NCBI GenBank assembly: GCA_965203985.1
Contig: CBDBDS010000005.1
Coordinates: 10,074-74,073 of the forward strand
Origin: Dehalococcoidia bacterium
Lineage (GTDB): Bacteria > Chloroflexota > Dehalococcoidia > Lucifugimonadales > UBA3495
Direction of reading: 5' to 3'
Length of the DNA stretch: 64,000 nt
Position numbers and translations under genes: made by a program. This document shows positions 1 to 64,000 of this stretch, piece by piece (positions within the stretch are counted from its first letter, which is position 1; the number at the start of each line of letters is the position of its first letter). The notes beneath the pieces were generated by a model. The model was given only the letters and a program-made list of their open reading frames with translations, was not told the DNA's origin and made no database searches.

Positions 1-1672
1 TCACCTCGTGGCTGCGGCCGATGCACGCGGCCTCGGCCACCTTCAGGTTGTCCACCAGCGCCGACTCCACCTCCATGGTGCTGATGCGGTGGGCCGACAC
101 GTTGATCACGTCGTCCACCCGGCCCAGCAGCCAGAAGTAGGACTCCTCGTCCAGCTTCGCGCCGTCGCTGGTGAAGTAGATGCCCTCGTAGTTGGACCAG
201 TACTGCTGCACGAACCGCTCGGGGTCGCCGTAGATGCCGCGCAGCATGCTGGGCCACGGCTTGCGGACCACCAGGTAGCCGCCGCCGCCCGGGCCGATCT
301 CGTTGCCCTGCTCGTCCAGGATCGCCGCGTCGATGCCGGGGAAGGGCTGCGTCGCCGAGCCGGGCTTCAGCGTCGTTATGCCGGGCAGGGCCGAGATCAT
401 CACCGCGCCGGTCTCGGTCTGCCACCAGGTGTCCACCACCGGGCAGCGGCCGCCGCCGATGTGCTGCCAGTACCAGACCCAGGCCTCCGGGTTGATCGGC
501 TCGCCCACCGAGCCCAGCAGGCGCAGCGACGACATGTCGTGCCGGTTGGGATACTCCTCACCCCAGCGCATGAAGGTGCGGATCGCCGTGGGCGCCGTGT
601 AGCAGATGGTGCAGGCGTACTTCTCGACGATGGCCCAGAACCGGTCCCGGTCGGGGTAGTCCGGCGACCCCTCGTACATCACCGTGGTCGCGCCGTTGGC
701 CAGCGGCCCATAGATGATGTAGCTATGGCCGGTGACCCAGCCGATGTCGGCGGTGCACCAGTAGACGTCATCTTCTTTGAGGTCGAAGATCCACTTGCTG
801 GTGGCATAGGTGCCGGTCATGTAGCCGCCGGTGGTGTGGACGATGCCCTTGGGCTTGCCGGTGGTGCCGCTGGTGTACAGCATGAACAGCATGTCTTCGC
901 TGTCCATCTGCTCCGGCTCGCAGGTCAACGGCTGGTCGGCCACCAGGTCGTGCCACCAGACATCGCGACCCTCCACCATTGGGACGTCATGGGCCGTGCG
1001 CTGCACCACCACCACCTTCTCCACCGGGGTGTCGCCCTCGATGGAGGCGTCGGCGTTGAGCTTCAGCGGGATGATGCCGCCGCGACGCCAGCCCCCGTCG
1101 GCCGTGATCATCACCTTGGACTGGGAGTCCTCGATGCGGTCCCGCAGCGACTCCGCGCTGAACCCGCCGAACACGATGCTGTGGGGCGCGCCGATGCGGG
1201 CGCAGGCCAACATGGCGATGGCCAGCTCCGGCACCATGGGCATGTACAGCGTGACCCGGTCGCCCTTCTGCACGCCGAGGCTCTTCAAGCCGTTGGCGAA
1301 CTTGCACACCTCACGGTAAAGGTCGCGGTAGGTGTAGACCTGCCAGTCGCCCGGCTCGCCCTCCCAGATGATGGCCGCCTTGTTCTTGCGCGGCCCCTCC
1401 AGGTGGCGGTCGATGCAGTTGTACGCGGCGTTGAGCTTGCCGCCGACGAACCACTTGGCGAAAGGCGCGTCCGACCAGTCCAGCACGGTGTCCCAGGACT
1501 TGAACCAGTCCAGTTCGCCGGCGAACCGCGCCCAGAACGCCTCGGGATCCCGTAGGGCCTCTTCGTACACGGAGGGGTCGGCGATGTTGGCGTTGGCGGC
1601 GAACTCGGCCGGCGGCGGATACGTCCGGTCTTCCTGCAGCAGGGCCTCAAAAGCGCCGGTATTCTGAGTCAT
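1..1672 (-). CDS. acs: acetyl-CoA synthetase (3' end runs off window)
   Basis: Minus-strand translation [21 protein letters not shown]...; contains [19 protein letters not shown] and DTWWQTETG motifs; GGAGGA RBS upstream. Absent from the ORF track because it is truncated. Confidence 0.95.
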
Positions 1673-1848
1673 GGTAGCAATCCTCCGGAACGGCAAAATA
1701 TTCAAAGCGAGTCAGGCAGATATTAGCATACTGTTTGCCTGTGCCGGCTGACCGAGATCGGAGCGGCCTCCTGGGCTCCCTGTGCTAGAATCCGCCTGCG
1801 ATAGCCCCGGCGATAGCCCCGGCGACACGATGCCAGGAAGGAAAAGAG

Positions 1849-2539
1849 ATGACAACGGTAGGCGCTGTCCCAATCTACCTGACCAGGCTCTTCACCCCCG
1901 AGGAGTGTGACGTCATGGTTCAGGCCGGCATCATCGCCGCAGACGAACGGGCCGACGCGCTCGCGGGTGTCCGCCGCTTCACGGTGGATGAGTATATGGC
2001 CATGGGCGAGGCCGGCATTCTGCACGAAGACGACCGTATCGAACTGATCGACGGGGAAATAATCATTATGCCGCCCATCGGGCGATCCTCACGAGGTCAG
2101 CACTGATTGGCTGACCAGACTATTCGTACCGCCTCTGATCGGTCGTGCAATCGTGCGGGTGCAGGGGGCAATCCGCCTGAACGACCGCAGCGCGCCGCAA
2201 CCTGACATTGCGGTGTTGCGTGAGCGTCCTTTGAGCGAGGTGGGGCCATATTTCCCGCCGGACGTACACCTGGTCATCGAGGTCGCCGACAGCACGCTCG
2301 CCTACGATCAGGGCGCGAAGCTGGCGCGGTACGCCGCCGCCGGTATCCCGGAGGTGTGGGTAGCCAACCTGCGGGCGCAGGAAGTCACGGCCTACGCCGA
2401 GCCCAACGGCGCGGAGTACGCCGCCGTCCGAACCTACCGGTCCGGCGATAGCATCAGCCCCCGGTCCTTCCCCGACGTGGTCCTGGCGGTGTCCGACTTC
2501 ATGCCGCCGGCCGGGCCGGACACCGCCGAAACGCTCTAG
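1849..2539 (+). pseudogene. Uma2 family (PD-(D/E)XK) endonuclease, frameshifted
   Basis: ORFs 1849-2106 (RRFTVDEY..RIELIDGEI..MPPIG) and 2153-2539 (PQPDIAV..LVIEVADSTL.YD..K...YA.AGIPEVW) join into one Uma2 if one G is removed near 2079-2082. Confidence 0.85.
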
Positions 2540-2599
2540 ACCTGCTCGTATCCGCTACGGCAGCGGCCCGTACCACCGGGCCAAGATCTCGTCCACCTT
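2451..2599 (+). repeat. ~149-bp direct repeat copy 1 (Uma2 3' end + lipoprotein 3' end)
   Basis: Aligns by eye with 3083-3231 at roughly 90% identity. Confidence 0.9.
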
Positions 2600-2669
2600 C
2601 GACGCGCCCGCCGCCGGCCGGAATACCCCTCCGCGCCGGTATAATGGAAAAAGCAGCCACACGTGAGGC

Positions 2670-3050
2670 TTGATGATGGGAACTTTCACCTACCCCATAG
2701 AAGTCATTTCGGCGGACGGCAACACCTCCGAGACAGTGGAGGCGACCGTTGACACCGGTTCCACTTACACTTGCCTGCCAGCAACCCTGCTGCAGAGGCT
2801 CGGGATAGCGCCCGTTGAGCGCATCAAATCGGAACTGGCCGACGGTAGTATTGTCGAAGATGCCGTCGGCGAAGTGCGTGTCAGGGTAGAGGGAGTCGAG
2901 CGATCTACCATCGTCATCTTCGCCGAAGAAGGCGCTCCCGCCCTGCTCGGCGCCTACACCCTCGAAGGCGCGCTGCTCGTCGTTGACCCGGTGCGGCAGC
3001 GGCTGGCGCCAACCCACGCGCTGCGGTATGGGAACTGGGTAATACAATGA
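2670..3050 (+). CDS. clan AA (retropepsin-like) aspartic protease
   Basis: VDTGSTYT catalytic motif and LLGAYTLE C-terminal motif; TATAAT at 2640-2645. Confidence 0.85.
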   Translation: MMMGTFTYPIEVISADGNTSETVEATVDTGSTYTCLPATLLQRLGIAPVERIKSELADGSIVEDAVGEVRVRVEGVERSTIVIFAEEGAPALLGAYTLEGALLVVDPVRQRLAPTHALRYGNWVIQ

Positions 3051-3082
3051 TCGAAACTATTCCTCTGGAAGTCTTCTCCGCC

Positions 3083-3231
3083 GCATCAGCCCCCGCACCT
3101 TCCCCGACCTGGTACCGGCGGTGTCCGACTTCATGCCACCGGCCGGGCCGGACAGCGCCGAAACGCTCTAGACCTGCTCGTGTCCCCTACGGCAGCGGCC
3201 CGTACCACCGGGCCACGATCTCGTCCACCTT
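3083..3231 (+). repeat. ~149-bp direct repeat copy 2
   Basis: Partner of 2451-2599; 632-bp offset. Confidence 0.9.
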
Positions 3232-4920
3232 GGCCGCCTGCGCTTCAGACACGTCGGCCTTGAAAGCCGCGACCAGGTGGCAGATGCCAAGTTCCGTACC
3301 CTCGCAGTCGTCGGAGTAGTCCTCCGCCTGCGATTTCAGGTACAGGCTGCGGAACCCCTGCCGGAAGGTTTCCTCGCCCAGACTGTGGTACAAGTCAAGA
3401 AATATCTGCTCGCCCAACGAGTAGTTGCAGTTGAACCCCCGCGTCCCCAATGCGTCGGGATCCATAGCCTCCAGTTCCCCTATCGTCTTCGCCGCCGCGC
3501 AGGGGTTGTTCGTCACTCCTATGGGCGTCTCGTCCCTAGCGTATTCAGAGATACTGCCGAGGATTTCCGCGGCGCCTTCGTCGATCCAATCTCGGTTGCC
3601 ACGCCAATAGTAGTGCGCCACTTCGTGGGCGATCACAAATGGCGTGTAGTCCCACCAATAACCGTTTTCCACATCAAACAGCAATTGCATCGCCATGTGT
3701 GTACCAAAGTTGGTCCCTCCCGATCCCGGGAACACCGCGTCGTCGTAGAGCAGGGCGATGTAGCCGGTGGGCATGCCCTCACCCATGAACTCCTCGACGG
3801 CGCGCACACTGTGTTCCAGGAAGTCCATGCTGGCCGTCGATTGATCACGTATACGCACGACGGACAACAATGTTTCTCCGGCCAGGGGCAATTGAATGGT
3901 ACGCTCTTCCACCTTGACGCCTGCGCCGCGCAACAGCGCATCACCCGATTCCGGACGATATGAATAGGTTCCGCCCAGCAGCGCAACCATTTTCGCCTCT
4001 TCGTCTGTGATACCGCCCTCCAGTCTCGTATCAGCCAGCACGTCCAAGAAGGTTTGCTCATCGTCACGCTCGAGCCTCTGCAAAGACATCACCGCCAGGG
4101 CATCCGTGCTGGTCACCGTTTCCAGGAACGGCATAGAGAGCGTTCGGATCGTCGCGTCAATGATGTTTTCCCGGACCAGATCGTCCTCGATCCAAACCAG
4201 CCAGTAGAGGTTTTGGGCCACCGTTGCTTCATGGGCGGTAATGCCATCGACAAACCAGGATTTTTGCAAGACCGCGGGAGCCAACTCGTCCCCGTAAAAC
4301 GCCATCCAGCGCGCCGAATCCAGCGCTGTTGCCTCTTCGCCGAATACGCCATCTTCAAGCCAGTCGAGCTCTATGGCAATTGAGAAGACCTCGGGGTACC
4401 AGACCGCAAGGTCCACAAGGTCCTGCGCGGGCACCTCCTCGCCTTCGTCCAATCCGTCTGCAATCCAGGAAAGGCTCCCAACCTGGCTCGCGAGCTTCCG
4501 TTCGTTGTCTGCCAGCCATTCGCCGTTTTTCAGTTCCCTGACCGCGCTCGGTATAGTTGGCGTGTTCGTTGGCCTGGGCGCGAACGTGGGTATCGGCGTG
4601 GGCGTTGACTGCGGCCGCGGTGTGTAAGTCGGCTTGGGTGTTGCGGCAGGCGCGGTCGTCGGCGTGGGTTGGGGCGTAAACGTAGGCACGGGGGTGTAGG
4701 TGGGCGGCGGCGGATACGTCGGTTCCCGCGTGTAAGTCGGCGTGGGCGGCACGTCGGTCGCCGTGAGAGTCGGCGTGGGTGTTGCGGTCACCGCCGCAGT
4801 CGGAGCGGCGGCTGGTGCAGCCGACGGAGGCTCGCCGGACGTGCACGCCGCCATCGCCGCGACCAGGCCGATGGCCAATGACGCCAGCAACCAGATCAAT
4901 GATCGCAGCCCGCTAGCCAT
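3187..4920 (-). CDS. Pro/Thr-rich lipoprotein with C-terminal gluzincin (M1-like) metallopeptidase domain
   Basis: GGAGG RBS before ATG 4920; hydrophobic signal ending AMAAC; PTxTP linker; HEVAH...WIDEG zinc motif. Confidence 0.75.
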   Translation of the reverse strand: MASGLRSLIWLLASLAIGLVAAMAACTSGEPPSAAPAAAPTAAVTATPTPTLTATDVPPTPTYTREPTYPPPPTYTPVPTFTPQPTPTTAPAATPKPTYTPRPQSTPTPIPTFAPRPTNTPTIPSAVRELKNGEWLADNERKLASQVGSLSWIADGLDEGEEVPAQDLVDLAVWYPEVFSIAIELDWLEDGVFGEEATALDSARWMAFYGDELAPAVLQKSWFVDGITAHEATVAQNLYWLVWIEDDLVRENIIDATIRTLSMPFLETVTSTDALAVMSLQRLERDDEQTFLDVLADTRLEGGITDEEAKMVALLGGTYSYRPESGDALLRGAGVKVEERTIQLPLAGETLLSVVRIRDQSTASMDFLEHSVRAVEEFMGEGMPTGYIALLYDDAVFPGSGGTNFGTHMAMQLLFDVENGYWWDYTPFVIAHEVAHYYWRGNRDWIDEGAAEILGSISEYARDETPIGVTNNPCAAAKTIGELEAMDPDALGTRGFNCNYSLGEQIFLDLYHSLGEETFRQGFRSLYLKSQAEDYSDDCEGTELGICHLVAAFKADVSEAQAAKVDEIVARWYGPLP

Positions 4921-4980
4921 GGATCGCCCTCCCAATTCAGGGCGGCATGATAGCACGGGGCCAATCAGCCCGCGGGACCA

Positions 4981-5033
4981 GTGCCGTATAACGCCGTCCG
5001 CCGGAGGTTCCGCCATGATCCTCATCCTGACCA
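4981..5033 (+). repeat. copy of amidohydrolase promoter/RBS/first codons (copy 1 of 3)
   Basis: gtgccgtataacgccgtccgccggaggttccgccATGatcctcatcctgacc matches 5692-5757 and 5903-5958. Confidence 0.85.
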
Positions 5034-5189
5034 TCGACGAACTGCTCGCCGGAGCGGGCGTTTCGTATCCGCGTGGCGGCGCGCCGGCCACCTTCCGCCC
5101 GGCTCCGCGCCGTCGCCGCAGCCAAGGCCGGCAGAGCAGCTTGGTCTGACGCCAGTACCCTCTCCACCCGTCATCCCAGCCCTCACCCT

Positions 5190-5216
5190 GTCATTGCGAG
5201 CGCAGTGCGGCAATCC
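5190..5216 (+). repeat. GTCATTGCGAG-type palindromic element, half copy
   Basis: gtcattgcgagcgcagtgcggcaatcc, same family as 15130, 34513 and 61383. Confidence 0.7.
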
Positions 5217-5248
5217 CGTCGGCTCGGCGCCCACGCGCCAACCAACCC

Positions 5249-5291
5249 AATCCTGTTAAATCATAAAATCCTGTAAATCCTGCTTCAGACA
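5249..5291 (+). repeat. AATCCTG-rich palindromic element (family B), right half only
   Basis: aatcctgttaaatcataaaatcctgtaaatcctgcttcagac matches the right arms of 11654, 30242 and 60291. Confidence 0.75.
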
Positions 5292-5691
5292 TCCCCCTTG
5301 ATCTGTTCAGAACGTGCGTGCTATACTGGCTTTGCAGGCGAGATATTCACGTCCCGACCAGGTCTCAAGCGAAAACGGCCACCCAGATCAGCATCCAAGT
5401 CGCTAAACGGCGTCATGGGAGACTGTCTCTGATCATATTACTCAGGGTAGTCGCCCGGCCACCGGGCCCGCCACAGCCCGCCGTGCCGTGGGCACGGACA
5501 ATGAGAGCAAAAAACACAGCGCAACACCCCCGGCCGTGGGGCTGATAACCGCTCCGAGACCTGGTCGCCAATCACAAATCCACCGCCTGCGCCACCACAA
5601 TCCTGGAGGCAGTCCATCGCAGCATAAACCTCGCTTCTCCGGTCGGCAGCGGTCATCGCCTGTGCCCTGCCGACCCGCAACCCTCCGGCCC

Positions 5692-5757
5692 GTGCCGTAT
5701 AATGCCGTCCGCCGGAGGTTCCGCCATGTCCCTGATCCTGACCAACTCCAACCTCAT
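5692..5757 (+). repeat. copy of amidohydrolase promoter/RBS/first codons (copy 2 of 3)
   Basis: TATAAT + GGAGG + ATG tcc ctg atc ctg acc aac tcc aac ctc (MSLILTNSNL) versus real gene MTLILTNANL. Confidence 0.85.
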
Positions 5758-5923
5758 AAAATCCCGGCTGCGGTTTTGGCGGCGATCAAAGAGTCCATAA
5801 CGGCCGCCGCGTCGTAACGTATCCAACGCTGGGGCCGCAGATAACGGCTTACGTTTGCAGAGGTCATTTCCGGCTCATTTCAGTTTCATTTCGGCTTCGT
5901 TTCCGTCCGCCGGAGGTTCCGCC

Positions 5924-7123
5924 ATGACCCTCATCTTGACCAACGCCAACCTCATCGACTGTGTGCACGAGGGCGTGACGCCGGATGCCACCGTGGTAAT
6001 TGACGACGACCGCATCGTCGAGGTTGGCGCCGGCAGGGCCAGCGCATCCGGCGCAACGGTGATCGACCTGCGGGGTGCGTTCCTGATGCCCGGCCTGTGG
6101 GACGTGCACATCCATCCTGAGTATCCTGTCCCGCCCGGCACCACCGTGGCCCAGGAGACCGCCAATTTCGGCCGCGCCCTTTCCCTGGCGCTGACCGAGG
6201 GCGGCGTCACCGCCGTGCGCTGCGGCGGCGCGGCACACTTCATGGACGTGGCCTGGAAGCGCGCCTTCGACTCCGGCGACGTGGTCGGGCCTCGCGTTTT
6301 CGCCTCGGGCTACTTCCTGACCACCACCGGCGGCCACTTCCTCACCTCGGGACAGGCGAGGGAGTGCGACGGGCCCTACGGCTTCGTCCAGGCCATCCGC
6401 GAGCAGATCAAGAACGGCGTGGACCACATCAAGCTGAACCTCACCGGCGGCATCATGGGGCCGGACTGGGACCGCCACTGGCATTCATTCTTCCTGGAGG
6501 ATGAGCTAACCGCCGCCTTCGCCATCGCCCGCCAACGCGAGTTTCCGGTGATGGCCCACGCGGCCAACCCCGACGCCGTCAAGTCCGCCCTGTGCCTGGG
6601 CGCGCATACCGTCGAGCACGGCTACATCATGGACGAGGAGTGCATCGCCACCCTGGCCGAGTCGCCCACCTGGTACGTGCCCACCCTGGCCATCTCCCAC
6701 CTGACCGATGGGCAGGCCCAAAACGAATACGAAAGGCGCTGGCTGGCCCAGCGCAACATCGCCCAGGAGTTGCAGTGCCGCGCCGACGCTGCCTCCGACG
6801 AGCACGCCTACTGGTTCCGCCGCGCCCTGGACTCCGGGGCGAAGATGGCGCTGGGCTCGGACATCCGCCCCCTGCGCGAGGCCGCCCTGCTGGAGATGGG
6901 CCTGTGGGTTCGCGACGGCGCCACCACCTGGCAGACCCTGATCGCCGCCACCCGCAACGCCGCCGAGCTGTGTCTGGTCGGCGACCGGCTGGGTACCGTG
7001 GAGGCCGGCAAACTCGCCGACCTCATCGTAGTGGGCGCCAACCCGCTGGACGACATCAACAACCTGCGGCAGTTGCGGCTGGTGATTAAAGACGGGCGGG
7101 TAGTTTCGGATAAGCGGGGGTAA
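5924..7123 (+). CDS. metal-dependent amidohydrolase family protein
   Basis: IDL.G.FLMPGLWDVHIH, GVDHIK, AHA, EHG, G.VEAGKLADLIVV motifs; GGAGG RBS. Confidence 0.92.
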   Translation: MTLILTNANLIDCVHEGVTPDATVVIDDDRIVEVGAGRASASGATVIDLRGAFLMPGLWDVHIHPEYPVPPGTTVAQETANFGRALSLALTEGGVTAVRCGGAAHFMDVAWKRAFDSGDVVGPRVFASGYFLTTTGGHFLTSGQARECDGPYGFVQAIREQIKNGVDHIKLNLTGGIMGPDWDRHWHSFFLEDELTAAFAIARQREFPVMAHAANPDAVKSALCLGAHTVEHGYIMDEECIATLAESPTWYVPTLAISHLTDGQAQNEYERRWLAQRNIAQELQCRADAASDEHAYWFRRALDSGAKMALGSDIRPLREAALLEMGLWVRDGATTWQTLIAATRNAAELCLVGDRLGTVEAGKLADLIVVGANPLDDINNLRQLRLVIKDGRVVSDKRG

Positions 7124-7140
7124 AAACGAATATCCACCGA

Positions 7141-8301
7141 TTAGCCATCGGGGGATGCTACCTCAATTTGGTGACCGCTGGCTTCCCGGTATGCTTCATG
7201 TATAGCGGCCAAAATTGCATCCCAATCGTATTTCTTTTGGGATAATCGTCGGTAGCGAGCCTTTCGTGACGTATCTGCATCAATTATCTCATCAACTCGG
7301 TGACGTGAACCAGGAACCAAGATGTCCCCTGTAGGCCAAAACTTTATCTCACCCCCGCGCTCTTTACCGGCCGACAGAAGATTGTCGAACGATACCAAGT
7401 CCCACCCTTTCCCGGGTACCCGCAGTTCCAACCTGATGTGATCGTCTTTGCCGCTGATACGTGTAGTCAGGTCGGCGATTTTTAGTTGTTCCATCGCAAT
7501 TGCCGCATCATAGAGCCGCTGCAAGTCCGCGTGAAATCTTTCTGGCGAGCGTTTGATGCTTGCCTCGAAAGCTGCGGCACCCTGAACACGTTCCGATTTC
7601 CTCGAAGTCGCTGGCATTATTTCCTGTTCCCGCCGCCTAAGTCGAGTTTGGTACTCTGAAGCTTCAGGCAACGGGATTATCACGCTTGCTTCGATCAAGG
7701 TCTCATCATCGTTGCGAAGTGGCTGTAGCCGAACGCACTTGATTTCCTGGCCGGCTTCTCTTAGCCAGGAATCGTTGAGCCACATTACGCAAGTGGTAAG
7801 TTCTTTGCCAAAGTCCTCCGAAGCTAAAATAATTCGGGGTATACCGGTATGAATCACCGGGTCGTCTTGGTCATTGCTCGACAAATGTTCTCGGAGGCGG
7901 CTTTCGGCGTCGTCTGGCTCGTCGGTGTCCCATTCTTCATTGGCTCTCTTGTCTAGGTAGTCTTGGTAAGTGTCCACGGCTTGTTGGAATGTCATATTGG
8001 CGACCATTGCGGCATACCGGATGGCTTGCAAATCCATGTGGCCGCCGGTCTCCCCTCGTTTCAGCTCAACCACTACCAAGCGGCCTTCGGCGTCCAAGCC
8101 CAGTAAGTCGATTCGGCGGTTGGAATCTTCCCAGTTGCCGAATTCCTCAGCTATGATTAGCAGCCCGTCCTCCAGCACTTCTGGCCGGTCGCGCAGCATA
8201 CGTTGCAAGTCTGATCGTTCCAACACGCCCTGTTGGCCGAACGATGTTGGAGCAACTTCTATCAGTTCCTCCTTATTTCCTACCATTTTGTAGATAGCCA
8301 C
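7141..8301 (-). CDS. NucS/DUF91-like PD-(D/E)XK endonuclease with unassigned C-terminal domain
   Basis: RRIDLLGLDAEGRLVVVELKR..H..LQAIRYAAM motif; GTG start; lower GC than neighbours. Confidence 0.75.
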   Translation of the reverse strand: MAIYKMVGNKEELIEVAPTSFGQQGVLERSDLQRMLRDRPEVLEDGLLIIAEEFGNWEDSNRRIDLLGLDAEGRLVVVELKRGETGGHMDLQAIRYAAMVANMTFQQAVDTYQDYLDKRANEEWDTDEPDDAESRLREHLSSNDQDDPVIHTGIPRIILASEDFGKELTTCVMWLNDSWLREAGQEIKCVRLQPLRNDDETLIEASVIIPLPEASEYQTRLRRREQEIMPATSRKSERVQGAAAFEASIKRSPERFHADLQRLYDAAIAMEQLKIADLTTRISGKDDHIRLELRVPGKGWDLVSFDNLLSAGKERGGEIKFWPTGDILVPGSRHRVDEIIDADTSRKARYRRLSQKKYDWDAILAAIHEAYREASGHQIEVASPDG

Positions 8302-8316
8302 ACTAATCTCCCTGTG

Positions 8317-8865
8317 TCATCCTGTCGACTCTGGCGCCGCCCGTGTCGCCCGCCGCTCGGATCCATTCCTGGAAGGCTGCCAGGGTTCCACCAACGGCGT
8401 AACATCCACCGGCTCCAAGCGATAAACCTTGCCATACTGGGCGGCGGTTTCAAGGTCGCCGGCTTCCAGCGCGGCGCGGGCGGCGTCCATGCGGCGCAGG
8501 TCATGGGGACGGATTCCCTCCCCCCAAGGAGAACCGGGGCCGGAGAGTTCGGTTTGCATTTCTACGACGTAGCCGTTGACTTCCTCCATTCTGGTACGAT
8601 ATTGCGCGTAATGCGGCCTGACTTCCCCGGCAATCGCCTGAGGAACCAGACGATACAGGTCTCCGTATGACGCGGCGACGTTCAGATAACCACGGTCAAT
8701 AGCGTCGCGAAAGTCATCAATACGGTCTAAATCGAAGATATGCACCAGGATGCCTCGCGGATGGTCCGGTTCAATCAGAAGTTGTTCGAGCCGCACGGCA
8801 TAGCCCCGGTGGTAAATCATGCGGTCGATAACTTCTTTCTCGTGCTCGTGAATTTTCATCGTCAT
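8317..8865 (-). CDS. putative antitoxin partner of DUF4258, two tandem similar domains
   Basis: Start overlaps the DUF4258 stop (ATGA); two units ending AIDRGYLNVAASYGDLYRLVP and ALEAGDLETAAQYGKVYRLEP. Confidence 0.65.
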   Translation of the reverse strand: MTMKIHEHEKEVIDRMIYHRGYAVRLEQLLIEPDHPRGILVHIFDLDRIDDFRDAIDRGYLNVAASYGDLYRLVPQAIAGEVRPHYAQYRTRMEEVNGYVVEMQTELSGPGSPWGEGIRPHDLRRMDAARAALEAGDLETAAQYGKVYRLEPVDVTPLVEPWQPSRNGSERRATRAAPESTG

Positions 8866-9179
8866 CGCCTCGTCATCAAATCCGGTTCCCACCGCTCGTC
8901 AGGTCGGTACGCAGTAATCACCCAAGCCATGCCGGGGTCGGATTCCTTGATACCCCAAACTACGTGCAAAGGCTGGCCGGCTGCGTCATCTTGCAACGAT
9001 AGCAAACTTGGGCCGATTTCGCCCGTCGGATATTCTTCTACCACGACGGCGTCCATGATCCCACCAACCAGATCGGCATCGCTGAACCGGCGAGTCGCTC
9101 GGCGGAACTTGCCATGTCCGCTGGCGTCCCACCTCCCGGCGGCAACCAACGCTTGCACCTGTTCCATCAGGGAAGGCAT
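8862..9179 (-). CDS. DUF4258 family putative toxin (RelE-like)
   Basis: 105 aa; S.H...R, VEEYP..GPS.L.L..PLHVVWGI..VITAYRPD..W pattern. Confidence 0.8.
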   Translation of the reverse strand: MPSLMEQVQALVAAGRWDASGHGKFRRATRRFSDADLVGGIMDAVVVEEYPTGEIGPSLLSLQDDAAGQPLHVVWGIKESDPGMAWVITAYRPDERWEPDLMTRR

Positions 9180-9200
9180 CGGCCGCCGCCGGAACCCCGT

Positions 9201-10145
9201 CTACAGTATCGCCACCGGGTTCACCGGGGAGCCGGTGCCGCCCACCACGCGCAGCGGGTTGATGGTCAGCATGAACTCCCAGCGGCCCTCCTCGGCGCAG
9301 GCCTCGGCCAGCGGCTGCAGCAGCGCGTTGTCCAGCAGGCCGATGCCGTAGGCGAATATGCTCCCGTGCACCGACCAGGGCAGGTCGTAGCCGTTGGGCG
9401 TGTGGTCCATCATGTCCCAGACCAGCACGCAGCAATCGCTCTCGCGAATGAACTTCAGGCACGATGCGTGCAGGCCCGGCCGCTGCGTCGCGTCGCTGCC
9501 CCAGATGGCGTTGCCGTCGGCGTTCCACTTCTCGCGGCCGCCGTACACCACCAGCGCGTCGCCTGGCTCCATCTGCACTCCCTGGGCGTCGCAGATGTCC
9601 TGGAGTTCCCACGCGTGGATCGGCGTTTCCTGGGTCACGTAGTCGGTGCCCCGATGCCGCGGCACGTCCAGCAGCACGCCACGGGTGATGATGCCCTCCT
9701 TCCAGTGCTCCACGGAGCCGTACTTGGCGCCGTCGAACTGGATCATCTCGTTGGGGTCTTTCCCGTTCCACATGCCGTTGTGGTCCCAAACGTGGCACAG
9801 CGCGTCCAGGTGCGTGGTCGCGGTACCGTGGTAGGAGATGCCGTAGTAGTCGGTGGACATGCCACCGCCCGGCTCGCGCGGACCCTTGCGCATGTAGTGG
9901 ATGGCCGGGGTCGGGTTGTTGGGCGCCGGCGTAACCGGAAACTCCCGGCTCAGCGACACCGCCCGGCCCGTCTTGACCAGGCCGGCGGCCCGCAGCCGCT
10001 TGGCGTCGTCAACCATGTTGACCGCGCCCTTCTGGTCGTCAGGGCCCCAGCGACCCCAGTTGGTGTCGTCCTTCAGGTAGCCGAGCACTTCCTCTCTGCT
10101 GGGCACTCGTCGGCCGTGCTCCGATTGATTAGTAGTCATGGTCAT
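9201..10145 (-). CDS. cyclase family (kynurenine formamidase-like) protein
   Basis: NWGRWGPDDQKG, HG...THLDALCH, RGVLLD, GDALVV.GG, GGTGSPVNPVAI; GGAGGG RBS. Confidence 0.92.
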   Translation of the reverse strand: MTMTTNQSEHGRRVPSREEVLGYLKDDTNWGRWGPDDQKGAVNMVDDAKRLRAAGLVKTGRAVSLSREFPVTPAPNNPTPAIHYMRKGPREPGGGMSTDYYGISYHGTATTHLDALCHVWDHNGMWNGKDPNEMIQFDGAKYGSVEHWKEGIITRGVLLDVPRHRGTDYVTQETPIHAWELQDICDAQGVQMEPGDALVVYGGREKWNADGNAIWGSDATQRPGLHASCLKFIRESDCCVLVWDMMDHTPNGYDLPWSVHGSIFAYGIGLLDNALLQPLAEACAEEGRWEFMLTINPLRVVGGTGSPVNPVAIL

Positions 10146-10244
10146 TCCCTCCGTAACGGCGCGGTCACCCCGCGCCGATTTGACTGGCCGCAAGGTTGCC
10201 ACCATGCGGAGGGAATCGCAAGGATTTAGCCTGCTGGTCGGGCG

Positions 10245-10706
10245 TCAATCATCGCTGAGCGTCACCTCGCCGGTGCGCCCATCGTAATGCAGCACGAAGT
10301 CTCGCAGAAAAGACCGGCCAATGATGGCGCGGTGGATCTGACCGCCAGCGGCCAAGTTGACGCCAGTGAATTGACCGTCGATGACGCGGTTCAGTTCAGG
10401 AATGTAGATTTGGGCCAGGTAGATGTCAGTGGCGTGTTCGCCAACCGAGCCGGAGATTGCCACTCCGTATTCGTACACCGGCAGGCGTAATTGGACCGCC
10501 AACTGGATATCTACACTGTTACCGCTGGCTCCCGTATCCACCAGCGCTGGGTACAAATCCGGCGGCAACACAGGTTTCGGTTCGGCGAATTCGTCAAATC
10601 CAGGGTCATAGCCGACTTGCACCGGAATTGTGGGCCCCACCTCCGCCAGGAGAGCGCTTCTGGAATCTTCCGGCACATCAGGAAAACTACAGTCAGCCGT
10701 CGACAC
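10245..10706 (-). CDS. retropepsin-like aspartic protease
   Basis: ALVDTGAS motif, IIGRSFL; GTG start with GGAGG, overlapping the upstream stop. Confidence 0.8.
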   Translation of the reverse strand: MSTADCSFPDVPEDSRSALLAEVGPTIPVQVGYDPGFDEFAEPKPVLPPDLYPALVDTGASGNSVDIQLAVQLRLPVYEYGVAISGSVGEHATDIYLAQIYIPELNRVIDGQFTGVNLAAGGQIHRAIIGRSFLRDFVLHYDGRTGEVTLSDD

Positions 10707-11631
10707 GGTCCCTCCAGTAGCGCAGGAGTTCGTCACGGGTAAATTGGGGAGAAGGGGGCACGATCTGTCTGATAAAGTGGGGGCCTTCTCTGCCAAAGCG
10801 CGTGACGGCTTCCCGGCCGGCTTCGTTCAGTGTGGGATAAACTCCGATCAGTTCATCGCCGTGGATCAGTACCCACTCGTCGGTGTACTGCGCTTCCAGT
10901 TCTCCGCGCATTTTTTCGTATGCGATGTATTCCGGCGAGGTCACCATGCGGATATACGCCGCGTCGTGCCAGTCGATCCCGTGGTAGCAGGCTTCCCAGA
11001 ACTGGTACTCGTAGCGCAGGGTGGTGTGGAAGATGCGCTCCAGGTTCGCCCGTTTCGTGTCGCTGGCCCGCGCGCCGGCGTCGTTCAGCCGTTCCGTGAA
11101 CCAGGCCACCACGTCGGCCAGCACGGCGGGGCTGTGGATGTCGATCCAGCCCTGGTACACGGCATTGTTGGGTTGCGCGCCGGAGTTGATGAGCCGTTCC
11201 GCCCAGTCCAGGTAGGTGCCCTCGGTCACGTAGAACAGCGCGATGAGATCGTCGAAGTCACCCTCCAGGGCCGTTCGCACCATGAAGTCGCCGAACCCCT
11301 GGGTAACGGGGTTGGCTTCGGTTTCCAGGTACTGCTCCGCCGTGACGCCCAGGTCGTGGAAGCCGTTGAGGAACAGGTCGTTCTCGGCGGACAGGAAGTT
11401 GGAGAGGAACCCGTTGAGTATCTTGCCCGCCTCGTAGTCCGGCGCCGCCTTGGCGATGGCGAAGGACGTCAGCTTCACCAGGTCCTTGCAGAAGACGTAG
11501 TCCTGTCGGAAGTAGGTGCGGAATTTGGCGATGTCCAGGCTCCCGTCGCCCATCTCCAGCACGAAGGGATGCCTGACCATGGCTTCCCACTGGTCGTGAT
11601 ACTTGGCGCGGAGGTCATCTACGAGTGGCAT
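10693..11631 (-). CDS. tenA: TenA/thiaminase II fused in frame to a C-terminal DUF5678-like domain
   Basis: HPFV..MGDGSL...F..Y..QDY.F and EYQFWE motifs, followed by 84 aa (ELEAQY.DEWVLIHG..LIG.Y...EA..F). Confidence 0.85.
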   Translation of the reverse strand: MPLVDDLRAKYHDQWEAMVRHPFVLEMGDGSLDIAKFRTYFRQDYVFCKDLVKLTSFAIAKAAPDYEAGKILNGFLSNFLSAENDLFLNGFHDLGVTAEQYLETEANPVTQGFGDFMVRTALEGDFDDLIALFYVTEGTYLDWAERLINSGAQPNNAVYQGWIDIHSPAVLADVVAWFTERLNDAGARASDTKRANLERIFHTTLRYEYQFWEACYHGIDWHDAAYIRMVTSPEYIAYEKMRGELEAQYTDEWVLIHGDELIGVYPTLNEAGREAVTRFGREGPHFIRQIVPPSPQFTRDELLRYWRDRVDG

Positions 11632-11653
11632 GATTGCTCCTTACAAGGAGTAC

Positions 11654-11745
11654 GTCAGAAGCAGGATTTACAGGATTAGGAGATTTTCAGGATCAGATGG
11701 CCCCAATCCGGTAAATCCTCTAATCCAGCAAATCCTGCTTCTGAC
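11654..11745. repeat. family B palindromic element (MITE/REP-like)
   Basis: gtcagaagcaggattt...aaatcctgcttctgac terminal inverted repeats. Confidence 0.85.
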
Positions 11746-11764
11746 ATTACATTTTCGACAATCA

Positions 11765-12199
11765 TCACGCCGATTCGGCCAGGCAGCCGAAGAACCGGTC
11801 CATCATGCTCTTCGCCACCGAACCCATCATGCGTTGGCCGACCCGGGCCACGGCGCCGCCCACCTGGCCGTCGGTATCCACGTGCAGGTCGGTCCCGCCG
11901 CCGGGAGCCGGGGCCAGCGTGACGCTGGACACGCCGTTGGCGAAGCCCAGGTTGCCGGAACCCTCGATGGCCATCGTGTAGGAATGGGGCGGATTTAGAT
12001 CCGACAGCGCCACCGTGGCGGTGAAGTTTCCGCTGATCGGTCCCACGCGCACCGTCGCGCTGGCGCGGTAGCGGTCCGGCCCGTCCGGCTCGATGCCGCG
12101 GCAGCCGGGGATGCAGCCAGCAAGCACGTCGGGGTTCATCAGCGCGTCCCAGACGGCCTGCGGTTCCTTGTCGAAATGGTAATCGGCGGAAAGTTCCAT
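11765..12199 (-). CDS. coxG: CoxG/SRPBCC family protein
   Basis: VWDALMNPDVLAGCIPGC, GG.VARVGQRM motifs; TATAAT 7 nt before ATG suggests a leaderless mRNA. Confidence 0.88.
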   Translation of the reverse strand: MELSADYHFDKEPQAVWDALMNPDVLAGCIPGCRGIEPDGPDRYRASATVRVGPISGNFTATVALSDLNPPHSYTMAIEGSGNLGFANGVSSVTLAPAPGGGTDLHVDTDGQVGGAVARVGQRMMGSVAKSMMDRFFGCLAESA

Positions 12200-12221
12200 A
12201 GCGGCGATTATAGCAGGGGCG

Positions 12222-12842
12222 TCAGCTCCCGTTGCGAGGCACTGGCTTGCCACTGCGTATCACGATGTCAGGACGACTGAACACGGCGGCGTTCTGGAAT
12301 TTGGTTGCCGGCCTTATAACTCCATAAGTGTGTGTTCGACCGCCGCCTCCCGGCCCCGCTCCGCTGCCTTCGTATTTCCAATCGGTTTGCTCCAGACGAG
12401 CAACGTGGACACGCCATACCACAGCATACTTTCCGGCTTCAATGGTTCTGGAAGGATCAATCAAGTAGCGCAGGATACAATACCATCCCGGATGGTCGTA
12501 GTGCGCTTGCAATGCCCACGGGCGGATACTGGCCTTTATCTCCAAAGAATCATCCGGCGGTGGCGGGTCTGGCGCGCCACGTCGCTTCAGGTCCGGAAAT
12601 CGTTGCTGGGCCAAATCAGCGTGGCGCGGCTTTTCATACACAGTGAGAGCGGAGAACGCTCTGGCTGCGAAGATGCCAACCAGCGCGCTGAAGACGTTCG
12701 CTTGTTCGAAATAAACGTCAGCGAATTGCTCGACTTCGTTTTCTACCGATGCCACCACTCGATTGACGTGGGCAGCGGTCAAGCCGCGAGGCAGCGCAAC
12801 ACCATTGTTGAGCCATTGCTGACGTTCCGGGTGGTCAATCAA
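12222..12842 (-). CDS. putative type II restriction endonuclease
   Basis: RFPDL...LEIKAS PD-(D/E)XK-like motif; start overlaps the stop of the DNA methyltransferase. Confidence 0.55.
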   Translation of the reverse strand: MIDHPERQQWLNNGVALPRGLTAAHVNRVVASVENEVEQFADVYFEQANVFSALVGIFAARAFSALTVYEKPRHADLAQQRFPDLKRRGAPDPPPPDDSLEIKASIRPWALQAHYDHPGWYCILRYLIDPSRTIEAGKYAVVWRVHVARLEQTDWKYEGSGAGPGGGGRTHTYGVIRPATKFQNAAVFSRPDIVIRSGKPVPRNGS

Positions 12843-13797
12843 CCGGAAACTCCGTCAGCGCGGGTACGGCCTGTCGCGCCATCAGGTAATACTCTCTGGA
12901 CGACTCGACGCCTATCGCATGCAATCCCACTGCCCGGGCTGCCGCGACAGTGGAGCCGGAACCCATGAAAGGATCCAATATTGTGCCATACCCCAACGGT
13001 AACGCCGCCCGGACCAGTTGCCGCATCAATCGCTGCGGTTTGAGAGTCGGATGTGGAGCGATCTCACGCTCCGATTTCGTTGCCGGCGGGCAAACTATGA
13101 CGTCCCAAAATGGTTGTTCGTCGGAAATACGACGCAGCCCCCCAACTCCCCATCGTCGCAGATTATCCTGTACTCGGCCCTCAAGGGGTTTACGAAACAA
13201 GCCCCAAGGTTCCCATCCTGAGCGAGGCATTACCGACACGTCGGGGAATTCCTCATGAGCGCCCTTGGGTCTATCCCCTCCCCTGAGCGTTTTGACTATG
13301 CGAACAATCTCACCCCGTTTCTCGAATCCAACTTCGAGCATGGGGCCATACACCAAGTGCGATAGTATAGGAGTGGTAGCGACGAAAACGTGAGCGCCCG
13401 GCACCAACACCCGGAACAGCAGGGCAGCCAGCCGATCAAAGAACGCGCGCAGGTTGGACTCGTCCCGTTGTGTCAGCGCAGTGAAACGCGGAACCGGGGA
13501 GCGCAAAGATCCATCGAAGCTCGGCGGGATGCGCCAAATACCGCCTGTACCATTAGCTCGCTTAGCCAATTGGTCATCCCGGTACTCGACCAGCCCATAC
13601 GGCGGGTCCGTGACCACAGCCTGGATTGAGTTGGACTCCGCAGTTTCCAACCAAGCGAAGGTGTCCCCCAACACCAGATCCAAATCCGGGCCGAGCAAAG
13701 TATCCGCCCAAGCCACCAGCCTGCGGCCGTCAGCATCGCCTACCGCGACCGGGCTATTGACGATGTGGGTGACCGGAGAATCCATAACGGGCAACAT
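12835..13797 (-). CDS. N4/N6 DNA methyltransferase (beta class)
   Basis: VTDPPYG (motif IV), HPTLKP, ILDPFMGSGST (motif I). Confidence 0.92.
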   Translation of the reverse strand: MLPVMDSPVTHIVNSPVAVGDADGRRLVAWADTLLGPDLDLVLGDTFAWLETAESNSIQAVVTDPPYGLVEYRDDQLAKRANGTGGIWRIPPSFDGSLRSPVPRFTALTQRDESNLRAFFDRLAALLFRVLVPGAHVFVATTPILSHLVYGPMLEVGFEKRGEIVRIVKTLRGGDRPKGAHEEFPDVSVMPRSGWEPWGLFRKPLEGRVQDNLRRWGVGGLRRISDEQPFWDVIVCPPATKSEREIAPHPTLKPQRLMRQLVRAALPLGYGTILDPFMGSGSTVAAARAVGLHAIGVESSREYYLMARQAVPALTEFPVD

Positions 13798-13823
13798 TAT
13801 ACTTGCCCGACGACGTCTCCGCG

Positions 13824-15074
13824 CTACCGCTCATCGGCCAGCAGCAGCGCGTTCAGCAGCACCTGGGCCCCGTTGGCGCAGTCCTCAGGAGTGCTGAATT
13901 CCGCCGGCGCGTGGCTGATCCCGCCCACGCTGGGCACGAACACCATGGCCGCCGGCGTTATCGCGGCGATGGCCTGGGCGTCGTGGCCGGCGCCGCTGGG
14001 CAGGCTTACGTGCTCCAGGCCCGCCATCTCCGATGCGTCCGCGACCAACTGCTGCATGTTCCCTGATATGGGCACCGACGGCGTGTTGCGCTGGGCGGTC
14101 ACGGTGATTGCCACCTGCTCGGCATGCCCCACTTCCTCGGCGGTGCGGCGCAACTCCACCTCGGCGCCGGCCAGCGATTCCATCCGCTCGTCCCGAAACT
14201 CCACGCCCATCTGCACCCGCCCCGGGATCACGTTGCCGGCGTTGGGATGCACATCCATGGAGCCCACCGTACCCACCCGGCACACTTCCATCTCGCCGGC
14301 GATACGACGCACGGCCAGGGCAATTTGCGCCGCCGCCGACATGGCGTCCCGCCGCAGCGCCATGGGCGTGGTGCCGGCGTGGTTGGCCTCGCCGACGATA
14401 TCCACGTGGTACACCGAGCGCCCGGTGATGCTGGTCACCACTCCGATGGGAAAGCCGCCCCGGTGCAGCGTCGGCCCCTGCTCGATGTGCAGTTCAAAGT
14501 AACAGGCGAACTCTTCAGGCCGGCGTCGCGCCGCCTCAATGCGAGAGATGTTGCCGCCGATGTTGGGCAGGGTATCGGTTAGGGTCGCTCCATCGTCGGC
14601 GACGGCGGCGAAGTCCTCCGACTCCCACAGTCCGGCCACGGCGCGGCTGCCCAGCAGCCAGCGGTGGAAGCTCGTGCCCTCCTCGTTGGTGAACACCATC
14701 ACCTCGATGGGATGCCGCGGCGTGCGCCCGGTATCGCGCAACGCCTCCACCACCTCAATGGCTCCGATTACGCCCAATGCGCCGTCGTAAGCGCCGCCGC
14801 TGGGCACGGTGTCGGTGTGCGATCCGAGGACGATGGCGGGCAGCGTGGGATCCGCGCCTTCGGTCCGGCCGATGATGTTACCGGCCGGGTCAATGCGGAC
14901 GGACATGCCGGCTCCGCGCATCAGGTTGCTGACGTAGTCGCGGCCGGCAACGTCCTGGCGGGAGAACGCCACCCGCTGCATCCCGAATTCGTCACGGCCG
15001 ATTGCACCCAGCGCGTTGAGGTGGTCGTTCAGGCGAGTGGAGTTGATGGCGGCGGAGGCCGGTGTAGATGTCAT
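13824..15074 (-). CDS. M20 Zn-dependent hydrolase (N-carbamoyl-L-amino-acid/allantoate amidohydrolase)
   Basis: GSHTDTVPSGGAYDG, NEEG, ELHIEQG, HAGTTPM.LRRD, SGAGHDA, GGISH.P.E. Confidence 0.93.
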   Translation of the reverse strand: MTSTPASAAINSTRLNDHLNALGAIGRDEFGMQRVAFSRQDVAGRDYVSNLMRGAGMSVRIDPAGNIIGRTEGADPTLPAIVLGSHTDTVPSGGAYDGALGVIGAIEVVEALRDTGRTPRHPIEVMVFTNEEGTSFHRWLLGSRAVAGLWESEDFAAVADDGATLTDTLPNIGGNISRIEAARRRPEEFACYFELHIEQGPTLHRGGFPIGVVTSITGRSVYHVDIVGEANHAGTTPMALRRDAMSAAAQIALAVRRIAGEMEVCRVGTVGSMDVHPNAGNVIPGRVQMGVEFRDERMESLAGAEVELRRTAEEVGHAEQVAITVTAQRNTPSVPISGNMQQLVADASEMAGLEHVSLPSGAGHDAQAIAAITPAAMVFVPSVGGISHAPAEFSTPEDCANGAQVLLNALLLADER

Positions 15075-15129
15075 GTTACCTGCCGTTGTCCAGTAGTTGT
15101 AATCGGGCGTTAACTCACGCGCAATATTT

Positions 15130-15222
15130 TGTCATCGCGAGCAGCGCAGCGGCGTGGCGATCTCGGCGCTGAATAAGACGCCGTTACCCCCGCGAGATTG
15201 CCACGCTGCGCTCGCAATGACA
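15130..15222. repeat. GTCATTGCGAG-type palindromic element
   Basis: tgtcatcgcgagc...gtggcgatctcg / cgagattgccacg...ctcgcaatgaca arms. Confidence 0.85.
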
Positions 15223-15274
15223 GTTCTGATCAAAATGGGTACGCGTGATCGGGTGTTAGTTGTTGTTGGCGTTG

Positions 15275-15892
15275 TTAGCGCTGTTTCCGTCGAGACCGGC
15301 GGTCGGGTCCGCGGAAGGGGCTTTCGATGAACTCGCCCACCTTCAGGGTGCCCAGGATATCGTTCCAGGCCGCCTTGGCCCGGTCGGCGTGATCATCCCA
15401 GTAGTCCATGGCGATCATCGCCAGCAGCGCCACCTGCGTTTTCATCGCGTAGCACAGCCGGGTGTGGGCTGGACGTTTTTCCAGCGGATCGATGAAATCC
15501 ATCTCCGCCCAGACGATGGTGGTTCCGTCCAGCCGCAGGGTGAGGGGATTCCCGACCCGGGTGGGAACGCGCTCGTCGGCGGCGAGGTTCTTCTTGAGCC
15601 AGTCGGCGATGGGCGGCTCGTCCCACGGTTGCAACTGAGACCAGTCCACGTCGGGCCGGGCGGCCGCCAGCGGCATCACGCGCACGTCCAGCCGGATGTC
15701 GGCGTCCACCTCCGGCTTCCGGTCCAAAAACACGAACGACCGGGAACCCTTGGGCATGTCCAGTATCCAGGTGTCCGGGACCTCAAAACGCACCGCGCCC
15801 TGGTTGGCCACGAAGACCCGGTTGCCGGGTTTCGCTGTCCACCCGTGGTTCTCGGGGAGGTTGAACTCGCGCCTTTCCCAATTACTGCTCAT
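15275..15892 (-). CDS. conserved hypothetical protein
   Basis: 205-aa ORF with typical codon bias (MSSNWERREFNLPENHGW...). Confidence 0.7.
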   Translation of the reverse strand: MSSNWERREFNLPENHGWTAKPGNRVFVANQGAVRFEVPDTWILDMPKGSRSFVFLDRKPEVDADIRLDVRVMPLAAARPDVDWSQLQPWDEPPIADWLKKNLAADERVPTRVGNPLTLRLDGTTIVWAEMDFIDPLEKRPAHTRLCYAMKTQVALLAMIAMDYWDDHADRAKAAWNDILGTLKVGEFIESPFRGPDRRSRRKQR

Positions 15893-16057
15893 TGCTGTCC
15901 GCCTGTTGTCGGGTTGGGCCAGTGTCGGCCGGGGTTCGCGGCGACACCGCAACGGCAAGTTTACTCAGAAATGGCGGGACTGCCAAACGGGAATGGCGCC
16001 GGTTTGACGGCGCGGATGAGCCTGGACCGGGGCGGTTTGCAGCGCGCCGGCCCAACA

Positions 16058-16504
16058 TCACCGGGAGCGGTTCGCGTATCCGTAACCGCCGAAGGCTCCG
16101 GCAATCAGCCCACCGATGCCGGATAGGATGTACCCCAGCAGGCCGCCCTCTTTATAGATGGTCAGAAAGACGATGATGCCGACTACGGCCAGGATGGCGA
16201 CGATAACTACCAGAACGGCCCAACGGCGTGTTTCTTTCCCGGCGTCGTGGTCGCGTTGGGATTGGCGATCGGCGTATTCGAGTTCTTTCCCTTGCAACTC
16301 GATGACGCCTGAAAACTGTTCTTCGGTCAGACGCACTTGGGTGAAGTTGGCCTGGCTGCGTATTTGAGCGACTCGCGATGCGGTGTTTTCCAGTATTTCT
16401 TGATAATCCGACCCGGCGTCGTCCTCGGATGATTGGTCGCCCGGTCGGGCGATGGGAGTTTGGTCCGAAGGTTGCGGTTTCGGCTCGTCTTGGTTTGCCG
16501 CCAC
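16058..16504 (-). CDS. small membrane protein, DUF2335-like
   Basis: Acidic N-terminus, helical middle, two C-terminal TM segments; GGAGG before GTG. Confidence 0.55.
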   Translation of the reverse strand: MAANQDEPKPQPSDQTPIARPGDQSSEDDAGSDYQEILENTASRVAQIRSQANFTQVRLTEEQFSGVIELQGKELEYADRQSQRDHDAGKETRRWAVLVVIVAILAVVGIIVFLTIYKEGGLLGYILSGIGGLIAGAFGGYGYANRSR

Positions 16505-16516
16505 GGTCCCCTCCAG

Positions 16517-16804
16517 CTATGTCCGCCTGATGTGGCGATGGGAAGCCTCTGTCAAGGTTCCCTTCTTTTTAGGCGAGAAAGCGTCGGCAACCATTTCACC
16601 GACTTCGTACTCCAACTTGGCAGCTATGAGCATCTTGACGAGGTTCGTTGCTTGTTTGGAGGTAATGCGACCCTGTTGCCAGTAAAGCGTGATCTCATCA
16701 AGCCCGTGCCGGTACAGTGTATCAACCGATCGCGGGGACGGGTTGATGGCTTCCAGCAAATCGTCCATCGTCAGGTGCTCAATGCCGTTTGTCGCCAGCG
16801 CCAT
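16517..16804 (-). CDS. hypothetical protein
   Basis: Short ORF (MALATNGIEH...) directly upstream of the DUF2335-like gene; start uncertain. Confidence 0.5.
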   Translation of the reverse strand: MALATNGIEHLTMDDLLEAINPSPRSVDTLYRHGLDEITLYWQQGRITSKQATNLVKMLIAAKLEYEVGEMVADAFSPKKKGTLTEASHRHIRRT

Positions 16805-16988
16805 GATTATGCTCCGTGCTCGATCAGGTCGAGCCACCGCCCGAATCTGTTTCAGTATAGCAAAGCCCAGCCGTGCTGCCGTTACCCCGCCGGCGAGAAT
16901 GGGAGCGGCGACTACGCAAGCGAGGATGTTACAATCGGATTATGCCTCGGCATTAGTGGCTGGAATGTTGCTGACGGAGTTGGCAATT

Positions 16989-17303
16989 GTGATTGATTTA
17001 CGCAAGCGCATAGTATCCGACCCCGAGATTTTGCGGGGCAGGCCGTGCGTAAAGGGAACCTGCATCTCGGTGGTTTTCGTCCTCTACCTGCTGGCCGGCG
17101 GGACGAAAGCAGAAGACATCGTGAAGCATTATCCCCACCTGACCCCCGAGGACATACACGCCTGTTTCCTGTATGCCAGCGAAAACCTGACAGGCGGAAC
17201 CTCCCAATGGAAGTTCGAGGGGAGCTTTCTGGACAGCGACGCATGGACGCTGGAGGAAGGAGAAGAGGCTCCGACGCTGGAAAGCCTGTTCCGGCATGGG
17301 TAA
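16989..17303 (+). CDS. DUF433 antitoxin-like protein
   Basis: RIVSDPEILRGRPCVKGT.ISV..VL..LAGG....I...YP.LT.EDI.AC; start may be 16965. Confidence 0.88.
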   Translation: MIDLRKRIVSDPEILRGRPCVKGTCISVVFVLYLLAGGTKAEDIVKHYPHLTPEDIHACFLYASENLTGGTSQWKFEGSFLDSDAWTLEEGEEAPTLESLFRHG

Positions 17304-17306
17304 GTC

Positions 17307-17520
17307 GTGGCGCAGTTCATCCTTGATGAAAATATGCCCCCAGCCATCGCAGTCTTGCTGAACGACCAGGGGCACGATGCGATAGCAGTATCCCAAATTG
17401 CGCCTCGTACTCCAGACCACGGCGTACTGGCTTGGGCAGTGCGCGAAAACCGGATACTGGCTACTTTCGATACCGATTTTGGCGACCTGATTTACGCGCG
17501 GGGATTGCCGGCCCCGCCCG
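17307..17520 (+). pseudogene. DUF5615 PIN-like toxin, truncated
   Basis: FILDENMP...HDA..RENRILATFD.DFG.L, then similarity is lost after LPAPP where the opposite-strand 17530 gene ends; the intact paralog 21541 continues GVILFR. Confidence 0.75.
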
Positions 17521-17529
17521 TTCAACCGG

Positions 17530-19677
17530 CTAGGCAGCGACCGCTTCGGTCGCTTCCGGGTCTAGGATTGCTGCCAACCTATCCAAGATTTGCCGCCATT
17601 CCCTTTCGACAAGTTCCTGCACCATCGCCTGAAAATCCCGGTCGCTGTTGGAAAACCAGCTTTTGTGGTACTGCGCCACGTCGTCGCGATACCCATACCC
17701 TTGCCCCCATCGGCTATCGCAGAGCCCCCAGAATTCCGAATCTGGCTTTAAGTGCTGGATATAGATTCTCTTTCCCAGCAACTCACTCCGCATCAAGAGC
17801 GTGTTGACACCGTCTTCCAGAATACGGCGAGATTGTCCTATCAGATCGAAAGCTGGTTTGAGTTCCTCATTTTCGAGGATAATCTCGATTCTCGCTCTGA
17901 AATTCTCCAGTTTGGGAACAACTGATCTGGCTGCCATCACTCGCGCACCGTAGCCCAAGTGGTGCGAGTAATTGAGGTTGTACCAGTCTCCTTGACGCCG
18001 GACGCTTGCTCTGACGGAACTCGCATATGCCCCATTGATGGCAGCGATAAGGTTTCCCTCCAAAGACCCGGTGAGGCCATCAATTTCCTGATTGTTCTCC
18101 AACCATCTCCACACTGGCCGAGCCGCTTGTTGATAGACTTCTTGCACCTGCGCCTCGGCAAAGTTTGCTACCAAGGCATTTGCGCCGTCTATCACTTCCT
18201 CCAGCCTGATGCGGTGCATATTCCTGACTCCCTGTATCAACCGCAACAGGAAATTGGTCGCTGGTTGAAGATCATCTTCGCGCGCGTTGAAGAATTCCAT
18301 GTCGGCATAGGGAAGGTTTTGGTGCTCCAATAATGACCTTGCATCCTCTCCCTTGAGTACGTATCCCTCGGCCGTGTCATCTGCTTTGTTTCCCTGGTCA
18401 TCTTTCACATCAGATGCCTCATCGTGACGGGGCAGCACCAAAACCGCCGCTTGGGTTCCCATATCAGCGAAACCACCATCTACCGCACGGCGCAACAGGC
18501 TTTGCACATCGGTTGAAGGCGCATCGGCGAAGGAAGAACAGAGCATCACTACCGCGCGGCGGTCGTTGAAATGAGCCTCCAAATCTGCACGCTCCGCTGT
18601 GGCGTAGATGCCCTTGGTGTCCACCAAGCAAACTGACAGATCTTCCTCACCAAGGATTTTCTCTGGCACTACGATGTCGATGCGCGTAGGCAGCGAAAAT
18701 TCGGGATGTCGGCCGTTGTTCAGCTGCTCAAACGTTTCTTTCAGCCAAAGCTTTTGTTCTTTCCCTGAAATTTCGGGATACCAAAGCCTACGTCCTGTCC
18801 GTTCTTGGGGACGTATCCGGGACAGAATTTCTCCGGTCAGAGTATTGGGATCGGGGAAATCCTTCGCCATCTCCGCGACCGGGTCAATACGCTGTCGCTT
18901 GCCGTCAGGCAATAGTATATTGCTACGAGTTAGACCGCTCATATTGCGAATCGCACGATCAATCTCAGTTGAGGTTCCTTGAGAGTCCTCCTCTCCCGCC
19001 ACTTGTTCCGGTTCTTCTCCCAATGGCTTGGTAAAGGAACTCGCGAATTCCAGAACTTCCCGGTGAAACTCGTCCGCCTTCATTGGTTCAACATAGAAGC
19101 CATAGCCACTACCCTGCATTACGCGAACCTCGCAGACAGTGGTTCCCCCACCAGCTGTTTCTAGTAATGGCTCGCTCTTGCCGTCTTTTGAAACCTCAAG
19201 CCCGGCTATTCGGCACAAAGCCGTGGTCTTCCCTACGCCTCTTTTTCCCACGAATGCGATATTGTGTTCTGTTTTGGAAACCAGTCTTGCCGCGTCCTTG
19301 AGTTCAGAACCAAATGTCTTCAGGCGCTCGGCAAACACGTTCTTGATGTCAGGACTTTCGGCAAGATCCGTGACTCTTTGCAGAGCCTGCTCCCCTTCCC
19401 AGAGAATTTGCTCGTCAGGATGACCGAGCGGAGGGCGATCCAAGTGCTGCCACACTCGTTCAACCGTTTCCTTGAAGTCCAGCGCTTCCTCGGTGCCGAT
19501 TGCGTCCAGAATGGAGTCCCGCTCTTCGGCAGACAAGGGGCGCTCGCCGGATTCAACACGGGACAGGACCGCGGGACTCCAGGTCACTTTGCTGGCGAGT
19601 TCATTTTGTTTGAGGCCGGCCTTCTCCCTGAGACGCGCCAGGTAGGCGCCGATTTCGGTGGCGGTCGCGGTGGTCAT
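17530..19677 (-). CDS. XRE-HTH fused to dynamin-like P-loop GTPase
   Basis: N-terminal LARLREKAGLKQNELA..SRVESGER; G1 GKRGVGKTT, G2 GTTVCEV, G3 VDTKG; long helical C-terminus; lower GC. Confidence 0.75.
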   Translation of the reverse strand: MTTATATEIGAYLARLREKAGLKQNELASKVTWSPAVLSRVESGERPLSAEERDSILDAIGTEEALDFKETVERVWQHLDRPPLGHPDEQILWEGEQALQRVTDLAESPDIKNVFAERLKTFGSELKDAARLVSKTEHNIAFVGKRGVGKTTALCRIAGLEVSKDGKSEPLLETAGGGTTVCEVRVMQGSGYGFYVEPMKADEFHREVLEFASSFTKPLGEEPEQVAGEEDSQGTSTEIDRAIRNMSGLTRSNILLPDGKRQRIDPVAEMAKDFPDPNTLTGEILSRIRPQERTGRRLWYPEISGKEQKLWLKETFEQLNNGRHPEFSLPTRIDIVVPEKILGEEDLSVCLVDTKGIYATAERADLEAHFNDRRAVVMLCSSFADAPSTDVQSLLRRAVDGGFADMGTQAAVLVLPRHDEASDVKDDQGNKADDTAEGYVLKGEDARSLLEHQNLPYADMEFFNAREDDLQPATNFLLRLIQGVRNMHRIRLEEVIDGANALVANFAEAQVQEVYQQAARPVWRWLENNQEIDGLTGSLEGNLIAAINGAYASSVRASVRRQGDWYNLNYSHHLGYGARVMAARSVVPKLENFRARIEIILENEELKPAFDLIGQSRRILEDGVNTLLMRSELLGKRIYIQHLKPDSEFWGLCDSRWGQGYGYRDDVAQYHKSWFSNSDRDFQAMVQELVEREWRQILDRLAAILDPEATEAVAA

Positions 19678-19719
19678 ATCACTGCTCTCCTTTCAGCACC
19701 GGCTCTCTGCGCCGGCTTG

Positions 19720-19788
19720 ATGCAGCAACGATATGCCAATTATCTGGTGTTTGTCAACATCGTTGCAGCAACGTTGCTGCAACGATGT
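19720..19788 (-). promoter_or_regulatory. sigma70-like promoter overlapped by GTTGC(A/T)GCAAC operator boxes and a perfect 32-bp palindrome
   Basis: Minus-strand TTGACA 19757-19752 and TATCGT 19733-19728; palindrome acatcgttgcagcaac|gttgctgcaacgatgt at 19757-19788; partial box at 19720-19732. Confidence 0.7.
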
Positions 19789-19802
19789 GTGGCCCTCTCG
19801 GG

Positions 19803-20873
19803 TCAATCACTCAGCAGCCGCACCACTTCATCGCCCACCTGCTGGGTGCCGGCGTTTCCGCCCAGGTCACCGGTGACGACCCTACGCTGGTTCAGTGTCT
19901 GCAGCGCAGCCGCGTTGACACGGTCGGCCGCGTCTGTTTCGCCCAGGTGATCCAGCATCATGGCCACCGCGAAGATCGTCGCCAGTGGGTTGGCCAGGCT
20001 CTTGCCGGTGATGTCGAAGGCCGCTCCGTGCACCGGCTCGAACATCGAGGGGAACGTCCCCTCCGGGTTGATGTTCGCGCTGGGCGCCAGGCCCATGCTG
20101 CCCGTGACCACGGCCGCGATGTCCGAAAGAATGTCCGCGAACAGGTTCGACGCTACGATGACGTCGAAGTCCTCCGGCCACCGCACCAGGTCCATGGCCG
20201 CCCGGTCCACCAGCAGCGACTCCGTCTGCACCTGGGGATACTCTGCGGCCACGTCCTCGAACACCTCGTCCCAGAACACCATGCTGAACGCCTGGGCGTT
20301 GGACTTGGTGACCGAGGTCACCTTGTTCTTGCCACCCCGACGGACGCTGTGCTCGAAGGCGGCCCGGATGATCCGCTCCGTGCCCCGCCGGGTGAACACG
20401 CCGCTCTGGATGACCGTCTCGTGGGCCGTGCCCGCGTACAGCCGGCCGCCCACGGGCGCGTACTCGCCTTCGGTGTTTTCGCGGAAGATCACCATGTCCA
20501 CGTCGCCGGCCGCTTTGCCGGCGATGGGCGACTCGACGCCGGGAAACAGCACCGCCGGCCGGACGCAGATGGCCTGGTCGAAGGCGCGGCGCATGGGCAG
20601 CAGCAGGCCCTGCAGCGTCACGTGGTCAGGGATGTTGGGATCGCCCACCGCGCCGAAGAGCACCGCGTCGCTGGCGGAAAGCTGCTCCAGCCCATCCTCG
20701 GGCATCATCCGACCGGTCTCGCGGTAATAGTCGCTGCCCCAGGGGTACTCGGTGGCGCGGAACGACAGGCCGTCCGTCTGCGCAGCCACCGCGTCCAGCA
20801 CCTTGCGCCCCTCGGCGATCACTTCTGGCCCGATGCCGTCGCCGCCGATGACGGCCAGGTTGTATTCGGCCAT
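19803..20873 (-). CDS. tartrate/D-malate dehydrogenase (decarboxylating), isocitrate/isopropylmalate DH family
   Basis: IGGDGIGPEV, FRENTEGEY, TKSNAQ, SNLFADILSD, SMFEPVHG.A.DI. Confidence 0.92.
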   Translation of the reverse strand: MAEYNLAVIGGDGIGPEVIAEGRKVLDAVAAQTDGLSFRATEYPWGSDYYRETGRMMPEDGLEQLSASDAVLFGAVGDPNIPDHVTLQGLLLPMRRAFDQAICVRPAVLFPGVESPIAGKAAGDVDMVIFRENTEGEYAPVGGRLYAGTAHETVIQSGVFTRRGTERIIRAAFEHSVRRGGKNKVTSVTKSNAQAFSMVFWDEVFEDVAAEYPQVQTESLLVDRAAMDLVRWPEDFDVIVASNLFADILSDIAAVVTGSMGLAPSANINPEGTFPSMFEPVHGAAFDITGKSLANPLATIFAVAMMLDHLGETDAADRVNAAALQTLNQRRVVTGDLGGNAGTQQVGDEVVRLLSD

Positions 20874-20995
20874 TTTGGCTCCTCTGTGGATAAGTATCCA
20901 GTGTCACCAGCAGTCTAGCCCGGCCCGCCGGGGATGTCTATTGCATCGAGTACAATGCACTGAGGCCCTTTGCGTACCTATAGGAGATCACTGCC

Positions 20996-21544
20996 ATGAC
21001 CGCGCCGAAACAAGACCCGCCCGCCGACTGGCAGGACCGGATTGTGTGCGATCCGGAAATACTGGGTGGCAAGCCGACCATCAAGGGCACGGTCATCTCC
21101 GTGGACCTGGTGAACCAGTTGCTGCAGAGGGGATATACCCTCGAAGCCATCGTCGGCAACTACCTTCACGTTACGGAGGAGGCCGTCGAGGCTTGCCGCC
21201 GCTACGGGGAGATGGTGGAACAACAGCGCCGTTCGGAAGAGCGGATGAAAATAGAGAAAGCAACGCCGGAAAAGGTTGCCGACTGGCGGGACCGCATTGT
21301 GTGCGACCCAAGGATTCTAGTGGGCAAACCGACGATCAAAGGCACCAGAATCTCGGTGGAACTGGTCACGGACCGGTTGGCGGGAGGATGGACGGTGTCT
21401 CAGATCCTTGACAACTATTCCCACATTAGGGCGGAGGATGTTGACGCTTGCGTGAAGTACAAGGCGACGGGAGCGTCATTATCCAGGATGCCGTGGGACG
21501 AATACGACGCCTGGATGGCTAACGCCGAGCCGACACAATCATGA
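20996..21544 (+). CDS. tandem double DUF433 protein
   Basis: Two copies of DW.DRIVCDP.IL.GKPTIKGT.ISV.LV. Confidence 0.9.
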   Translation: MTAPKQDPPADWQDRIVCDPEILGGKPTIKGTVISVDLVNQLLQRGYTLEAIVGNYLHVTEEAVEACRRYGEMVEQQRRSEERMKIEKATPEKVADWRDRIVCDPRILVGKPTIKGTRISVELVTDRLAGGWTVSQILDNYSHIRAEDVDACVKYKATGASLSRMPWDEYDAWMANAEPTQS

Positions 21545-21882
21545 GAATTCTGGCAGACGAAAATATGGCGCCGACGTCGATAGCCGAACTGCGGGCCGCC
21601 GACCACGACGTGCATTGGGCCCGTGAAATCTATCGAGGAGCGCCGGACGCGAATCTGCTGGAAATTGCCACCGCTGACGCACGCCTGTTGATAACGTACG
21701 ACAACGACTACGGTGAGTTGGTACGCCGGTCTGGGGCGGCGGCACCTTACGGTGTAATCCTTTTCCGAATTCATGACGACGTGCCGAAAGAAGCCGAAAA
21801 CAAATTCGTCGTGGCCAGTGTAGCTATCCAGGACGACTGGCCGCCCGGCGTGTGGACCATCCAGATCCGACACAGCGAATAG
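21541..21882 (+). CDS. DUF5615 PIN-like toxin
   Basis: ILADENM..HDV..D..LL..A....RLLITYD.DYGEL..GVILFR; ATGA overlap with upstream gene. Confidence 0.9.
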   Translation: MRILADENMAPTSIAELRAADHDVHWAREIYRGAPDANLLEIATADARLLITYDNDYGELVRRSGAAAPYGVILFRIHDDVPKEAENKFVVASVAIQDDWPPGVWTIQIRHSE

Positions 21883-21906
21883 GGGCGAATAATCATTCGC
21901 CCCTAC
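21880..21906. repeat. GTAG-type REP palindrome
   Basis: taggggcgaataatcattcgcccctac; also at 39829 and 58956. Confidence 0.8.
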
Positions 21907-21931
21907 GTAGATTCATAGTTGGTACGCCCGG

Positions 21932-22780
21932 CTACACGTCCCGCTCAATGGGCGCGCCGACGATGCTGCCCCACTCGGTCCACGAGCCGTCGTAGTTGCG
22001 CACGTTGTCGTAGCCGAGCAACTGGCTGAGCACGAACCAGGTGTGGGATGACCGCTCGCCGATCCGGCAGTAGGCGATGGTCTCGCGGCTGCCGTCCACG
22101 CCCCTGCCGCCGTAGAGAGCGCTGAGCTCGTCAGCGGACTTGAAGGTGCCGTCCTCGTTGACCGCCTGTCCCCAGGGAACGTTTGCCGCGCCGGGGATGT
22201 GCCCGTTGCGCTGGGAACCTTCCTGGGGCAGGTTCGGCGGAGCATTCAGCGCGCCGGAGAACTCGTCGGGGGATCGGACGTCAACCAATGCGTGGCTGCC
22301 GCTGTTCACGGCCTGCAGCACGTAGTCCCGCAGGGCGCGCAGGTCGGTGTTCTCCGTGCTGATGCTGTAGCTGGTGGCGGCGTAGGACGGGACGTCGGTG
22401 GTGGTCGGGCGGTTCTCCGCCAGCCACAGGGCGCGGCCGCCGTTCATCAGCTTGACGTCCTGGTGTCCGTAGTACCGCAGTTGCCAGAAGGCCCACGCGG
22501 CAAACCAATTGTTGTTGTCGCCGTAGAGGATGATCGTGGTGTCGGGGCCGATGCCGCTGCCGCTCAGCAGCGCCTCCATCTCGCCGCGGGAAACAATGTC
22601 CCGGGCGACGTTCTGCTGGAGTTGGCTCTGCCAGTTCCAGGTGACGGCCCCAGCGATGTGGCCCTGCTCGTAGGCGGACGTGTCAACGTCGACCTCCACC
22701 AGCCGCACGTTGGCATCGTCGCCGTGCTCGGCCACCCAGTCGGTACTCACCAGGGATTCGGGATGTGCGTATTCAGCCAT
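21932..22780 (-). CDS. sulfurtransferase (tandem rhodanese, SseA/CysA type)
   Basis: YEQGHIAGA, VDVRSPDEFSG, GHIPGA, YCRIGERS, YDGSWTEW. Confidence 0.95.
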   Translation of the reverse strand: MAEYAHPESLVSTDWVAEHGDDANVRLVEVDVDTSAYEQGHIAGAVTWNWQSQLQQNVARDIVSRGEMEALLSGSGIGPDTTIILYGDNNNWFAAWAFWQLRYYGHQDVKLMNGGRALWLAENRPTTTDVPSYAATSYSISTENTDLRALRDYVLQAVNSGSHALVDVRSPDEFSGALNAPPNLPQEGSQRNGHIPGAANVPWGQAVNEDGTFKSADELSALYGGRGVDGSRETIAYCRIGERSSHTWFVLSQLLGYDNVRNYDGSWTEWGSIVGAPIERDV

Positions 22781-22916
22781 AGTTACACCTCTCCTTATAT
22801 TGGGATTGCGGTTGGGACGGTGTTCGTTTTCATCATCTCCGGCCATCAGGGCCGGTTGGCCCATTATACACAGCGGCTTCGGGTCTCCCTGAATTTGGGC
22901 CTCCTTGGAATGCGGT

Positions 22917-23234
22917 TCATTCCAGCAGCAGGAAATCCTTCCGTATCCGATCCAGGAAATTCGCGTCGGTCGCTGCCATGTCGTGCAGTTCCACGATGAT
23001 CGGGAGACTGGATTCGTCGAAGTCCTCGTCCAGATTACCCATGACGGACCAGGGTATTTCTCGACCTCGGTCGTCCAGCATCAGGTCCAGGTCGGAGTAA
23101 CGGCGGGCGCGCCCCTTGGCCCGCGAGCCGTACACCGATACCCTGGCGTCCGGCAACCGCGCGCGGATGATCTCGAGGACCTGCTTCCGGTGCGCCTCGG
23201 GCAGGTCAATGGCGCGGTCGGCTTCATCCGCCAT
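22917..23234 (-). CDS. minimal nucleotidyltransferase (MNT) antitoxin
   Basis: YGSRAKG..RRYSDLDL motif. Confidence 0.9.
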   Translation of the reverse strand: MADEADRAIDLPEAHRKQVLEIIRARLPDARVSVYGSRAKGRARRYSDLDLMLDDRGREIPWSVMGNLDEDFDESSLPIIVELHDMAATDANFLDRIRKDFLLLE

Positions 23235-23637
23235 CGGCTATCCCCTGCTCCATGGCAACCAGCAACGCCCGCGCGTCGGCAGCGAAGGTGGTTGCATTCG
23301 CCGCGATAGCGTAGGCCATCGGTTCGCTGTAAGCATGAACGACTCGGTTGCGGTTTTCCGCGTGCCGCAGCCAATCGGCACACTCCGCAATCAGCCCCAG
23401 GTCGGCCGCTTCCCGCAAACGACGGCGGGGAGACATACGATTTGGGTCCCGGACGGCGGCTACAAATTGCAGGTAGCGTCCCAGCGCAGACGCTGCGGCC
23501 TCAAAGGTAAGAGTAAACCTCAAGATCACCGCGTCCCGCAGGTACGTATTTCCGGGCTCGGCGGCGCGATCTCCCAGGGCTTCTTCCAAGCGGCAGAGGG
23601 CGTCCCGGAAATTTTGCAAGTCAATGTCGGAAGTCAT
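23224..23637 (-). CDS. HEPN toxin (HI0074-like nucleotidyltransferase substrate-binding)
   Basis: RDAVILRF.LTFE, RNRVVH (RX4H) motif; overlaps the MNT gene. Confidence 0.88.
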   Translation of the reverse strand: MTSDIDLQNFRDALCRLEEALGDRAAEPGNTYLRDAVILRFTLTFEAAASALGRYLQFVAAVRDPNRMSPRRRLREAADLGLIAECADWLRHAENRNRVVHAYSEPMAYAIAANATTFAADARALLVAMEQGIADGG

Positions 23638-23732
23638 TTGTCAAGGGTAGCACAGGCAAAGTCGAGGCGGTTTAGGCGAGTGCGACTCGGGCAGGTCCGT
23701 AACGGGCGCAAGGCGACGTTGCTGGTAGCCGC

Positions 23733-23792
23733 GAAACAAAAAAGTAACGCGCACGCAACAGTTTTTTAATCGCCGCGCAACGGACGTTTAAC
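23733..23792 (+). promoter_or_regulatory. GlnR-like box array upstream of amtB1
   Basis: GAAAC-n6-GTAAC-n6-GCAAC-n6-TTAAT-n6-GCAAC-n6-TTAAC. Confidence 0.6.
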
Positions 23793-23897
23793 ACCCTGCG
23801 CCTAGCCTACGGATTGTCACATTCACATGGGACGCCGGTCCACAGCGTTCAGGTCACACGTTGCGCGACGACGCCTCAAATCCGCAAGGAGGCACAA

Positions 23898-25259
23898 ATG
23901 CTTTCGGCCACGAAATCACTTTCAGGCAACGGGGTACTCAGTCACGGCGTCGCCGCGGTGCGAGAGTACCCATTCTCGCTGCGGCGGACGCTGCTGGCGC
24001 TGGCGGTCGGTCTGCTGGCAGTCGGTCTGCTGGCTACCTACAACGCGGTGTTCGCGCAGGATGACGGACCCACCACCGAGTGGCTCAATGGCTACTCCGA
24101 CAACATCGTTACGGTGGTCGCCGCCGCCCTGGTCTTCTTCATGCAGGCCGGCTTCGCCTTCCTGGGCGCCGGTCTCATCCGCTCCAAGAACACCACCAAC
24201 TACCTCACCAAGTCCTTCATGGACTTCGCCATCGCGTCGCTGGGCTTCTGGGCCTTCGGCTTCGCGTTCATGCTGGGCGACACCGCGGGTGGGTTCATCG
24301 GCCTGACCGGCTGGTTCCTGACCTCCGGCGACTACGTGGGCTGGATCTTCCAGATGGTCTTCGCCGCCACCGCCGCCACCATCGTGGCCGGCGCCATGGC
24401 CGAGCGCACCAAGCTGCAGACTTATCTGGCCTACAGCTTCATCGTCTCCGCGCTGATCTACCCCATCTACGGGCACTGGGTCTGGGGCGACGGCTGGCTG
24501 TCTGCAATGGGCGCCCTGGACTACGCCGGTTCCGGCGTGGTGCACGCGGTGGGCGGTTTCGTGGCCCTGACCGGCGCGGTCGTGGTCGGCCCCCGCATGG
24601 GCAAGTTCGTCAACGGCGTGGCGCAGGAGCTGCCCGCGCACAGCACCCCCTTCGTGGTGGTGGGCACCTTCATCCTGTTCTTCGGTTGGTTCGGCTTCAA
24701 CATCGGTTGGGGCGACGACATCGGCCTGAACGCGGTCAACACGCTGCTGTCGGGAGCCACCGGCGCGGTCGTGGCAATGTACATCACGCTGATCGTGAAG
24801 GGCAAGGCCGACATCCTGATGGCGTGCAACGGCGCGCTGGCCGGCCTGGTGGGTATCACCGCGCCCGTGAATTTCGTGGATCCCTGGGCCGCCGTGGTCA
24901 TCGGCGCCATCGCTGCGCCCGTCATGTACGGCTCCGTGATGTTCATGGAGCGGGTCCTCAAAATCGACGACCCGGTGGGCGCCATCAGCGTGCACGGCGT
25001 GACCGGTCTGTGGGGCCTGCTGGCCATTGCCATCTTCCACAAGGACGGTGGCCTGGTGGGCGGCAGCGCGTCGCTGCTGGTGCCGCAGATCGTCAGCATG
25101 GTTGCTGTCCTGGTCTGGTCGCTGGTCACCGGTTTCGCGCTGTTCTTCCTGCTGAAGTTCAGCATGGGCGTGCGCGTCAGCGAAGAGGAAGAGATGCAGG
25201 GCCTGGACATCTCCGAGCACGGCATCCAGACCTACCCCGAATCGGCCGCTACCAGCTAG
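23898..25259 (+). CDS. amtB: ammonium transporter
   Basis: FFMQAGFAFL.AG, FQMVFAAT..TIV.GAMAER, DYAGSGVVH, DDPVGA.SVHG; AAGGAGG RBS. Confidence 0.95.
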   Translation: MLSATKSLSGNGVLSHGVAAVREYPFSLRRTLLALAVGLLAVGLLATYNAVFAQDDGPTTEWLNGYSDNIVTVVAAALVFFMQAGFAFLGAGLIRSKNTTNYLTKSFMDFAIASLGFWAFGFAFMLGDTAGGFIGLTGWFLTSGDYVGWIFQMVFAATAATIVAGAMAERTKLQTYLAYSFIVSALIYPIYGHWVWGDGWLSAMGALDYAGSGVVHAVGGFVALTGAVVVGPRMGKFVNGVAQELPAHSTPFVVVGTFILFFGWFGFNIGWGDDIGLNAVNTLLSGATGAVVAMYITLIVKGKADILMACNGALAGLVGITAPVNFVDPWAAVVIGAIAAPVMYGSVMFMERVLKIDDPVGAISVHGVTGLWGLLAIAIFHKDGGLVGGSASLLVPQIVSMVAVLVWSLVTGFALFFLLKFSMGVRVSEEEEMQGLDISEHGIQTYPESAATS

Positions 25260-25290
25260 CGCACCAATACAGACATTCTCTCTCCTCATG

Positions 25291-25333
25291 GCGAGGGCCG
25301 GGGGTTGTGGCCACCTCCGGCTCTCGTTTTTTT
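25291..25333 (+). terminator. intrinsic terminator after amtB1
   Basis: gagggccggggg..ttgt..ccacctccggctctc hairpin followed by T7. Confidence 0.75.
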
Positions 25334-25508
25334 GACTCCTCAGGTATTGCCCCCGCGGCGACGGTCCATAGGCGAGGCTATGCGGGCTCTACTGCCACAA
25401 ACGCCGTAGAATTGACAAGCCCAAAAGGCAGCGTATACGATCTCAATCGTATAATAGTGGAACCGCGTTGCTGGACCGCGGGATCTTTGACCGCCCAGGT
25501 GCTACCCC

Positions 25509-27785
25509 ATGTTACTGAGCGACACTGCATTCGAAAACGCCGTCAATGAAACGGCACGCCATCTTTGGCCGCAAGCAGCTTACTCCGGTTCGACCACATA
25601 CGGAGGGCGCGAACGCGACGGTGTCTTCGAAACAGACGAAATGGTACACATGATCGAAAGTACCACATCGCGGCGCAAAGAGAAAGCCGAGCAAGATACG
25701 AAAAAACTTGCTCGGCTGGCCAAGAACATGCAATCCCAGCACCCAATGAAAGGAGTGAAGGGATATTTTATAACGCGAGATGAACCCACGGCCGAGCAAC
25801 GAGATGCCGTAAGGCGATTCGGTGACGGGCTAGTTGTCAGCCTCTCGTATTCGCAATTCCGTCGTCAGATGATCGATGCTCAATCCTATCTAGATTGTCG
25901 GATAGATTACCCATTCGGCAGCATGTTTGATAGAGACACCGAATCGCGGACCGAAACCGCCGATTTGATATCTCCCCAATTCACCACGGAGAGAGGGGAT
26001 ATATTGCGTGTATCGAACATCATACAGAGCCTCGCCCAAGGAGATGGTTTTGTTTTGGTGGGAGATTATGGAGCTGGCAAGAGCACCGCTTTGCGCGAAG
26101 TGTTCGTAGCGTTACGATCGAAATATTTTTCCGAGAATCAGACCGGCCGCTTCCCAGTTCACTTGAACCTAAGAGACCACCACGGGCAAACCAACCCTGC
26201 TGAAGCCCTGGAACGCCATGCTCGGAACGTAGGGTTTCAGTCCCCGACTCACTTAGTAAGGGCATGGCACGCGGGTTATCTTACGTTGATCCTAGACGGG
26301 TTCGATGAATTCGCGACGGTAGGTTGGTCAGGCCAAGCTAAACTGCTGCGGGACATCAGGTACACGTCGATGGAGTTAATCCGCAACTTCATGCGCGGTC
26401 CATCGGACACGGGTATCATGATTGCGGGTCGCCAACACTACTTTGACAGCTACTCGGAGCTGTCGCGCAGTCTCGGGTTGCGGCAGCAGACCACACGTCT
26501 TTATATCAATGACTTTAACGAAGATCAGATTCGAGAGTTCCTTTCGAAAAAAGGGTGGAGTGAGGGTATCCCGGCGTGGCTCCCATCTAGACCTTTATTG
26601 CTTGGTTATTTGTTCTCAAGAGGCATGCTGGACCAAGTGATGACGGTAGATCATGGCTCTAGTCCTGCTGCCGGGTGGAACGTTTTTCTCGAACTCACAG
26701 CGCAGAGAGAAGCGGAAATCGAGGCTGGCGTTGACGGAACCGCAGTGCGGCAGATCGTTGAGAACCTGGCGACCAAAGCCCGCAGCAAAAACGATGGCAT
26801 GAGTTCACTGTCGCAAGACGACATTTTGGGTTCATTTCAAAGCGTCTGCGGATTTTCACCCGACGACCGAGGTTTGCTATTGCTTCAAAGACTACCCGGC
26901 TTGGGGGCATCGAGCAGTGACGACGGTTCCCGGGATTTCATAGACGCAGATTTGGTGGATGCCGCCCGGGCGGGGGATGTTTCTCGGTTCGTCGAGGATC
27001 CCTTTACTTTCCATCTCGAGAACCCGAATGCGTGGCAAATTACCCTTGGCCAACTCGGCATAGAGCTTGCTACTTTGCGTTGTCATCAAATGGCGTTCAA
27101 CCAAGGCAAACTGCGGACTGCGGTCCAGCAAGCGGGTAGAGACGGTGAGCAAGGTGCTCTCTGCATGGACCTAGTGCAAGTCTCTAAGGAAATGGGTTTC
27201 GGTTTCACTGGGCAACCAATCACCGTGAGAAATATAATGGTTGCAGACGCCTCATTCGGAGATGATTCTTTAGATTTTTCGAGAATTTCATTCCATGATT
27301 GCCTGTTTCAGCGGTTGGAAATTAGCGGGTCGGCCGATGCGTCACTACTCCCGCATTTTTACGAAAGTTATGTTGGCACCCTTGATGGGCGAGTTTCCAA
27401 AGGGGACTTGCCTCCAAACATATTCGACAGTAAATGTGTTTTCGATTCATTCGGGGACAGTTCGCAAAATACGGCTGCCATATTGGCTTTGCCATTGTCG
27501 AACGGGGCCAAGGTGCTGTTGACAGTTTTGAAAAAACTGTACCTCCAACCAGGGGCTGGCAGAAAGCAATCAGCACTTTTTAGGGGTCTTGACCATCGCT
27601 CCCGGGCTTTGGTGCCGGATGTGTTGCAATTGTTAGTCGCGGAAGGTCTTACGGTCCGGTCTACAGTTGGGGAAGAACCGGTTTGGCTCCCTGTTCGGGA
27701 TGAGGGTGTCCGGGTGCGACGATTAGTGTCATCCCCAATAGGAAGCAACGACCGCTTGCTGAGCGCGGCAAACTCGTTGCGTTGA
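25509..27785 (+). CDS. nuclease-like N-terminus fused to NACHT/STAND NTPase (putative defence protein)
   Basis: RERDGVF..HMIEST..K (PD-(D/E)XK-like); Walker A GDYGAGKST; Walker B LILDGFDE; low GC. Confidence 0.75.
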   Translation: MLLSDTAFENAVNETARHLWPQAAYSGSTTYGGRERDGVFETDEMVHMIESTTSRRKEKAEQDTKKLARLAKNMQSQHPMKGVKGYFITRDEPTAEQRDAVRRFGDGLVVSLSYSQFRRQMIDAQSYLDCRIDYPFGSMFDRDTESRTETADLISPQFTTERGDILRVSNIIQSLAQGDGFVLVGDYGAGKSTALREVFVALRSKYFSENQTGRFPVHLNLRDHHGQTNPAEALERHARNVGFQSPTHLVRAWHAGYLTLILDGFDEFATVGWSGQAKLLRDIRYTSMELIRNFMRGPSDTGIMIAGRQHYFDSYSELSRSLGLRQQTTRLYINDFNEDQIREFLSKKGWSEGIPAWLPSRPLLLGYLFSRGMLDQVMTVDHGSSPAAGWNVFLELTAQREAEIEAGVDGTAVRQIVENLATKARSKNDGMSSLSQDDILGSFQSVCGFSPDDRGLLLLQRLPGLGASSSDDGSRDFIDADLVDAARAGDVSRFVEDPFTFHLENPNAWQITLGQLGIELATLRCHQMAFNQGKLRTAVQQAGRDGEQGALCMDLVQVSKEMGFGFTGQPITVRNIMVADASFGDDSLDFSRISFHDCLFQRLEISGSADASLLPHFYESYVGTLDGRVSKGDLPPNIFDSKCVFDSFGDSSQNTAAILALPLSNGAKVLLTVLKKLYLQPGAGRKQSALFRGLDHRSRALVPDVLQLLVAEGLTVRSTVGEEPVWLPVRDEGVRVRRLVSSPIGSNDRLLSAANSLR

Positions 27786-27853
27786 AGATATGCGGCGGAC
27801 TTCTGACGACCTCCCAGCGCCATTTTCCCGAGCGGCACTTGCCAGTTGAGTCT

Positions 27854-28208
27854 CTACCCCAGCGAGCCCATCCACTCCGCAACCGCCTGCCCAATCTCCG
27901 CCGGCGCGTCCTCCTGGATGAAGTGGTAGCCCGGGACCGTTACCCCCGTCTGGTTGGGCCAGGCGCGGCAGTGCTCGCGTTGGGCGCCGGTTAGGATGAC
28001 GCCCTGGTCGGCGTTGATGAACAGCTTGGGGACGTTGCTGGCGGACAGCCACCGGGAGTAGTCGTCGACGATAGCCACCACGTCGGCCGGCTCGCCGTCC
28101 AGGGGGATCTGCCGGGGCCAGGTCAGGGTCGGGCGGCGGGACTCGCCGGGCCCCAGGTAGGCCCAGTGGAACGCTAGGGCAGAACCCCGGCACGTCGCCC
28201 TGTCCGGT
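27854..28208 (-). pseudogene. internally deleted copy of the haloalkane dehalogenase gene
   Basis: Mosaic of DTGQGD, ALAFHWAY and ESRRPTLTWPRQIPLDG..EWMGSLG segments matching 31686-32570. Confidence 0.85.
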
Positions 28209-28335
28209 ATCTCCGCACGGCATCCAGACCTACCCCGAGTCGTGCTCCGACAGCTAACGCTCAGCGCGCGCCCCAACGACGTTTCCTCTCTATCACTGCG
28301 AGGGCCGGGGGTTGTGGCCACCCTCGGCTCTCGTT
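28209..28335 (+). repeat. diverged copy of amtB1 3' end and terminator
   Basis: atctccgcacggcatccagacctaccccga and gcgagggccgggggttgtggccacc match 25209-25328. Confidence 0.9.
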
Positions 28336-28576
28336 CTTGGTCGATCTCACCGACCGTTTTCAGAGACTCAACAGTAGAGTGCCGCCTGACACAGTCCTCT
28401 CGATGTTGGCCGTATTATCCTTTCAGGCCAACCGCCTTTACCTCGCTGCCCATAAGTCGCGCGGACATGGTCGGTTCGGGACGCATATGGTTCCCGACCC
28501 TTGGATTGGCAATGACGCAATAGCGGACGGACTTCCGCAACGCTCCAATCCGGGCGAAACAGGCCGTAGGTATAAG

Positions 28577-30052
28577 CTACCGGTCCGGCCTGACCCGCAC
28601 CGCGTTGGCCTCGACTTCTCGTTCGGTCTCCGACCTCCGGCGGCGCTTGGCTGACCGCTGCTCCCGCGTCCATGATTTGCGGGTGAACTGGCGACCCAGG
28701 CCACGCTCGATCTCGCGCCACTTACGGTCTTCGTCCGGCGTGATGAACGTGATGGCCTCGCCGGCGCGTCCCATGCGGCCGGTGCGGCCCACCCGGTGGG
28801 TGAACAGCTGCTCCGAGTCGGGGAGATCGTAATTGATGACCTGTCCAATGCCCTCGACGTCCAGGCCTCGCGCCGCCACGTTGGTGGCAACCAGAATCGG
28901 CGCGACCCCCGAGCGGAAGTCCTTCATCACCCGCTCGCGGGCGACCTGGCTGAGGTTGCCCTGCAGGGCGCCCACCGGGTAACCCGCCTCATCCAGTTGT
29001 CTGGCCAGTCTCTTGACGCCGTGCTTGGTCTTCCCGAACACGAGGACCGGCGCCCCGTCCCGGCGATCCAGCAGGATGCGCAGCGCCTCCATCTTGTCGG
29101 TCTTCTGGATGCTGTAAACCAGGTGCTCCACGCTGGGCAGGGTTTCGAAATCGGCGTCCACCGCCACGGTGACCGGATCATGGAGGTGTTTTCTGGCGGT
29201 CTTCACCACCCAGTCCGGCACGGTGGCCGAGAATAGCGCAGTCTGCCGTTGGGTCGGAGTCTCGCTCAAAATGGCGTCGACGTCGCGGGCGAAACCCCTG
29301 TCGAGCATCTCGTCAGCTTCGTCCAGCACCAGGAATCGCACCGATCTCAGCTTCAGGCTGCCCTGCCGGACGTGATCCAATGTCCGGCCCGGGGTGCCGA
29401 TGATGATCTGCGCGCCCTGCTGCAACGCCCGGTGGTCCTTGCCCACCGACCGCCCACCGTACAACAGGGTGACGTGCAGCCCCTGCGGTCGGGCGAGGTC
29501 CTCCACGACGCCGCCCACCTGGATGGCCAACTCGCGGGTCGGCACCAGGACCAGCGCCTGCACCTGCCTGGCGGTGGCGTCGCACTGTTCCACCAGCGGG
29601 ACCGCAAAGGCCAGGGTTTTGCCGGATCCGGTGCGGGCCTGGCCAATGAGATCGCGGCCTTCCAGCAACGGCGGGATCGACTGCTCCTGTATCGGCGTGG
29701 GGTCGGAGATGTTCATGCCCGCGATGGCGGTTCTGGTCCCGGGATTCAGCACCATGCCGGGAAAGACGGATTCGCGTGCAGCGGCTTCAGACCGGCGTTC
29801 ACTAGCGGAGACCGCCGGAGATGCCGATTTGCGACCCTCCGCAGGACGGGAAGAAGCGACACCGTTGCGCCGCAGGTACAGGCAGGAGGGACAATAAACC
29901 GGCCGACCCTCTGTCGGCCGGAAAGGAACGGTGGTGTCGTCTCGGCAGTCCGCGCAAACGGCGGCGTGCCGTTGTGGTCGGTTGATCTGTGGGCTGTAGG
30001 TATGTTTGCGATTATTGGAGCGTGTACCAGTCTGACGGGGTTGAAATGGCAT
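28577..30052 (-). CDS. DEAD-box RNA helicase with N-terminal CxxC-x17-CxxC zinc ribbon
   Basis: PTPIQ, ARTGSGKT, PTRELA, DEAD, SAT, HRVGRTGR; CADC-x17-CPSC. Confidence 0.95.
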   Translation of the reverse strand: MPFQPRQTGTRSNNRKHTYSPQINRPQRHAAVCADCRDDTTVPFRPTEGRPVYCPSCLYLRRNGVASSRPAEGRKSASPAVSASERRSEAAARESVFPGMVLNPGTRTAIAGMNISDPTPIQEQSIPPLLEGRDLIGQARTGSGKTLAFAVPLVEQCDATARQVQALVLVPTRELAIQVGGVVEDLARPQGLHVTLLYGGRSVGKDHRALQQGAQIIIGTPGRTLDHVRQGSLKLRSVRFLVLDEADEMLDRGFARDVDAILSETPTQRQTALFSATVPDWVVKTARKHLHDPVTVAVDADFETLPSVEHLVYSIQKTDKMEALRILLDRRDGAPVLVFGKTKHGVKRLARQLDEAGYPVGALQGNLSQVARERVMKDFRSGVAPILVATNVAARGLDVEGIGQVINYDLPDSEQLFTHRVGRTGRMGRAGEAITFITPDEDRKWREIERGLGRQFTRKSWTREQRSAKRRRRSETEREVEANAVRVRPDR

Positions 30053-30241
30053 GTAGAGAAAGACTCCTTGGTCTCGACAGGAAAAGAATGGGCGGCGCCT
30101 CGCGCCGAGCAAAACCGTGCATTATGATGAAGTTCGTTGCTGCAAAAACCATCAATGCAATTTATCGGACACATCCATTGTAACAGCGCCCCACCGTGGT
30201 CAGCGTCGCTGTGGTCTCGTGCGTACGTAGTTCCGTAAATC

Positions 30242-30351
30242 GTCAGAACCTTGATTTTCAAGATTTGGTGATTATCAGGATTAGTACCGTTCTGTGATGG
30301 ATCTCTCCCAATCCTGCCCAATCATAAAATCCCGCAAATCCTGCTTCTGAC
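30242..30351. repeat. family B palindromic element
   Basis: gtcagaa...ttctgac; closely similar to 60291-60400. Confidence 0.85.
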
Positions 30352-30401
30352 GTTCCCACGCCGCAAGCGGGGCACTCATCAGGCGAGACCGCTCTGGCAC
30401 C

Positions 30402-31667
30402 GTGCGAACCACGGGGGTATACTGGCGCCACATTTTCATACTGCGTATCTGGATACGAGATTTCGACAACTCCGCAGCAGCAGATAAAGAGGGAAGGATT
30501 ATCGCCAACGATACGGTGGGCCCGCCGCACAGCGAACCAGCTAGCAACCGGGGACTCGCAGACGCCACGGCGGGCATTTTGGATGGACGGCAACGCAACG
30601 AGGAATATTTCAAGCTACGGCGTTTGATATTGGAGCACGGGCTCCTGGATCGGCAATACGCTTATTACGCAGTCAAGGTAGCAGTCGCACTCGCGTTTCT
30701 CATCGCCAGCGCGGTCATACTGGTCGTTGTTGACAGCCTGTGGGTGCAGATGCTGAACGTGGCCCTGATGGCAGTCGCGTTCGGCCAGTTCGCCTTCCTG
30801 GGGCACGACTCCGGACACCGTCAGGTCTTCCGGTCGGTGAAGCGTAACGACATGCTCATGATGCTGGCGGCGCTGGTCACGGGTATGGCGCCCAGTTGGT
30901 GGCAGGAAAAGCACATCAAGCATCACGTCATTCCTAACCAGATCGGGCATGATGGCGACATCGAGGTTTCGGTTTTTGCTTTCACCCGCGGGCAGGCTCT
31001 GGAGTCGTGGGGAGTTGCGCGGTTCTTCGTCCGCCATCAAGCCTTCTGGTTCTATCCGATGCTCATGTTCACGTCGTACAGTCTGCTGTTCGCGGGCATC
31101 GTCTTCCTGGCGCGGCCGAAGGGGCTGAAGCATCCGGTCCTGGAACCCATCGTCGTGGCAACCGCGATTGCGGCCTATCTGGCCCTGGTTTTCGCATTCC
31201 TGCCCTTCTGGCACGGGGTCCTGTTCATCGTAGTCCATCGATCTCTGACCGGATTGCACTTGGGCTCAGTGTTTGCTCCCAATCACAAGGGAATGCCGAT
31301 CCTGGGACCCGATACCGAGCTCGATCACCTGCGGCAGCAGGTGCTGACGTCCCGGAACGTCATTCCCAACCCTGTTGTCGATTACATGTACGGCGGGTTG
31401 AACTACCAGATTGAGCACCACCTCTTCCCCAACATGCCTCGCAACCGGCTGAAGGATGCACGGCCCGTGATCAAGGCGTTCTGCGCCGACCACGGGGTTC
31501 CCTATCACGAGACGGGTTTCTGGCGGTCCAATGGCGAGATACTGAGCTATCTGCACGCGGTGAGCGCTCCGCTGCGTCAAAACCGGCGCAAGCCCATGAG
31601 CAGCCTGGACCGCGTGGCCGGAGGTCGCGCTGTGCTGCGGCAGCGGCCGGGGTATGCCCTCTTCTGA
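30402..31667 (+). CDS. membrane fatty acid (acyl-CoA) desaturase
   Basis: His boxes HDSGH, HIKHH, QIEHHLFP; start uncertain. Confidence 0.92.
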   Translation: MRTTGVYWRHIFILRIWIRDFDNSAAADKEGRIIANDTVGPPHSEPASNRGLADATAGILDGRQRNEEYFKLRRLILEHGLLDRQYAYYAVKVAVALAFLIASAVILVVVDSLWVQMLNVALMAVAFGQFAFLGHDSGHRQVFRSVKRNDMLMMLAALVTGMAPSWWQEKHIKHHVIPNQIGHDGDIEVSVFAFTRGQALESWGVARFFVRHQAFWFYPMLMFTSYSLLFAGIVFLARPKGLKHPVLEPIVVATAIAAYLALVFAFLPFWHGVLFIVVHRSLTGLHLGSVFAPNHKGMPILGPDTELDHLRQQVLTSRNVIPNPVVDYMYGGLNYQIEHHLFPNMPRNRLKDARPVIKAFCADHGVPYHETGFWRSNGEILSYLHAVSAPLRQNRRKPMSSLDRVAGGRAVLRQRPGYALF

Positions 31668-31685
31668 ACGGACCTGACAGCGCCA

Positions 31686-32570
31686 CTACCCCAGCGCGGC
31701 CAACCAGTCTGCGATGGCGTGGCCGATTTCGGCGGGGGAGTCCTCCTGGATGAAGTGGTAGCCCGGGACGGTGACCTCGGTTTGGTTGGGCCAGGCGCGG
31801 CAGTGTTCGCGCTGGGCGCCGGTGAGGATGACGCCGGGGTCGGCGTTGATGAACAGCTTGGGGACGTTGCTGGTGGACAGCCATTGGGAGTAGGCATCGA
31901 CGATGGCCACCACGTCGGCGGGCTCGCCGTCCAGAGGGATCTGCCGGGGCCAGGTCAGGGTTGGGCGGCGGGACTCGCCGGGCTCGACGTAGGGACGGCG
32001 GTAGACCTCCATCTCCGGCTCGGTCAGGCCGCGGATCACGCTGGCCGGCAGGATGCGCTCGACGAATACATTGCGCTCCAGGATGATCTGCTCGCCGTCG
32101 GGGGAGCGCATGGACTGGAACAGCCCGCGGGAACGCTCGGGCCACTCCTCCCACGCCAGGGGTCGGACGATGGCCTCCATGTAGGCGATCCCCTTGACCC
32201 GATCCTGGTGTCGGTAGGCCCAGTGGAATGCCAGGGCCGAGCCCCAATCGTGAGCGACCAGGGTGACGTTCTCGGTCAAGCCCAGGGCATCGAACCAGGC
32301 GTCCAGGTAGCGGGCGTGGTCGACGAACCGGTAGGAGCCGTCGGGAGCCCGGTCCGACTCGCCCATACCCAGCAGGTCGGGGGCCAGGCAGCGGGCCATG
32401 CCGGACACGTGGGGGATGACGTTGCGCCACAGGTAGGACGAGGTGGGGTTGCCGTGCAGAAACACCACCGGGTCGCCCTGGCCGGTGTCCACGGTGGATA
32501 GCTCCACGTCCAGGGCCGGCACCCGGCGTCGGGGATGGGGATCGGTAGGGGAGATGGGCTGATCGGCCAT
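31686..32570 (-). CDS. dhaA: haloalkane dehalogenase
   Basis: FLHGNPTSSYLWRN, APDLLGMG, HDWG, RRPTLTWPRQIP, G.HFIQED. Confidence 0.93.
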   Translation of the reverse strand: MADQPISPTDPHPRRRVPALDVELSTVDTGQGDPVVFLHGNPTSSYLWRNVIPHVSGMARCLAPDLLGMGESDRAPDGSYRFVDHARYLDAWFDALGLTENVTLVAHDWGSALAFHWAYRHQDRVKGIAYMEAIVRPLAWEEWPERSRGLFQSMRSPDGEQIILERNVFVERILPASVIRGLTEPEMEVYRRPYVEPGESRRPTLTWPRQIPLDGEPADVVAIVDAYSQWLSTSNVPKLFINADPGVILTGAQREHCRAWPNQTEVTVPGYHFIQEDSPAEIGHAIADWLAALG

Positions 32571-32703
32571 GGAGCGCGCTCCTCATGATCTGGTGGCGCG
32601 CATGGTATCAGGTTGGCCGGGCGGCCGGTGCGACACGCTCCAGGATTGGAATGGACGAAATAGAGCCATTACTGCCCTGGCTTTTACCGGAATCAGCCAT
32701 TAT

Positions 32704-32732
32704 TTGACATTGGAATACAGCGTATTTACACT
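32704..32732 (+). promoter_or_regulatory. sigma70-like promoter with overlapping short inverted repeat
   Basis: TTGACA-17-TACACT; aatac-agc-gtatt in the spacer. Confidence 0.6.
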
Positions 32733-32809
32733 TCGGCCATCGCAAGTTGCTCTTGTCGTCAGGCGGGGCAGATTGAATTCACAGCACGCCGCTATCGGGA
32801 GGAAACGTT

Positions 32810-34486
32810 ATGCCGGAGTTTGACTTGGTAATTCGCGGTGGAACCGTAATCGACGGCACCGGCCTGCCCCGCATCCGCGCCGACGTCGGAATCAAGGACG
32901 GGCGGGTGGCCATGATCAGCGGGCGCATCAGCTCGGCCGGGGCCAAAGAGCTGGACGCCAGCGGGTGCATCGTCGCGCCGGGCGCGGTGGACCTGCACAC
33001 GCACTACGATGCGCAACTGAACTGGGACCCCTACGCGTCGCTGTCGGGATGGTTCGGCGTGACCTCCCTGACCGTGGGGCAGTGCGGTTTCGGCTTCGCG
33101 CCGACGCGGCCCGAGGACCGGGACCTGAACATGCGCATGATGAACCGCATCGAGGCGATCCCGCTGGAGTCGATGCGCCTGGGCATGCGCTGGGACTGGG
33201 AGACCTTCCCCGAATACATGGACAGCCTGGACCGCCAGGGCCTGGGGGTGAACGTCGGCGCGCTGGTGCCCTTCTCCCCGCTGCGGGGCTACGTGCTGGG
33301 CATGATCCCGGCGCGGGAGCGCACCTCGGTCACCGAGGCCGAGCTGAACCAAATGAAGCAGATCCTGTACGACTCCATGAAGGCGGGGGCGTTCGGGTTG
33401 TCCGCCGACAAGAACCTGGAGGACCGCCCCGAGGACGGCAGCTGGCTGCCCAGCCACGTGGCATCGCCGGAGGAGTTCTACGCGCTGTCCCAGGTCCTGA
33501 GCCAGTTCGGCGTCGGCCACCTGGGCTGGACCATCGGCATCTCCGACGACCGGCCCGGCCAGCGGGAGATGCTGGCGGAGATGGTGCGCATGAGCGGGCG
33601 CCCGCTGCACGTCGCGCTGGGCGACGAGGAGGGCTACGACTGGCTGGAGGAAGTCCGGCAGGAAGGGCTCCCCGTGCTGGCGCAGCAGGGCTCGGTGCCG
33701 ACCATCGCCGAGTTCAAGCTCTCCGAGTACAACCTGTTCGACTACATGCCCAACTGGGTGCAGCCGCTGGTGGGCACCAAGGAGGAGCGCATCGCCAAGC
33801 TGTCCGAGGACGGCATCCGCTCCGGCATGAAACGCGACGTCATCGAGCGGCCCCACGCGCGGACTGACTGGACGCAGGTGCAGGTGGTCGAGGTGGCGCT
33901 GGAACGGAACCTCAAATATGAGGGCCTGTCCATCGCCGACATCGCCGAAGCTGAGGGCAAGCACCCGCTGGACGTGTTCCTGGACATCGCCTTGGACGAG
34001 GACCTCGAGACCGAGTTCGCCCACCCGGCCGGCGGGCAGGGCGACGACGCGCGGGCCGAGCGGCTGGTCAACCCCTTCGTCCACATCTCGGTGTCGGACG
34101 GCGGCGCGCACACGCGGTTCCTGGTCAACAGCGTGTGGCCGGTGTATTTCCTGGGTCACTGGATCCGCGACAACGAGCTGATGAGCCTGGAGCAGGCGCA
34201 CCAGAAGATGAGCGCGCTGCCGGCGGCGTTCTCCGACATGAAGGGTCGTGGCACGCTGCGCGTCGGCGACTATGCCGATGTCATGATCTACAACATGGAC
34301 GAGCTGGGACTGCTGTACGACAAGCCACGGTTCGAGACCGACTTCCCCGGCGGCGAGAAGCGGCTGGTGCAGAAGCCCACCGGCATCCGCTACATCCTGG
34401 TCAACGGCGTGGTGACATTCGTCGAGAACGAGTGCACCGGCGAGCTGCCCGGCAAGTTGCTGCGCAGCTACGACATGGTCGGATAG
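32810..34486 (+). CDS. N-acyl-D-amino-acid deacylase-like amidohydrolase
   Basis: PGAVDLHTHYDAQ, GVTS..GQCG, SDGGAH, G.LRVGDYAD. Confidence 0.92.
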   Translation: MPEFDLVIRGGTVIDGTGLPRIRADVGIKDGRVAMISGRISSAGAKELDASGCIVAPGAVDLHTHYDAQLNWDPYASLSGWFGVTSLTVGQCGFGFAPTRPEDRDLNMRMMNRIEAIPLESMRLGMRWDWETFPEYMDSLDRQGLGVNVGALVPFSPLRGYVLGMIPARERTSVTEAELNQMKQILYDSMKAGAFGLSADKNLEDRPEDGSWLPSHVASPEEFYALSQVLSQFGVGHLGWTIGISDDRPGQREMLAEMVRMSGRPLHVALGDEEGYDWLEEVRQEGLPVLAQQGSVPTIAEFKLSEYNLFDYMPNWVQPLVGTKEERIAKLSEDGIRSGMKRDVIERPHARTDWTQVQVVEVALERNLKYEGLSIADIAEAEGKHPLDVFLDIALDEDLETEFAHPAGGQGDDARAERLVNPFVHISVSDGGAHTRFLVNSVWPVYFLGHWIRDNELMSLEQAHQKMSALPAAFSDMKGRGTLRVGDYADVMIYNMDELGLLYDKPRFETDFPGGEKRLVQKPTGIRYILVNGVVTFVENECTGELPGKLLRSYDMVG

Positions 34487-34512
34487 CCCGGTGTCCGAAG
34501 ACACCCGGGTTT

Positions 34513-34603
34513 GTCATTGCGAGGAGCAAAGCGACGTGGCAATCTCGCTCAGTGGAAAACGATTGCTCCAACGACGAGATTGCCGCGCTACGTTCGCAAT
34601 GAC
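34513..34603. repeat. GTCATTGCGAG-type palindromic element
   Basis: gtcattgcgaggagcaaagcgacgtggcaatctc...gagattgccgcgctacgttcgcaatgac. Confidence 0.85.
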
Positions 34604-34676
34604 GGTTTGAGCGGAGACGCGAGCGGCCCCGGAGCGTGAAGTTCCGGGGCCGGTTTCATTCCGATGGCCGAGCGAT

Positions 34677-35045
34677 CTATTCGTCCGGCACCAGCGCCAC
34701 CAGCCGGCCTTCCTGCTGAGTGACGAGGAATGCCTTCATGCGGAAGTCGGGGTTGTTGACGCAGGTGCCCTCGCCCTTCTCGTACTGCCAGCCGTGGCCG
34801 TCGCAGACGAACACCTCGTCGCCCTCGTCCTCGATCTCGCCGCCCTGGTGCGGGCATATGGTGGACAGCAGCTTGTACCCATCGCGGCCGCGCACCAGGA
34901 AATAATTGGCATCGCCCACCTTCACCGGGGCAGGGAGATCGGTGAAAGCGGACTCCTCGCCCAGTTCCACCCTGACCTTTTTCGATCGGGCCGAGCCGCT
35001 GACCTGGCGTAGAGTGACGGTTCCTCTGCGACGTTCGGTAGTCAT
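34677..35045 (-). CDS. Rieske [2Fe-2S] protein
   Basis: CPHQG...CDGHGW. Confidence 0.9.
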   Translation of the reverse strand: MTTERRRGTVTLRQVSGSARSKKVRVELGEESAFTDLPAPVKVGDANYFLVRGRDGYKLLSTICPHQGGEIEDEGDEVFVCDGHGWQYEKGEGTCVNNPDFRMKAFLVTQQEGRLVALVPDE

Positions 35046-35209
35046 TGCAACATCCCCTCCCGACGTTGTGCCGGCGCTGTAGTTTGATTGGTGTCGGCGA
35101 ACGGCGAGAGTATAGCAAAATCTCGACGATTTCTGTCCGTCGGTGGCGGTGCAGGGGAACGAATGCTACACTCGCTGAAAATACGAACCGCACAGCGTAG
35201 GAGGTTGAC

Positions 35210-36298
35210 ATGGTTGGTCTCGAATCCGCTACAGACTTGGAAAAATTCGGCCTGAACGTCGGCGCGCCGGCTGTCAAATCGGTGGGCCCGCTGGCCTTTG
35301 GACCGGAGGGACTCCTGTTCGTCGGCGACAACGTGGGCGCATCGATTTTCGCCATTGACGTCGGCGACACTGACAACGGGGAACCGCAGGACGTGAACCT
35401 CGACAACTTCGACGCATCCCTGGCGTCCTACCTGGGCTGTTCCAGGGAGGATGTGACTATACGGGACATCGTGGCGCATCCGACCTCGGGCAACGTGTAC
35501 TGTTCCGTCATGCGGGGCAGCGGCGACGACGCGGTTCCGGTGATCATCAGGGTGTCGGGCGACGGCTCCATCGGTGACGTATCGCTGGAAGACGTCGCCT
35601 TCTCCCAGTACGACATCACGGATGCCGCCGACGCGGACGACCCCCGCCTGGTCACTCGCATGCAGTTGCGCACGGTGACGGTGACGGACATGTCCTACGT
35701 TGACGGCCTGCTCATCGTGGCCGGCACCTCCAACGAGGAGTTCACCTCCACCCTGCGGCGGATCCCGTTCCCCTTCAACGGCGAGGCCAGGTCCAACTCG
35801 CTGGAGATATTCCACGTGTCCCACGGCGTGTACGAGACGGCCGCGCCCATCCGCGCCTTTGTGCCCTACCAGGGCAACACCAGCATCCTGGCCAGCTACA
35901 CCTGCACGCCGGTGGTGCAGTTCACCCTGGCCGATTTCGACACCGAAAAGCACGTCATGGGCAAGACCGTGGCCGAGCTGGGCTCCCACAACCATCCGAT
36001 TGACCTGATCTCCTACGAGCACGACGGCGGCGAGTACCTGCTGGTGTGCAACGACCGGCACCCGCTGTTCAAGATCGCGTGCAAGGACATCGACGGGCAG
36101 GGTCCGCTCACGGTGCCGGATGACTCGCTGGACGCCTCGCCGGCCGACCCGGTCACGCCGGGCGTGGGCGTGCCGCGCCAGTTGCTGCCCCATCCCGGCG
36201 TCAAGCGCATGGCGAACCTCAACGGCGACGCCGTGGTGATGCTCCAGCAGGACGATGACGGCAGCCACCTGCGCACCTACGCCACCGCGACGCTGTGA
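35210..36298 (+). CDS. conserved hypothetical protein (beta-rich, possible propeller)
   Basis: GGAGG RBS; strong coding bias; GPLAFGPEGLLFVGD, GVYETAAPIR motifs. Confidence 0.75.
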   Translation: MVGLESATDLEKFGLNVGAPAVKSVGPLAFGPEGLLFVGDNVGASIFAIDVGDTDNGEPQDVNLDNFDASLASYLGCSREDVTIRDIVAHPTSGNVYCSVMRGSGDDAVPVIIRVSGDGSIGDVSLEDVAFSQYDITDAADADDPRLVTRMQLRTVTVTDMSYVDGLLIVAGTSNEEFTSTLRRIPFPFNGEARSNSLEIFHVSHGVYETAAPIRAFVPYQGNTSILASYTCTPVVQFTLADFDTEKHVMGKTVAELGSHNHPIDLISYEHDGGEYLLVCNDRHPLFKIACKDIDGQGPLTVPDDSLDASPADPVTPGVGVPRQLLPHPGVKRMANLNGDAVVMLQQDDDGSHLRTYATATL

Positions 36299-37386
36299 CC
36301 CACGGCCGCGACCTGCAACTGGAGTGGGCGCAGCACGAGGGACGCGACTGCCTGAAGATCAGCGGCTGGACCGGGGCTGAGCTTCGCGAGTCCGGAGGGC
36401 CGGACGCCGGCGCATTGTCCCGGCGTCTGGCCGTATATCCCAGCGAGGCCCTGACTTCAGGGGGCGGTAAGCCGACCGTTCCGCCGGTGGCCGGCCGGTT
36501 CATGGCCGAAGGCGGGTCAGTATGCTTCGTGCCGCGCTTCCCTTTCGCCGGCGGGGTACGCTATTCCCTGCTGGTCAAGTCCGCCGGCGACACGGAACCC
36601 GCCGCGGTCCGGGAGATCGTGCGGCCATTGCCGGACGTCGATTCCACCACGGAGGTCGTGGCGATATACCCCACCGCCGCCGAGTTGCCGGTCAACCTGC
36701 TGCGGGTGTACGTGCACTTCTCCGCCCCGATGAGCGAGGGCTGGGCGGCGCGCGCGATAACGGTCCGTCTCGCCGACACCGGCGAAACCCTGGACGACGT
36801 CATCCTGCCGCCCGAGCCGGAGTTATGGGATGCCCGGCGCAAACGCCTGACCATGCTGCTGGATCCCGGTCGCATCAAGCGCGGCCTGGTGCCCAACCTG
36901 GAGTTCGGTTACCCGCTGGTGGAGAGCACGACGGTCCGCATCTCCGTCGACCCGGCCTTTCGCGACGCCACGGGTAAACCGCTCAAGGCCGGTGCAGAAC
37001 GCAGCTACAGCATCGGGCCGGCTCTGCGCTCGCGCATTGACCCTACCGCCTGGCGGTTGACCGCTCCGGCTGCGGGGTCGCACGACCCGCTCCGGGTTGA
37101 GTTCGGCCGGCCGCTGGACCACGGCCTTTTGCAGCACTGCCTGTCCGTTCAGGACGCCGGGGGCCAGGCCGTTGTAGGCAAGGTAGAGATTGGTGAGGGT
37201 GAGTGCGGCTGGAGCTTCACGCCGGACATCCCGTGGGATGCCGGCGAGTACAAGCTAGTCGTTGAACCGCGCCTGGAGGACGTGGCCGGAAATACGCCGG
37301 TGCGGGTGTTTGATCGGGATATTACGAAGGAGGAGGATGCGCCAGGGGAGCCAGGGGCGGTTGTAGTCAGTTTCGCGTGCTTCTAA
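36295..37386 (+). CDS. conserved hypothetical protein with Ig-like domains
   Basis: GTGA overlap with upstream gene; NLLR.YVHFSAPM, ELWD...LTMLLDPGRIKRG, LEDVAGN. Confidence 0.7.
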   Translation: MTHGRDLQLEWAQHEGRDCLKISGWTGAELRESGGPDAGALSRRLAVYPSEALTSGGGKPTVPPVAGRFMAEGGSVCFVPRFPFAGGVRYSLLVKSAGDTEPAAVREIVRPLPDVDSTTEVVAIYPTAAELPVNLLRVYVHFSAPMSEGWAARAITVRLADTGETLDDVILPPEPELWDARRKRLTMLLDPGRIKRGLVPNLEFGYPLVESTTVRISVDPAFRDATGKPLKAGAERSYSIGPALRSRIDPTAWRLTAPAAGSHDPLRVEFGRPLDHGLLQHCLSVQDAGGQAVVGKVEIGEGECGWSFTPDIPWDAGEYKLVVEPRLEDVAGNTPVRVFDRDITKEEDAPGEPGAVVVSFACF

Positions 37387-37504
37387 ACGCGTCTGGATTT
37401 GGCTGAGGCACAGGGGTCTACTATTGTCGGGTTACAGCTCACTATGTGGACCACGATGGCGTAGGCGATGAGGCCCGGCGTCGCAGCGGCTAACTCCACC
37501 ACGT

Positions 37505-37993
37505 TTGTCCCGCGAGCAGGAGCAAATTATGGGTGTTTCCACTGTGCTGCCGATAGTGATATCCGTCGTATCTGCGGCGATCGCGATCATCGCGGTTTGG
37601 CAGAGTTGGAGACTGCAGAATCGGCAGTGGAGGAGGGACGAAATAGAGACTCGACGGGACGTGCTGCGACGCTTCTTTGCTTATCGCTACCGTTTGACCG
37701 ATTCTTTGCGTGGTACCGATGCAGAGCCGTTCATAGCGTTGCATGAAGCGTGGATTGTATTCGCCGGTTTTCCCGAGGTGACGGCTGCGTTAGCCAAATT
37801 GCACAATGATCTGGGCAAGAGTGGCATGTTGGCTCGTAACGTCACCGCATTGATTAGGGCAATGGCAACTGCTGCGAATATCTCGACTCAGCAAACGGTA
37901 TCCCAGCGTCAACACGTTCTAAACCTGGTCACCCACTCGTGGGTGCGCCCACGCTTCTCACCCGGCCCACCAGCCAGACCAGCGTTGCGCTGA
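37505..37993 (+). CDS. N-terminally anchored membrane protein (DUF6680-like, tentative)
   Basis: N-terminal TM helix then helical soluble domain; lower GC. Confidence 0.5.
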   Translation: MSREQEQIMGVSTVLPIVISVVSAAIAIIAVWQSWRLQNRQWRRDEIETRRDVLRRFFAYRYRLTDSLRGTDAEPFIALHEAWIVFAGFPEVTAALAKLHNDLGKSGMLARNVTALIRAMATAANISTQQTVSQRQHVLNLVTHSWVRPRFSPGPPARPALR

Positions 37994-38176
37994 GTACAAA
38001 ATTGCCTGCGAACACGTGGACGGCCGCGTCCAAGCTCCCGAACTGGTCGTCGGCGGAGGCTGCCAAGGGTAGGCCGCCGATTCTGTCGCTTCGGTTCTAA
38101 CAGCGGGGCGATGTCGGCTGTTAAGCACACAGGGTGAGCGCTCATGCCTACCGGCTTGCGGGATTGCCGGGGGTAC

Positions 38177-38207
38177 ATTTGCATGGATGCACAGGATGGG
38201 GAGGATG
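38177..38207 (+). repeat. solo end resembling the GxxExxY left inverted repeat
   Basis: atttgcatggatgcacaggatggggaggatg versus ttttacatggatagacaggataaacaggatg at 48131. Confidence 0.55.
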
Positions 38208-38278
38208 TTGACAATGCTGGACAGGTGCGATTTCGCCATCGGTGCAGCTTTCGTAACGGAAGGCTGCCGGCTGCCCCC

Positions 38279-38316
38279 GAAACAACTTTGTAACATTTAC
38301 GTCATTCGTCCGTAAC
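38279..38316 (+). promoter_or_regulatory. GlnR-like box array upstream of amtB2
   Basis: GAAAC-n6-GTAAC-n6-GTCAT-n6-GTAAC. Confidence 0.6.
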
Positions 38317-38466
38317 ACCGGATACCTAAATTTATGCGGTAAATACTTGGCCGATCCACGCATCGCGGTGCCACCGTTCCCGGCATGGTCATCCGCTCCC
38401 GAGCGGGCCGCGACGGCGATGCGACTAACCACGATTAGCGGTCAACGTCAGTGGGGAGATAGAGAT

Positions 38467-39687
38467 ATGGAGTTCAGCGAATTTGAAGTGCTGTCGTTTC
38501 TGATTTCGGCGGCCCTGGTGTTCCTGATGGTGCCCGGCCTGGCGCTGTTCTACGGCGGGCTGGTGCGCCACAAGAACGTAATCGGCACGATGATGCACTC
38601 CATCACCGCCATCGGTGTGGTCAGCGTGCTGTGGGTGCTCTGGGGCTACAGCCTCGCCTTCAGCACCAGCGTCGGCGGCCTGGGCTTCGTGGGCGACCTG
38701 GGCAAGTTCGGCATGGTCGGCGTCGGACTGGACGAACAGGCCTTCATGATCTTCCAGGGCATGTTCGCCATCATCACCGTGGCGCTGATCGCCGGCGGGT
38801 TCGCCGAGCGGTTCAAGTTTCAGTCCTACATCATCTTCGCCGCCCTGTGGGTGACCATTGTGTACGCCCCGCTGTGCCACTGGGTTTGGGGCGGCGGATG
38901 GCTCGGCAAACTGGGCCCACTGCTGGGGATGAGCGAAGCCGGATTTGCCCTGGACTTTGCCGGCGGCACCGTGGTCCACATCGCATCGGGCACGGCCGCC
39001 CTGGCCGCCGCTCTGATCGTGGGGCGTCGCAGCGGCTTCGGCACGGCGACCCTGGCTCCCGACAACGTTCCGCTGGTGCTGCTGGGCGCCGGCCTGCTGT
39101 GGTTCGGCTGGTTCGGCTTCAACGCCGGCAGCAGCTTCGATCTGACCACCGAGAGCGCGGCCAACGCCTTCGTGGTTACCAACGTGGCGGCAGCCACCGC
39201 CATGTCCTCCTGGTCCATCATCTCCTGGTTCATCACCAAGCGCCCGTCGGCCAGCGGTGCCGCCGCGGGCGCAGTTGCCGGCCTGGTGGCGATCACTCCC
39301 GCCGCGGGCTTTGTGGGCGTCATGCCCGCCATCATTATCGGCGCCGGGGCCGGCGGAGCCTGCTTCATCGCCGTCGAGCTGATGCACAAGTTCCGCATCG
39401 ACGACTCCCTCGACGTGTTTGGCATCCACGGCATCGGCGGCATGTGGGGCGCGCTGGCGACGGGAATTTTCGTCGGCATCGGCTTCGGCGCGCTGGACGC
39501 CGACGTCACGCGCATCGAGCAAATCCTGTACCAGATTATCGGCATCGCCGCCGCCTTCGCCTGGTCATTCGTGATTTCCGCCATCATCCTGCTGGCATTG
39601 AAGTACACCATCGGCCTCCGCGTTTCCGACCAGGAAGAGGAGATCGGCGTGGACCTGACGCAGCATGGCGAGAGGATGAACATCTAG
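38467..39687 (+). CDS. amtB: ammonium transporter (second paralog)
   Basis: LMVPGLALFYGGLV, FQGMFAIIT.ALI.G..AER, DFAGGTVVH, DDSLDVFGIHG. Confidence 0.95.
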   Translation: MEFSEFEVLSFLISAALVFLMVPGLALFYGGLVRHKNVIGTMMHSITAIGVVSVLWVLWGYSLAFSTSVGGLGFVGDLGKFGMVGVGLDEQAFMIFQGMFAIITVALIAGGFAERFKFQSYIIFAALWVTIVYAPLCHWVWGGGWLGKLGPLLGMSEAGFALDFAGGTVVHIASGTAALAAALIVGRRSGFGTATLAPDNVPLVLLGAGLLWFGWFGFNAGSSFDLTTESAANAFVVTNVAAATAMSSWSIISWFITKRPSASGAAAGAVAGLVAITPAAGFVGVMPAIIIGAGAGGACFIAVELMHKFRIDDSLDVFGIHGIGGMWGALATGIFVGIGFGALDADVTRIEQILYQIIGIAAAFAWSFVISAIILLALKYTIGLRVSDQEEEIGVDLTQHGERMNI

Positions 39688-39828
39688 GTTGATTTGTCGG
39701 CTGGGTGGACTACAAGCAGAACGCCGCGGACGACCTGCACATGTGGCGCTTCCCATCAAATTCTTCAAGCGCTTCGACGCCTGACGCCCGGTGATACAAT
39801 TGCCACATGCTGCGGCGAGAGCAGTGCA

Positions 39829-39856
39829 GTAGGGGCGAATGATCATTCGCCCCTAC
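39829..39856. repeat. GTAG-type REP palindrome
   Basis: gtaggggcgaatgatcattcgcccctac. Confidence 0.85.
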
Positions 39857-39884
39857 TGCACTTGCAACACGCGGGGAAGATGAT

Positions 39885-40418
39885 ATGGCTGCCGACAATC
39901 TGAAGAGCCTGCGGGAAAGAGCTTGGGCCATCTACAACGCCGATATCAAGCATCTGGTGGAACCGGAGCACAAGAACAAGTACCTGGTGTTGAACGTGGA
40001 CACCGGGGATTATGAAATCGACGCCCGCCTGGGGCAGGCCAGCGCTCGAATGCTGGAGCGGTTTCAGATACCTAGGGACGAAAAACCGCCCTTCTTTGCC
40101 TTCCGCATCGGACACCCGACGACTTTCGACAAGCGCCCCCGGATCAAAGGGACGCCGATCACGCCCGAAGAGTGGCCAAACAGCTTGCCCGGACGTGCCC
40201 ATGCTATTTACGACGCCAAAATCAAGCATCTGGTGGAGCCGGAGCACCATGGCAAGTACCTAGTGATGCACATGGAAACCCACGAGTACGAGATTGACAA
40301 CAGCCTGGCCCAGGCCATCCTGCGGATGCTGGAACGGTTCCAGATACCGAAAGGCGAAAAGCCGCCCTTCTTTGGATTCCGTGTCGGCTACCCAACCGCA
40401 CACGACGGACGGGCATAG
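39885..40418 (+). CDS. tandem double DUF5678-like protein
   Basis: Two ~80-aa units: RA.AIY.A.IKHLVEPEH..KYLV....T..YEID...A..RMLERFQIP..EKPPFF.FR.G.PT. Confidence 0.75.
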   Translation: MAADNLKSLRERAWAIYNADIKHLVEPEHKNKYLVLNVDTGDYEIDARLGQASARMLERFQIPRDEKPPFFAFRIGHPTTFDKRPRIKGTPITPEEWPNSLPGRAHAIYDAKIKHLVEPEHHGKYLVMHMETHEYEIDNSLAQAILRMLERFQIPKGEKPPFFGFRVGYPTAHDGRA

Positions 40419-40429
40419 GAGAAGCGGCG

Positions 40430-40840
40430 ATGCCGGTTCACGGTCGGGTCAACGGCGATGCCCAGCGCATTACCATACGAGTCAGCGTCTCCAACGGCGA
40501 GCAACCGTATCGCGAGATTGAGTTTGAGGTTGATACCGCCAGCGACGAAGGGCTGGCTATGCCACCGCCGGACATCGCGGAGCTCGGCCTCGCGCGGTCG
40601 GTTGATATGGACTACAGGTACAATGGCGCGTCCGGTGGCACGCCAACCTATGTTGCTCAAGTGGAATGGCACGACGGCCCGATACCCGTGACCGTCGTGG
40701 AGACGGAGCGTCCGGCCTATGTGGGCATGGGCCTGCTGTGGGACAGTTATCTTTCGGCGTACCTCTTCCCCAACGGCGCCGTTACCGTCAGCCGCATGGT
40801 GCATTGGGACGACATCAAGCGCGAGGCGGAAGAGGAGTGA
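40430..40840 (+). CDS. clan AA aspartic protease-like protein (DTA variant)
   Basis: EFEVDTASDEGL.MP, YVGMGLL; follows the DUF5678-like gene. Confidence 0.75.
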   Translation: MPVHGRVNGDAQRITIRVSVSNGEQPYREIEFEVDTASDEGLAMPPPDIAELGLARSVDMDYRYNGASGGTPTYVAQVEWHDGPIPVTVVETERPAYVGMGLLWDSYLSAYLFPNGAVTVSRMVHWDDIKREAEEE

Positions 40841-40845
40841 GTGCA

Positions 40846-41202
40846 ATGGCAAAGTACGAAGTGGTGCTGGTCAAATACCCAAACCTTGACTACCCGGATA
40901 ATCTTTGGTGGACGGCCATCTGTCCCGCCATGCGTGGCTGCGTCTCCGACGGCCAGACGCGTGAGGAAGCGTTGCTGATGATTGCCGACGCCATGGCGCT
41001 GTACCTGGAGCCGGGAACGAGCTGGGAAGTTGTGGTTTTAGAAGGTGCGCAGGCGCAGGCGGAGAAGGAGACTGTGCTGGCCGAATGCCATGAAGAAGGG
41101 GGAGTTACCGAAGTGCATCGGGTCGAACCGCGGTTTATGACTGAAGAAGAAATTCGCAGATACGATCGGCATCTTGATCCTGTTGAGTCTCCGATTGTTT
41201 GA
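40846..41202 (+). CDS. HicB-like antitoxin (orphan)
   Basis: W.A.CPAMRGCVSDGQTREEAL.MIADA..LYL. Confidence 0.8.
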   Translation: MAKYEVVLVKYPNLDYPDNLWWTAICPAMRGCVSDGQTREEALLMIADAMALYLEPGTSWEVVVLEGAQAQAEKETVLAECHEEGGVTEVHRVEPRFMTEEEIRRYDRHLDPVESPIV

Positions 41203-41274
41203 TGCCCCCGTATTTCCGCCCTGGACGGCAACATTCCGCCCCGTTTCAGAAACTAAAGCATCAGGAGATGTCCC

Positions 41275-42615
41275 GTGCTGACTGACCACCATGCCGCCGA
41301 GCGCGAATACGTGCTCCGCAGCGCCCGCGACTTCGACGTCAAGTTCATCCGCCTGTGGTTCACCGACATCTTGGGCAACCTCAAGGGATTCGCCATCACC
41401 GTGGACGACCTGGAGGATGCCCTGGAGCTGGGCGTCGGATTCGACGGCGCAGCCATCGAGGGCTACAGCACCGACACGGAAAGCGACATGCGGGCTTTCC
41501 CGGACCCGACCACCTTCACGCTCCTGCCCTGGCGTCCCCGGCGCAACGCTGTGGCCCGCATCTTCTGCGACGTCCGCACCCCACGGGGCGAGCCGTTCAT
41601 CGGAGATCCGCGCCACGTCCTGAAGCGTAACCTGGAGCGCCTGGCCAGCTTGGGGTACATCTACTACGTGGGGCCCGAGCTGGAATATTTCTACCTGCGG
41701 GACGCCGAAACGCCGGAACCCCTGGACACCTACGGGTATTACGACCAGCTCTCCAGCAACCCCGCTTCCGACCTGCGCCGGGACACCGTACTCAACCTGG
41801 CGGAAATGGGCATCCCCGTAAAATATTCCCACCACGAGGGCGCGCCCAGCCAGCACGAAATCGACCTCCAGTACACCGATGCTCTGACCATGGCTGACAA
41901 CGTCATGACCGCGCGCATGGTCATCAAGGAACTGGCCCAGCAGCAGGGGGTGTACGCCTCGTTCATGCCCAAGCCGTTTTCCACGGCCAACGGCAGCGGG
42001 ATGCATACGCACCAGTCGCTGTTCCGCGGCAACAACAACGCCTTCTACGACCCGGACGACGACCTGCACCTGTCCGTCATCGGCAAACGGTTCATCGCCG
42101 GCCTCCTGCGCCATGCGCCGGAGATCACCCTGGTGACGAACCAGTGGGTGAACTCCTACAAGCGCCTGGTGCCCGGATATGAGGCTCCGGTGCATGTGTC
42201 CTGGACCATGTCCAACCGCCTGGACCTCATACGGGTGCCCTCGTACAAGGCCGGCTACGAGACCTCCCTGCGTGTGGAGTACCGCGCGCCTGACCCGGCC
42301 TGCAACCCGTACCTGGCGTTCAGCGCGCTGCTGGCCGCCGGCATGAAGGGTATCGAGGAAGAATACCCGCTGCCGTCTCCCATCACCGGCAACGTGGCTT
42401 CCATGTCCACCGAGGAGCGCACCGCCCGCGGCATCGTGCGGCTGCCTACCAGCATGGGCGAGGCCATTGCGTTGGCGGAAGACAGCGAACTCCTGCGCAA
42501 GACACTGGGTGATTTCGTCTTCGAAGCCCTGATACGCAACAAGAAACAGGAGTGGGAACAATACCGCTCTACCGTCACCGATTACGAGATCTCACGCTAC
42601 CTGCCATTGCTATAG
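41275..42615 (+). CDS. glnA: glutamine synthetase type I
   Basis: FDG..IEG, GPELEYF, HHE..PSQHEI, FMPKP...NGSGMH.HQSL, NSYKRLVPGYEAP, EYR.PDP.CNPYL. Confidence 0.96.
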   Translation: MLTDHHAAEREYVLRSARDFDVKFIRLWFTDILGNLKGFAITVDDLEDALELGVGFDGAAIEGYSTDTESDMRAFPDPTTFTLLPWRPRRNAVARIFCDVRTPRGEPFIGDPRHVLKRNLERLASLGYIYYVGPELEYFYLRDAETPEPLDTYGYYDQLSSNPASDLRRDTVLNLAEMGIPVKYSHHEGAPSQHEIDLQYTDALTMADNVMTARMVIKELAQQQGVYASFMPKPFSTANGSGMHTHQSLFRGNNNAFYDPDDDLHLSVIGKRFIAGLLRHAPEITLVTNQWVNSYKRLVPGYEAPVHVSWTMSNRLDLIRVPSYKAGYETSLRVEYRAPDPACNPYLAFSALLAAGMKGIEEEYPLPSPITGNVASMSTEERTARGIVRLPTSMGEAIALAEDSELLRKTLGDFVFEALIRNKKQEWEQYRSTVTDYEISRYLPLL

Positions 42616-42643
42616 CACGGTTGCACTGTCAAAGAGGCCGCCC

Positions 42644-43462
42644 ATGCAATTCTCCGGGAAACTGGTTATCATCGCCGCGATAGCGGTGACGGTGCTGTTG
42701 GTCAGCAACATCATCGCCACGAAGCCGGTGTCGCTGTTCACCCTGCCCTTCGACTTCATTGGCAGCAACCTGTTTGTGGTATCCGCTGCCATAGTCTGTT
42801 TCCCCATCGGGTACATCATCAGCGACATCCTCACCGAGGTGTACGGGTTCCGTGTCGCGCGCGGCGTGATCTGGCTGGGGTTCGTATGCAACCTGCTGAT
42901 GGTGCTCCTGTTCTGGGTCGGGGATATGATCCCGGGCGCCGTGTTCTGGTCTATAGATCCGGTGATAATCACCGACGACGCCGGAAACGTCGTGGCCAAC
43001 CTGCCCAGCGAACACGCTTATGAAGCGATCCTGGGGGCCACCGGTTGGATCCTCCTCGGCTCCTTTGTCGCCTATATCGTCGGCGAGTTTTCCAACGCCG
43101 CGGTCATGGTCCTGCTCAAGAACCGCACCCAGGGGCGCTTCCTGTGGCTGCGCACCATATCCTCCACCGTGGTGGGGCAGGGTATCGACTCCATCCTGTT
43201 TTTCACCATCGCCTTTGGCGTTTCGGGCCTATGGGTCGGCCCGGACGGCTCATGGCTGCCGGTGTTCAACGCCGCCGTATGCGCCTGGATCGCCAAGTCG
43301 GTGTACGAGATCATCGCTACGCCGTTGACTTACATCGTGGTGGGTTGGCTGAAGCGGACCGAGCGGATGGACGTCTACGACGCGCCGCGGTCGCTGAACC
43401 CCTTCGGCGTGTTCGGCAGCGGGGACACCAACGCTGCCAACGCCGCCGCTGCCCGGTCCTGA
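42644..43462 (+). CDS. yhhQ: queuosine precursor transporter (VUT/YhhQ family)
   Basis: SNIIATK, FPIGYIISDILTEVYG, WLRTISST.VGQ.IDS. Confidence 0.9.
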   Translation: MQFSGKLVIIAAIAVTVLLVSNIIATKPVSLFTLPFDFIGSNLFVVSAAIVCFPIGYIISDILTEVYGFRVARGVIWLGFVCNLLMVLLFWVGDMIPGAVFWSIDPVIITDDAGNVVANLPSEHAYEAILGATGWILLGSFVAYIVGEFSNAAVMVLLKNRTQGRFLWLRTISSTVVGQGIDSILFFTIAFGVSGLWVGPDGSWLPVFNAAVCAWIAKSVYEIIATPLTYIVVGWLKRTERMDVYDAPRSLNPFGVFGSGDTNAANAAAARS

Positions 43463-43481
43463 CCTCGCAATGGTGTCCAAT

Positions 43482-43682
43482 ATGTCAGAACCTGAGCCGG
43501 GCCATCAGCATCCGCACCGTCACGGCCCCAACAGGCCGGAGAGCCTCGGCGCGGCCATTGCCAACTTGCGCGGCACCGGCCTGCCCTGGCGCCAGGTGCT
43601 GGCGCTGGTGGCCGCCAACATGCGACGGAAGGTAGTCTCCCGTAGCGCTTGCTGCGGCAATCACGGCCAACCCGGCTGTTGA
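43482..43682 (+). CDS. small hypothetical protein with C-terminal CCGNHGQPGC motif
   Basis: Short ORF filling the gap downstream of yhhQ. Confidence 0.5.
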   Translation: MSEPEPGHQHPHRHGPNRPESLGAAIANLRGTGLPWRQVLALVAANMRRKVVSRSACCGNHGQPGC

Positions 43683-43725
43683 CGGCGCTAGCGCTGTGCC
43701 GGCGTGCCCGGCTTCGGTGGAGAGC

Positions 43726-44901
43726 CTAATAGCGGCGCGACTCCTCCGCGTACACGTGGTCCGGCAGGTTGTAGCTTATGCCTATTTCCCCAAGCATCGA
43801 GGCTTCCAGGAGCCCGGAGAACCGGTCGAACCGATGCCCCTGGCGCAGATTTGGAAACAGGGCTCCCAGGGTGTGCTGGTAGCGTTTCTGGAACCTGAAC
43901 CACGGTAGGACGCCGAAGGACGAACGCTTGGGATATCTCAGCTGGTCCGCCAGCTCGTCTCCGATGAGCGCGCGGGAGACGCTGAACACGTACCTGGCGA
44001 GCCGGCGCCGAGCCTGGGTATCCGTAATCCCTATGACCAACGGCGCCGAGTTGATCAGCGCATGCACCATTACTATGGATTCCAGGTCGATCTCGGGTTC
44101 GCACATGGAGCCGATGGCAAACAGCGTCAGCGCATCCTCTTCGTCTCGGAAAAGAATGGCTTCCGGAATGCCCATGAGATGTCCACAGTAGCGCCAAACG
44201 GAGATGAAGCTTTCCCGCTCTTCGTCATTGAAGACCGCGCCCAGCCGCGCTATGTGCCCCACCAAACGCGCCGAGAAAGCCGTGATCGCTAAACCAAGGT
44301 GCGCCGCGCTGACCGGAGCGCCCCACGCTGCGGCGTCCCACTCTTCCGACGCGGCGAGGAGTCGTCTGATTTGCGCGTGCAGCAACCGCACCCGAACCGA
44401 GAGTTTCCATCCGTCCCCGTCCCTTTCCAGCCCGCCGGGCACGAATAGCTCTACCATGTGGCGATTATTCTGCTTCAGCCGCCGGACGCCCTGGTCCCGC
44501 AGCCGTCCGGTGATGAAGAACGACTTGCTGATATTCGTCGAGAACCCTTCCACCAGTACGCCCCCCACGAAGGCGCCCAGAATCAAGCGGGAGTTGCGGT
44601 GAAACATCCGAATGCCGGGCGCGAAATCCCGCTGATCAACCCAGTCGGGCGGCGTTTCCAACTGGTTGAAGAGGTGCAGCAGCGTCGGCGGAGCGTTAGC
44701 CAAAGCGCTGTGGTCGCCGTCCACCGCCGCCTGGATCAGCCGGTTTGCTTCCGCCAGGGGGAAGTCGGCGAGTTCGTTCATCAGCGCGTCGGCGTCCGGG
44801 TCGCCGATTACGGTGTGGGCCAGATAGTTGGACGCCAACCTCCGTTCCAAATCACGGGCCTTCACGTAGCCCGGTATGTAGGCAGACGGTATGTTGTTCA
44901 T
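43726..44901 (-). CDS. oxygenase MpaB/DUF2236 (Lcp-like) family protein
   Basis: GDPDAD.L, PPDWVD, VRLLHAQIRR, W...WGAPVS, WRYCGHLMGIPE. Confidence 0.85.
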   Translation of the reverse strand: MNNIPSAYIPGYVKARDLERRLASNYLAHTVIGDPDADALMNELADFPLAEANRLIQAAVDGDHSALANAPPTLLHLFNQLETPPDWVDQRDFAPGIRMFHRNSRLILGAFVGGVLVEGFSTNISKSFFITGRLRDQGVRRLKQNNRHMVELFVPGGLERDGDGWKLSVRVRLLHAQIRRLLAASEEWDAAAWGAPVSAAHLGLAITAFSARLVGHIARLGAVFNDEERESFISVWRYCGHLMGIPEAILFRDEEDALTLFAIGSMCEPEIDLESIVMVHALINSAPLVIGITDTQARRRLARYVFSVSRALIGDELADQLRYPKRSSFGVLPWFRFQKRYQHTLGALFPNLRQGHRFDRFSGLLEASMLGEIGISYNLPDHVYAEESRRY

Positions 44902-44915
44902 CTCATCGGTCCGCG

Positions 44916-47132
44916 TTACCGCCCCTGATCCCTGTCCTCCTCCGTCGGCTCCACTCTCAGGTCAGGCAGCCAGCCCAACCACGACGGCAGATACCAGTTG
45001 CCCCGGCCCAGCATCTCCATGCTGGCCGGCACCAGCACGGAACGGACCAGCGTGGCGTCCAGGAATATGGCTACGGCCAGGCCGAACCCCACCTGCTGGT
45101 TGATGATGGTCTCCCCGGCGGCGAAGGCGCCGAACACCGCCACCATGATGAGCGCCGCTCCGGTGATGATGCCGGCGGTCGAGCGCAGCCCGTAGGCCAC
45201 CGCCTCGGCGTTGTTTCCGGTCTGGTCATAGCGTTCCCGTATGCGGCTCAAAAGGAACACGTGGTAATCCATGGACAGGCCGAAGAGGATGGTGAAGAGG
45301 AATAGCGGTATCCAGGCGTCAATGACTTCGGCGTGCTGGAACCCCAGCAGGTCCGTCGCCACTCCCTTCTGGAACACCAGCACCAGCAGCCCGTAGGCCG
45401 TGCCCACGGACAGCAGGTTCATCACCACCGCTTTCACCGGAATGACTATCGAACGGAAGACCAGCAACAGTATCAGGAAGCTCAATCCCAGCACGAAAGC
45501 GAATACGATGGGTGTATAACGGTCAATGACATCGAACAGGTCGGCGGTGACGGCAGTTACGCCTCCGACGTACACTTCGGCGGATATCCCGTCAAAGGCC
45601 GCCGGAATGTGCCGGTTGCGGAGTGTGGCCATGGCGTCCACCGCCGCGCGGTTGCTGGGCTCGCCGGGCACGACTACCGACATCAACGCCAGGTCCCCGG
45701 ATGGGTTGGGAACTACCACGGGCGGCAGGGGGAAAGTCGGGTCATCCACCAGAGACTGCTCCAGGCTTGCCATCGCCTCCTGCACTTGGGGACTGTTTAT
45801 GTCCCCGTCAATGGCTATCTCCGCGGGGTTCACCAGTCCGAAGGAAAACTTTTCCTCCAGTACGAAGAAGGCTTCCCGCGTCTGCGCCCCTTCCGGGAAG
45901 GTGTCTACGCCGTTGAGTCCCGTGTTGATTTCAAAGTAGAAGACTATGGCGACGATCATCGGAGCCGCCACCGCCACGAAGCTGATGATGGGCACCCGGG
46001 TCACCGCCCGCGTCGTTACCTCCCAGAATCCATTCGGATTGGCGTCGTCGGTCTGCGTCCGACGCCGGCCGAAGTAAGGCAGCGGCAGCAGGTTCACCCG
46101 CGGGCCCAGCAGCGTCAACACGGCTGGCAGCAGCGTGAGCGTGGCCGCAAGGGCGACCATGACCACCAGTATTGCCCCCAACCCCAGAGATTGGAAGAAT
46201 GACGCGGGAACGATCAACATTCCAAAAAGCGCGATCACCACCGTGACGCCGCTGAACAACACCGTTCGCCCCGCCGTGTCGCCGGCCCGGGCCACGGCTT
46301 CGGCTTTCTCCAAGCCGCCGTCCAGTTCTTCACGGAAACGGGAGATGATGAACAGCGAATAGTCGATACCCACCGCCAGGCCAATCATGGTAATCATCAG
46401 GGTGACGAAGAACACCAACTCAAAAAACTGACCGATTATGGCCGCGACGCCCAGGGCGATTATCACGGCAACGACGGCCAGGCCTAAAGGAACCAAGGCA
46501 GCGACCACGGCGCCGAACAACGCTAGCAGGATAAGCAAAGCCACCGGAATGCCGATGCGCTCTCCCTTCTCCAGGTCTTCCGTCGCCAGTTCGTTGGATT
46601 CAAAGGCGATGCTGGCCGGGCCGCTCATAAGCGCCCGGAAATCGTCTGCGGCGTCTGCTTCCGTTATGACGTGGAGCACACTTTCAACGCGTTCGGTGGC
46701 TTCTTCAAATTCGCCCGCCATCACCAGCTGTATCAAAGCAGTCCGGCGGTCTGCGGACACCAGCGTCTCGTCGCCGGTCAGGTAATAATGCTGCCCGGCG
46801 GCCACCGTGTCGTTGCCCAGGGCCATGGCATCCTCAAACAGGCCCTCCACTTTCTCCCGGAACTTCGGGTCATCCACCGTCAACGACTCGGATTGCACGA
46901 TGACTATTTCGACAATCGGCTCCGGGCCGCGCAGCCGCTCTTCCAGCAATGTAGCCGCGCGCTGTGAATCTGCTCCCCCGCCGAGTTTCAACTCAGTGGT
47001 GGTGGCGCTGTCCAGCAGACGAGCATTCAGCCCCAGTCCAATCACCACCAACACCACCCACACTCCAATCGTCAGCCAGGGCCTACGGGCGCTGATGCGA
47101 GCCAATGCCTTGGTCATACGGGTATCATCCAT
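44916..47132 (-). CDS. MMPL family RND-type transporter
   Basis: GLAVGIDYSLFIISRFREE, TAGRTVLFSG, FGLSMDYHVFLLSRIRE, DATLVR.VLVPA. Confidence 0.95.
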   Translation of the reverse strand: MDDTRMTKALARISARRPWLTIGVWVVLVVIGLGLNARLLDSATTTELKLGGGADSQRAATLLEERLRGPEPIVEIVIVQSESLTVDDPKFREKVEGLFEDAMALGNDTVAAGQHYYLTGDETLVSADRRTALIQLVMAGEFEEATERVESVLHVITEADAADDFRALMSGPASIAFESNELATEDLEKGERIGIPVALLILLALFGAVVAALVPLGLAVVAVIIALGVAAIIGQFFELVFFVTLMITMIGLAVGIDYSLFIISRFREELDGGLEKAEAVARAGDTAGRTVLFSGVTVVIALFGMLIVPASFFQSLGLGAILVVMVALAATLTLLPAVLTLLGPRVNLLPLPYFGRRRTQTDDANPNGFWEVTTRAVTRVPIISFVAVAAPMIVAIVFYFEINTGLNGVDTFPEGAQTREAFFVLEEKFSFGLVNPAEIAIDGDINSPQVQEAMASLEQSLVDDPTFPLPPVVVPNPSGDLALMSVVVPGEPSNRAAVDAMATLRNRHIPAAFDGISAEVYVGGVTAVTADLFDVIDRYTPIVFAFVLGLSFLILLLVFRSIVIPVKAVVMNLLSVGTAYGLLVLVFQKGVATDLLGFQHAEVIDAWIPLFLFTILFGLSMDYHVFLLSRIRERYDQTGNNAEAVAYGLRSTAGIITGAALIMVAVFGAFAAGETIINQQVGFGLAVAIFLDATLVRSVLVPASMEMLGRGNWYLPSWLGWLPDLRVEPTEEDRDQGR

Positions 47133-47411
47133 TTACGGCGTATGAACGTCCAACCATTGCGGGACATCCTACCCCATGACGCTTGTGAAGGTAAACTTAA
47201 CGATTTGTGGAGTACCGCCAGGACAGACAAGATTGCGGATTTTACACAACGATTGGCATCATGGGGGCAGAGCCTTCCCAAAATCGCAGATTCAGATTGT
47301 TCCGCTTGCGCCGAGCCTGTGAAGGACGGTTCCGGCGCGTTCGAGGCGAACTGCCGTGTGTTACGATTGGGCTAATCCCCCATCGCATATCGACATAAAG
47401 GAGCCTGACTG

Positions 47412-48119
47412 ATGCACGCCGAACAGCGCAGGGTAGACGACGACGGCCTCCATTATCTCGTCATATTTCCCGACGATTACGACGCCGACGCCGACTATCC
47501 GGTGGTGGTCATGCTGCATGGTTTTGGCGCCAACATGCAGGACCTCGCCGGCCTCGCCCCGTCCATCAACCGCAAGGGCTACGTGTACGTGTGCCCCAAC
47601 GCGCCGATCCCCTTTGAACTGGCCCCCGGCATGATCGGCTACGGCTGGCATCCGCCCCGCGGTCAAGCAACCGAGGAACATTTCGGCCAGGCGGAGACAT
47701 TCCTGGATGCCTTCTTTTCCGAGGTGCTGAAAGAGTTTCGCGCGCAGGAAGGCCGGGCCGTGCTGTTAGGTTTCTCCCAAGGCGGCGGCATGACCTACCG
47801 CATGGGCCTGGAGCGGCCGGACAAGTTCGTGGCCCTGGTTGCGCTCAGCGCATCCCTGCCGGACCCCGAGATCCTGCGACCGCGCCTGCCAGACCACCGC
47901 AAACAGCCGGTTTTCGTCGCCCACGGCCTGCATGACCAGATGGTTTCGATGGACAGCGCGCGCCGCACCCGGGAGTTTCTCGACGCGGAGAACTACAACC
48001 TGTCCTATAACGAATACAACATGGGCCACGAAATCCCGGTGGAAGTCCTCCGCGACATGGTTCCCTGGATGGAAGCCCTGCTGCCCCCGCTGGTGGAAGA
48101 AACCGACCGCATCTTCTGA
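47412..48119 (+). CDS. phospholipase/carboxylesterase (alpha/beta hydrolase)
   Basis: LHGFGAN, GFSQGG, AHG..D, MGHEI. Confidence 0.9.
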   Translation: MHAEQRRVDDDGLHYLVIFPDDYDADADYPVVVMLHGFGANMQDLAGLAPSINRKGYVYVCPNAPIPFELAPGMIGYGWHPPRGQATEEHFGQAETFLDAFFSEVLKEFRAQEGRAVLLGFSQGGGMTYRMGLERPDKFVALVALSASLPDPEILRPRLPDHRKQPVFVAHGLHDQMVSMDSARRTREFLDAENYNLSYNEYNMGHEIPVEVLRDMVPWMEALLPPLVEETDRIF

Positions 48120-48128
48120 CCAGATACG

Positions 48129-48586
48129 AATTTTACATGGATAGACAGGATAAACAGGATGGAACGATGATACATTCGGATTTGACCAGTAAGATAATCG
48201 GGTGTGCTTTTTCCGTTAGCAATGAGCTCGGCGCCGGTTTCCTGGAATCGGTGTACGAGAAGGCTATGGTTGTTGCCCTGTCGGATGCCGGGGTTAGAGT
48301 TCAAGCGCAGGTGCCTATCAGCGTGTGTTTTCGCGGCCGGCCAGTCGGCGACTTTTACGCAGACTTGCTGGTTGGTGAGAGTGTGATTGTCGAACTCAAA
48401 GCAGTGCCAGCACTGACGCCACAAAACGAAGCGCAGATAATTGACTACCTCAACGCCACCGGCATTCCCGTGGGATTGTTGATCAACTTTGGCAATCCTA
48501 AACTCCAATATCGCCGCTTTACCCGCGGAAGCGGCTATCCCGCCCTCAAATCCTGATCCCGTTCATCCTGTACATCCATGTAAATT
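48129..48586 (+). mobile_element. GxxExxY gene bounded by ~32-bp imperfect inverted repeats
   Basis: Left ttttacatggatagacaggataaacaggat (48131-48160); right atcccgttcatcctgtacatccatgtaaat (48556-48585). Confidence 0.6.
48167..48556 (+). CDS. GxxExxY family PD-(D/E)XK-like protein
   Basis: LT.KIIG.AF.V.NELGAGFLESVYE, DLLV...VIVELKA, GLLINFG. The ORF-track start 48137 lies inside the repeat. Confidence 0.93.
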   Translation: MIHSDLTSKIIGCAFSVSNELGAGFLESVYEKAMVVALSDAGVRVQAQVPISVCFRGRPVGDFYADLLVGESVIVELKAVPALTPQNEAQIIDYLNATGIPVGLLINFGNPKLQYRRFTRGSGYPALKS

Positions 48587-48609
48587 AAGACCGTGGAGGT
48601 TTTGCAACT

Positions 48610-49536
48610 ATGAAAGCCACTGCCAAGCTGCGCCAAATGCTCGCGTCCGACCGGTTGGTCGTCGCGCCCTTCGTCCTCAATGCCCTGCACGCCCGCATCG
48701 CCGAGGACGTGGGACACCAGGCCGTCTACATGACCGGCGCCGGCACTGCCGCCGAACGGGGCTTCCCCGACGTCGGCCTGCTGACCATGACCGAAATGGT
48801 CTCCAACGCCAAGTACATCGCGGACGCCATCAACATACCGGTGATCTGCGACGCCGACACCGGCTACGGCAACCCCCTCAACGTGCACCGCACCGTGCGC
48901 GAGTACGAGTCCGCCGGCGTGGCCGCCATCCACCTCGAGGACCAGGTGTTCCCCAAGAAGTGTGGCTTCTTCGCCGGCAAGCAGGTGGTTCCGGTCGAGG
49001 AACACGTCCAGAAGATCCGCGCGGCCTTGGACGCCCGCACCGATCCCGATTTCGTCATCATCGCTCGCTGTGACGCCTATGCCGTCACCGTCTGGGAGGA
49101 CACCGTCAGCCGTTGCCGCGCCTACGTCGAGGCCGGCGCCGACCTGGTGTTCGTCGACGGCATCAAGTCCCAGGACGACATCCAGCGGTACGCCGCCGAC
49201 CTGGCCGACGTGCCGCGCATGTACAACGGCGACCTGGCCACTACGCAGACCATGGACGAACTGGGTTACAAGATCATGATCTGCGGCAGCACCATCTGGC
49301 TCATTTACAAGCAGGTGCGAGCCGCTTACGAAGAGCTCATGAGCGACGGCAAGGTGGACCCGGACCGCTACGGCACCCGCTGGGATGTTGCTTCCGTTCT
49401 GGGCCTGGACGCCATCTACGAGCTGGAAAAGAAGTACGGCGTGCAGGATGTGGGCACCGACGTGGCCGGCCTCGCCGCGGCTCAAGCCGCCCAGATGGCT
49501 GCCGACGCCGCGGTGCTCACCCCGGCCGACGACTGA
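48610..49536 (+). CDS. isocitrate lyase/PEP mutase family (methylisocitrate/dimethylmalate lyase-like)
   Basis: DADTGYG, IHLEDQVFPKKCG, IIARCDA, AGADLVF. Confidence 0.92.
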   Translation: MKATAKLRQMLASDRLVVAPFVLNALHARIAEDVGHQAVYMTGAGTAAERGFPDVGLLTMTEMVSNAKYIADAINIPVICDADTGYGNPLNVHRTVREYESAGVAAIHLEDQVFPKKCGFFAGKQVVPVEEHVQKIRAALDARTDPDFVIIARCDAYAVTVWEDTVSRCRAYVEAGADLVFVDGIKSQDDIQRYAADLADVPRMYNGDLATTQTMDELGYKIMICGSTIWLIYKQVRAAYEELMSDGKVDPDRYGTRWDVASVLGLDAIYELEKKYGVQDVGTDVAGLAAAQAAQMAADAAVLTPADD

Positions 49537-49575
49537 CCCGTCCTGCACACCAAAGCCTCAGCGGGGAGGCCGGCG

Positions 49576-49953
49576 ATGAGTGATCGCTTCCGTATGCTAT
49601 ACGACGGGTCGTGTCCCATGTGCAGCCGTGAGGTGATGAACCTGTACCGCCGCCGACCCGACGCCATTGAGCCGGTGGACATCTCCGCCGAGGGTTTCGA
49701 CGCCGCTGCACTGGGCTTTACTGACGAACAGGTTCAGGGCGCACTGTACGGCATCCGGCCGGACGGTACCATCACGGTGGGCATGGAAAGCCTCCGCGAG
49801 GGCTATCGACTGGCCGGCCTGGGTTGGCTGATTAAGTGGACGGGCTGGTGGCCGGCGCGCCCCGCCTTCGATCTCTTCTACCGTGGTTTCGCGCGCAACC
49901 GAATGCGCATCAGCAACTGGCTGGGCCGGTGCGACGGCCACTGCCGAGTCTGA
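49576..49953 (+). CDS. DCC1-like thiol-disulfide oxidoreductase (DUF393)
   Basis: LYDGSCPMC motif, LFYRGFARNR. Confidence 0.88.
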   Translation: MSDRFRMLYDGSCPMCSREVMNLYRRRPDAIEPVDISAEGFDAAALGFTDEQVQGALYGIRPDGTITVGMESLREGYRLAGLGWLIKWTGWWPARPAFDLFYRGFARNRMRISNWLGRCDGHCRV

Positions 49954-49969
49954 GCTCCGGCTCGGACGC

Positions 49970-50104
49970 AAAAAAAGACCGGGACATATTCGGCTGGGAA
50001 TTTTCTCCAGCCGCAACTGTCCCGGGCGGGGTTAGCGACTAAAATGCGCCAACCTCCTGAGCAAAGGGCGGCGGGCGTAACGTTGGAACATTGCTCCCGC
50101 TACC
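49970..50104 (-). ncRNA. candidate ~135-nt structured RNA divergent from DUF3800 gene
   Basis: Minus-strand TTGACA (50139-50134)-17-TACGGT (50116-50111); nested stems 49979-86/50018-25 and 49991-50000/50003-13, followed by U7. Confidence 0.5.
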
Positions 50105-50163
50105 ATGCGTACCGTACGATATTTCGTTAGATCTGTCAATCCACAACAACAAGTGTGCTCATT

Positions 50164-50904
50164 ATGCTGGCCTTCATTGACGAAAGTGGCAAGCCAAATC
50201 CCAATGACGCAAACAGTCGGCCTGTCGTTGTTGCGGTCTGTTTTGATGAGAGCGTTTCGCGCGACATTACCCGGCGAATTTACGCGATAAAGCGGAATCT
50301 GCTTGACTCGCAGCAAACTGAGGCAGAACTTAAGGGAACTAAACTGCTGAAAGAAAAAACCTATACACGTAGCCGGGCATCGCGGCTATTTGCAGAGGAT
50401 TTCTTCGCGGCGTTGAGCACTTGGGAGGTAACCATCTTCGCCACGATCATGCGGGCTCCGTTTGCCGCGCGGCAGAAAGACGGGTTGCTAGAAACCAGGT
50501 TTCGCTACCTCTTGCAGCGCATTGACCTGCTTGCCGCCGAGTGCGGTACGCATGCAAACGTGATGTTCGATGGACGCGGAGACGAATTCAGGGATTTGAG
50601 TCGGCGTTTCTCCGGTTACCTTTTCAGGTCCAACGAGGGCAGAAGACGCCTCAACATCACGGACAGTCCGGCGTTTGTAGATTCGGCTACCAGTGCTGGA
50701 ATCCAGATTGCCGATATGTGCGCTTATGTGATAAGCAAATATCAAGAGAAACAGCTGTTTTCGCTCCCTCCATCGCAAGATGATTGCTACCAGCGTGCTG
50801 TTCGGAGTTGGTATCGCTATATCGAGTCCCGTACTCGCGATTTTGATGGCCCGGATGACGTGACCTGGCGTGGCTTCTACTTTTTCAAGCCCGGAGACCA
50901 GTAG
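50164..50904 (+). CDS. DUF3800 domain protein (RNase H-like)
   Basis: AFIDESG N-terminal motif, ELKG..LL, FVDS..SAGIQIAD.CAY; lower GC. Confidence 0.88.
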   Translation: MLAFIDESGKPNPNDANSRPVVVAVCFDESVSRDITRRIYAIKRNLLDSQQTEAELKGTKLLKEKTYTRSRASRLFAEDFFAALSTWEVTIFATIMRAPFAARQKDGLLETRFRYLLQRIDLLAAECGTHANVMFDGRGDEFRDLSRRFSGYLFRSNEGRRRLNITDSPAFVDSATSAGIQIADMCAYVISKYQEKQLFSLPPSQDDCYQRAVRSWYRYIESRTRDFDGPDDVTWRGFYFFKPGDQ

Positions 50905-50925
50905 GGTAGACCCGGGTTATCGTTC

Positions 50926-51882
50926 ATGTGGCCGTTGCTCGCGCTGGGCTCAGCCCTGGCATTTTGCTTCGTCAGCGTCTGCGACAAGCGCCTGCTGTCG
51001 TTCCACCTGAACGGCGTGCCGCCCCTGTGCCTGTGGTGCGGGACCACCGGACTGATCTACGGCACCATCGTGGCCGCCATAGTAGGCGTTCCAGCCGGCA
51101 CTACCTGGCAGGTGGCGGTGACTCCCGCGGTAGCTGGCCTGTTCATGGGTTGCTCCGTGGTGCTCCTGTTCCGCTGTCTCCGTCTCATGGAGGCCTCGCG
51201 AGCCGTCGCCATTTCCCAGACTAATCCGATTTTCGTCGCCATTCTGGCCCTGATGTTCCTGGGTGAGCACATATCGCCGGCCCAATGGTTCGGCATCGCC
51301 CTGGTGGTGGCGGGTGCCGTGCTCATCTCGGTGCGCCTGTTCCAGGAGCTGCCCTTCGGACGGATCGGGGCCGGATTGGCGGTTCCGAGTACCGCGATTT
51401 TCGACCTGCGCGACCGCAGCACAGTCTACGGACCGGCGCTGCTGATCCTCAGCGCGATGTGCGCCGCCTCCAGTTTCGTAGTGGCCAAGGCCGCGCTGAA
51501 CGCTGAGCTTCCCGTGCTGACGGTATTCGGGATCCAGCAGGCCACGGTGGGCGCGGTGTTCTTCTGCGTCGGGTTGAGCGGCGGACCCCGTCTGTGGTCG
51601 GCAGTGAAACAGCCGGGCGTCCTGGCAATGCTCCTGTTCGGCGAGTCGTTGATGCCGGCGGTATCCATCCTGCTGGGAGTCTACGCGTACAGCCTGGGCC
51701 CCGCCTCCCTGGTGGCGGCGGTCCTGGCGACCCGACCGCTGTTCGTGTTCATCGCGTCCACGATTCTGTCCCGGATGCGCTGGCAGTTCCTGGACGAGTC
51801 GCTGAGCCCCCGCGTGCTGTCGGTAAAAGCCGCGTCCATAGTGATGATTGTAGGTGGCGTGGGCACACTCAGCATGGGTTGA
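50926..51882 (+). CDS. EamA/DMT family transporter
   Basis: About 10 TM segments; ASRAVAISQTNPIF.AILA..FLGE.I repeat. Confidence 0.85.
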   Translation: MWPLLALGSALAFCFVSVCDKRLLSFHLNGVPPLCLWCGTTGLIYGTIVAAIVGVPAGTTWQVAVTPAVAGLFMGCSVVLLFRCLRLMEASRAVAISQTNPIFVAILALMFLGEHISPAQWFGIALVVAGAVLISVRLFQELPFGRIGAGLAVPSTAIFDLRDRSTVYGPALLILSAMCAASSFVVAKAALNAELPVLTVFGIQQATVGAVFFCVGLSGGPRLWSAVKQPGVLAMLLFGESLMPAVSILLGVYAYSLGPASLVAAVLATRPLFVFIASTILSRMRWQFLDESLSPRVLSVKAASIVMIVGGVGTLSMG

Positions 51883-52104
51883 CCCCCAAAACGGGAACTT
51901 CCCGCTATGCCGTCGGTCATTACGTTAATGCTGCGTCGAAAGCGGAGAAAAAGCATTGAATCCGTCACGAATAAATCGATAATGTTTATCATCGTCTCTT
52001 TGATGGTTGACAACCGCAGCAACAACGAATATTATCTTGTGCCAAATATCTGCGCCATTGAGCGTAGGAATGTGACTGCATCCTAGCACGGAGTCTGCCA
52101 ACCA

Positions 52105-52539
52105 ATGGATGAACTTGACCTGAAGATCATCGGTATCCTGCAATCGGACGGGCGTGCGTCCAACGCCAAGATTGCGCGCGCAGTGGGTGTCAGCGAAGGC
52201 ACCGTGCGCCGCCGGTTGCGCCGCCTGATAAAAGAAGACATCGTTCACGTGGTGGCAGTCCCTAACCTCGAAAAAATGGGCTACGGCACCACCGCCCTGA
52301 TCGGTCTGGAAACCGGCCCGGGCAAGTCCGATTCCGTCGCGGAGTGCATCGCCAACCTCGACGAGGCGCACTATGTCGTCGTCGCCACCGGCCCCTACGA
52401 CGTATTCGTCTGGACCGCCCTGGAATCCGCCGAAAGCCTTGGCGACTTCCTGCGCACCCGCATCGGCGTAATAGATGGAGTGCAAAAGACGCAGACCTTC
52501 GTCACCCTCTCGACCAAAAAGCGCTTCACCCGGGTGTAG
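52105..52539 (+). CDS. Lrp/AsnC family regulator
   Basis: MDELDLKII..LQ.DGR.S...IA..VGVSEGTVRRR; TTGACA-17-TATTAT upstream at 52007. Confidence 0.95.
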   Translation: MDELDLKIIGILQSDGRASNAKIARAVGVSEGTVRRRLRRLIKEDIVHVVAVPNLEKMGYGTTALIGLETGPGKSDSVAECIANLDEAHYVVVATGPYDVFVWTALESAESLGDFLRTRIGVIDGVQKTQTFVTLSTKKRFTRV

Positions 52540-52695
52540 GCCGGCCGGCTGGGATACCTCCGATCAGCGCTCCGGGCCACCCTGCGCGTTTGCATTGCCT
52601 ACCCGCCGTGCTATAATTCCGGCACGCGTGAGTTGTGGCCCGAATTTCGGTTTGCCACTGTCGACCCACAGCACATCACCCGAGGGAATGCCGCT

Positions 52696-52938
52696 ATGAC
52701 CTACATCATTACCGAGCCATGCGTGGGCGTAAAAGACGCCGCGTGTGTCGACGTTTGTCCGGTGGACTGCATCTACACCACCGACGACGATGACATGTAC
52801 TTCATCAGTCCCGATGAGTGCATCGATTGTGCCGCCTGCGAACCGGTGTGCCCGGTCACGGCCATCTTCGCCGAAGAAGCCGTACCGTCCATGTACGAAG
52901 AATACATCAAGATAAATTACGACTACTTCAGCAAGTAG
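52696..52938 (+). CDS. fdxA: dicluster ferredoxin (FdxA type)
   Basis: YIITEPC...KD.ACVDVCPVDCI..PDECIDCAACEPVCPV. Confidence 0.93.
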   Translation: MTYIITEPCVGVKDAACVDVCPVDCIYTTDDDDMYFISPDECIDCAACEPVCPVTAIFAEEAVPSMYEEYIKINYDYFSK

Positions 52939-53025
52939 TCGAAGCGCCGCCCGGCGTACACCGACCCCGTCGTGCGCCCGGCGCTTGGCCGCCGGGCGCA
53001 CATTTAACGGTTCACACGTTCTCAG

Positions 53026-53853
53026 ATGTCCGCATCCGACCCGCAGCGGTCCGCTCGCCCCGAAGTCAACGTTGTAGTCTGTACTGACGAGTACGGCTGC
53101 GGACGCTGGTATCATCGCGGCCGCAACGCCGAGGACGTCCTGGGCGATTTTCGTACTGCCGTAAGACACTGGGGTGACGATCGCGTGCAGGTCACCACGT
53201 CCGGATGCATCCTGGGATGCACCTACGGCCCGCGATTCGACGTCGCCCGCCGCTGGTCTGGCGAAAAAGCGCTGTACGGCTCGATCACAGGCGAAGCGAC
53301 CGTCACCCGGCGCGGACGGGTGAGATTCGACCTCATTCCGGACGACTTGAACGAGGTTCTGTCCGACCACCTGCCGGAAACCGCCGTTCCCATCCACTCC
53401 CTCGGCGGGTCCAATCCCCCGACCAATGTTGACCTGCTTCGGCAAATCCTGTCGGATTGCAGCCGGGGGATGGGCGATGCCCCCGTGGGTTTGGCCGAAG
53501 CCGTGGTCATGGTGCACAATCCGGCCGCCACCGTCTCCATTCCCGCCTCGCTGGACAGCCTGCAATTCGTGGATGGCAGCGGGAGAGCCGACCCAACCGG
53601 AGACATCGCCCTGCTGGCAACGGACGGCGATGGTCAGGTGTCACTGCAACTAAGCCGGATCCGCCAGGTGGAGTTTCTGTTTCGACAACTGCGCAACGGG
53701 ATGCCGAGCTACTCCATCTGGCTGCGGGACGACGACCTGGCGACCGTGTACCGCATCTACCTGCGGCGCTCGGAAAACCCGGCCAACAATCCCCTGCGTC
53801 ATCGTCTCTTCATGGACCTCATTGATCAGCATGGCGAAAAGGTAACCCTGTAA
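53026..53853 (+). CDS. thioredoxin-like [2Fe-2S] domain fused to a ChuX/HutX-like domain (tentative)
   Basis: C-x5-C...GC-x3-C-x2-GP; C-terminal VMVHN...SYSIWL.D..YRIYLRR pattern. Confidence 0.55.
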   Translation: MSASDPQRSARPEVNVVVCTDEYGCGRWYHRGRNAEDVLGDFRTAVRHWGDDRVQVTTSGCILGCTYGPRFDVARRWSGEKALYGSITGEATVTRRGRVRFDLIPDDLNEVLSDHLPETAVPIHSLGGSNPPTNVDLLRQILSDCSRGMGDAPVGLAEAVVMVHNPAATVSIPASLDSLQFVDGSGRADPTGDIALLATDGDGQVSLQLSRIRQVEFLFRQLRNGMPSYSIWLRDDDLATVYRIYLRRSENPANNPLRHRLFMDLIDQHGEKVTL

Positions 53854-53969
53854 CATCTCCCCGGGCCTGGTCGCCCGCCGCGGCGTTCTACAACACGGAC
53901 AACTTGCGTGATTGACGACGCGCCGGCGGGCTGATCCAGCGGGGCTAAACTCGAGGAGGAGCGAACACA

Positions 53970-56252
53970 ATGAGCAATATCGATTCCACTCCGGAATTCG
54001 TGCGGGAAACCTACCGAAAAATGGACGAGAAGCTGGCCCAGGTGCGGGGCAGGCTCAACCGCCCCCTGACCATGGCTGAGAAGCTATTGCTCTCTCATCT
54101 GGACGACGTTGCCGACGCCGACCTGCGCCCTGGCGACAGCTACATCAACCTCCGCCCCGACCGAGTGGCCCATCAGGACGTGACGGGACAGATGGCCATC
54201 CTGCAGTTCATGCAGTCCGGCCGCGATCGCGTGGCGGTCCCGACCACCGTGCACTGCGACCACCTCATCCAGGCCCGCGTCGGCGCCTCCTCCGACCTCC
54301 AGGACGCGCTCAACGAGAGCAACGAGGTCTACCAGTTCCTGGAATCCGCCAGCCGCCGCTTTGGCATGGGGTTCTGGAAGCCCGGCTCCGGCATCATCCA
54401 CCAGGTGGTACTCGAAAAGTACGCCTTTCCCGGCGCCCTGATCATTGGGACCGACTCGCACACCGTCAACGGCGGCGGCCTGGGCTCACTGGCCATCGGC
54501 GTGGGCGGAGCGGACGCGGCCGACGTGATGGCCGGCCTCCCCTGGGAAGTGCGCTATCCACGCATCATTGGCGTCAAGCTCACGGGTTCCATGAGCGGCT
54601 GGACCGCGCCCAAGGATGTCATCATCAAGCTGGCCTACGAGCTCACCGTTTCCGGCGGCACCAACGCCATCATCGAATACTTCGGACCCGGCGCCGCCTC
54701 CATCTCCGCCACCGGCAAGGGCACGATCTGCAACATGGGCGCCGAGCTGGGCGCCACCGGCGACGTGTTCCCCTACGACGAGCGCATGGCCACCTACCTG
54801 CGCGCCACCGGCCGCGAGGATCTGGTCGCAATCGCTGAGGAGTACAAACATCTGCTCCAGTCCGACCCCGAGGTCGAGGAGCAGCCGGAGCAGTTCTACG
54901 ACCAGATCGTCGAGATCGACCTGTCCTCGTTGGAACCGCACGTTACCGGGCCCCATTCGCCCGACCGGGCGCGGCCGATTTCCGCGCTGGCCGCTGAGGC
55001 CCAACAGGAAGGCTTTCCGGAGCGGGTGTCCGTGGCGCTGGTCGGCAGCTGCACCAACTCCTCCTACGAAGACATGGAACGCTGCGCCGACGTGGCCCGA
55101 CAGGCCGCTGCCCACGGAGTGTCCGCCGCTTCAGGTCTGCTGGTTACCCCCGGTTCCGAGCAGGTCCGCGCCACCATCGAGCGCGACGGTCAGCAGGCCG
55201 CGCTGGAAGCCATCGGCGCAACCGTGCTGGCCAACGCCTGCGGTCCCTGCATCGGCCAGTGGAACCGGCCCGAGGCCCGCGGCACCGACAACAGCATCGT
55301 CACGTCCTACAACCGCAACTTCCCCAGCCGCAACGACGGCAACGCCGGCACCATGAACTTCATCGCCAGCCCCGAGCTGGCCGTGGCCATGGGTCTGGGC
55401 GGCAGCCTCTCTTTCAACCCGCTGACCGACCCGCTGGTGGACGCCGACGGCAACGAGTTCATGCTCCAGCCGCCGTCCGAGGCCCCCGAGGTACCGCCCA
55501 CCGGCTTTGACCCGGGTACCGACATGTACGTCGAGCCGCCGGAAGACGGCAGCGACGTTGAGGTCCGCGTCGACCCCAACAGCAACCGGCTGCAGGTCCT
55601 GGATCCGTGGGATCCGTGGGATGGCAACGACTTCGAAGACGTACCGATCCTGGTGAAGACCGAAGGCAAGACCACGACTGACTCCATCTCGCCGGCCGGC
55701 CCGTGGCTCCGTTTCCGTGGCCACCTGAACAACCTCAGCGACAACATGTTCCTTGGCGCCAACAACGCCTACACCGATGACACCGGAACCGGCAAGAACC
55801 AGCTCTCCGGCGAGGAAATCATGCCTATTCCGGAGATCGCCCGGGCCTACAGCGCCCAGGGCATCCGCTGGGTCGCCATCGGCGACGAGAACTACGGCGA
55901 GGGCTCCAGCCGCGAGCACGCTGCGCTGTCGCCCCGAATGCTGGGCGCCGCGGCCATCATCACCCGCAGCTTCGCCCGCATCCACGAGTCGAACTTGAAG
56001 AAGCAGGGGTTGCTGCCTCTCACCTTCGAGGACCCGGCGGACTGGGACCGCGTGCTGGAGGACGACCGCATGAGCCTGGTCGGCCTCAACGACCTGGCGC
56101 CGGACCGCCCGGTCCAGGCGGTCCTCAAGCACGCCGACGGCTCCGAGGAAACGCTCAACCTGCGGCACACGCTGAACGACACCCAGATCGCGTGGTTCCG
56201 GGCCGGCAGCGCCATGAACCACATGAAAAACCTGGAGAGCGCCAGCAGCTAA
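53970..56252 (+). CDS. acnA: aconitate hydratase (mitochondrial-type)
   Basis: LRPDRVA.QD.T.QMA, HCDHLI, GTDSHT.N.GG, GSCTNSSYED, NYGEGSSREHAA. Confidence 0.95.
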   Translation: MSNIDSTPEFVRETYRKMDEKLAQVRGRLNRPLTMAEKLLLSHLDDVADADLRPGDSYINLRPDRVAHQDVTGQMAILQFMQSGRDRVAVPTTVHCDHLIQARVGASSDLQDALNESNEVYQFLESASRRFGMGFWKPGSGIIHQVVLEKYAFPGALIIGTDSHTVNGGGLGSLAIGVGGADAADVMAGLPWEVRYPRIIGVKLTGSMSGWTAPKDVIIKLAYELTVSGGTNAIIEYFGPGAASISATGKGTICNMGAELGATGDVFPYDERMATYLRATGREDLVAIAEEYKHLLQSDPEVEEQPEQFYDQIVEIDLSSLEPHVTGPHSPDRARPISALAAEAQQEGFPERVSVALVGSCTNSSYEDMERCADVARQAAAHGVSAASGLLVTPGSEQVRATIERDGQQAALEAIGATVLANACGPCIGQWNRPEARGTDNSIVTSYNRNFPSRNDGNAGTMNFIASPELAVAMGLGGSLSFNPLTDPLVDADGNEFMLQPPSEAPEVPPTGFDPGTDMYVEPPEDGSDVEVRVDPNSNRLQVLDPWDPWDGNDFEDVPILVKTEGKTTTDSISPAGPWLRFRGHLNNLSDNMFLGANNAYTDDTGTGKNQLSGEEIMPIPEIARAYSAQGIRWVAIGDENYGEGSSREHAALSPRMLGAAAIITRSFARIHESNLKKQGLLPLTFEDPADWDRVLEDDRMSLVGLNDLAPDRPVQAVLKHADGSEETLNLRHTLNDTQIAWFRAGSAMNHMKNLESASS

Positions 56253-56276
56253 CCGGTTTCACACCTGGCACTACGG

Positions 56277-56308
56277 GGGGCGTCTGCGCGAGCAGGCGCC
56301 CCTGTTTT
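56277..56308 (+). terminator. probable intrinsic terminator after aconitase
   Basis: ggggcgtctgc-gcga-gcaggcgcccc followed by tgtttt. Confidence 0.55.
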
Positions 56309-56373
56309 GCGGGGAGCCGCCGCGACGCAGCTTTTCTTGCCCGCCTTCGCCGGCCGGTGGTATGGTATTGACC

Positions 56374-58173
56374 ATGACCACGCAGATCACCAACGAAGAC
56401 ATCGTCCAGCTGTTCAACAACATGGCTGCCATGTTGGAGATCAAGGGTGACACCGTCTTCAAGATTCGTGCCTACCAGCGCGCCGCCAACACCATCGAAC
56501 AACTCAGCTGGTCGCTGGCCGCGGCGGCCTCCGCCGGCGACGACCTGAAGAAAATTCCCGGCGTCGGCAAGGCCATCAGCGAAAAGGTCCAGGAGTACGT
56601 GGCGACGGGCCGCGTTGCGGCCTACGATCGCCTGGCCGAGGAGCTTCCGCCCAACGTCCTGGAACTGCTCGAAGTTCCCGGCATGGGACCCAAGACCGTG
56701 AAAGCCGCCGTGGACGAGCTCGCTATCGGGTCCGTCGCCGAGCTGGAGCAGGCCGCTTTGGACGGCCGGCTCGAACAGCTGCCCCGCATGGGCAAGCGTT
56801 CCGTGGCAAACATTCTGCGCCACATCCAGGCCCAGCGAATGCGATCCGACCGCACGCCCCTGGGCATCGCCTCCGAGACCTGCGCCGCGGTAACTGCCCA
56901 GTTGTTCGACACTTGCCCCGGTCTGGTGAGCATCACCCCGGCCGGCTCGCTTCGCCGCTGGGAGGAAACCATCGGCGACCTGGACCTCATCGCGGTGTCG
57001 GAGAACCCCGCGGAGACCGGCCCGGCCCTGGCCGCCCTGCCATCAGTCCGTGAGGTCCTCGTTCAGGGCGATTCCAAGACCTCCGTGATCGTCGACCCAA
57101 GCATCCAGATTGACCTGCGCATCGGCGAGCCCGACGCCATGGGAGCAATGCTCCAGTACTTCACCGGCAGCCAGCAGCACAACATCCGGCTGCGTGATTA
57201 CGCCAACCGCCGGGGTTTGTCCCTGAACGAATACGGCATCACGGTAATTGAGAGCGGCGAAACCGAGCGGTTCCGGGACGAGGAGTCTTTCTACGGCCGT
57301 CTCGACCTGCCCTGGATCCCGCCGGAACTCCGCCGCGGTGCCGACGAGCTGGACGCCGCCCGCGACGACAACCTGCCCAACCTGATCACCGAAGCCGACC
57401 TCCGGGGCGACCTGCACCTCCACAGCGATTGGAGCGACGGCAAATTCCCCCTGGAAGAAATGGTCGCCGCCGTGGCCGCGATGGGCTACGAATACATGGC
57501 TCTCACCGACCATTCCCAGGGCCTGGGAGTCGCCAACGGCCTGACCCCCGACCGTCTTGCCCGCCAGGTCGAAATCCTGAAGGGCCTCCAGTCCCGGTAC
57601 GACATGACCATCCTCTGCGGCTCGGAGGTGGACATTCGCGCCGACGGCGCCATGGACTTTCCCGACGACGTGTTGGGCATGCTGGACTGGGTCATCGCCT
57701 CCATTCACAACGCCATGAGCCAGGATCGGGACACCATGACCCGGCGCATCACCCGCGCCATGGAGAACCCTCACGTTGCCGTTATCGGCCACGCCTCCGC
57801 GCGTCTGCTCGGCCGCCGCGATCCGGTTGAGTTCGATATCGAGACACTGCTGCAAACCGCTCGCGACACCGGCACCGCCATGGAAATCAACGCCGCCCCG
57901 GAACGCTTGGACCTCAAGGACACCCACGCGGCCCGTGCCCGCGAGTTGGGCGTACCGCTGGTGATCGACACCGACTCGCACCACATTGACGGCCTGACCA
58001 ACCGCACCTTCGGCGTGGCCGTAGCCCGCCGCGCCTGGTGCGGGCCGGAGCATGTCCTGAACACCTATCCGGCCAGCGAGTTCCTCGCTTGGCTCCGGGC
58101 GCCGAAAGGCCAGCGACCCGAACGCTTCGCGGCTATGGTAGCGAGCCGGCAGGCTGCGGCATCCCGACCATGA
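56374..58173 (+). CDS. polX: DNA polymerase X with PHP 3'-5' exonuclease
   Basis: KIRAYQRAA, IPGVGKAI, AGSLRR.EETIGDLD, YFTGS.QHN, GDLHLHS.WSDG, TDHS. Confidence 0.95.
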   Translation: MTTQITNEDIVQLFNNMAAMLEIKGDTVFKIRAYQRAANTIEQLSWSLAAAASAGDDLKKIPGVGKAISEKVQEYVATGRVAAYDRLAEELPPNVLELLEVPGMGPKTVKAAVDELAIGSVAELEQAALDGRLEQLPRMGKRSVANILRHIQAQRMRSDRTPLGIASETCAAVTAQLFDTCPGLVSITPAGSLRRWEETIGDLDLIAVSENPAETGPALAALPSVREVLVQGDSKTSVIVDPSIQIDLRIGEPDAMGAMLQYFTGSQQHNIRLRDYANRRGLSLNEYGITVIESGETERFRDEESFYGRLDLPWIPPELRRGADELDAARDDNLPNLITEADLRGDLHLHSDWSDGKFPLEEMVAAVAAMGYEYMALTDHSQGLGVANGLTPDRLARQVEILKGLQSRYDMTILCGSEVDIRADGAMDFPDDVLGMLDWVIASIHNAMSQDRDTMTRRITRAMENPHVAVIGHASARLLGRRDPVEFDIETLLQTARDTGTAMEINAAPERLDLKDTHAARARELGVPLVIDTDSHHIDGLTNRTFGVAVARRAWCGPEHVLNTYPASEFLAWLRAPKGQRPERFAAMVASRQAAASRP

Positions 58174-58958
58174 CCTTCACGGTGGACGACACCGGGATCG
58201 CGGTAATCTCACCGGCGCACGGCGCCGCAGGTCTCCCGGAATACGAGCACGTCATCGAGCGGTTGCGCTCCCGCGCCGGCCGCGCCGAGCCGTGGCACAT
58301 CGCGCTGCTGGACGCCATCGGGCGCTGGAGCCTCCCCCACGAGGAAATCTGGGGACGAACCTGGCGTTACGTCATCGGCGGCGAAGCGCTGGATTGGCTC
58401 ACCCTGGCCCATCGTCTCAGCCTTGCAATCCCGGATGCCGTCCCACCGGAGGAGTTGGAAACCCTGCTGTTCTACGGGCGTCTGCCCGAAGACATCGGCG
58501 CGGAACGGTTCCGTCAACTCATCGGACCCTACCGCTACACCGCCCACCTGAATTTCTGGTACGGCGTGGTAGTCGAAGAGGCATTGCAACTGGTCACGGA
58601 AGACGCCATCCGCAAGAGCCGACTGGCCCGCTGCTACGGCGACAGCGACGACGTGGTGGAGGACGCCTACCGCAATCTCTACGGCGATACCCGCGCCAAC
58701 CTCGTGCCTGAGTTCCTCGCGGATGCCGGCGGAGCCTGGGGTTGGGAACCTGAGTGCCTTTCCCTGGTTGCCTGGAAGGAATTCACCTACTGGCTGTTCA
58801 AGCGTCGCATCCGCAAGTGGCACCCGGCCCGGGTCGCCAGCGATACCCGGCGGGGCTTGGAGCGGCTCCAGGCGTTGCGCGACGATGCCCATGCCGGCGA
58901 CCCCGGCCTCCTCATCATGAACAGCGCCGACCTGCCGGCGCTGCAAAGAACAAAATAG
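58170..58958 (+). CDS. conserved hypothetical protein
   Basis: ATGA-coupled to polX; 262 aa with typical codon bias. Confidence 0.75.
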   Translation: MTFTVDDTGIAVISPAHGAAGLPEYEHVIERLRSRAGRAEPWHIALLDAIGRWSLPHEEIWGRTWRYVIGGEALDWLTLAHRLSLAIPDAVPPEELETLLFYGRLPEDIGAERFRQLIGPYRYTAHLNFWYGVVVEEALQLVTEDAIRKSRLARCYGDSDDVVEDAYRNLYGDTRANLVPEFLADAGGAWGWEPECLSLVAWKEFTYWLFKRRIRKWHPARVASDTRRGLERLQALRDDAHAGDPGLLIMNSADLPALQRTK

Positions 58959-58979
58959 GGGCGAAAACCTTCGCCCCTA
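58956..58979. repeat. GTAG-type REP-like palindrome
   Basis: taggggcgaa-aacc-ttcgccccta between convergent genes. Confidence 0.65.
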
Positions 58980-59011
58980 AATCACTTTCGCCTTTGCGCC
59001 GGACGGTTCGG

Positions 59012-60112
59012 CTATAGGCCGTACACCTTGCGGTAGCTCAGGCTCATCCGCTTGCGCTCGGTGTCGATGCTCAGGATCTGCACCTTGATCTGCTGACCCT
59101 GGTAGACAATCTCCCGGGGGTGCTCCATCCGACGAGCCGACAACTCGGAGATATGCACCAGGCCCTCGACCCAGTCTTCCAGCTTGACGAAGGCGCCGAA
59201 GTCCATGAGGCGGGTGACGGTTCCGTCGACAATGTCGCCAACGTGGTACCGCTCCGGCACGGTATCCCAAGGTTCCGGCTGGGTCCGCTTCAGGCTCAGG
59301 GAGATTTTGCTGTTCTCCCGGTCCACCCGCAGCACCTTGAGGGTGAGGTCGTCACCCACGCTGACCACTTCTTCCGGCGACTTGATCATGGACCAGGACA
59401 GCTCGGAGATGGGCACCAGCCCCTCCGCGTCGCCCAGGTCGACGAAGGCGCCGAACCCGCGCATCGACCGCACCGTGCCCTGCACGATCTGGCCTTCCTG
59501 CAGTTCTTCCAGCAGGCGCTCCTTGGCCGCGTTGCGCAACTGTCGCCAGATACGCCGCTCGGTCAGCACCAACTTTTCACGCTGGGCGTCCAGCTCAAGG
59601 ATGTTGAACCGCGCGTCCTCACCGATCCTGGCGTCCAAGTGTTCGATGCGGCCTTCTTTCGGCACCGGCGCCATTTGCGAGAAGGGCACGAAACCGCGCA
59701 CTCCCTGCCAGTCGACCACCAGGCCGCCCTTGTTGTGCTGCACCACCTTGGCCGCCAGTTCGGAGTCCTGCTTGTGCAGCTCAATCAGGTCTTCCCAGAC
59801 CTGCTTTTCCTGCGCCTGGTCGTATGAGAATACCGCCATTCCTCCGGGCCCGCGATTGTTCAGGTGAATGACAATCACGTTGGCGCCCGGCTGCATCTGT
59901 TCTCGCTTCTCGTCGGTAAGTGTGCGCATCTCCTGTGGCGGAACGATGCCCTCGGTCTTGAGGCCGGCGCTGATGACCATGCCCTCGTCATCGATGCGCA
60001 CTATCTCGCCGGTCACCAAGTCGCCTCTCCGGTACTCCCTCGGCGAAAACGCCGACTCCGGGAGTTGAGACATGTCGGTGACTTCGACTACGTTCGGGTC
60101 CTGGGCTACCAT
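59012..60112 (-). CDS. rpsA: ribosomal protein S1-like multi-S1 domain protein
   Basis: Repeated S1 motifs (NKGGLVV..GFVP.SQ; FGAFVDLG..EGLVPISELSW; FGAFVKL..VEGLVHISEL). Confidence 0.85.
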   Translation of the reverse strand: MVAQDPNVVEVTDMSQLPESAFSPREYRRGDLVTGEIVRIDDEGMVISAGLKTEGIVPPQEMRTLTDEKREQMQPGANVIVIHLNNRGPGGMAVFSYDQAQEKQVWEDLIELHKQDSELAAKVVQHNKGGLVVDWQGVRGFVPFSQMAPVPKEGRIEHLDARIGEDARFNILELDAQREKLVLTERRIWRQLRNAAKERLLEELQEGQIVQGTVRSMRGFGAFVDLGDAEGLVPISELSWSMIKSPEEVVSVGDDLTLKVLRVDRENSKISLSLKRTQPEPWDTVPERYHVGDIVDGTVTRLMDFGAFVKLEDWVEGLVHISELSARRMEHPREIVYQGQQIKVQILSIDTERKRMSLSYRKVYGL

Positions 60113-60290
60113 CAGTTAAGCTGCTCCTTACTCTGGCTTACGGTCGATTGCGCGACCGCACAGGTTGAGCAGGTACTTCGTTCTCGCTTGGATCACTTTC
60201 CCCACAATTCGCCTGCCTAATAATACTTATACCGCACGCAAATTGCAACCGCAAAGCCCGAAGGCCATGCGCACCTCCCTTTCGCAAGTC

Positions 60291-60400
60291 GTCAGCAGCA
60301 GGATTTTCAAGATTTGGGGATTATCAGGATTGGAACCGTTTTGTGATGGAGATCTCCCAATCCTGCCCAATCATAAAATCCCGCAAATCCCGCTTCTGAC
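60291..60400. repeat. family B palindromic element
   Basis: Closely similar to 30242-30351. Confidence 0.85.
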
Positions 60401-60536
60401 AACTTCCTGACGACGGCAAGCAGGTGGGTCCGCCCGAGGGCAAAGGCGCGGCGGGCCAAAACGCAAAGTGGCCCGCAGATGGGGGCTCGCACCAGAGACT
60501 AATGCCTGTCCTGGCGGGGGTGCTATGACCGGGGCC

Positions 60537-61223
60537 TCAGGGACTCTGCTGGCGCAGCAGCGCCTCCAGTTCGCGGATCCGGGCCTCGGCGGCGTCAGCG
60601 CGGGCACGCTCGGTGTCAAAGGTGGCGATGTGCAACCCCGTCGCGGGGTCGTAGCAGCCCAGTTGGCCTTTTTCCCATCGCCAGTCCAGGTTCAGTACCT
60701 CGCTATGGCCCTGCAACACATCCCCAGACAACTCGGCAATGTCGATTGGTTCGTACCTCCCGTCCACCAGCCGGTCGCCAGCCAGTCTCGCGCCGTGAAA
60801 CTCACCCGTGGCGTCGAACCGCCAGTACTCCGGTATCCCCAGCCTCTCGTAGAACTCGCGCTTCGCCCCAACGTCAATTCGCGCCGTCCGCTGCGAAGCT
60901 ATCTCAAGCACCAGGTCCGGTGGCTTGCCCTGCTCCGAGATCACGTAGCCGTTGGTCTCCCGGTAGGCGGCCGGGTCCACGTCGAAGGCCACCATCAGGT
61001 CGGGATACCTCATCTCAGCGCCGCGCCGGGCTAGCATGTACTTCTCCCCGGACACGATGGTGGTCTCGGGATGGCCCAGGAACTGCTTCAGATGGTGGTG
61101 CAGCCCGGTCTCGCTGAGGTGCTCGGCGGATGTCATGTCGTCGGGTTCCCGCTCGGGCGGGTCGGGCAGCCGGAAACCGCCGGGGGCTGGGGGCGTCTTG
61201 GCGAAGGTGTCGGGCGTGGTCAT
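60537..61223 (-). CDS. Uma2 family endonuclease
   Basis: YPDLMVAF, GKPPDLVLEIAS, K..FYE.LGIPEYWRFD. Confidence 0.9.
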   Translation of the reverse strand: MTTPDTFAKTPPAPGGFRLPDPPEREPDDMTSAEHLSETGLHHHLKQFLGHPETTIVSGEKYMLARRGAEMRYPDLMVAFDVDPAAYRETNGYVISEQGKPPDLVLEIASQRTARIDVGAKREFYERLGIPEYWRFDATGEFHGARLAGDRLVDGRYEPIDIAELSGDVLQGHSEVLNLDWRWEKGQLGCYDPATGLHIATFDTERARADAAEARIRELEALLRQQSP

Positions 61224-61382
61224 ATCGCACCTGGCGGCGGTCGGTCGGCTCCGCTCTCCGGCTCCGGAAAAGGCGTTAGACGTGCCGGCCATTCTACGCC
61301 ATACGGCGGTCTGCAGACAGCGGGGCCCGGCGTGATGGTGCTATGCCTGCCCGGTCAGCCCCCTCCGAACGCATACCCGGTT

Positions 61383-61486
61383 TGTCATTGCGACCCCGCA
61401 CTTGATGCGAGGGTGGCAATCTGGTTGGGACCAGGATCGTCTCTGCACCAACGAGATTGCCACGGCGCAAGCGCCTCGCAATGACA
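61383..61486. repeat. GTCATTGCGAG-type palindromic element
   Basis: tgtcattgcga...gtggcaatct / agattgccac...tcgcaatgaca. Confidence 0.85.
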
Positions 61487-61568
61487 GCCTCCTGAATTCC
61501 GAACACTTACGAACGAGCCGACTGAATTGACACGGCCGATGCCGCCGTCTATGATTAAAGCCCGGTTA

Positions 61569-61645
61569 GCCGAGGTAGCTCAGCCTGGTAGAGCACGGCA
61601 CTGAAAATGCCGGTGTCGGTGGTTCGAATCCGCCCCTCGGCACCA
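61569..61645 (+). tRNA. tRNA-Phe(GAA)
   Basis: Acceptor GCCGAGG/CCTCGGC, D arm AGCTCAGCCTGGTAGAGC, anticodon loop CTGAAAA, GGTTCGAATCC T loop, encoded CCA. Confidence 0.97.
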
Positions 61646-61987
61646 AAATCCCAATTTCCTACTCAGAAGCGGCCCCATTTGGGGCCGTTTTCGCCGTTTT
61701 GCCGACCATTTGCCGACCAAATTCACAACTGCCGACCGCAGTCAGCCGCGTTCCACAGCACCAAACACGCGCCAATCGGTATCAGTAAACGCGGTCAGAC
61801 AGCCGGGGTAAAGGCCACTGGTTTGTTTTCGTCCCATCAGCACGTGGGCAAATTGTGATCTCAACCCTACAACAACGACATTCTGAATTTCCGCCAATGG
61901 AACCGAGTTGGGCCTGCCTTGGATCATGGTAACCAGGTAGTTCCGGCAATTGGCGTCAAAGAACAAAGTGGAAGCGAGTGAGGATTA

Positions 61988-62863
61988 GAGCCTATCCTAA
62001 TAAGCCGGCGGCTCTGAGGGTGATGAGTACGCCGGCAAATTTAAGAAAGGCGATGTAGTTCTCAGGGGACTTGTCCCAACGCACCAGGATGCGCCGGAAG
62101 CGGTTCAGCCAGCTGTGCGTGCGTTCCACTACCCAACGCCGGGCTTTGAAACCGGCCTCCCCTTTGATGGCTCGAACCTTTTCGCCTCGGCTGCGGATGT
62201 GGGCGGTGAGCCGAACTCGTCCAGGGTGCGATGCACCTCGGCAAAGCGTAGCCTTTGTCCAGGAACATACCCTGAGGATGCTGTGGACTGGGCTTCGGTC
62301 AGCAGGCCGCGCTTGACCCCTCGCTTACTCCGCTCGTTGGGGTTGGCGCCGGTTGTTCCCGCCTGAGGAGACTTGGTCATGGCTCCGTCCATACTCAACC
62401 AACTCCAGTCCAGACCCTTCAGTTCGTCGTAGCGCTCCAGTTCCACCCGCCACAGTTCCAGGAACACCCCGATGGAAATCCATTCCTGGAAGCGCAGATA
62501 CGCCGTGGACCCGGAACAGACCCCTGTGATGTCCAGTGTTTTCCGCTGGTCCGCCAGAGAGGGGTTTGCAGCACGTAGAAGATGCCATTGACGCAGGTGC
62601 AGTCGGGAACTCTGGACCGATCGCCGCCGAACCGATGGGTTGGGTATTGACACGCTCAGTGATCAATGGCTCCAGCACCTCCCAGAATTCGTCGGAGATC
62701 TAAAAACCGCCGGTGGTCGGATTGGTCTTGGTGGCAGGGCCAGCACGCTTGGGACGCCGGGGGGTGGATTTTTCGCTTTGGTCATTGACCAAGTTGAGGC
62801 GCAACTTTGGTTTGGCTTCCCGGAATAGGACCGGGAGTTTTCACCAGTCATTGGGATAGGCTC
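61988..62863 (-). mobile_element. IS5-family element, degenerate transposase
   Basis: TIRs GAGCCTATCCTAA / TTGGGATAGGCTC flanked by TA; fragments ISDEFW, NGIFYVL, WSWLSMDG, LDKGY, RWVVERTHSWLNRFRR, interrupted by an in-frame stop and several frameshifts. Confidence 0.9.
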
Positions 62864-62883
62864 TAAGCTGGGCTTTGCGCATC

Positions 62884-64000
62884 TCAAGCGGCGTAAGCGC
62901 GGGAGTCCACCATTCGGTGGTACAGGGTGGCGGGGAATTCCTGCGTGTCGGGGTTGCCGGCCGACAGTGAGAAATCTTCCGATGCCAGCCACAGGTGGCG
63001 ACGCACCAGGGCGATGGCATCCACGAAGGTCGGCGATGGTTTGTCGTACCAGGCGGCGGTACGCGGGGTGATGGGATGCTGTTTCTGCAAAGCGTGGGCG
63101 GCCAGGGTGGTCCAGGAGAAGAGGCCCAGCAGAGCCGGCGTGGTGCGGGCGATGGCCAGGTCGGACCATTGGCGCTGGGTTTCCATCCCCAGATGGGTGC
63201 GGGCTTCCTGGAAGGTGACTTCGAGTTGCCAACGCAGCACAAACCACTCCAGGATCTGGGTCGGGTTCGCCAGCGGGTCGGTGCAGAGGAGGGCTTGGGG
63301 ATCGAAAGCGCCTTCGGGATCTCGCACCAGCACCCATCGGATGAGGACGGGCGGTTTGCCAGAGCTGTACCAGACGGCAGTCTGGGAGGTGAGTTCCAGC
63401 GTGCGAGTAGTGCCGTCATACCAAGAGACTTCGGCGCCGGTCCACGGCACTTCGGCCTGACCCAGGATGGTTTTCAGCGACGGTCGCCGCTGGCCTTTCA
63501 GGGCAGACCGGCCTTTCTGACCTGGCGGCCGTGGCGGCGCTGGCGCGTAGAGAGCGGCGTCCAGGCGCAGTCTGGCGATGAGGGTAACGGGTTCACGAAG
63601 GGACTGGCAGCAGTGGAGCAGATCAAGCACGGCGTAGCCGTTATCCCCCACCAGCACGAGAGTCCGGTGGGGCAGCCAGCGGCGCAGCTGAATGACCATT
63701 TGTCGAGCCCAGTCGGTGACCTTCTTGTGGCGGCGTCCCTGCTGCTGGTGGTACCGAGATGACGGTGCCAGCACGGTGAGCACCGGCAGCGCCCAGTGCC
63801 GTCCTGCCCACGGCACGTGGCCCAGCCACATCAAGGAGATCCAGCGCAACCCACTGGCCTTGACCAGTTGGTGGCGGCTGGAACGCACCGCGTCACGGTA
63901 GATGCCCCGAGCCTTGATCTTGGCGCCGCGACGCCGTTCCAGGGTTTCGTCGATGCCGAAGACCAAGGGGCCGTCGCCGCGATCCAGGTGCTGGAGCAAA
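62884..64000 (-). mobile_element. IS701-like DDE transposase (5' end beyond window)
   Basis: FGIDETLERR.G, VGDNGYA, RWQLEVTFQEARTHLG..QRQWS; ends about 20 bp from the IS5 TIR. Confidence 0.88.

Follow-up and report, generated by a model that had tools for sequence, protein, structure and literature searches.

The aspartic protease gene that lies between a Uma2-family gene and a convergent lipoprotein gene in this Dehalococcoidia genome is bracketed by two copies of a 155-nt segment, each of which contains the ends of both neighbours. We read this structure as a recombination scar and not as a mobile element, and our preferred explanation, to which we give about even confidence, is that two alleles of the locus were stacked by homology-facilitated illegitimate recombination (HFIR). 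Read in this way, the locus would give a base-resolved history of an accessory gene added between convergent genes, with no recombinase and with both neighbours undamaged, and it ties a small scar to large-scale genome structure, since related species have an inversion breakpoint at the same join. All coordinates without a prefix refer to the window, the 64,000-nt stretch of contig CBDBDS010000005.1 (assembly GCA_965203985.1) that was analysed.

Two copies of the same pair of gene ends flank the insert

The features of the locus are, in order:

2..1705, minus strand: acetyl-CoA synthetase-like gene 'acs', the left conserved flank, named from a sequence motif in the ORF alone
1849..2539, plus strand: Uma2-family (PD-(D/E)xK-like) gene, in ORFs 1849-2106 and 2153-2539 (Pfam PF05685)
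2451..2605, no strand: repeat copy A (J_A), with the real Uma2 3' end and stop, a spacer and a dead lipoprotein end
2555..2599, minus strand: dead lipoprotein end in copy A (last 14 codons and stop, KVDEILARWYGPLP followed by the stop), in ORF 2555-2689 (minus strand)
2600..2608, no strand: junction 1, lipoprotein end to crotonase end, illegitimate, within a (CGC)n tract
2603..2644, plus strand: dead 3' end of an enoyl-CoA hydratase (crotonase) gene, reading ..ARRRPEYPSAPV followed by the stop
2645..2669, plus strand: spacer with a GAGG ribosome-binding site
2670..3050, plus strand: retropepsin-like aspartic protease, 126 aa from TTG 2670
3047..3082, plus strand: right edge of the pasted piece, ~20 nt of a candidate gene start and ~15 nt of filler
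3083..3237, no strand: repeat copy B (J_B), with a dead Uma2 end, a spacer and the real lipoprotein end
3083-3171, frame still open: dead Uma2 end in copy B (last 29 codons)
3187..4920, minus strand: lipoprotein gene, the right conserved flank, with a lipobox (..AMAAC), a Pro/Thr-rich linker and a HEVAH zinc-protease-like motif

A repeat search identified 2451-2605 and 3083-3237 as a direct repeat of 155 nt, 92% identical (92.3%) and spaced by 632 nt. The segment is confined to these two sites in a search of the whole 4.4-Mb genome, which excludes a dispersed repeat or a chance match. When copies A and B are aligned, similarity sets in abruptly at 2451/3083 and ends at about 2602-2606/3234-3238. 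Each copy is made up of the 29 terminal codons of Uma2 and the 14 terminal codons of the lipoprotein, separated by 15 nt of spacer. In copy A, the genuine Uma2 stop (2537-2539) is followed directly by the 15-nt spacer, and the dead lipoprotein end differs from the live end at 3187-3231 by one mismatch in 45 nt; the live lipoprotein stop (3187-3189) lies within copy B. The copies differ at 12 of 155 positions, and these mismatches involve all four bases in both directions. J_A is 92.9% identical to the single copy at the empty site of CBDCQE010000003, and in a three-way comparison J_A, J_B and the CBDCQE copy are about equidistant (91-93% pairwise), which fits an origin of the two repeat copies in two lineages.

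A preliminary description of the locus had given duplicates of ~149 bp and ~90% identity, each with two convergent gene ends; they prove to be 155 nt long, 92% identical and unique in the genome, and the order it proposed (Uma2, lipoprotein-end copy, protease, Uma2-end copy, lipoprotein) is borne out by the alignment and the ORFs. Its claim that both flanking genes keep intact ends holds for the lipoprotein and for the Uma2 end, which is real, but the Uma2 gene itself is interrupted by a 1-nt frameshift near 2085-2090. It had also taken the DNA between the copies to be an insertion relative to an empty allele, a view that relatives sharing the arrangement but lacking an empty allele would have contradicted. 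Empty alleles are common: a Uma2/lipoprotein site without cargo is present in at least nine related SAR202/Dehalococcoidia species.

The frameshift separates two Uma2 ORFs, of which the C-terminal one matches PF05685 with 83 bits (E=2e-23) and the N-terminal one with 20 bits, under the cut-off of 27. By comparison with G019, removing one G of GGGC at ~2085-2088 restores the frame; the interruption may mark a pseudogene or reflect a sequencing error in a homopolymer. Relatives have one to three tandem Uma2 copies at the locus. A further pair of matches to the Uma2 end, at C13:971515 / 972109 (594 nt apart), was considered as a parallel cassette and rejected, being two tandem Uma2 paralogues. 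The lipoprotein, which has no Pfam match, is directly convergent with Uma2 in at least nine species, and its affinities to relatives vary along its length, making it a mosaic. On the other side, acs is 86-96% identical across seven relatives and served as the synteny anchor.

The repeat itself folds into a single 11-bp stem (2485-2495 with 2517-2527), no better than expected (z = -1.9), and no terminator was found between the convergent Uma2 and lipoprotein genes; a strong hairpin or terminator acting as a break hotspot was rejected on these grounds. As a caution for annotation, gene-end repeats of this kind should not be taken for att sites, and the small ORFs that they contain (2555-2689 and 3047-3319) are to be read as relics.

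The insert is cut out of a chromosomal crotonase-protease locus

At its left edge the insert carries the final 12-15 codons of a crotonase gene; the retropepsin-like protease comes next. The crotonase relic matches the 3' end of the genome's own crotonase at C8:21633-20773 (..RERRRPEYPSAAAD followed by the stop; ECH_1 E=1.6e-51), as well as the 3' ends of crotonase genes upstream of the protease in relatives. Crotonase followed by protease is a conserved neighbour pair in at least 14 relatives, and in G004, 67 kb separate this home locus from the Uma2/lipoprotein junction, the two being oppositely oriented. The preliminary description had seen a self-contained protease cassette here; it is instead a cut-out of the crotonase-protease operon that carries a dead crotonase end.

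The spacer upstream of the protease (2645-2669) is of a long type found otherwise only at the G024 home locus and in the Uma2-side copies of G009 and G005. A TATAAT-like motif at 2640-2645 overlaps the stop codon of the crotonase relic, and a consensus scan called no sigma-70 promoter at the spacer. Translation is more likely to begin at ATG 2673 or 2676 than at TTG 2670. The protease matches PF13650 with 35.0 bits (cut-off 24.3) and PF13975 with 34.2 bits (cut-off 28.2), its translation contains a predicted catalytic DTGS motif (in VDTGSTYTC) that is conserved across orthologues, and it is the sole intact member of its orthologue group in the genome. At the right edge, the protease stop overlaps a start as ATGA, which is the home arrangement, and the first ~20 nt of 3047-3082 possibly represent the beginning (M..T[IV]P) of the gene downstream of the home protease; the edge has weak similarity to the genome's own C8:17914 and to G024. 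Some 15 nt of filler follow, up to junction 2 at 3082/3083.

The genome's own home copy of the protease is a 3' remnant (C8:17929-18130), ~72% identical to the inserted gene, in an allele with the order crotonase, 2.56-kb SBP56 segment, protease remnant. G014, the nearest relative when judged by acs, has the same home allele (94%). In this line the home locus thus probably has no intact protease, and the inserted copy was probably imported. In a protease tree, the inserted copy is sister to the Uma2-side copy of G009 (86.4% nucleotide identity, support 0.995); it is 72-80% identical to home copies and not sister to any of them.

The left junction is an inversion breakpoint in relatives

Two relatives, G009 and G005, carry the same join of lipoprotein end to crotonase end as junction 1, within 9 nt and in a CGC repeat. 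A degenerate pattern for junction 1 matched only these two among 185,579 species genomes, a scan in which records of this genome itself were perhaps not covered. In both relatives the join is one end of a 68-75 kb inversion and the second repeat is absent: the protease continues into the downstream flank of the home locus, and at a distance of 68-75 kb another protease copy, inverted, adjoins the intact crotonase gene. Their lipoprotein relic is only ~68% identical (manual count on the alignment). At their second junction, the protease plus 40 nt is joined to the upstream region of a VOC-family gene, unlike junction 2. In G005, the Uma2-side protease is a mosaic, with a 5' part of the inserted type and a 3' part of the home type.

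Junction 2 has a different distribution. The sequence before 3083 shares nothing with the sequence before 2451, which makes junction 2 illegitimate, and the junction is absent from all relatives searched. An exact 32-mer across it had no match in metagenome contigs, nor had the protease protein in the contig collection, in scans that may omit this genome's own records. Since the left junction is shared with inversion breakpoints that lack a second repeat, the two repeat ends probably derive from separate events and not, as had been proposed, from a single integration.

A third relative, G014, has an independent 74-kb inversion between the same two ~300-bp zones. At its junctions, 67 codons of the Uma2 end and 45 codons of the crotonase end are duplicated in inverted orientation, and there are eight protease codons and fillers of 12 and 47 nt. 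By sliding identity along our locus, affinity is to G014 in the left flank, to the standard allele in J_A, to G009 in the insert and to a mosaic of G004, G019 and G013 in the right flank; such changing affinities indicate frequent exchange between lineages.

Stacking of two alleles as the preferred explanation

We propose two steps. The first would be old and would belong to a related lineage: there, the final ~15 lipoprotein codons would have been fused to the final 12-15 codons of the crotonase gene by an illegitimate join of the inversion type. This crotonase gene, with its downstream protease, would have lain ~67 kb away in opposite orientation. The product, Uma2 / lipoprotein-end relic / crotonase-end relic / protease and so on, would be what survives in G009 and G005. 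In the second step, in the line of the present genome, a short piece of this allele, beginning at Uma2 codon -29 and reaching ~20 nt beyond the protease stop, would have recombined with a resident chromosome carrying the standard allele. One exchange would be homologous, inside the ~155-nt segment common to both alleles; the other would be illegitimate, joining the end of the piece to resident Uma2 codon -29 through ~15 nt of filler. RecA-type exchange and Ku-independent end joining could supply the two activities. Topologically, this step would equal a Campbell integration of a circularised 632-bp piece. Both alleles would end up stacked, with Uma2 and the lipoprotein keeping live ends and each repeat copy holding one dead end, and the genome would regain an intact protease after loss of the home copy.

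Several features of the locus resemble HFIR, a process of naturally transformable bacteria whose known outcomes are mostly insertion-deletions and which is reportedly known from Acinetobacter, Streptococcus pneumoniae and Pseudomonas stutzeri. As in HFIR, one homologous anchor is combined with one illegitimate join (with microhomology or none), no recombinase is involved and the donor would be a diverged relative. J_A lies in sequence common to both alleles, and junction 2 joins unrelated sequences with ~15 nt of filler, the pair of junctions expected of HFIR. Unlike in HFIR, the illegitimate join lies upstream of the anchor end, so that the 155-nt anchor is duplicated and both flanking genes are whole; the anchor is also very short. 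To our knowledge, HFIR that ends in duplication rather than deletion is not a commonly reported outcome. Stacking also assumes that this uncultured lineage may be naturally competent.

The protease tree, the sliding identity and the comparison of J copies lean towards a donor lineage other than the recipient's, in agreement with the earlier suggestion that DNA from a relative entered through gene-end homology, which the anatomy fits. Some observations count against stacking. The required donor allele, in which the protease is followed by the 249-aa gene type, is absent from the sampled genomes. The lipoprotein relic in J_A is nearly undecayed (1/45 mismatch) although that of G009 and G005 is at ~68%, which requires the assumption either that J_A is mostly resident-derived or that it was refreshed by gene conversion from J_B. 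Junction 1 is offset by 9 nt from that of G009 and G005, leaving room for an independent origin, and breakpoint reuse does happen here, as G014 demonstrates.

Comparison with known systems

Minimal mobile elements (MMEs) were described in Neisseria (Saunders & Snyder 2002; Snyder et al. 2007, via PMC3787668). As in MMEs, what lies between the same conserved flanking genes varies among close relatives, with the site filled here and empty in at least nine species, and mobility genes are lacking; MME exchange is ascribed to homologous recombination in the flanks. As portrayed there, such exchange swaps contents without duplicating flank ends, whereas here flank replacement is not clean: 155 nt of both flank ends are duplicated, and two alleles are stacked with a scar of two gene ends. 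One of the 'alleles', moreover, is an inversion breakpoint, again unlike the MMEs of that account.

Phages and integrative elements integrate at gene 3' ends with duplication of att. The present locus is similar in that the insert lies between direct repeats containing a gene 3' end, with a functional end retained by the target gene and a dead one left displaced. It differs in having no integrase and no element, in a repeat that spans two convergent gene ends, and in a cargo that is a chromosomal operon fragment.

Staggered-break inversions with inverted duplications and breakpoint reuse are known from Drosophila, where non-homologous end joining (NHEJ) was invoked (Ranz et al. 2007, PMC1885836). 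G014 corresponds to these closely, with an inverted segment, inverted gene-end duplicates at both junctions, and fillers, and the use of the same breakpoint zones by G009/G005 and G014 parallels the breakpoint reuse. Drosophila, however, is a eukaryote, and in the present genome no Ku was found and the repeats are direct, with both flanks contiguous on one contig. At most, this locus is a derived state of a staggered-break inversion. Were the pattern general, Drosophila-type inversions with duplicated gene ends would gain a bacterial counterpart; as far as we know, such inversions have so far come mainly from Drosophila.

Weighing alternative explanations

If a duplicative (staggered-break) inversion were later undone by a second inversion in the same genome, exactly the observed product would result. 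Breaks staggered by 155 nt at Uma2/lipoprotein and by ~480 nt at crotonase-end/protease would invert a ~64-kb segment and duplicate the breakpoints in inverted orientation, and recombination between the inverted proteases would then flip the segment back, leaving Uma2 / J / protease / J / lipoprotein. G014 carries such an inversion between the same two zones, G009 and G005 have inverted protease copies at both segment ends, and among Drosophila inversions such a model is established, breakpoint reuse included (PMC1885836). We nevertheless regard it as unlikely. The inserted protease is only ~72% identical to the genome's own home remnant, in a home allele shared with G014, so that an intact home copy to be duplicated was probably absent; the second junction of G009 and G005 differs from junction 2; and the genome has no Ku and no other staggered-inversion signature among its unique inverted repeats, the pair C2:620602/779376 being rejected as an ordinary long inverted repeat. 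Quite unlikely, too, is a one-step templated insertion with target duplication, in which break repair copies or captures ~480 nt and resumes 155 nt upstream, making both junctions at once, with the arrangement of G009 and G005 arising later by recombination between protease copies. Such repair would explain why both edges of the insert cut neighbouring genes at arbitrary points and why junction 2 has filler, as in microhomology-mediated repair; it also suits the existence of at least 12 other loci with 84-250-nt gene-end repeats and 0.5-1.6 kb cargo, and the protease mosaic of G005 is as expected from a crossover inside the protease gene. It is opposed by the fact that every relative with junction 1 is without junction 2, that relatives share only the left junction at the two other loci tested, that a later deletion in G009 and G005 would have to start exactly at the edge of the insert, and that J_A and J_B are no nearer each other than to another species' single copy.

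An earlier suggestion was Campbell-type integration of a small circle. The part that stands is topological: a 632-bp circularised fragment with one repeat copy gives the same product by a single crossover, and the 155-nt direct repeats could in turn excise by homologous recombination and regenerate the empty allele. A free, recurrently excising circle that moves as a unit is improbable, because the cargo lacks replication, transfer and recombination functions and carries dead chromosomal gene pieces, the arrangement is found in this genome only, and the 8% divergence of the repeats lowers the recombination rate. An assembly chimera of two co-occurring strain haplotypes has in its favour that the genome is a metagenome-assembled genome of 15 contigs with 4.85% estimated contamination, that both necessary alleles are present in the genus and that the possible Uma2 homopolymer error hints at an imperfect consensus. 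We consider it very improbable, since junction 2 joins sequences without a common k-mer (...TCTTCTCCGCC / GCATCAGCC.. against ..GGCGATA / GCATCAGCC..) and so cannot be made by graph mis-traversal, the 12/155 differences show the repeat to be neither collapsed nor expanded, and scars like this one are found at many loci, including some in relatives whose genomes are single contigs. Barely credible is the action in trans of a transposase, integrase, integron or retroelement, with a long target duplication, an att-like duplication or a TR/VR pair; direct repeats with a gene 3' end do flank the cargo, as at integrase att sites, and the cargo is a single gene of cassette size. Yet the cargo edges have no terminal inverted repeats, and a Pfam scan of ORFs between window positions -7365 and 9893 found neither recombinase nor reverse transcriptase within ~10 kb on either side, as the preliminary description had said of recombinases; the scan covered the ORFs of this span that passed a length and codon-GC filter, all but a few short or atypical ones. 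The mismatches are not adenine-specific, the fold (z = -1.9) is not attC-like, and the repeat is host sequence with an empty allele around a cargo that bears a crotonase relic.

An IS or transposon, defined by a transposase, terminal inverted repeats and a short (2-15 bp) target duplication, is contradicted by the absence of a transposase in the cargo and of inverted repeats at its edges and by a duplication of 155 nt, too long for such a target site, as had been noted before. An integrase-mediated element was rejected, with no tyrosine or serine recombinase in or near the insert. Against an integron cassette, the repeat is coding sequence of the flanking genes and no integrase is nearby, and a diversity-generating retroelement was rejected on the mismatch pattern and the lack of a reverse transcriptase within ~10 kb. 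A search of the genome for Ku (PF02735) found no gene, with a positive Bacillus control, which weakens classical NHEJ fragment capture; alternative end joining may still have acted. The Pfam scan of the neighbourhood also found an MmeI-like enzyme, HEPN_Swt1, DUF4258, a NucS_C-like domain and a cyclase.

Gene-end repeats at other loci

At least 12 further loci in the genome have gene-end repeats of 84-250 nt around 0.5-1.6 kb of cargo, a count that excludes dispersed MITE-like repeats (4-38 further copies), which make up several of 28 local direct repeats. Intragenomic capture as a general source of these cargoes was rejected, most being unique and having a GC content of 0.50-0.59 against 0.63 for the genome. 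A broader reading, which we hold to be rather unlikely, is that SAR202-type Dehalococcoidia systematically paste gene-sized DNA at gene ends without a recombinase, duplicating 80-250 nt of flank; paired nicks, D-loop cleavage or template switching at convergent gene ends may be the cause. If true, the same process would make and reverse the 65-75 kb inversions, at least 12 accessory loci (toxin-antitoxin, Uma2, HEPN, protease) and the recurrent inversion would come down to one mechanism, and this would be a main route by which these genomes gain small defence-type genes. As for stacking by HFIR, if the pattern is general, gene-end repeats could be used to trace, by sequence search, illegitimate and homology-anchored gains of genes in uncultured bacteria. 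Two of the other repeat-flanked loci show the same asymmetry as the protease locus: the junction of gene and cargo is common to relatives, and at both loci the relatives' homology extends up to, or stops slightly short of, the point where the second repeat copy begins.

A repeat of two gene ends brackets the protease gene

Two copies of a 155-nt direct repeat, J_A on the left and J_B on the right, flank the protease cargo (window 2451-2605 and 3083-3237; 92% identity, 632 nt spacing in a repeat search of the window), and the segment has only these 2 copies in the 4.4-Mb, 15-contig genome. Each copy carries the ends of both a Uma2 gene and a lipoprotein gene, which confirms the diverged duplicates of two convergent gene ends in the preliminary description. 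In pairwise alignment, similarity has a sharp onset at 2451/3083 and runs to about 2602-2606.

Features of the repeat copies (window coordinates)
2451-2605, J_A: real Uma2 end (last 29 codons, stop 2537-2539), 15-nt spacer and dead lipoprotein end
2555-2599, strand opposite Uma2: dead lipoprotein end in J_A, last 14 codons plus stop
3083-3237, J_B: dead, still open Uma2 end (3083-3171) and real lipoprotein end (stop 3187-3189)

Uma2 was assigned by a Pfam match (PF05685); the gene is split by a 1-nt (+1) frameshift near 2085-2090 (window 2076-2110; GGGC versus GGC in relatives) into ORFs 1849-2106 and 2153-2539; it is a pseudogene, or else the consensus has a homopolymer error. The cargo gene encodes a retropepsin-like protease (Pfam matches PF13650 and PF13975, and a DTGS motif in translation). 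The lipoprotein gene (3187-4920, minus strand) encodes a lipobox, a Pro/Thr-rich linker and an HEVAHYYW (HEVAH) motif, and matched no Pfam family; the linker and motif make a secreted zinc protease a possible identity for its product. The closest relatives differ between its N- and C-terminal parts (G004/G019, 86-96%, versus G013, 83-90%). Defence- and toxin-type genes are abundant around the locus (C5:2708-9201, that is, window -7365 to -872, and window 7141-9179), including an MmeI-like restriction-modification enzyme (921 aa), an HEPN_Swt1-TPR protein, an HEPN-like pair, a gene with a NucS_C-like domain and a DUF4258 toxin-like gene.

The cargo is cut from a chromosomal operon

The protease has a home locus, conserved in at least 14 species of the genus, between an enoyl-CoA hydratase ('crotonase') gene, directly upstream and in most of them 1 nt away, and a conserved flank on its downstream side; the home flanks in the studied genome lie at C8:20786 onward and C8:15120 downward. 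Window 2603-2644 reads ..ARRRPEYPSAPV* and is a dead crotonase 3′ end, the genome's own crotonase copy (ECH_1 match, E = 1.6e-51) having the terminus ..RERRRPEYPSAAAD*. At the other edge, the protease stop lies in an overlapping ATGA, the next ~6 codons are weakly similar to the gene downstream of the protease at the home locus (own C8:17914 and G024), and ~15 nt of filler separate these from J_B. On this evidence, the cargo is a piece of ~480 nt cut from a chromosomal operon, each edge falling within a neighbouring gene.

The home locus of G004 lies 67 kb from its Uma2/lipoprotein junction, in opposite orientation; in the studied genome, home locus and cassette are on separate contigs (C8 and C5). 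The home protease there is a 3′ remnant only (C8:17929-18130) adjoining a 2.56-kb segment (SBP56 gene and membrane-protein gene), and the cassette copy is thus the genome's sole intact member of its orthologue group. The home locus (C8:15136-20786) is itself a variable hotspot, containing the SBP56 selenium-binding-protein and membrane-protein genes (C8:18374-20666, 94% with G014), the protease remnant, a 249-aa gene without assigned family and a PIN-like pair; G004 has the protease alone there.

Relatives carry the empty site

The relatives compared are metagenome-assembled genomes labelled SAR202 cluster, Dehalococcoidia or Chloroflexota, which share the order acs(-) (acetyl-CoA synthetase-like), Uma2 (1-3 tandem copies), lipoprotein(-), ..., amidohydrolase. 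The preliminary description had proposed searching close relatives for empty alleles, and these were found: a single 155-nt segment with Uma2 and lipoprotein directly convergent occurs in G004, G019, G013 and G012, and the same layout in five further species (OY760687, OX638345, CBDCQE01, CBDCPM01/CBDCPE01 and JAJEIA01). The empty allele is thus the usual one and presumably ancestral. The locus has another gene-end duplicate in one of these other species, OX638345.1, where a second copy of the lipoprotein's last ~210 nt (L056:1076-1286; 86% identical, same orientation) lies ~1.2 kb upstream of the true 3′ end.

An inversion junction shared with two relatives

In G009 and G005 the order is Uma2 (two to three copies), lipoprotein-end relic, crotonase-end relic, protease. 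Junction 1, the join of lipoprotein and crotonase ends, lies in the window within 2600-2608, its exact base being ambiguous, and agrees with theirs to within 9 nt, an offset that slippage in a CGC-CGC-CGC tract could explain. Searched with a degenerate pattern of the fusion, 185,579 species representatives gave matches in G009 and G005 only; the set may not include the studied genome. In both relatives the protease runs on into the home downstream flank, in G009 by way of a GmrSD gene, and a second, inverted protease copy stands beside an intact crotonase gene 68 kb (G009) or 75 kb (G005) away; the join thus marks, in these two genomes, an endpoint of an inversion that spans the segment in between. 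Neither genome has a lipoprotein gene or a second repeat copy, and the lipoprotein relic in each has decayed strongly (about 68% identity by hand count on the alignment).

The closest relative by acs (G014, 95.9%) has the same segment inverted on a single contig, over 74 kb, with junctions unlike those of G009/G005.

Junctions of the G014 inversion (L035:7450-8000 and L036:5600-6150; G014:C1 at about 2.0077 Mb and 2.0817 Mb)
Junction a: full crotonase, spacer, protease codons 1-8, 12-nt filler, Uma2 from codon -67, lipoprotein
Junction b: three Uma2 copies, spacer to lipoprotein stop, 47-nt filler, 45-codon crotonase relic, SBP56 segment (94% with own C8), downstream flank

The inverted duplicates comprise the Uma2 end (67 codons) and crotonase end (45 codons), plus eight protease codons. 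Staggered-break inversions with inverted duplications and breakpoint reuse are described in Drosophila (PMC1885836); with inverted duplicates at both junctions and reused breakpoints, G014 bears this signature and, judged from its junction sequences, is an independent, bacterial example.

Origin of the cassette allele

In the protease tree, the cassette copy is sister to the Uma2-side copy of G009 (86.4% nucleotide identity, support 0.995), and its identity to the home copies compared is 72-80% throughout; the Uma2-side protease of G005 is a cassette/home mosaic. The long spacer type 5′ of the cassette protease occurs otherwise only at the G024 home locus and at the Uma2-side copies of G009/G005. 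Sliding identity divides the locus into four zones: acs and Uma2, G014-like (90-98%) to about 2520; J_A, closest to the standard allele (G004 89% versus G009 82%); the cassette, G009-like (80-92%); and the lipoprotein, a mosaic of G004/G019/G013-like tracts. Between J_A, J_B and the single CBDCQE01 copy, the distances are about equal (92.3, 92.9 and 91.0% identity).

On these comparisons, junction 1, at the repeat's right end, is shared and appears old; junction 2, at the left end of J_B (the cargo/J_B join at 3082/3083), is illegitimate and unique to this genome. The simplest history, to which we give about even credence, is allele stacking by recombination of the homology-facilitated illegitimate (HFIR) type. 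A donor piece of a relative's inversion-junction allele, running from Uma2 codon -29 to ~20 nt beyond the protease, would have recombined with the resident standard allele, one exchange being homologous within the shared ~155 nt and the other illegitimate, rejoining at Uma2 codon -29. Allele stacking would account for the two relics, for the junction 2 filler and for both flanking genes having kept intact ends, as well as for the protease's foreign affinity and the equidistance of both repeat copies from another species' single copy. It requires the assumption that J_A is mostly resident-derived or was refreshed by gene conversion, because the lipoprotein relic would otherwise be expected to be more decayed. 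No Ku gene was found in the genome.

Integration of a circularised 632-bp piece by a Campbell-type event, as proposed in the preliminary description, would give a product topologically the same as that of allele stacking; the gene-end homology and relative's DNA it invoked fit, but a mobile protease cassette does not, the cargo being an operon cut-out. Duplicative inversion followed by re-inversion within one genome is unlikely, and one-step templated insertion with target duplication slightly more so. That a free circle excises recurrently seems improbable. An assembly chimera is more doubtful still, because no sequence is common across the junction 2 join; that join had no match in metagenome contigs or a contig collection, either of which may lack this genome. 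Least credible is enzyme-mediated insertion; as previously described, no recombinase lies nearby, in this case among ORFs scanned with Pfam from ~7.4 kb upstream to window 9893. The novelty lies in connecting a small scar of gene ends to a 68-75 kb inversion that recurs, with gene ends duplicated, in SAR202-type Dehalococcoidia.

Similar loci elsewhere in the genome

A genome-wide look for gene-end repeats around cargo was also suggested earlier. Self-BLAST (direct repeats of 80-600 nt, ≥86% identity, <3 kb apart) returned 28 local direct repeats, 17 of them without a further copy elsewhere. With tandem paralogue arrays removed, at least 12 loci have neighbour-gene ends around a cargo of 0.5-1.6 kb. 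Most cargoes fall below the genome's GC; they comprise a Uma2 gene, a PaREP1/HEPN gene, a PIN-Phd pair, a protease paralogue and small low-GC ORFs without known function. The twelve loci listed below, with 0.5-1.9 kb of cargo, have unique repeats 84-247 nt long and 88-98% identical, and most of those inspected are neighbouring gene ends.

Repeat-flanked loci in the studied genome
C13: 1393204-1394250; 973815-974785; 419463-420380; 619572-620732; 637498-638873; 280236-282013
C2: 35816-36930; 194331-195542; 428384-429448
C8: 137664-138748
C3: 401364-402010
C14: 10908-13239

At the two loci compared with relatives (C13:1393204 and C2:35816), the gene/cargo junction is common to relatives including G014, homology ends at or just before the second repeat copy, and in no relative does the relic adjoin its downstream DNA; this asymmetry is the same as at the protease locus.

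The genome also holds a dispersed ~170-nt MITE-like repeat (>70 copies, for example, C13:620387-620553) and a short palindromic unit (..GTCATTCCGGCGAAAGCCGGAATCCAG..) inserted in intergenic spacers, which lies 5′ of the protease in G013, G016, G005 and G014; copies of these two account for several of the non-unique local repeats. Near the protease locus, the amidohydrolase promoter, ribosome-binding site and first codons are present in triplicate (window 4978-5033, 5689-5744 and 5887-5942), copies two and three being 91% and 73% identical to the first, with a single copy in G019, G004 and G013; the triplicate is a gene-end scar of the same type, in this case at a 5′ end.

Follow-up and report, generated by a model that had tools for sequence, protein, structure and literature searches.

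Dynamin-superfamily proteins act as membrane machines and, in the case of Mx, as antiviral machines. The bacterial dynamin-like proteins (DLPs), such as BDLP of Nostoc punctiforme, IniA of Mycobacterium, SynDLP and DLP1/2 of Campylobacter, share a large NTPase domain set between N-terminal and C-terminal helices, which together make up a long bundle, and the G1 and G3 motifs are conserved among them. Eleos (LeoA / LeoBC) and DynA of Bacillus subtilis are dynamin-like NTPases that have been linked with phage defence; Eleos is an anti-phage system found in defence islands, which depends on its P-loop and shows 60% co-localisation with known defence systems (bioRxiv 10.1101/2022.05.11.491447). 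A different kind of precedent is provided by PutA, BirA and PspA/PspF, in which a working protein or effector doubles as a negative regulator and is removed from that task by engaging its target. To our knowledge, no dynamin has been described that carries an N-terminal helix-turn-helix (HTH) with a cognate operator, or that represses its own gene.

The gene described here combines these features, as far as can be inferred. It lies at 17530..19677 on the minus strand of a 64-kb stretch of Dehalococcoidia DNA (the window) and encodes a protein of 715 aa (P0001), which we term HTH-dynamin-like on the basis of the open reading frame call, Pfam, an AlphaFold2 (AF2) model and Foldseek.

Domain architecture of the HTH-dynamin-like protein

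The N-terminus carries an XRE/Cro-C1 HTH domain (aa 8-66; 19480..19656, minus strand), recognised by Pfam HTH_31 (E 1.7e-12) and HTH_3 (E 2e-7), both above their gathering scores, and making up roughly 10% of the protein. A PDB profile search matched this region to C.BclI, ClgR and lambda-repressor-like proteins. Across phyla there is hardly any change in the recognition helix, (W/L)SxAVLSR(V/I)ESGER; the two homologues with divergent helices (L084 and L079) both lack a good operator site.

Downstream of the HTH is a large NTPase (G) domain of about aa 135-465 (18283..19275, minus strand), delimited from the AF2 secondary structure and the invariant G1 and G3 residues. The Walker A/G1 P-loop reads FVGKRGVGKTT (aa 142-152; 19222..19254, minus strand), in which G144, G147, G149 and K150 of FVGKRGVGKT (aa 142-151) are invariant in an alignment of 63 homologues, and the Walker B/G3 DxxG motif is DTKG (aa 353-356; 18610..18621, minus strand), with D353, T354 and G356 invariant in the same set. 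A canonical G4 motif, (N/T)(K/R)xD, is absent; past the strand at 410-415 the family reads L-P-R-x-x-E, with position 419 varying between D, G, E and N, and since there is no NKxD-type G4 the choice between GTP and ATP is undecided. The C-terminal helical bundle (aa 470-715; 17533..18270, minus strand) is defined by AF2 helices at 470-504, 513-528, 570-601, 604-643, 663-676 and 682-705 and by the Foldseek alignment, so that the C-terminal 250 aa are modelled as long helices; together with N-terminal helices at aa 89-134 it forms a neck/trunk-like part. Two loops in the C-terminal region, ASSxRASxRRxGxW (553-565) and WGxGxGYR (657-664), are invariant. The preliminary description of this locus had read an HTH, G1, G2 and G3 motifs and a long helical tail in the 715 aa, and all of these held with the exception of G2, which cannot be assigned: the alignment offers two candidate switch-I threonines, T180 (GGGxTVCEV) and T235 (GTSxEI), both invariant.

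The case for a dynamin-like fold rests on structure. The AF2 model (pLDDT 87.4, pTM 0.85) gave as its best Foldseek matches in the PDB IniA (E 3.8e-9), SynDLP (E 2e-8), DLP1/2, BDLP (TMq 0.33), mitofusin, Fzo1 and LeoA; nearly all of the top 37 belong to the dynamin superfamily, with one EHD ATPase besides, and are aligned over 550-840 columns, those with BDLP, IniA and SynDLP spanning about 700. The best structural matches in a viral library were mainly dynamins of giant viruses. The TM-scores are low (0.2-0.34), as is to be expected for hinged multi-domain proteins. At the sequence level, searches with Pfam, NCBIfam and PDB profiles yielded only P-loop noise in the way of links to dynamin, the G1 region giving sub-threshold matches to MMR_HSR1, SRP54 and FlhF, and the PDB profile finding HTH proteins only. 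Pfam Dynamin_N (PF00350) did not match the protein even at E<=1, and a six-frame search of the organism's own genome with PF00350 missed the gene and found no Dynamin_N gene above cut-off. With the architecture predicted by a model, we consider it very probable that the G domain with its helical neck/trunk is dynamin-superfamily-like. The expectation of a dynamin-like GTPase, which a fold of another kind would have refuted, was thus met with respect to the fold, leaving GTP specificity unsettled.

No hydrophobic paddle or transmembrane segment was found: the highest Kyte-Doolittle average over 19 residues is 0.95 in the 715-aa protein, and over 63 homologues this maximum has a median of 1.23 and does not exceed 1.56. 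A membrane role is therefore unsupported, though peripheral membrane binding through the conserved W/Y/R/G loops remains a possibility that cannot be excluded.

Operator and promoter of the gene

Upstream of the gene lies a perfect 32-bp palindrome (19757..19788), 16+16 nt without spacer. Only one other perfect palindrome in the window is longer; by our own arithmetic, about 1e-5 palindromes of this length would be expected by chance in 64 kb. It comprises an operator array, in which a central consensus dyad is flanked by two weaker dyads at +/-11 bp. The central operator, GCAGCAACGTTGCTGC (19765..19780), is a top-scoring match to the family motif (PWM 13.7), a score that is the equal highest in the 4.4-Mb genome. 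The sequence ATCGTTGCWGCA, allowing at most one mismatch, has five matches at the locus, compared with 0.7 expected for the whole window.

The palindrome adjoins the promoter, the first base of the -35 hexamer TTGACA (19752..19757, minus strand) being the last base of the palindrome. After an 18-nt spacer a promoter scan places the -10 hexamer TATCGT (19728..19733, minus strand); the resulting promoter (19757..19728) agrees with the consensus at 10/12 positions and is the sole sigma-70-like match in 17300-20000. Box 3 (ATCGTTGCTGCA; 19721..19732, minus strand) covers the -10 hexamer and overlaps the predicted start site, and its counterpart in proteobacterial homologues is a AACGTTGCTGCAT(AAT) box, widely conserved, that lies at their -10. 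The layout TTGACA/TTTACA ... TATCGT is common to two homologous loci, L005 and L013, whose palindromes (40 and 28 bp, respectively) have diverged in sequence and kept their dyad symmetry. The 5' UTR, as read from the sequence, contains a small hairpin, GCCGGC-GCAGAGA-GCCGGT (19698..19716, minus strand), followed by the Shine-Dalgarno sequence AAGGAG (19687-19692, minus strand). The hairpin is retained, with changes, in L005, L013 and a further locus, L006. The perfect palindrome and a promoter overlapped by three boxes, Box 3 included, had both been noted beforehand and are confirmed; the unit that had been proposed, a GTTGC(A/T)GCAAC box, needs correction, as what the family conserves is the register of a dyad centred on AACGTT, GCAAC|GTTGC at 19765-19780.

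Across the family the operator consensus is the dyad nnAG(A/C)AACGTT(T/G)CTnn. At least one PWM site is found upstream of 68 of the 72 HTH-bearing homologues (94%), which come from many phyla, against 0.76% of control windows and 0.75% of regions upstream of other open reading frames; none of six HTH-less homologues has such a site. The PWM was trained on the very upstream regions that it scored, but the plain count of AACGTT, which is independent of this training, gives 46/72 upstream regions versus 1.5% of random windows, and a 10-mer box occurs in 39/72 against a background of 0.06%. Spacings between sites peak at 11, 21-23 and 31-33 nt. Measured from the predicted +1, the centres of the sites concentrate at -20, -41, -52 and 0, and of the 41 promoters that could be recognised, 35 have a site overlapping them. 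In the organism's own genome, clustered intergenic sites occur only at the gene's own promoter. A wider regulon was considered from the other genomic boxes, CGTTGCWGCAACG giving four further sites and the PWM 18 more single sites; being isolated and mostly within open reading frames, these are taken as chance occurrences.

In the absence of binding data, and by inference from sequence alone, the HTH very probably has a cognate operator, AG(A/C)AACGTT(T/G)CT, that travels with the gene across phyla. With similar confidence, and with start sites that are predicted, arrays of this operator in helical phase can be placed on the core promoter of the gene itself. Operator enrichment, spacing and core-promoter position together lend strong support to negative autoregulation, although DNA binding and repression themselves are inferred. 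The earlier expectation that homologues should share upstream palindromes was met in this survey, and the proposal of a self-repressing effector that binds its own operator is supported to the same, inferential, extent.

Occurrence of the family and its variants

At least 727 full-length homologues were found (48-98% identity among those listed), forming 519 clusters at 50% identity (E<1e-30), and at least 245 loci occur in species-representative genomes of many phyla. Members include a plasmid-borne homologue in Citrobacter (WP_211136444.1, locus L090) and one in Mangrovibacter (L025), and cultivated carriers include Roseateles, Paraburkholderia and Rhodoblastus. The family is present on 19 plasmids, one of them an IncU conjugative plasmid; on one small plasmid the family gene adjoins DUF262, RelE/HigA and restriction-modification (RM) genes. 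No phage-encoded homologue was found in 50,697 phage records. Protein identity is about 40-50% across phyla, putative tip loops included; conservation of this degree, extending to the tip loops, is untypical of an arms-race sensor.

The core also occurs with other N-termini, a TIR domain (E 4e-19) or a SAVED-like domain (E 9e-7) replacing the HTH, and in an HTH-less form. The SAVED-like variant shares an operon with an AAA_21/DUF2813 ATPase, and no separate HTH gene was found beside the HTH-less homologues. Named members in RefSeq are annotated only as 'helix-turn-helix transcriptional regulator'. The core is not modelled by PADLOC or Pfam, PADLOC giving matches of HTH type only and a marginal PDC-M11A candidate (E 0.04), and the literature searched in full text held no description of an HTH-dynamin fusion, all of which fits the initial remark that this architecture was not known as described.

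A one-gene cassette in a variable hotspot

The operator, promoter, 5' UTR and gene make up a self-contained cassette (17527..19789, minus strand), a unit of 2.26 kb from palindrome to stop codon whose limits are given by homology borders and GC content (52-55%, against 63-69% in the flanks). L006, a locus with unrelated surroundings, is homologous to window positions 19789..17527 and no further, and homology ends at 17528 in L005 and at 17531 in L013. On one side is a 3'-truncated DUF5615 (PIN-like) gene (17307..17520, plus strand), which matches only profile positions 2-69 of 110 and follows a DUF433 gene whose domain lies at roughly 17009-17180 (E 1.9e-19); the truncated gene ends where the cassette ends, and homology to genome G014 stops at 17520. 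On the other side is a gene for isocitrate/isopropylmalate dehydrogenase (Iso_dh; 19803..20873, minus strand; Pfam E 5e-96), which has counterparts of 85-97% identity in 25 further genomes of the genus and forms the conserved left border of a hotspot. This hotspot is empty in the sister species G005, G013 and G004 and is occupied by a type IIG RM enzyme in another, G019 (E 9e-290); in same-genus relatives without the gene, flank homology is lost at 19799-19819, and among the 25 species of the genus that were sampled, only one has the HTH form. The cassette is thus likely to be a horizontally moving one-gene unit that fills a variable hotspot.

All-against-all clustering of 808 neighbouring open reading frames from 79 loci revealed no conserved partner gene, the largest cluster spanning six loci, and because no neighbour is conserved we regard the gene as a single-gene unit, as had been supposed. 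The neighbours that do recur are HsdM (six loci), MmeI-type IIG RM enzymes (four), PLD-SNF2 (three), GmrSD with Schlafen (three), HipA (four) and integrases (seven); recurrent RM, GmrSD and PLD-SNF2 neighbours lie within +/-6 kb in at least 15 of the 79 loci. Defence genes are recognisable in only about 20% of loci at this distance, a lower bound derived from the recurrent clusters. PADLOC models match about 9% of immediate neighbours, and many Dehalococcoidia copies lie amid housekeeping genes. Of the possible biological functions, action against phages or mobile elements is the most likely in view of the genomic context together with the TIR and SAVED-like variants. A role in defence or conflict is likely on this evidence, which is circumstantial and includes no phage data, and the link to anti-phage defence drawn in the preliminary description has circumstantial support only.

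Proposed mechanism and alternative explanations

The explanation that we favour overall, with moderate confidence and without data on binding, repression, NTPase activity or phage, is a mobile one-gene cassette encoding a soluble, self-repressing HTH-dynamin-like NTPase. Dimers or oligomers, bound cooperatively to the phased sites, would repress the gene that encodes them, so that the amount of protein stays at a low set point. Binding and hydrolysis of NTP by the dynamin-like core (invariant P-loop and DxxG) would drive self-assembly on a target, which could be a membrane, DNA or a phage structure, and this assembly would remove the protein from the operator, with the automatic result that more of the effector is made whenever it is put to use. 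The feedback logic would be of the PutA or PspA/PspF type, contained within one polypeptide.

A bolder reading, which is no more than possible, is that of a dynamin working from DNA as a one-polypeptide immune module that senses, responds and amplifies. At rest, a phased oligomer would sit on its own operator, and infection or stress would lead to NTP-driven assembly on the target, release of the promoter and a boost in synthesis. Because a membrane anchor is missing from the protein, the target in this reading could be something other than a membrane: foreign DNA, some nucleoprotein or, in an Mx-like manner, a phage structure; the TIR and SAVED-like versions would represent the same scaffold wired to other inputs or outputs. 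If true, the family would add a modular branch, hitherto unrecognised, to bacterial immunity based on dynamins.

Three other explanations have to be weighed against the favoured one. The protein might be a non-immune envelope-stress or membrane-repair dynamin, similar to IniA or DynA, in which the HTH serves homeostasis and membrane damage both recruits the protein and derepresses its gene. In favour of this are the best structural matches, which are to membrane-remodelling DLPs (IniA, SynDLP, BDLP and DLP1/2), the location of several Dehalococcoidia copies among housekeeping genes and the high conservation of the protein; we nonetheless regard it as unlikely, given the lack of a paddle or transmembrane segment, the patchy distribution (1/25 species of the genus), the hotspot shared with RM enzymes, the plasmid copies and the TIR and SAVED-like N-terminal variants. 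Less likely still is that the protein is primarily a transcription factor controlling other genes, with the dynamin-like part as a nucleotide-sensing or oligomerising module in the manner of MalT or STAND proteins. Its RefSeq name and the phased, multi-site operator array would suit such a regulator, but clustered intergenic sites exist only at its own promoter, the other high scorers being single and inside open reading frames, and no conserved neighbour offers itself as a target; the existence of HTH-less, TIR and SAVED-like forms, moreover, indicates that the core functions without DNA binding.

It could also be argued that the palindrome is not an operator at all and represents a hairpin terminator of Iso_dh or a terminal recombination site of the mobile cassette, since it lies 15 nt past the Iso_dh stop codon, at the cassette edge (19789). 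This can be all but dismissed. No T-run follows the hairpin and a terminator scan makes no call, and relatives without the cassette carry no such element after Iso_dh, grounds on which the terminator reading was rejected; furthermore, the dyad is found again within promoters (at -20 and -41) of different phyla, in surroundings that are unrelated, and never without the HTH.

Were the favoured model of a self-repressing HTH-dynamin-like cassette to prove true, it would provide a small and transferable gene, a candidate for defence or stress response, that carries its own feedback control; a precisely defined operator-repressor pair (AG(A/C)AACGTT(T/G)CT with the helix WSPAVLSRVESGER) that works across phyla and could serve as a genetic part; and, through the Citrobacter and Mangrovibacter homologues, a tractable way of asking what it is that dynamins of bacteria sense. 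Known immune signalling is linked to the scaffold by the TIR and SAVED-like variants. Because the 2.26-kb unit occupies a defence-gene hotspot and its family is widespread without a published description in the literature searched, it is well placed as a candidate for a one-gene system of immunity or stress response not known before, its function being inferred.

Comparison with known systems

With BDLP, IniA, SynDLP and DLP1/2 the HTH-dynamin-like protein shares its fold (Foldseek probability 1.0, E 4e-9 to 1e-6), but it is only 9-13% identical to these DLPs, lacks Dynamin_N, the canonical G4 and the membrane paddle, is solitary and not paired, and has an N-terminal HTH and cognate operator of its own. 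LeoA of Eleos is likewise a structural match (Foldseek E 7.7e-3). Eleos, however, is a two-gene operon of consecutive dynamins, whereas the present gene is single, one-headed and, by inference, self-regulating, with no second DLP, no conserved neighbour in the 79 loci and no PADLOC match beyond the HTH save the marginal PDC-M11A; its association with defence islands is also weaker, at about 20% (a lower bound) versus 60%. DynA differs from it in being a two-headed membrane-binding fusion.

PutA, BirA and PspA/PspF resemble the proposed logic without homology, the switch in the HTH-dynamin-like protein being inferred; the DNA-binding domain of PutA is a ribbon-helix-helix, and in the Psp system regulator and effector are separate proteins. 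The HTH type, the palindromes on the own promoter and the integral-turn spacing are shared with the C proteins of RM systems (C.BclI, C.AhdI) and with phage repressors of the cI/Cro type. Those proteins have about 70-110 aa and are devoted to regulation only, whereas here the same kind of DNA-binding domain heads a protein of 715 aa that is predicted to be mechanochemical.

Protein architecture and fold

The gene at 17530..19677 on the minus strand encodes a protein of 715 amino acids, in which an XRE-type helix–turn–helix (HTH) at residues 8–66 is the sole Pfam domain found (HTH_31, E 1.7e-12; HTH_3, E 2e-7). Its P-loop, FVGKRGVGKT at about residues 142–151, gave only sub-threshold matches, to the MMR_HSR1, SRP54/FlhF and ABC families. 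Alignment of 63 sequences revealed that P-loop residues G144, G147, G149 and K150 are invariant, as are the motifs GGGxTVCEV, GTSxEIxRxIRNMS, VDTKGI (DxxG), ASSxRASxRRxGxW and WGxGxGYR.

A confident AlphaFold2 model built on the family alignment (pLDDT 87.4, pTM 0.85) comprises the HTH, two long helices (residues 89–134), an alpha/beta NTPase domain of ~330 residues and, at the C-terminus, long helices packed as a bundle. Foldseek comparison of this model with the PDB returned top matches nearly all from the dynamin superfamily, led by IniA (3.8e-9) and SynDLP (2e-8) and including Campylobacter DLP1/2, BDLP (TMq 0.33), mitofusins, Fzo1, Drp1, Mgm1, EHD and LeoA (7.7e-3), while giant-virus dynamins made up most of the best matches in a viral library; because both searches are dominated by dynamins, the dynamin-like assignment is right at the level of the fold. 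Sequence gives no such support: Dynamin_N was not matched by the protein in a Pfam search or in a profile search of its own genome, a PDB sequence-profile search returned only HTH proteins, the canonical G4 is absent from the family alignment, which has LPRxxE at the expected NKxD position, and there is no hydrophobic paddle or transmembrane segment (highest 19-residue hydropathy 0.95). The term ‘dynamin-like’ in the preliminary description thus held for the fold and failed for the sequence. The protein is very likely a dynamin-like NTPase, of divergent, single-headed and apparently soluble type, where the fold is predicted by the model, NTPase activity and solubility are inferred, and nucleotide preference has not been determined.

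A conserved operator on the core promoter

Upstream of the gene lies a perfect palindrome of 16+16 nt at 19757–19788, ACATCGTTGCAGCAAC|GTTGCTGCAACGATGT, to which a third box at 19721–19732, ATCGTTGCTGCA, is related in sequence. The 12-mer occurs five times at the locus with no more than one mismatch, whereas 0.7 occurrences would be expected across the entire window. Since TTGACA-18-TATCGT at 19757..19728 is the only sigma-70-like match in 17300–20000, the palindrome abuts the -35 element and the third box covers the -10 element and start site. The ORF, HTH, P-loop, palindrome, third box and promoter overlap had all been recognised from sequence alone and are confirmed; only the register of the boxes, read as GTTGC-N-GCAAC, required correction, the conserved dyad being GCAAC|GTTGC.

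Two other features of the sequence can be recorded here. The 5′ UTR contains a small hairpin, GCCGGC-GCAGAGA-GCCGGT (19698–19716, minus strand), between the promoter and the Shine–Dalgarno sequence, which is retained in altered form upstream of the nearest relatives (loci L005, L013 and L006). The longest perfect palindrome of the window is a different one, of 40 bp at 39823–39862, AGTGCAGTAGGGGCGAATGA|TCATTCGCCCCTACTGCACT, which occupies the intergenic gap immediately preceding an ORF that begins at 39885 and shows no sequence similarity to the gene's operator.

The 120–160 nt upstream of each start codon were compared at 80 related loci from species-representative genomes, sampled from Dehalococcoidia, Latescibacterota, Alpha-, Beta-, Gamma- and Deltaproteobacteria, Acidobacteriota, Actinomycetota and KSB1. 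Nearly all HTH-bearing homologues are preceded by one to three copies of an AACGTT-centred dyad, typically GAAACGTTGCTGCAT(AAT) at -10, GCAACGTTGC or AGAAACGTTTCT. AACGTT itself is present in 46 of 72 upstream regions, compared with 1.5% of 120-nt windows drawn at random from these loci and one of 72 downstream regions, and a 10-mer box in 39 of 72 against 0.06%. A palindromic position weight matrix (PWM) of 14 bits, nnAG(A/C)AACGTT(T/G)CTnn, finds at least one site in 94% of the 72 upstream regions. Among 2763 control windows the rate is 0.76% and among 533 regions preceding other ORFs 0.75%, and none of six regions upstream of HTH-less homologues has a site. The matrix was trained on the regions it scored and is to that extent circular, an objection that does not apply to the simple k-mer counts.

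The arrangement of the sites is equally regular. Neighbouring sites are spaced by 11 nt (14 cases), 21–23 nt (21) or 31–33 nt (10), i.e. by whole helical turns, and their centres cluster relative to the best sigma-70 promoter at -20 (within the spacer), -41, -52, -62 and 0. A promoter can be recognised at 41 loci, and at 35 of these a site overlaps -35..+1. The large palindrome is altered symmetrically in the closest relatives, to GTCAACAACGTTTCAGCAAT|ATTGCTGAAACGTTGTTGAC (40 bp) in L005 and ATCGTTTCAGCAAT-GTTGCTGAAACGAT in L013. There is almost no variation in the recognition helix, (W/L)SxAVLSR(V/I)ESGER, and the two loci in which it diverges, L084 and L079, both lack a good site. No site in its own 4.4-Mb genome has a higher PWM score than the central one at 19765–19780, which shares the top value; the 18 others that score highly are single, and most of those checked are located within ORFs. 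Phased spacing, promoter position, symmetric change of the palindrome, the match between helix and site and the distribution of sites in the genome together point to a bound operator, for which there are no binding data, and match what a dedicated autorepressor would be expected to show. Autoregulation of the gene by its own HTH is very likely on this comparative evidence, with binding and repression themselves inferred.

A stand-alone mobile cassette

Clustering of 808 neighbouring ORFs from 79 loci identified no conserved partner gene, the largest cluster spanning six loci. At the window locus the gene adjoins an isocitrate/isopropylmalate dehydrogenase gene (Iso_dh, 19803–20873) that is 85–97% identical across the genus, and flank homology with same-genus genomes stops at 19799–19819. 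In three of these (G005, G013 and G004) the site is empty, a homologue of 15894–15281 following directly after Iso_dh; in G019 the gap holds a type IIG restriction-modification (RM) enzyme (PADLOC E 9e-290) and in G014 a 1028-aa methyltransferase-containing protein followed by a DUF5615/DUF433 pair. None of these five relatives carries the operator motif at the hotspot. The interval 15895–19812, between Iso_dh and a 227-aa gene (15275–15958), is a variable hotspot of the genus; a further genome, G009, holds other cargo there.

The limits of the cassette are sharp. In L006, where the gene sits in another context adjoining a PLD–SNF2 helicase, homology covers only 19789..17527, a segment bounded by the palindrome's outer edge and the stop codon, and in L005 and L013, which share the Iso_dh site with the window, it stops at 17528 and 17531 respectively. 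To the right of the cassette a DUF5615 gene is truncated after profile position 69/110, exactly at the cassette end, so that its ORF continues antisense into the cassette. DUF5615 (PIN-like; 17307–17520) and DUF433 (about 17009–17303), both on the plus strand, form a toxin–antitoxin-type pair. Two small ORFs at 16058–16837 (minus strand), of 106 aa and 148 aa, the latter with a hydrophobic Gly-rich C-terminal tail, have no Pfam or PADLOC match; this stretch is further hotspot cargo, as it is absent from G014 despite both flanks being shared.

The GC content of the cassette is 52–55% against 63–69% in its flanks. When 25 species of the genus were sampled, only one had the HTH form, and two others had an HTH-less form that is 44% identical. 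Family members are carried on nineteen plasmids, including an IncU conjugative Citrobacter plasmid and a 19.9-kb Sphingopyxis plasmid on which DUF262, RelE/HigA, RM methylases and a helicase come after the gene; no phage-borne homologues were detected among 50,697 phage records. Low GC, patchy distribution and plasmid carriage are signs of horizontal transfer, and comparison shows or strongly supports a stand-alone mobile cassette in which the HTH–operator pair travels with the gene.

Family variants and genomic context

The family has at least 727 matches of ~710–720 aa, with full-length identity of 48–75% among the best 120 listed, and named members are all called just ‘helix-turn-helix transcriptional regulator’. 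When 1.84 billion representatives were searched with a profile, 519 clusters had E<1e-30. The HTH is replaced by a TIR domain in two clusters of the family (P0248 and P0265; E about 4e-19) and by a SAVED-like domain in one (P0241; E 9e-7). A 768-aa TIR-bearing member (L089, 706–3012) lacks the HTH and has the TIR at its N-terminus instead (E 4e-19). In the 921-aa SAVED-like member (L085–L088; 2076–4841 of L085) the SAVED-like domain likewise stands at the N-terminus without an HTH. Its gene shows translational coupling with those of an AAA_21/DUF2813 (OLD/Gabija-type) ATPase and of an unknown protein of 218 aa, and the three may constitute a defence operon. HTH-less versions begin near residue 66–75; those of Dehalococcoidia (L072 at 5983–7926, L022, L040, L045, L070, L081, G009 and G011) have neither an operator nor an HTH gene nearby, and the L072 copy, split across two ORFs, is likely a pseudogene. 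C-terminal additions comprise a sigma-70 region 4 domain (P0141), a Di19-type zinc finger (P0227) and ~190 extra residues (P0160).

Recurrent neighbours include tyrosine integrases (7 loci), type I HsdM (6), MmeI-type IIG RM (4), HipA (4), PLD–SNF2 helicase (3), GmrSD plus Schlafen (3), Mu-type transposase (3) and the VirD4 coupling protein (3). PADLOC models match ~9% of immediate neighbours, many copies sit amid housekeeping genes, and conservation of the protein exceeds that of typical arms-race sensors. The low-GC (50–54%) segment 25509–27785 on the plus strand, some 6 kb away from the cassette, encodes a 758-aa NACHT-domain protein (Pfam E 8.6e-9), without a PADLOC match, that is a possible NLR-like defence gene. 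On balance we lean towards a role in defence or conflict, for which the evidence, i.e. the neighbours, the TIR and SAVED-like variants and the nearby NACHT gene, is circumstantial.

Proposed mechanism and comparison with known systems

Comparison shows or strongly supports the location of the sites on the core promoter, the dynamin-like fold and the conservation of the P-loop and DxxG; what follows is inferred. The protein would repress its own promoter by cooperative binding to the phased dyads, its dynamin-like core would assemble on a target in a nucleotide-dependent manner, and assembly would titrate the repressor off the DNA, such that expression rises. This titration feedback remains tentative, and we consider it rather less probable than its absence. 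As there is no membrane anchor, DNA, nucleoprotein or phage-structure (Mx-like) targets are as open as membranes. The proposed logic resembles that of PutA and PspA/PspF, here within one polypeptide.

Structurally the protein is closest to BDLP, IniA, SynDLP and DLP1/2, and its closest functional analogues are DynA and Eleos (LeoA/LeoBC), a two-gene system found in defence islands in 60% of cases and requiring its P-loop (bioRxiv 10.1101/2022.05.11.491447). Unlike these, the gene has no Dynamin_N match, G4, paddle or paired gene, and Eleos protein models did not match it. No description of an HTH–dynamin fusion was found in the literature searched, and to our knowledge no dynamin with a sequence-specific DNA-binding domain and a conserved operator has been described; this combination, in which DNA binding is inferred, is what sets the present protein apart from described dynamins.

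Follow-up and report, generated by a model that had tools for sequence, protein, structure and literature searches.

Where integrative elements and CIMEs accrete in tandem, and in the composite SCC arrays at rlmH, the repeats are recombinase att sites and the crossover is fixed. Minimal mobile elements (MMEs) are described as replacements. In Neisseria, as far as the account in PMC3787668 goes, MMEs change gene content through recombination in the flanking genes (Saunders & Snyder 2002; Snyder et al. 2007). Homology-facilitated illegitimate recombination (HFIR) is documented, within the scope of PMC2884548, in Acinetobacter baylyi, Pseudomonas stutzeri and Streptococcus pneumoniae (de Vries & Wackernagel 2002; Meier & Wackernagel 2003; Prudhomme et al. 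2002). The cDHS1 and cDHS2 sites of Pseudomonas aeruginosa are core defence hotspots, for which transfer through the conserved flanks has been proposed (PMC10250203).

Here we analyse the interval between amtB and dhaA on contig C5 of a genome (G000) from an uncultured Dehalococcoidia genus, within a window of 64,000 nucleotides (the whole stretch of DNA analysed). The pangenome comparison of the interval proposed in a preliminary description was done within the genus, with a set of 54 genomes in which about 20 amtB-dhaA loci were compared. The locus belongs to known kinds, the minimal mobile element and the core defence hotspot. We consider it reasonably probable that two alleles of the interval fused long ago through one homologous and one illegitimate join, in the manner of HFIR, and that recombination in the flanks then turned the resulting slots over.

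Results

The features of the locus are collected in Table 1. The amtB and dhaA genes are convergent. Residues 1-481 of AmtB are 92-99% identical in relatives at the amino-acid level, the product of dhaA scores 444 bits against NF002938 (cut-off 241), and amtB, dhaA and the amidohydrolase gene are homologous anchors (92-99% identity), the last, a very conserved gene, being a likely homology anchor.

Table 1. Features of the amtB-dhaA interval (window coordinates)
Feature	Position	Strand	Remarks
amtB, ammonium transporter, left core flank of the hotspot	23814..25259	+	PF00909 4.5e-116; TIGR00836 401 bits
True 3' end of amtB (final 14 codons) with short-type spacer, then intrinsic terminator; repeat copy 1	25217..25331	+	
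Slot 1, variable cargo segment	25332..27853	+	low GC, 48-54%, in G000
NACHT-domain STAND NTPase, 758 aa	25509..27785	+	PF05729 8.6e-09, residues 182-347
dhaA remnant piece 1, dhaA nt 588-885 (last ~100 codons and stop)	27854..28151	-	
dhaA remnant piece 2, dhaA nt 326-358, GSALAFHWAY (residue 112)	28156..28188	-	88% to 32213-32245
dhaA remnant piece 3, dhaA nt ~82-99, DTGQGD (residue 28)	28194..28214	-	ends at J1
amtB 3'-end copy 2 (HGIQTYPESCSDS, stop), longer allele-class spacer and terminator copy	28215..28338	+	
Spacer, J1 to helicase gene 3' end	28339..28576	.	90.6% identical to G014
DEAD-box RNA helicase, N-terminal CxxC zinc finger	28577..30112	-	PF00270, PF00271, PF23477
Membrane fatty-acid desaturase	30402..31667	+	PF00487 1.3e-36
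dhaA, intact haloalkane dehalogenase, right flank of the hotspot	31686..32570	-	NF002938, PF00561
Amidohydrolase, outer right flank	32810..34486	+	97-99.6% amino-acid identity in relatives

Between the NACHT gene and the set formed by the helicase, the desaturase and the intact dhaA lies a joint, J1, which we use to divide the interval into slot 1 (to its left) and slot 2 (to its right). At J1, a dhaA remnant in three pieces (27854-28214) is fused to a duplicate 3' end of amtB, followed by a terminator. The preliminary description had recognized the duplicated amtB end with its terminator and the three dhaA segments (DTGQGD, ALAFHWAY and the C-terminus); both repeats are recovered by self-comparison (25217-25262/28215-28260 and 25286-25331/28293-28338; 89%), both terminator copies fold as strong hairpins (25290-25328, -29.1 kcal/mol, and about 28298-28334, -28.6 kcal/mol), and translation confirms the segments. 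A joint was also correctly seen, but its placement at atctcc (28209) is a few bases too far left: alignment with relatives sets it between 28214 and 28215 (...TATCTNCG / CACGGCATCC...). Likewise, the gene order holds as described, except that the helicase gene lies on the minus strand. Piece 1 is about 88% identical to the intact dhaA over 300 nt (27854-28153/31686-31985; 88.3% to 31686-31983), and its reading frame is open in G000 and interrupted by a stop and a gap in G067; further, 28183-28214 matches 32461-32492. Microhomology at J1 is at most 2 nt. On the other side, the first ~34 nt of the spacer that follows the terminator copy continue the native amtB downstream context, as found in G004 and G053, and window positions 28209-28372 as a whole align with the true amtB downstream region of these two genomes. 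J1 itself reads as a dead scar; the terminator copy in it probably still keeps transcription of slot 1 apart from the helicase gene that runs towards it.

The NACHT gene in slot 1 is likely an NLR-like defence gene. Its product is recognized by Pfam alone, with zero matches in PADLOC or NCBIfam, and neither its N-terminal part (180 aa) nor its C-terminal part has a Pfam match. The gene is found in two of the 54 genomes, G000 and G063, and in the latter at another locus (C2, L046), beside an IS copy. DNA homology between the two is limited to 25404-27792, which roughly delimits a mobile unit that includes a promoter-like sequence (TTGACA-18-TACGAT, 25412-25441). Homology of the G000 interval to nine relatives stops at 25331-25334, the end of the terminator, and resumes at 27854 (G045), 27861 (G067), 28194 (G014) or 28233 (G047), so that the breaks of the variable segment fall where the conserved flanks end, at the terminator (25331/2) and the dhaA' stop (27854). 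Piece 1 would then be the right-hand homology arm of slot 1. A donor allele with the order amtB-NACHT-dhaA was not found among the 54 genomes. In slot 2, the best NCBIfam matches of the helicase are the RNA helicases CshA, DbpA and RhlE, each below the equivalog cut-off. The presence of the helicase-desaturase pair varies by genome; since G043 and G052 are without it, the pair is itself an alternative cargo.

Across the genus, about 20 loci are bounded by amtB at the left and by dhaA/amidohydrolase at the right, and the cargo they enclose is unrelated: Old, IetAS, Hachiman-like, type II R-M and Schlafen-STAND systems, solute-binding proteins and the helicase-desaturase pair. PADLOC recognizes Old (G045), IetA/IetS (G047), HamB (G063), type II R-M (G052 and G013) and a PDC-S50-like protein (G067); several recognized defence systems thus occur at one locus in different genomes. 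The comparison shows the interval to be a variable hotspot; the best reading, in which we place somewhat better than even confidence, is that it is an integrase-free one of the flanking-homology type in a subclade of the genus. The tandem arrangement of two amtB-dhaA alleles, suggested earlier for G000, agrees with the variable presence of the helicase-desaturase pair and with the existence of one-slot relatives, amtB-SBP-dhaA in G043 and amtB-RM/IS-dhaA in G052.

J1 is common to G000 and at least four other species, with identities to the G000 joint of 96% over 246 nt (G045), 92% (G067) and 93% (G014), and partial in G047. In an assembly of 15 contigs with 4.85% estimated contamination, one might suspect a metagenome-assembled contig in which the interval's versions from two strains had been merged. 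However, joint and order recur in four other independent assemblies, among them the single closed 4.3-Mb contig of G014, and their divergence tracks that of the flanks; moreover, the repeats, at 75-88% identity, are too diverged to mislead an assembler. The chance of an artefact is therefore negligible. The divergence of J1 among species (92-96%) resembles that of the flanks, which places J1 before these species. The slot beside it, in turn, holds the NACHT gene in G000, a methyltransferase and two ORFs, all small, in G045, a Schlafen-STAND gene in G067 and an SBP_bac_5 solute-binding protein in G014 and G047. From this varied cargo, and from the restriction of the NACHT gene to two genomes, in one of them elsewhere, the NACHT gene appears to be a late occupant, a replacement inside an old two-slot scaffold, and not a gene captured by the fusion as the preliminary description had it. 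The deletion of the redundant dhaA copy that was also postulated there stands: G014 retains about 50 nt of piece 3, more than G000, which indicates that the three-piece state arose by later deletions, and the dhaA' deletions are lineage-specific, with a set of their own in each of G014, G047 and G013.

Further joints exist. J2, in which dhaA nt ~750-885 are joined to amtB residues 417-481 inside an imperfect microhomology of about 30 nt (exact runs of 5-7 nt), gives three slots in G045 and G047; J3 (amtB residues 132-481) is found in G063 and J4 (residues 436-481) in G059, and other dhaA 3' stumps in G005, G009, G019, G051 and G059. Start points are residues 132, 417, 436 or 468 for the amtB fragments and nt ~82, 523, 578-588, 648 or 750 for those of dhaA. 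These breakpoints bear on site-specific tandem accretion, by which the amtB 3' end would be an att site and the NACHT segment an integrase-less, CIME-like remnant, mobilizable in cis, between attL and attR. Direct repeats of one gene's 3' end do bracket the segment, the 24-nt stretch GCACGGCATCCAGACCTACCCCGA and the hairpin show no difference between the two amtB-end copies, and a joint in G013 lies at the same amtB position. Yet the amtB breakpoints are inconstant, the variable segment stops at the dhaA' stop and not at the second amtB repeat, and the element would need to include part of dhaA, for which capture of the opposite flank is the sole explanation. Nor is an integrase found on the contig or among the slot ORFs examined. 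We regard this explanation as very improbable.

The absence of an integrase from view, noted before, extends to the contig: the genome has nine tyrosine recombinases, none of them on C5, and among the scanned slot ORFs no mobility gene is recognized save one DDE transposase (G052). G000 has a ComEC homologue, which alone is no proof of natural competence, and lacks Ku. An integron was considered and rejected, as the contig is without a tyrosine recombinase and the inter-cassette element consists of gene fragments and a terminator, not attC.

The two amtB ends of G000 belong to different allele classes. The end at J1 shows 92-96% identity with the J1 copies in G014, G045 and G067, but just 75-80% with any of those genomes' true amtB ends. 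It has the longer spacer found at the true ends of G009, G019, G004 and G053, whereas the true ends of the J1-bearing genomes are of the class shorter by 14 nt, which also provides the true ends of G043 and G063. In trees built on 130-308 nt, for a fusion event that is old, the J1 dhaA pieces form one clade (bootstrap 80%) beside the dhaA of G043 and G045 and apart from the resident copies. A 499-aa piece of RpoB neither recovered nor rejected the monophyly of the J1-bearing species. The alternative raised earlier, a simple old duplication with the remnant closest to the resident dhaA and no allelic variation in relatives, is borne out as to age but not as to affinity: the remnant is 90-91% identical to its J1 orthologues, up to 89.9% to the dhaA of other species and about 88% to the resident gene, and allelic variation is abundant. 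The same data weigh on in-situ tandem duplication, in which unequal or illegitimate exchange between sister chromosomes would have copied the stretch between the amtB end and dhaA codon ~27, the copies then diverging and losing or replacing their cargo independently. Such a duplication predicts an identical dhaA'-'amtB joint, the age of J1 leaves time for the divergence, and short-range repeats in the genome are in excess direct (37 direct against 4 inverted at spacings of 0.2-3 kb). Against it, slots 1 and 2 show zero trace of common cargo in any genome, each amtB class is a true end in different species, the J1 end runs on into sequence that is natively downstream in G004 and G053, and the two copies differ by 20-25% where orthologues differ by 4-8%. 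In-situ duplication is therefore conceivable but unlikely, and we retain the fusion of two alleles.

Similar loci, as first proposed, occur elsewhere in the window, with self-BLAST direct repeats of 155 nt (92%) at 2451-2605/3083-3237 and of 53-56 nt (91-92%) within 4978-5955. For the former (2451-3237), an empty site with a single repeat copy is present in G019, G004, G052 and G053. In the whole genome, about 25-30 loci have direct repeats of 60-350 nt around inserts of 0.4-6.5 kb, and direct repeats outnumber inverted ones 25:1 at short range but stand at 1:1 with them at long range. These observations, together with joints of 0-7 nt microhomology, suit a replicative template switch (MMBIR/FoSTeS-like) acting genome-wide, in which a stalled or broken fork would copy a homologous or foreign template and return upstream of its departure point, leaving a duplication that flanks a templated insertion. 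By sequence alone this route is inseparable from HFIR or Campbell insertion, and the breakpoints lie where flank homology ends, which is what recombination with a homologous partner would give; we hold it to be quite improbable.

The joint of G013 adds a different aspect, since this J1-like joint lies to the right of the desaturase, whereas in G000 it is left of the helicase. Either the cassettes were reshuffled, or a separate event struck the same amtB breakpoint. Possibly, though we rate this as rather unlikely, recombination, and not integrases, is in this lineage a regular device for stacking cassettes, with J1-like joints as portable landing pads: a terminator with two homology arms from the ends of convergent core genes, beside which single genes or small operons would be gained, lost again as excised circles and inserted anew on either side. 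Such a process would explain the two positions of the joint and the 25:1 excess, and it or its template-switching variant would account for the 25-30 other repeat-bracketed loci with small accessory genes.

Discussion

Under the favoured reading, the fusion of two alleles, cargo would by default be exchanged through homologous recombination in the conserved flanks, and in at least one event, long before the present species split, an allele would have been added rather than exchanged. One end would have joined homologously and the other illegitimately, dhaA codon ~27 meeting amtB codon ~468 of the other allele, to give amtB, cargo 1, dhaA'-'amtB end with terminator (J1), cargo 2 and dhaA. The dhaA' arm of about 300 nt and the amtB arm of about 125 nt may then have served as anchors for replacement in slot 1, with the promoter-bearing NACHT cassette of foreign composition as an endpoint proper to G000. 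The route may have been HFIR after DNA uptake or the formally equivalent Campbell-type insertion of a circularized fragment; one and the same joint is predicted by in-situ tandem duplication, Campbell insertion, HFIR and replicative template switching. On the best reading of these sequences, stacking would be an old, recurrent and integrase-free route of adding genes, often anti-phage.

The likeness to MMEs lies in differing whole-gene cargo within one conserved gene pair among close relatives, in cargo without mobility genes and in exchange ascribed to homologous recombination in the flanks. Here, however, alleles are also stacked in two or three slots, kept apart by dead joints that consist of 3' fragments from both flanking genes, and the host is an uncultured genus of Dehalococcoidia. 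With HFIR, as the cited account presents it, the locus would share a homologous anchor, an illegitimate joint at little or no microhomology and an additive, integrase-free integration. HFIR is defined there experimentally, in natural transformation, whereas here the end product is what is observed and the route is conjectured from it; moreover, the incoming DNA would here have been another, homologous allele of this locus, and the scar is accordingly made of both flanking genes. As in cDHS1 and cDHS2, core marker genes bound a site of changing, lower-GC defence systems without an integrase or element-derived scars; the amtB-dhaA interval does, in contrast, have scars of its flanking genes that record its growth, and its cargo is mixed, with solute-binding proteins and an RNA helicase and desaturase besides defence systems. 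As in tandem accretion, CIMEs and SCC arrays, successive modules, some of them integrase-less, are set apart by repeats of the 3' end of a gene, but the breakpoints vary here, the copied sequence includes the opposite flank as well and the contig shows no recombinase. The stacking at amtB-dhaA is a readable yet fairly ordinary case of genome plasticity.

Organization of the locus

The interval between the convergent genes amtB and dhaA, the latter for a haloalkane dehalogenase, holds two cargoes in the genome studied, G000 (4.4 Mb in 15 contigs, ~65% GC): a NACHT gene in slot 1, between the true amtB end and a dhaA remnant, and a helicase-desaturase pair in slot 2 (Table). The window covers positions 10074-74073 of contig C5 of this genome. 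The remnant abuts a second amtB 3' end at a joint that we call J1. This tandem layout had been proposed in the preliminary description and is borne out by the repeats, by translation and by the terminator folds, which are strong for both copies. Three pieces of dhaA make up the remnant (nt 588-885, at 88.3% identity; nt 326-358; nt ~82-99), and their translation gives, as had been read, DTGQGD, GSALAFHWAY and the final ~100 residues of the protein. Two readings had to be corrected. The DEAD-box helicase gene, formerly placed on the plus strand, lies on the minus strand, and the N-terminus of the NACHT protein (residues 1-180; window 25509-26050), formerly taken for a nuclease, has no match in Pfam, NCBIfam or PADLOC, so that this assignment was abandoned. 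The whole NACHT protein is likewise without a match in PADLOC or in an exact look-up, and an exact-pattern scan of JGI metagenome contigs for J1 gave none. The gap between the helicase and desaturase genes contains an intergenic element of ~120 nt (30231-30352; 88% identity between 30231-30351 and 60280-60400), also found at 5246-5296 and 11653-11748, with partial copies at other places in the window and in related genomes; the palindromic repeat families mentioned in the preliminary description may include it.

Table. Features of the amtB-dhaA interval of G000 (window positions) and examples of direct-repeat loci elsewhere in the genome (contig:positions)
Feature	Position	Strand	Remark
amtB	23814-25259	+	
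amtB terminator	25290-25328		hairpin; fold -29.1 kcal/mol
NACHT gene	25509-27785	+	
dhaA remnant	27854-28214	-	
Joint J1	28214/28215		
Second amtB 3' end and terminator	28215-28338	+	fold -28.6 kcal/mol
DEAD-box RNA helicase	28577-30112	-	
Fatty-acid desaturase	30402-31667	+	
Intact dhaA	31686-32570	-	
Amidohydrolase			after intact dhaA, last in gene order
Direct-repeat locus	C13:1393204-1394250		
Direct-repeat locus	C2:35816-36930		
Direct-repeat locus	C13:973815-974785		
Direct-repeat locus	C8:137664-138748		
Direct-repeat locus	C2:194331-195542		

Joints and cargoes in related genomes

About 20 orthologous loci were fetched from the genus (54 species genomes) and the window genes and the amtB end were mapped onto them; the amtB-dhaA interval is a hotspot. 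J1 recurs in G045 (96% over 246 nt against G000), in G067 (92%) and in G014 (93%; here the N-terminal dhaA piece is longer and the C-terminal piece absent), and in G047 its amtB half alone remains. G045 and G047 carry a further joint, J2, to the right of the desaturase gene, at which dhaA nt ~750-885 is joined to amtB residues 417-481; with J2 in addition to J1, these loci have three slots. The flanks of J2 are the same in the two genomes (G045, L048 8280-8740; G047, L049 9540-10000), but the point of the switch from dhaA-like to amtB-like sequence differs: it follows GCTGG in G045 and GCGGCAG in G047, in both within an imperfect microhomology of ~30 nt. The difference implies either that this patch was the site of two events or that gene conversion took place later. 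In G013 (L043 18100-18400) a joint resembling J1, which shares its amtB breakpoint CACGGCATCC and its spacer class, is found on the right of the desaturase gene, so that joint and cargo come in the opposite order to that of G000; this joint is followed by an AccI-type restriction-modification (R-M) pair and no intact dhaA is left. Other scars consist of an amtB fragment joined to cargo, not to dhaA (residues 132-481 in G063, 436-481 in G059). Stumps of the dhaA 3' end were also found in G005, G009, G019, G051 and G059; that of G059 was rejected as a copy of J1, because it continues as far as the start of dhaA and lacks an amtB end, and is a separate pseudogene.

Two relatives lack the helicase-desaturase pair: G043 has amtB, a solute-binding protein gene and dhaA, and G052 has a fused C5-methylase/PstI-type endonuclease, Vsr and a DDE transposase between the flank genes. 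The pair is thus itself an alternative cargo. By Pfam and PADLOC, the cargo of defence type comprises NACHT in G000, type II R-M systems in G052, G019, G004 and G013, and a HamB-like helicase in G063; single large defence-type genes fill the equivalent slots of G067, G047, G045 and G059. These last are, in G067, a 1224-aa Schlafen/AlbA_2 and STAND NTPase protein (L050 10780-14454); in G047, an IetS/IetA pair (L049 5693-9282); in G045, a 676-aa Old-family ATPase-TOPRIM protein (L048 5985-8015); and in G059, a 1036-aa LRR protein without a PADLOC match (L055 12688-15798). Non-defence cargo includes the SBP_bac_5 family of solute-binding proteins, in seven slots, SBP56 and the helicase-desaturase pair.

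Slot 1 of G000 has a GC content of 48-54%, against ~65% in its surroundings, and among the 54 genomes its NACHT gene is shared with G063 alone. The DNA homology between the two corresponds to window 25404-27792, a promoter-like site included. In G063 the gene occupies a different locus, beside an IS copy and an amtB paralogue. There (G063:C2, L046 9896-12284) it lies directly downstream of a repeated element of ~690 nt (L046 9177-9856), probably the IS, of which G000 has at least nine copies (on C13, C2, C6, C8 and C1), and ~800 nt from the paralogue, which corresponds to window ~38455-39671.

Origin and age of the tandem arrangement

The homology of G000 with nine relatives ends at 25331-25334, the end of the terminator T-run, and resumes at the stop of the remnant (27854, in G045) or slightly beyond it in others. 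These breaks indicate that slot 1 was replaced exactly between two homology arms. J1 and the helicase-desaturase block differ by 4-7% between species, similar to the flanks, and the divergence between the two amtB ends of any one genome is 20-25%. The putative fusion is thereby shown to be older than the species; a piece of RpoB, tried for ordering these, proved too conserved (95-96% across ~15 species).

A duplication in situ would also yield two amtB ends and two dhaA copies. However, the spacer is shorter by 14 nt at the true amtB ends of genomes with J1, and likewise in the J2 copies, while the amtB copy at J1 is of the longer class, known also from the true ends in G009, G019, G004 and G053, and it runs ~34 nt into the native amtB-downstream sequence of G004 and G053. 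Moreover, in allele trees built from short sequences, the dhaA pieces at J1 of G000, G045 and G067 make up one clade (bootstrap 80%), placed next to dhaA of G043 and G045 and not next to the resident copies. For the amtB piece at J2 of G045, amtB of G014 and of G047 are closer matches than amtB of G067, to which G045's own copy is most closely related (88%); the value for the own copy itself lay outside the best eight matches listed. Taken with the homology breaks and divergences given above, the spacer classes, the clade and the J2 affinities speak more for a fusion between two allele lineages than for duplication in situ.

The dN/dS of the remnant is 0.17-0.42, compared with 0.06-0.11 in intact dhaA copies, and its orthologue in G067 has one stop and one gap. 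We rejected purifying selection as evidence of function, because these values and the G067 stop indicate constraint that is relaxed, though not neutral. On this sequence evidence the remnant is a pseudogene, its decay perhaps slowed, or its sequence possibly refreshed, by gene conversion.

Mechanism of joining

Microhomology at J1 is at most 2 nt, and at J2 consists of runs of 5-7 nt within the imperfect 30-nt patch; the breakpoints are variable on both amtB and dhaA. No tyrosine recombinase was found on the contig, and this, together with the varying amtB breakpoints, led us to reject an integrase/att model. The joints are consistent with homology-facilitated illegitimate recombination (HFIR; references in PMC2884548), and the genome encodes ComEC. 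The single-crossover insertion of a circularised fragment, made up of an amtB end, cargo and a dhaA end, would fit equally well; circularisation by Ku-driven NHEJ was rejected, as a Ku gene is absent. By their sequence, the joints are also compatible with template switching, alongside HFIR and insertion of a circle. An inverted repeat around J1 (arms 27832-27855 and 28362-28385; 24 nt, 83% complementary) was dropped, since by our estimate chance would give two or three pairs of this kind in 14 kb; its arms have no further copy in the genome, and the left one is peculiar to G000. Between the repeats, exact identity extends over at most 36, 30 and 26 nt in dhaA and 24-25 nt in amtB. Runs of this length lie close to the minimum for RecA exchange, and they suit a structure that is both stable and still recombinable.

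Similar duplications elsewhere in the genome

The claim that this was the third such locus in 64 kb was upheld, and the signature is genome-wide. A self-BLAST of G000 (pairs of 50-400 nt, at least 84% identical) gave, at spacings of 0.2-3 kb, 37 direct and 4 inverted pairs (25 and 1 under stricter filters), against 11 and 11 at 8-20 kb and 34 and 33 at 20-100 kb. Some 25-30 direct pairs (60-350 nt, 86-98% identical) enclose small accessory genes, among them retropepsin-like, Uma2, PIN and T5orf172-like genes (examples in the Table). At window 2451-3237, a 155-nt block of two convergent gene ends is doubled (92%) around a 463-nt retropepsin-like insert; in G019, G004, G052 and G053 the site is empty and the block is present once, and the insert, without the block, is 96% identical to a stretch on another contig of G047 (C70:10558-11020). 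The locus thereby draws attention to a genus of Dehalococcoidia in whose genome short-range duplication-insertion events are in unusual excess.

Relation to known systems

The value of the locus is its legibility, with no fewer than four joints, as many as three slots and one scar common to five species. Its scars record that hotspots flanked by core genes are able to grow by addition, besides replacement, that the seams survive speciation and that single slots then turn over separately. We predict that one-sided homology and an illegitimate join would give stacked alleles in a competent laboratory strain. Our literature search returned papers on HFIR, minimal mobile elements (MMEs) and core defence hotspots, and no direct precedent for stacked alleles split by fragments of the flank genes. 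Defence hotspots flanked by core genes and free of mobile-element marks are known, and how they are built is open (PMC10250203). Here each seam is marked by fragments of both flank genes; this holds for several species, and the breakpoints include several independent ones. By the tests applied, the locus is neither an integrase-borne island nor an integron; in kind it is an MME (PMC3787668) or a core defence hotspot (PMC10250203), one in which growth by addition has left scars of the HFIR type.
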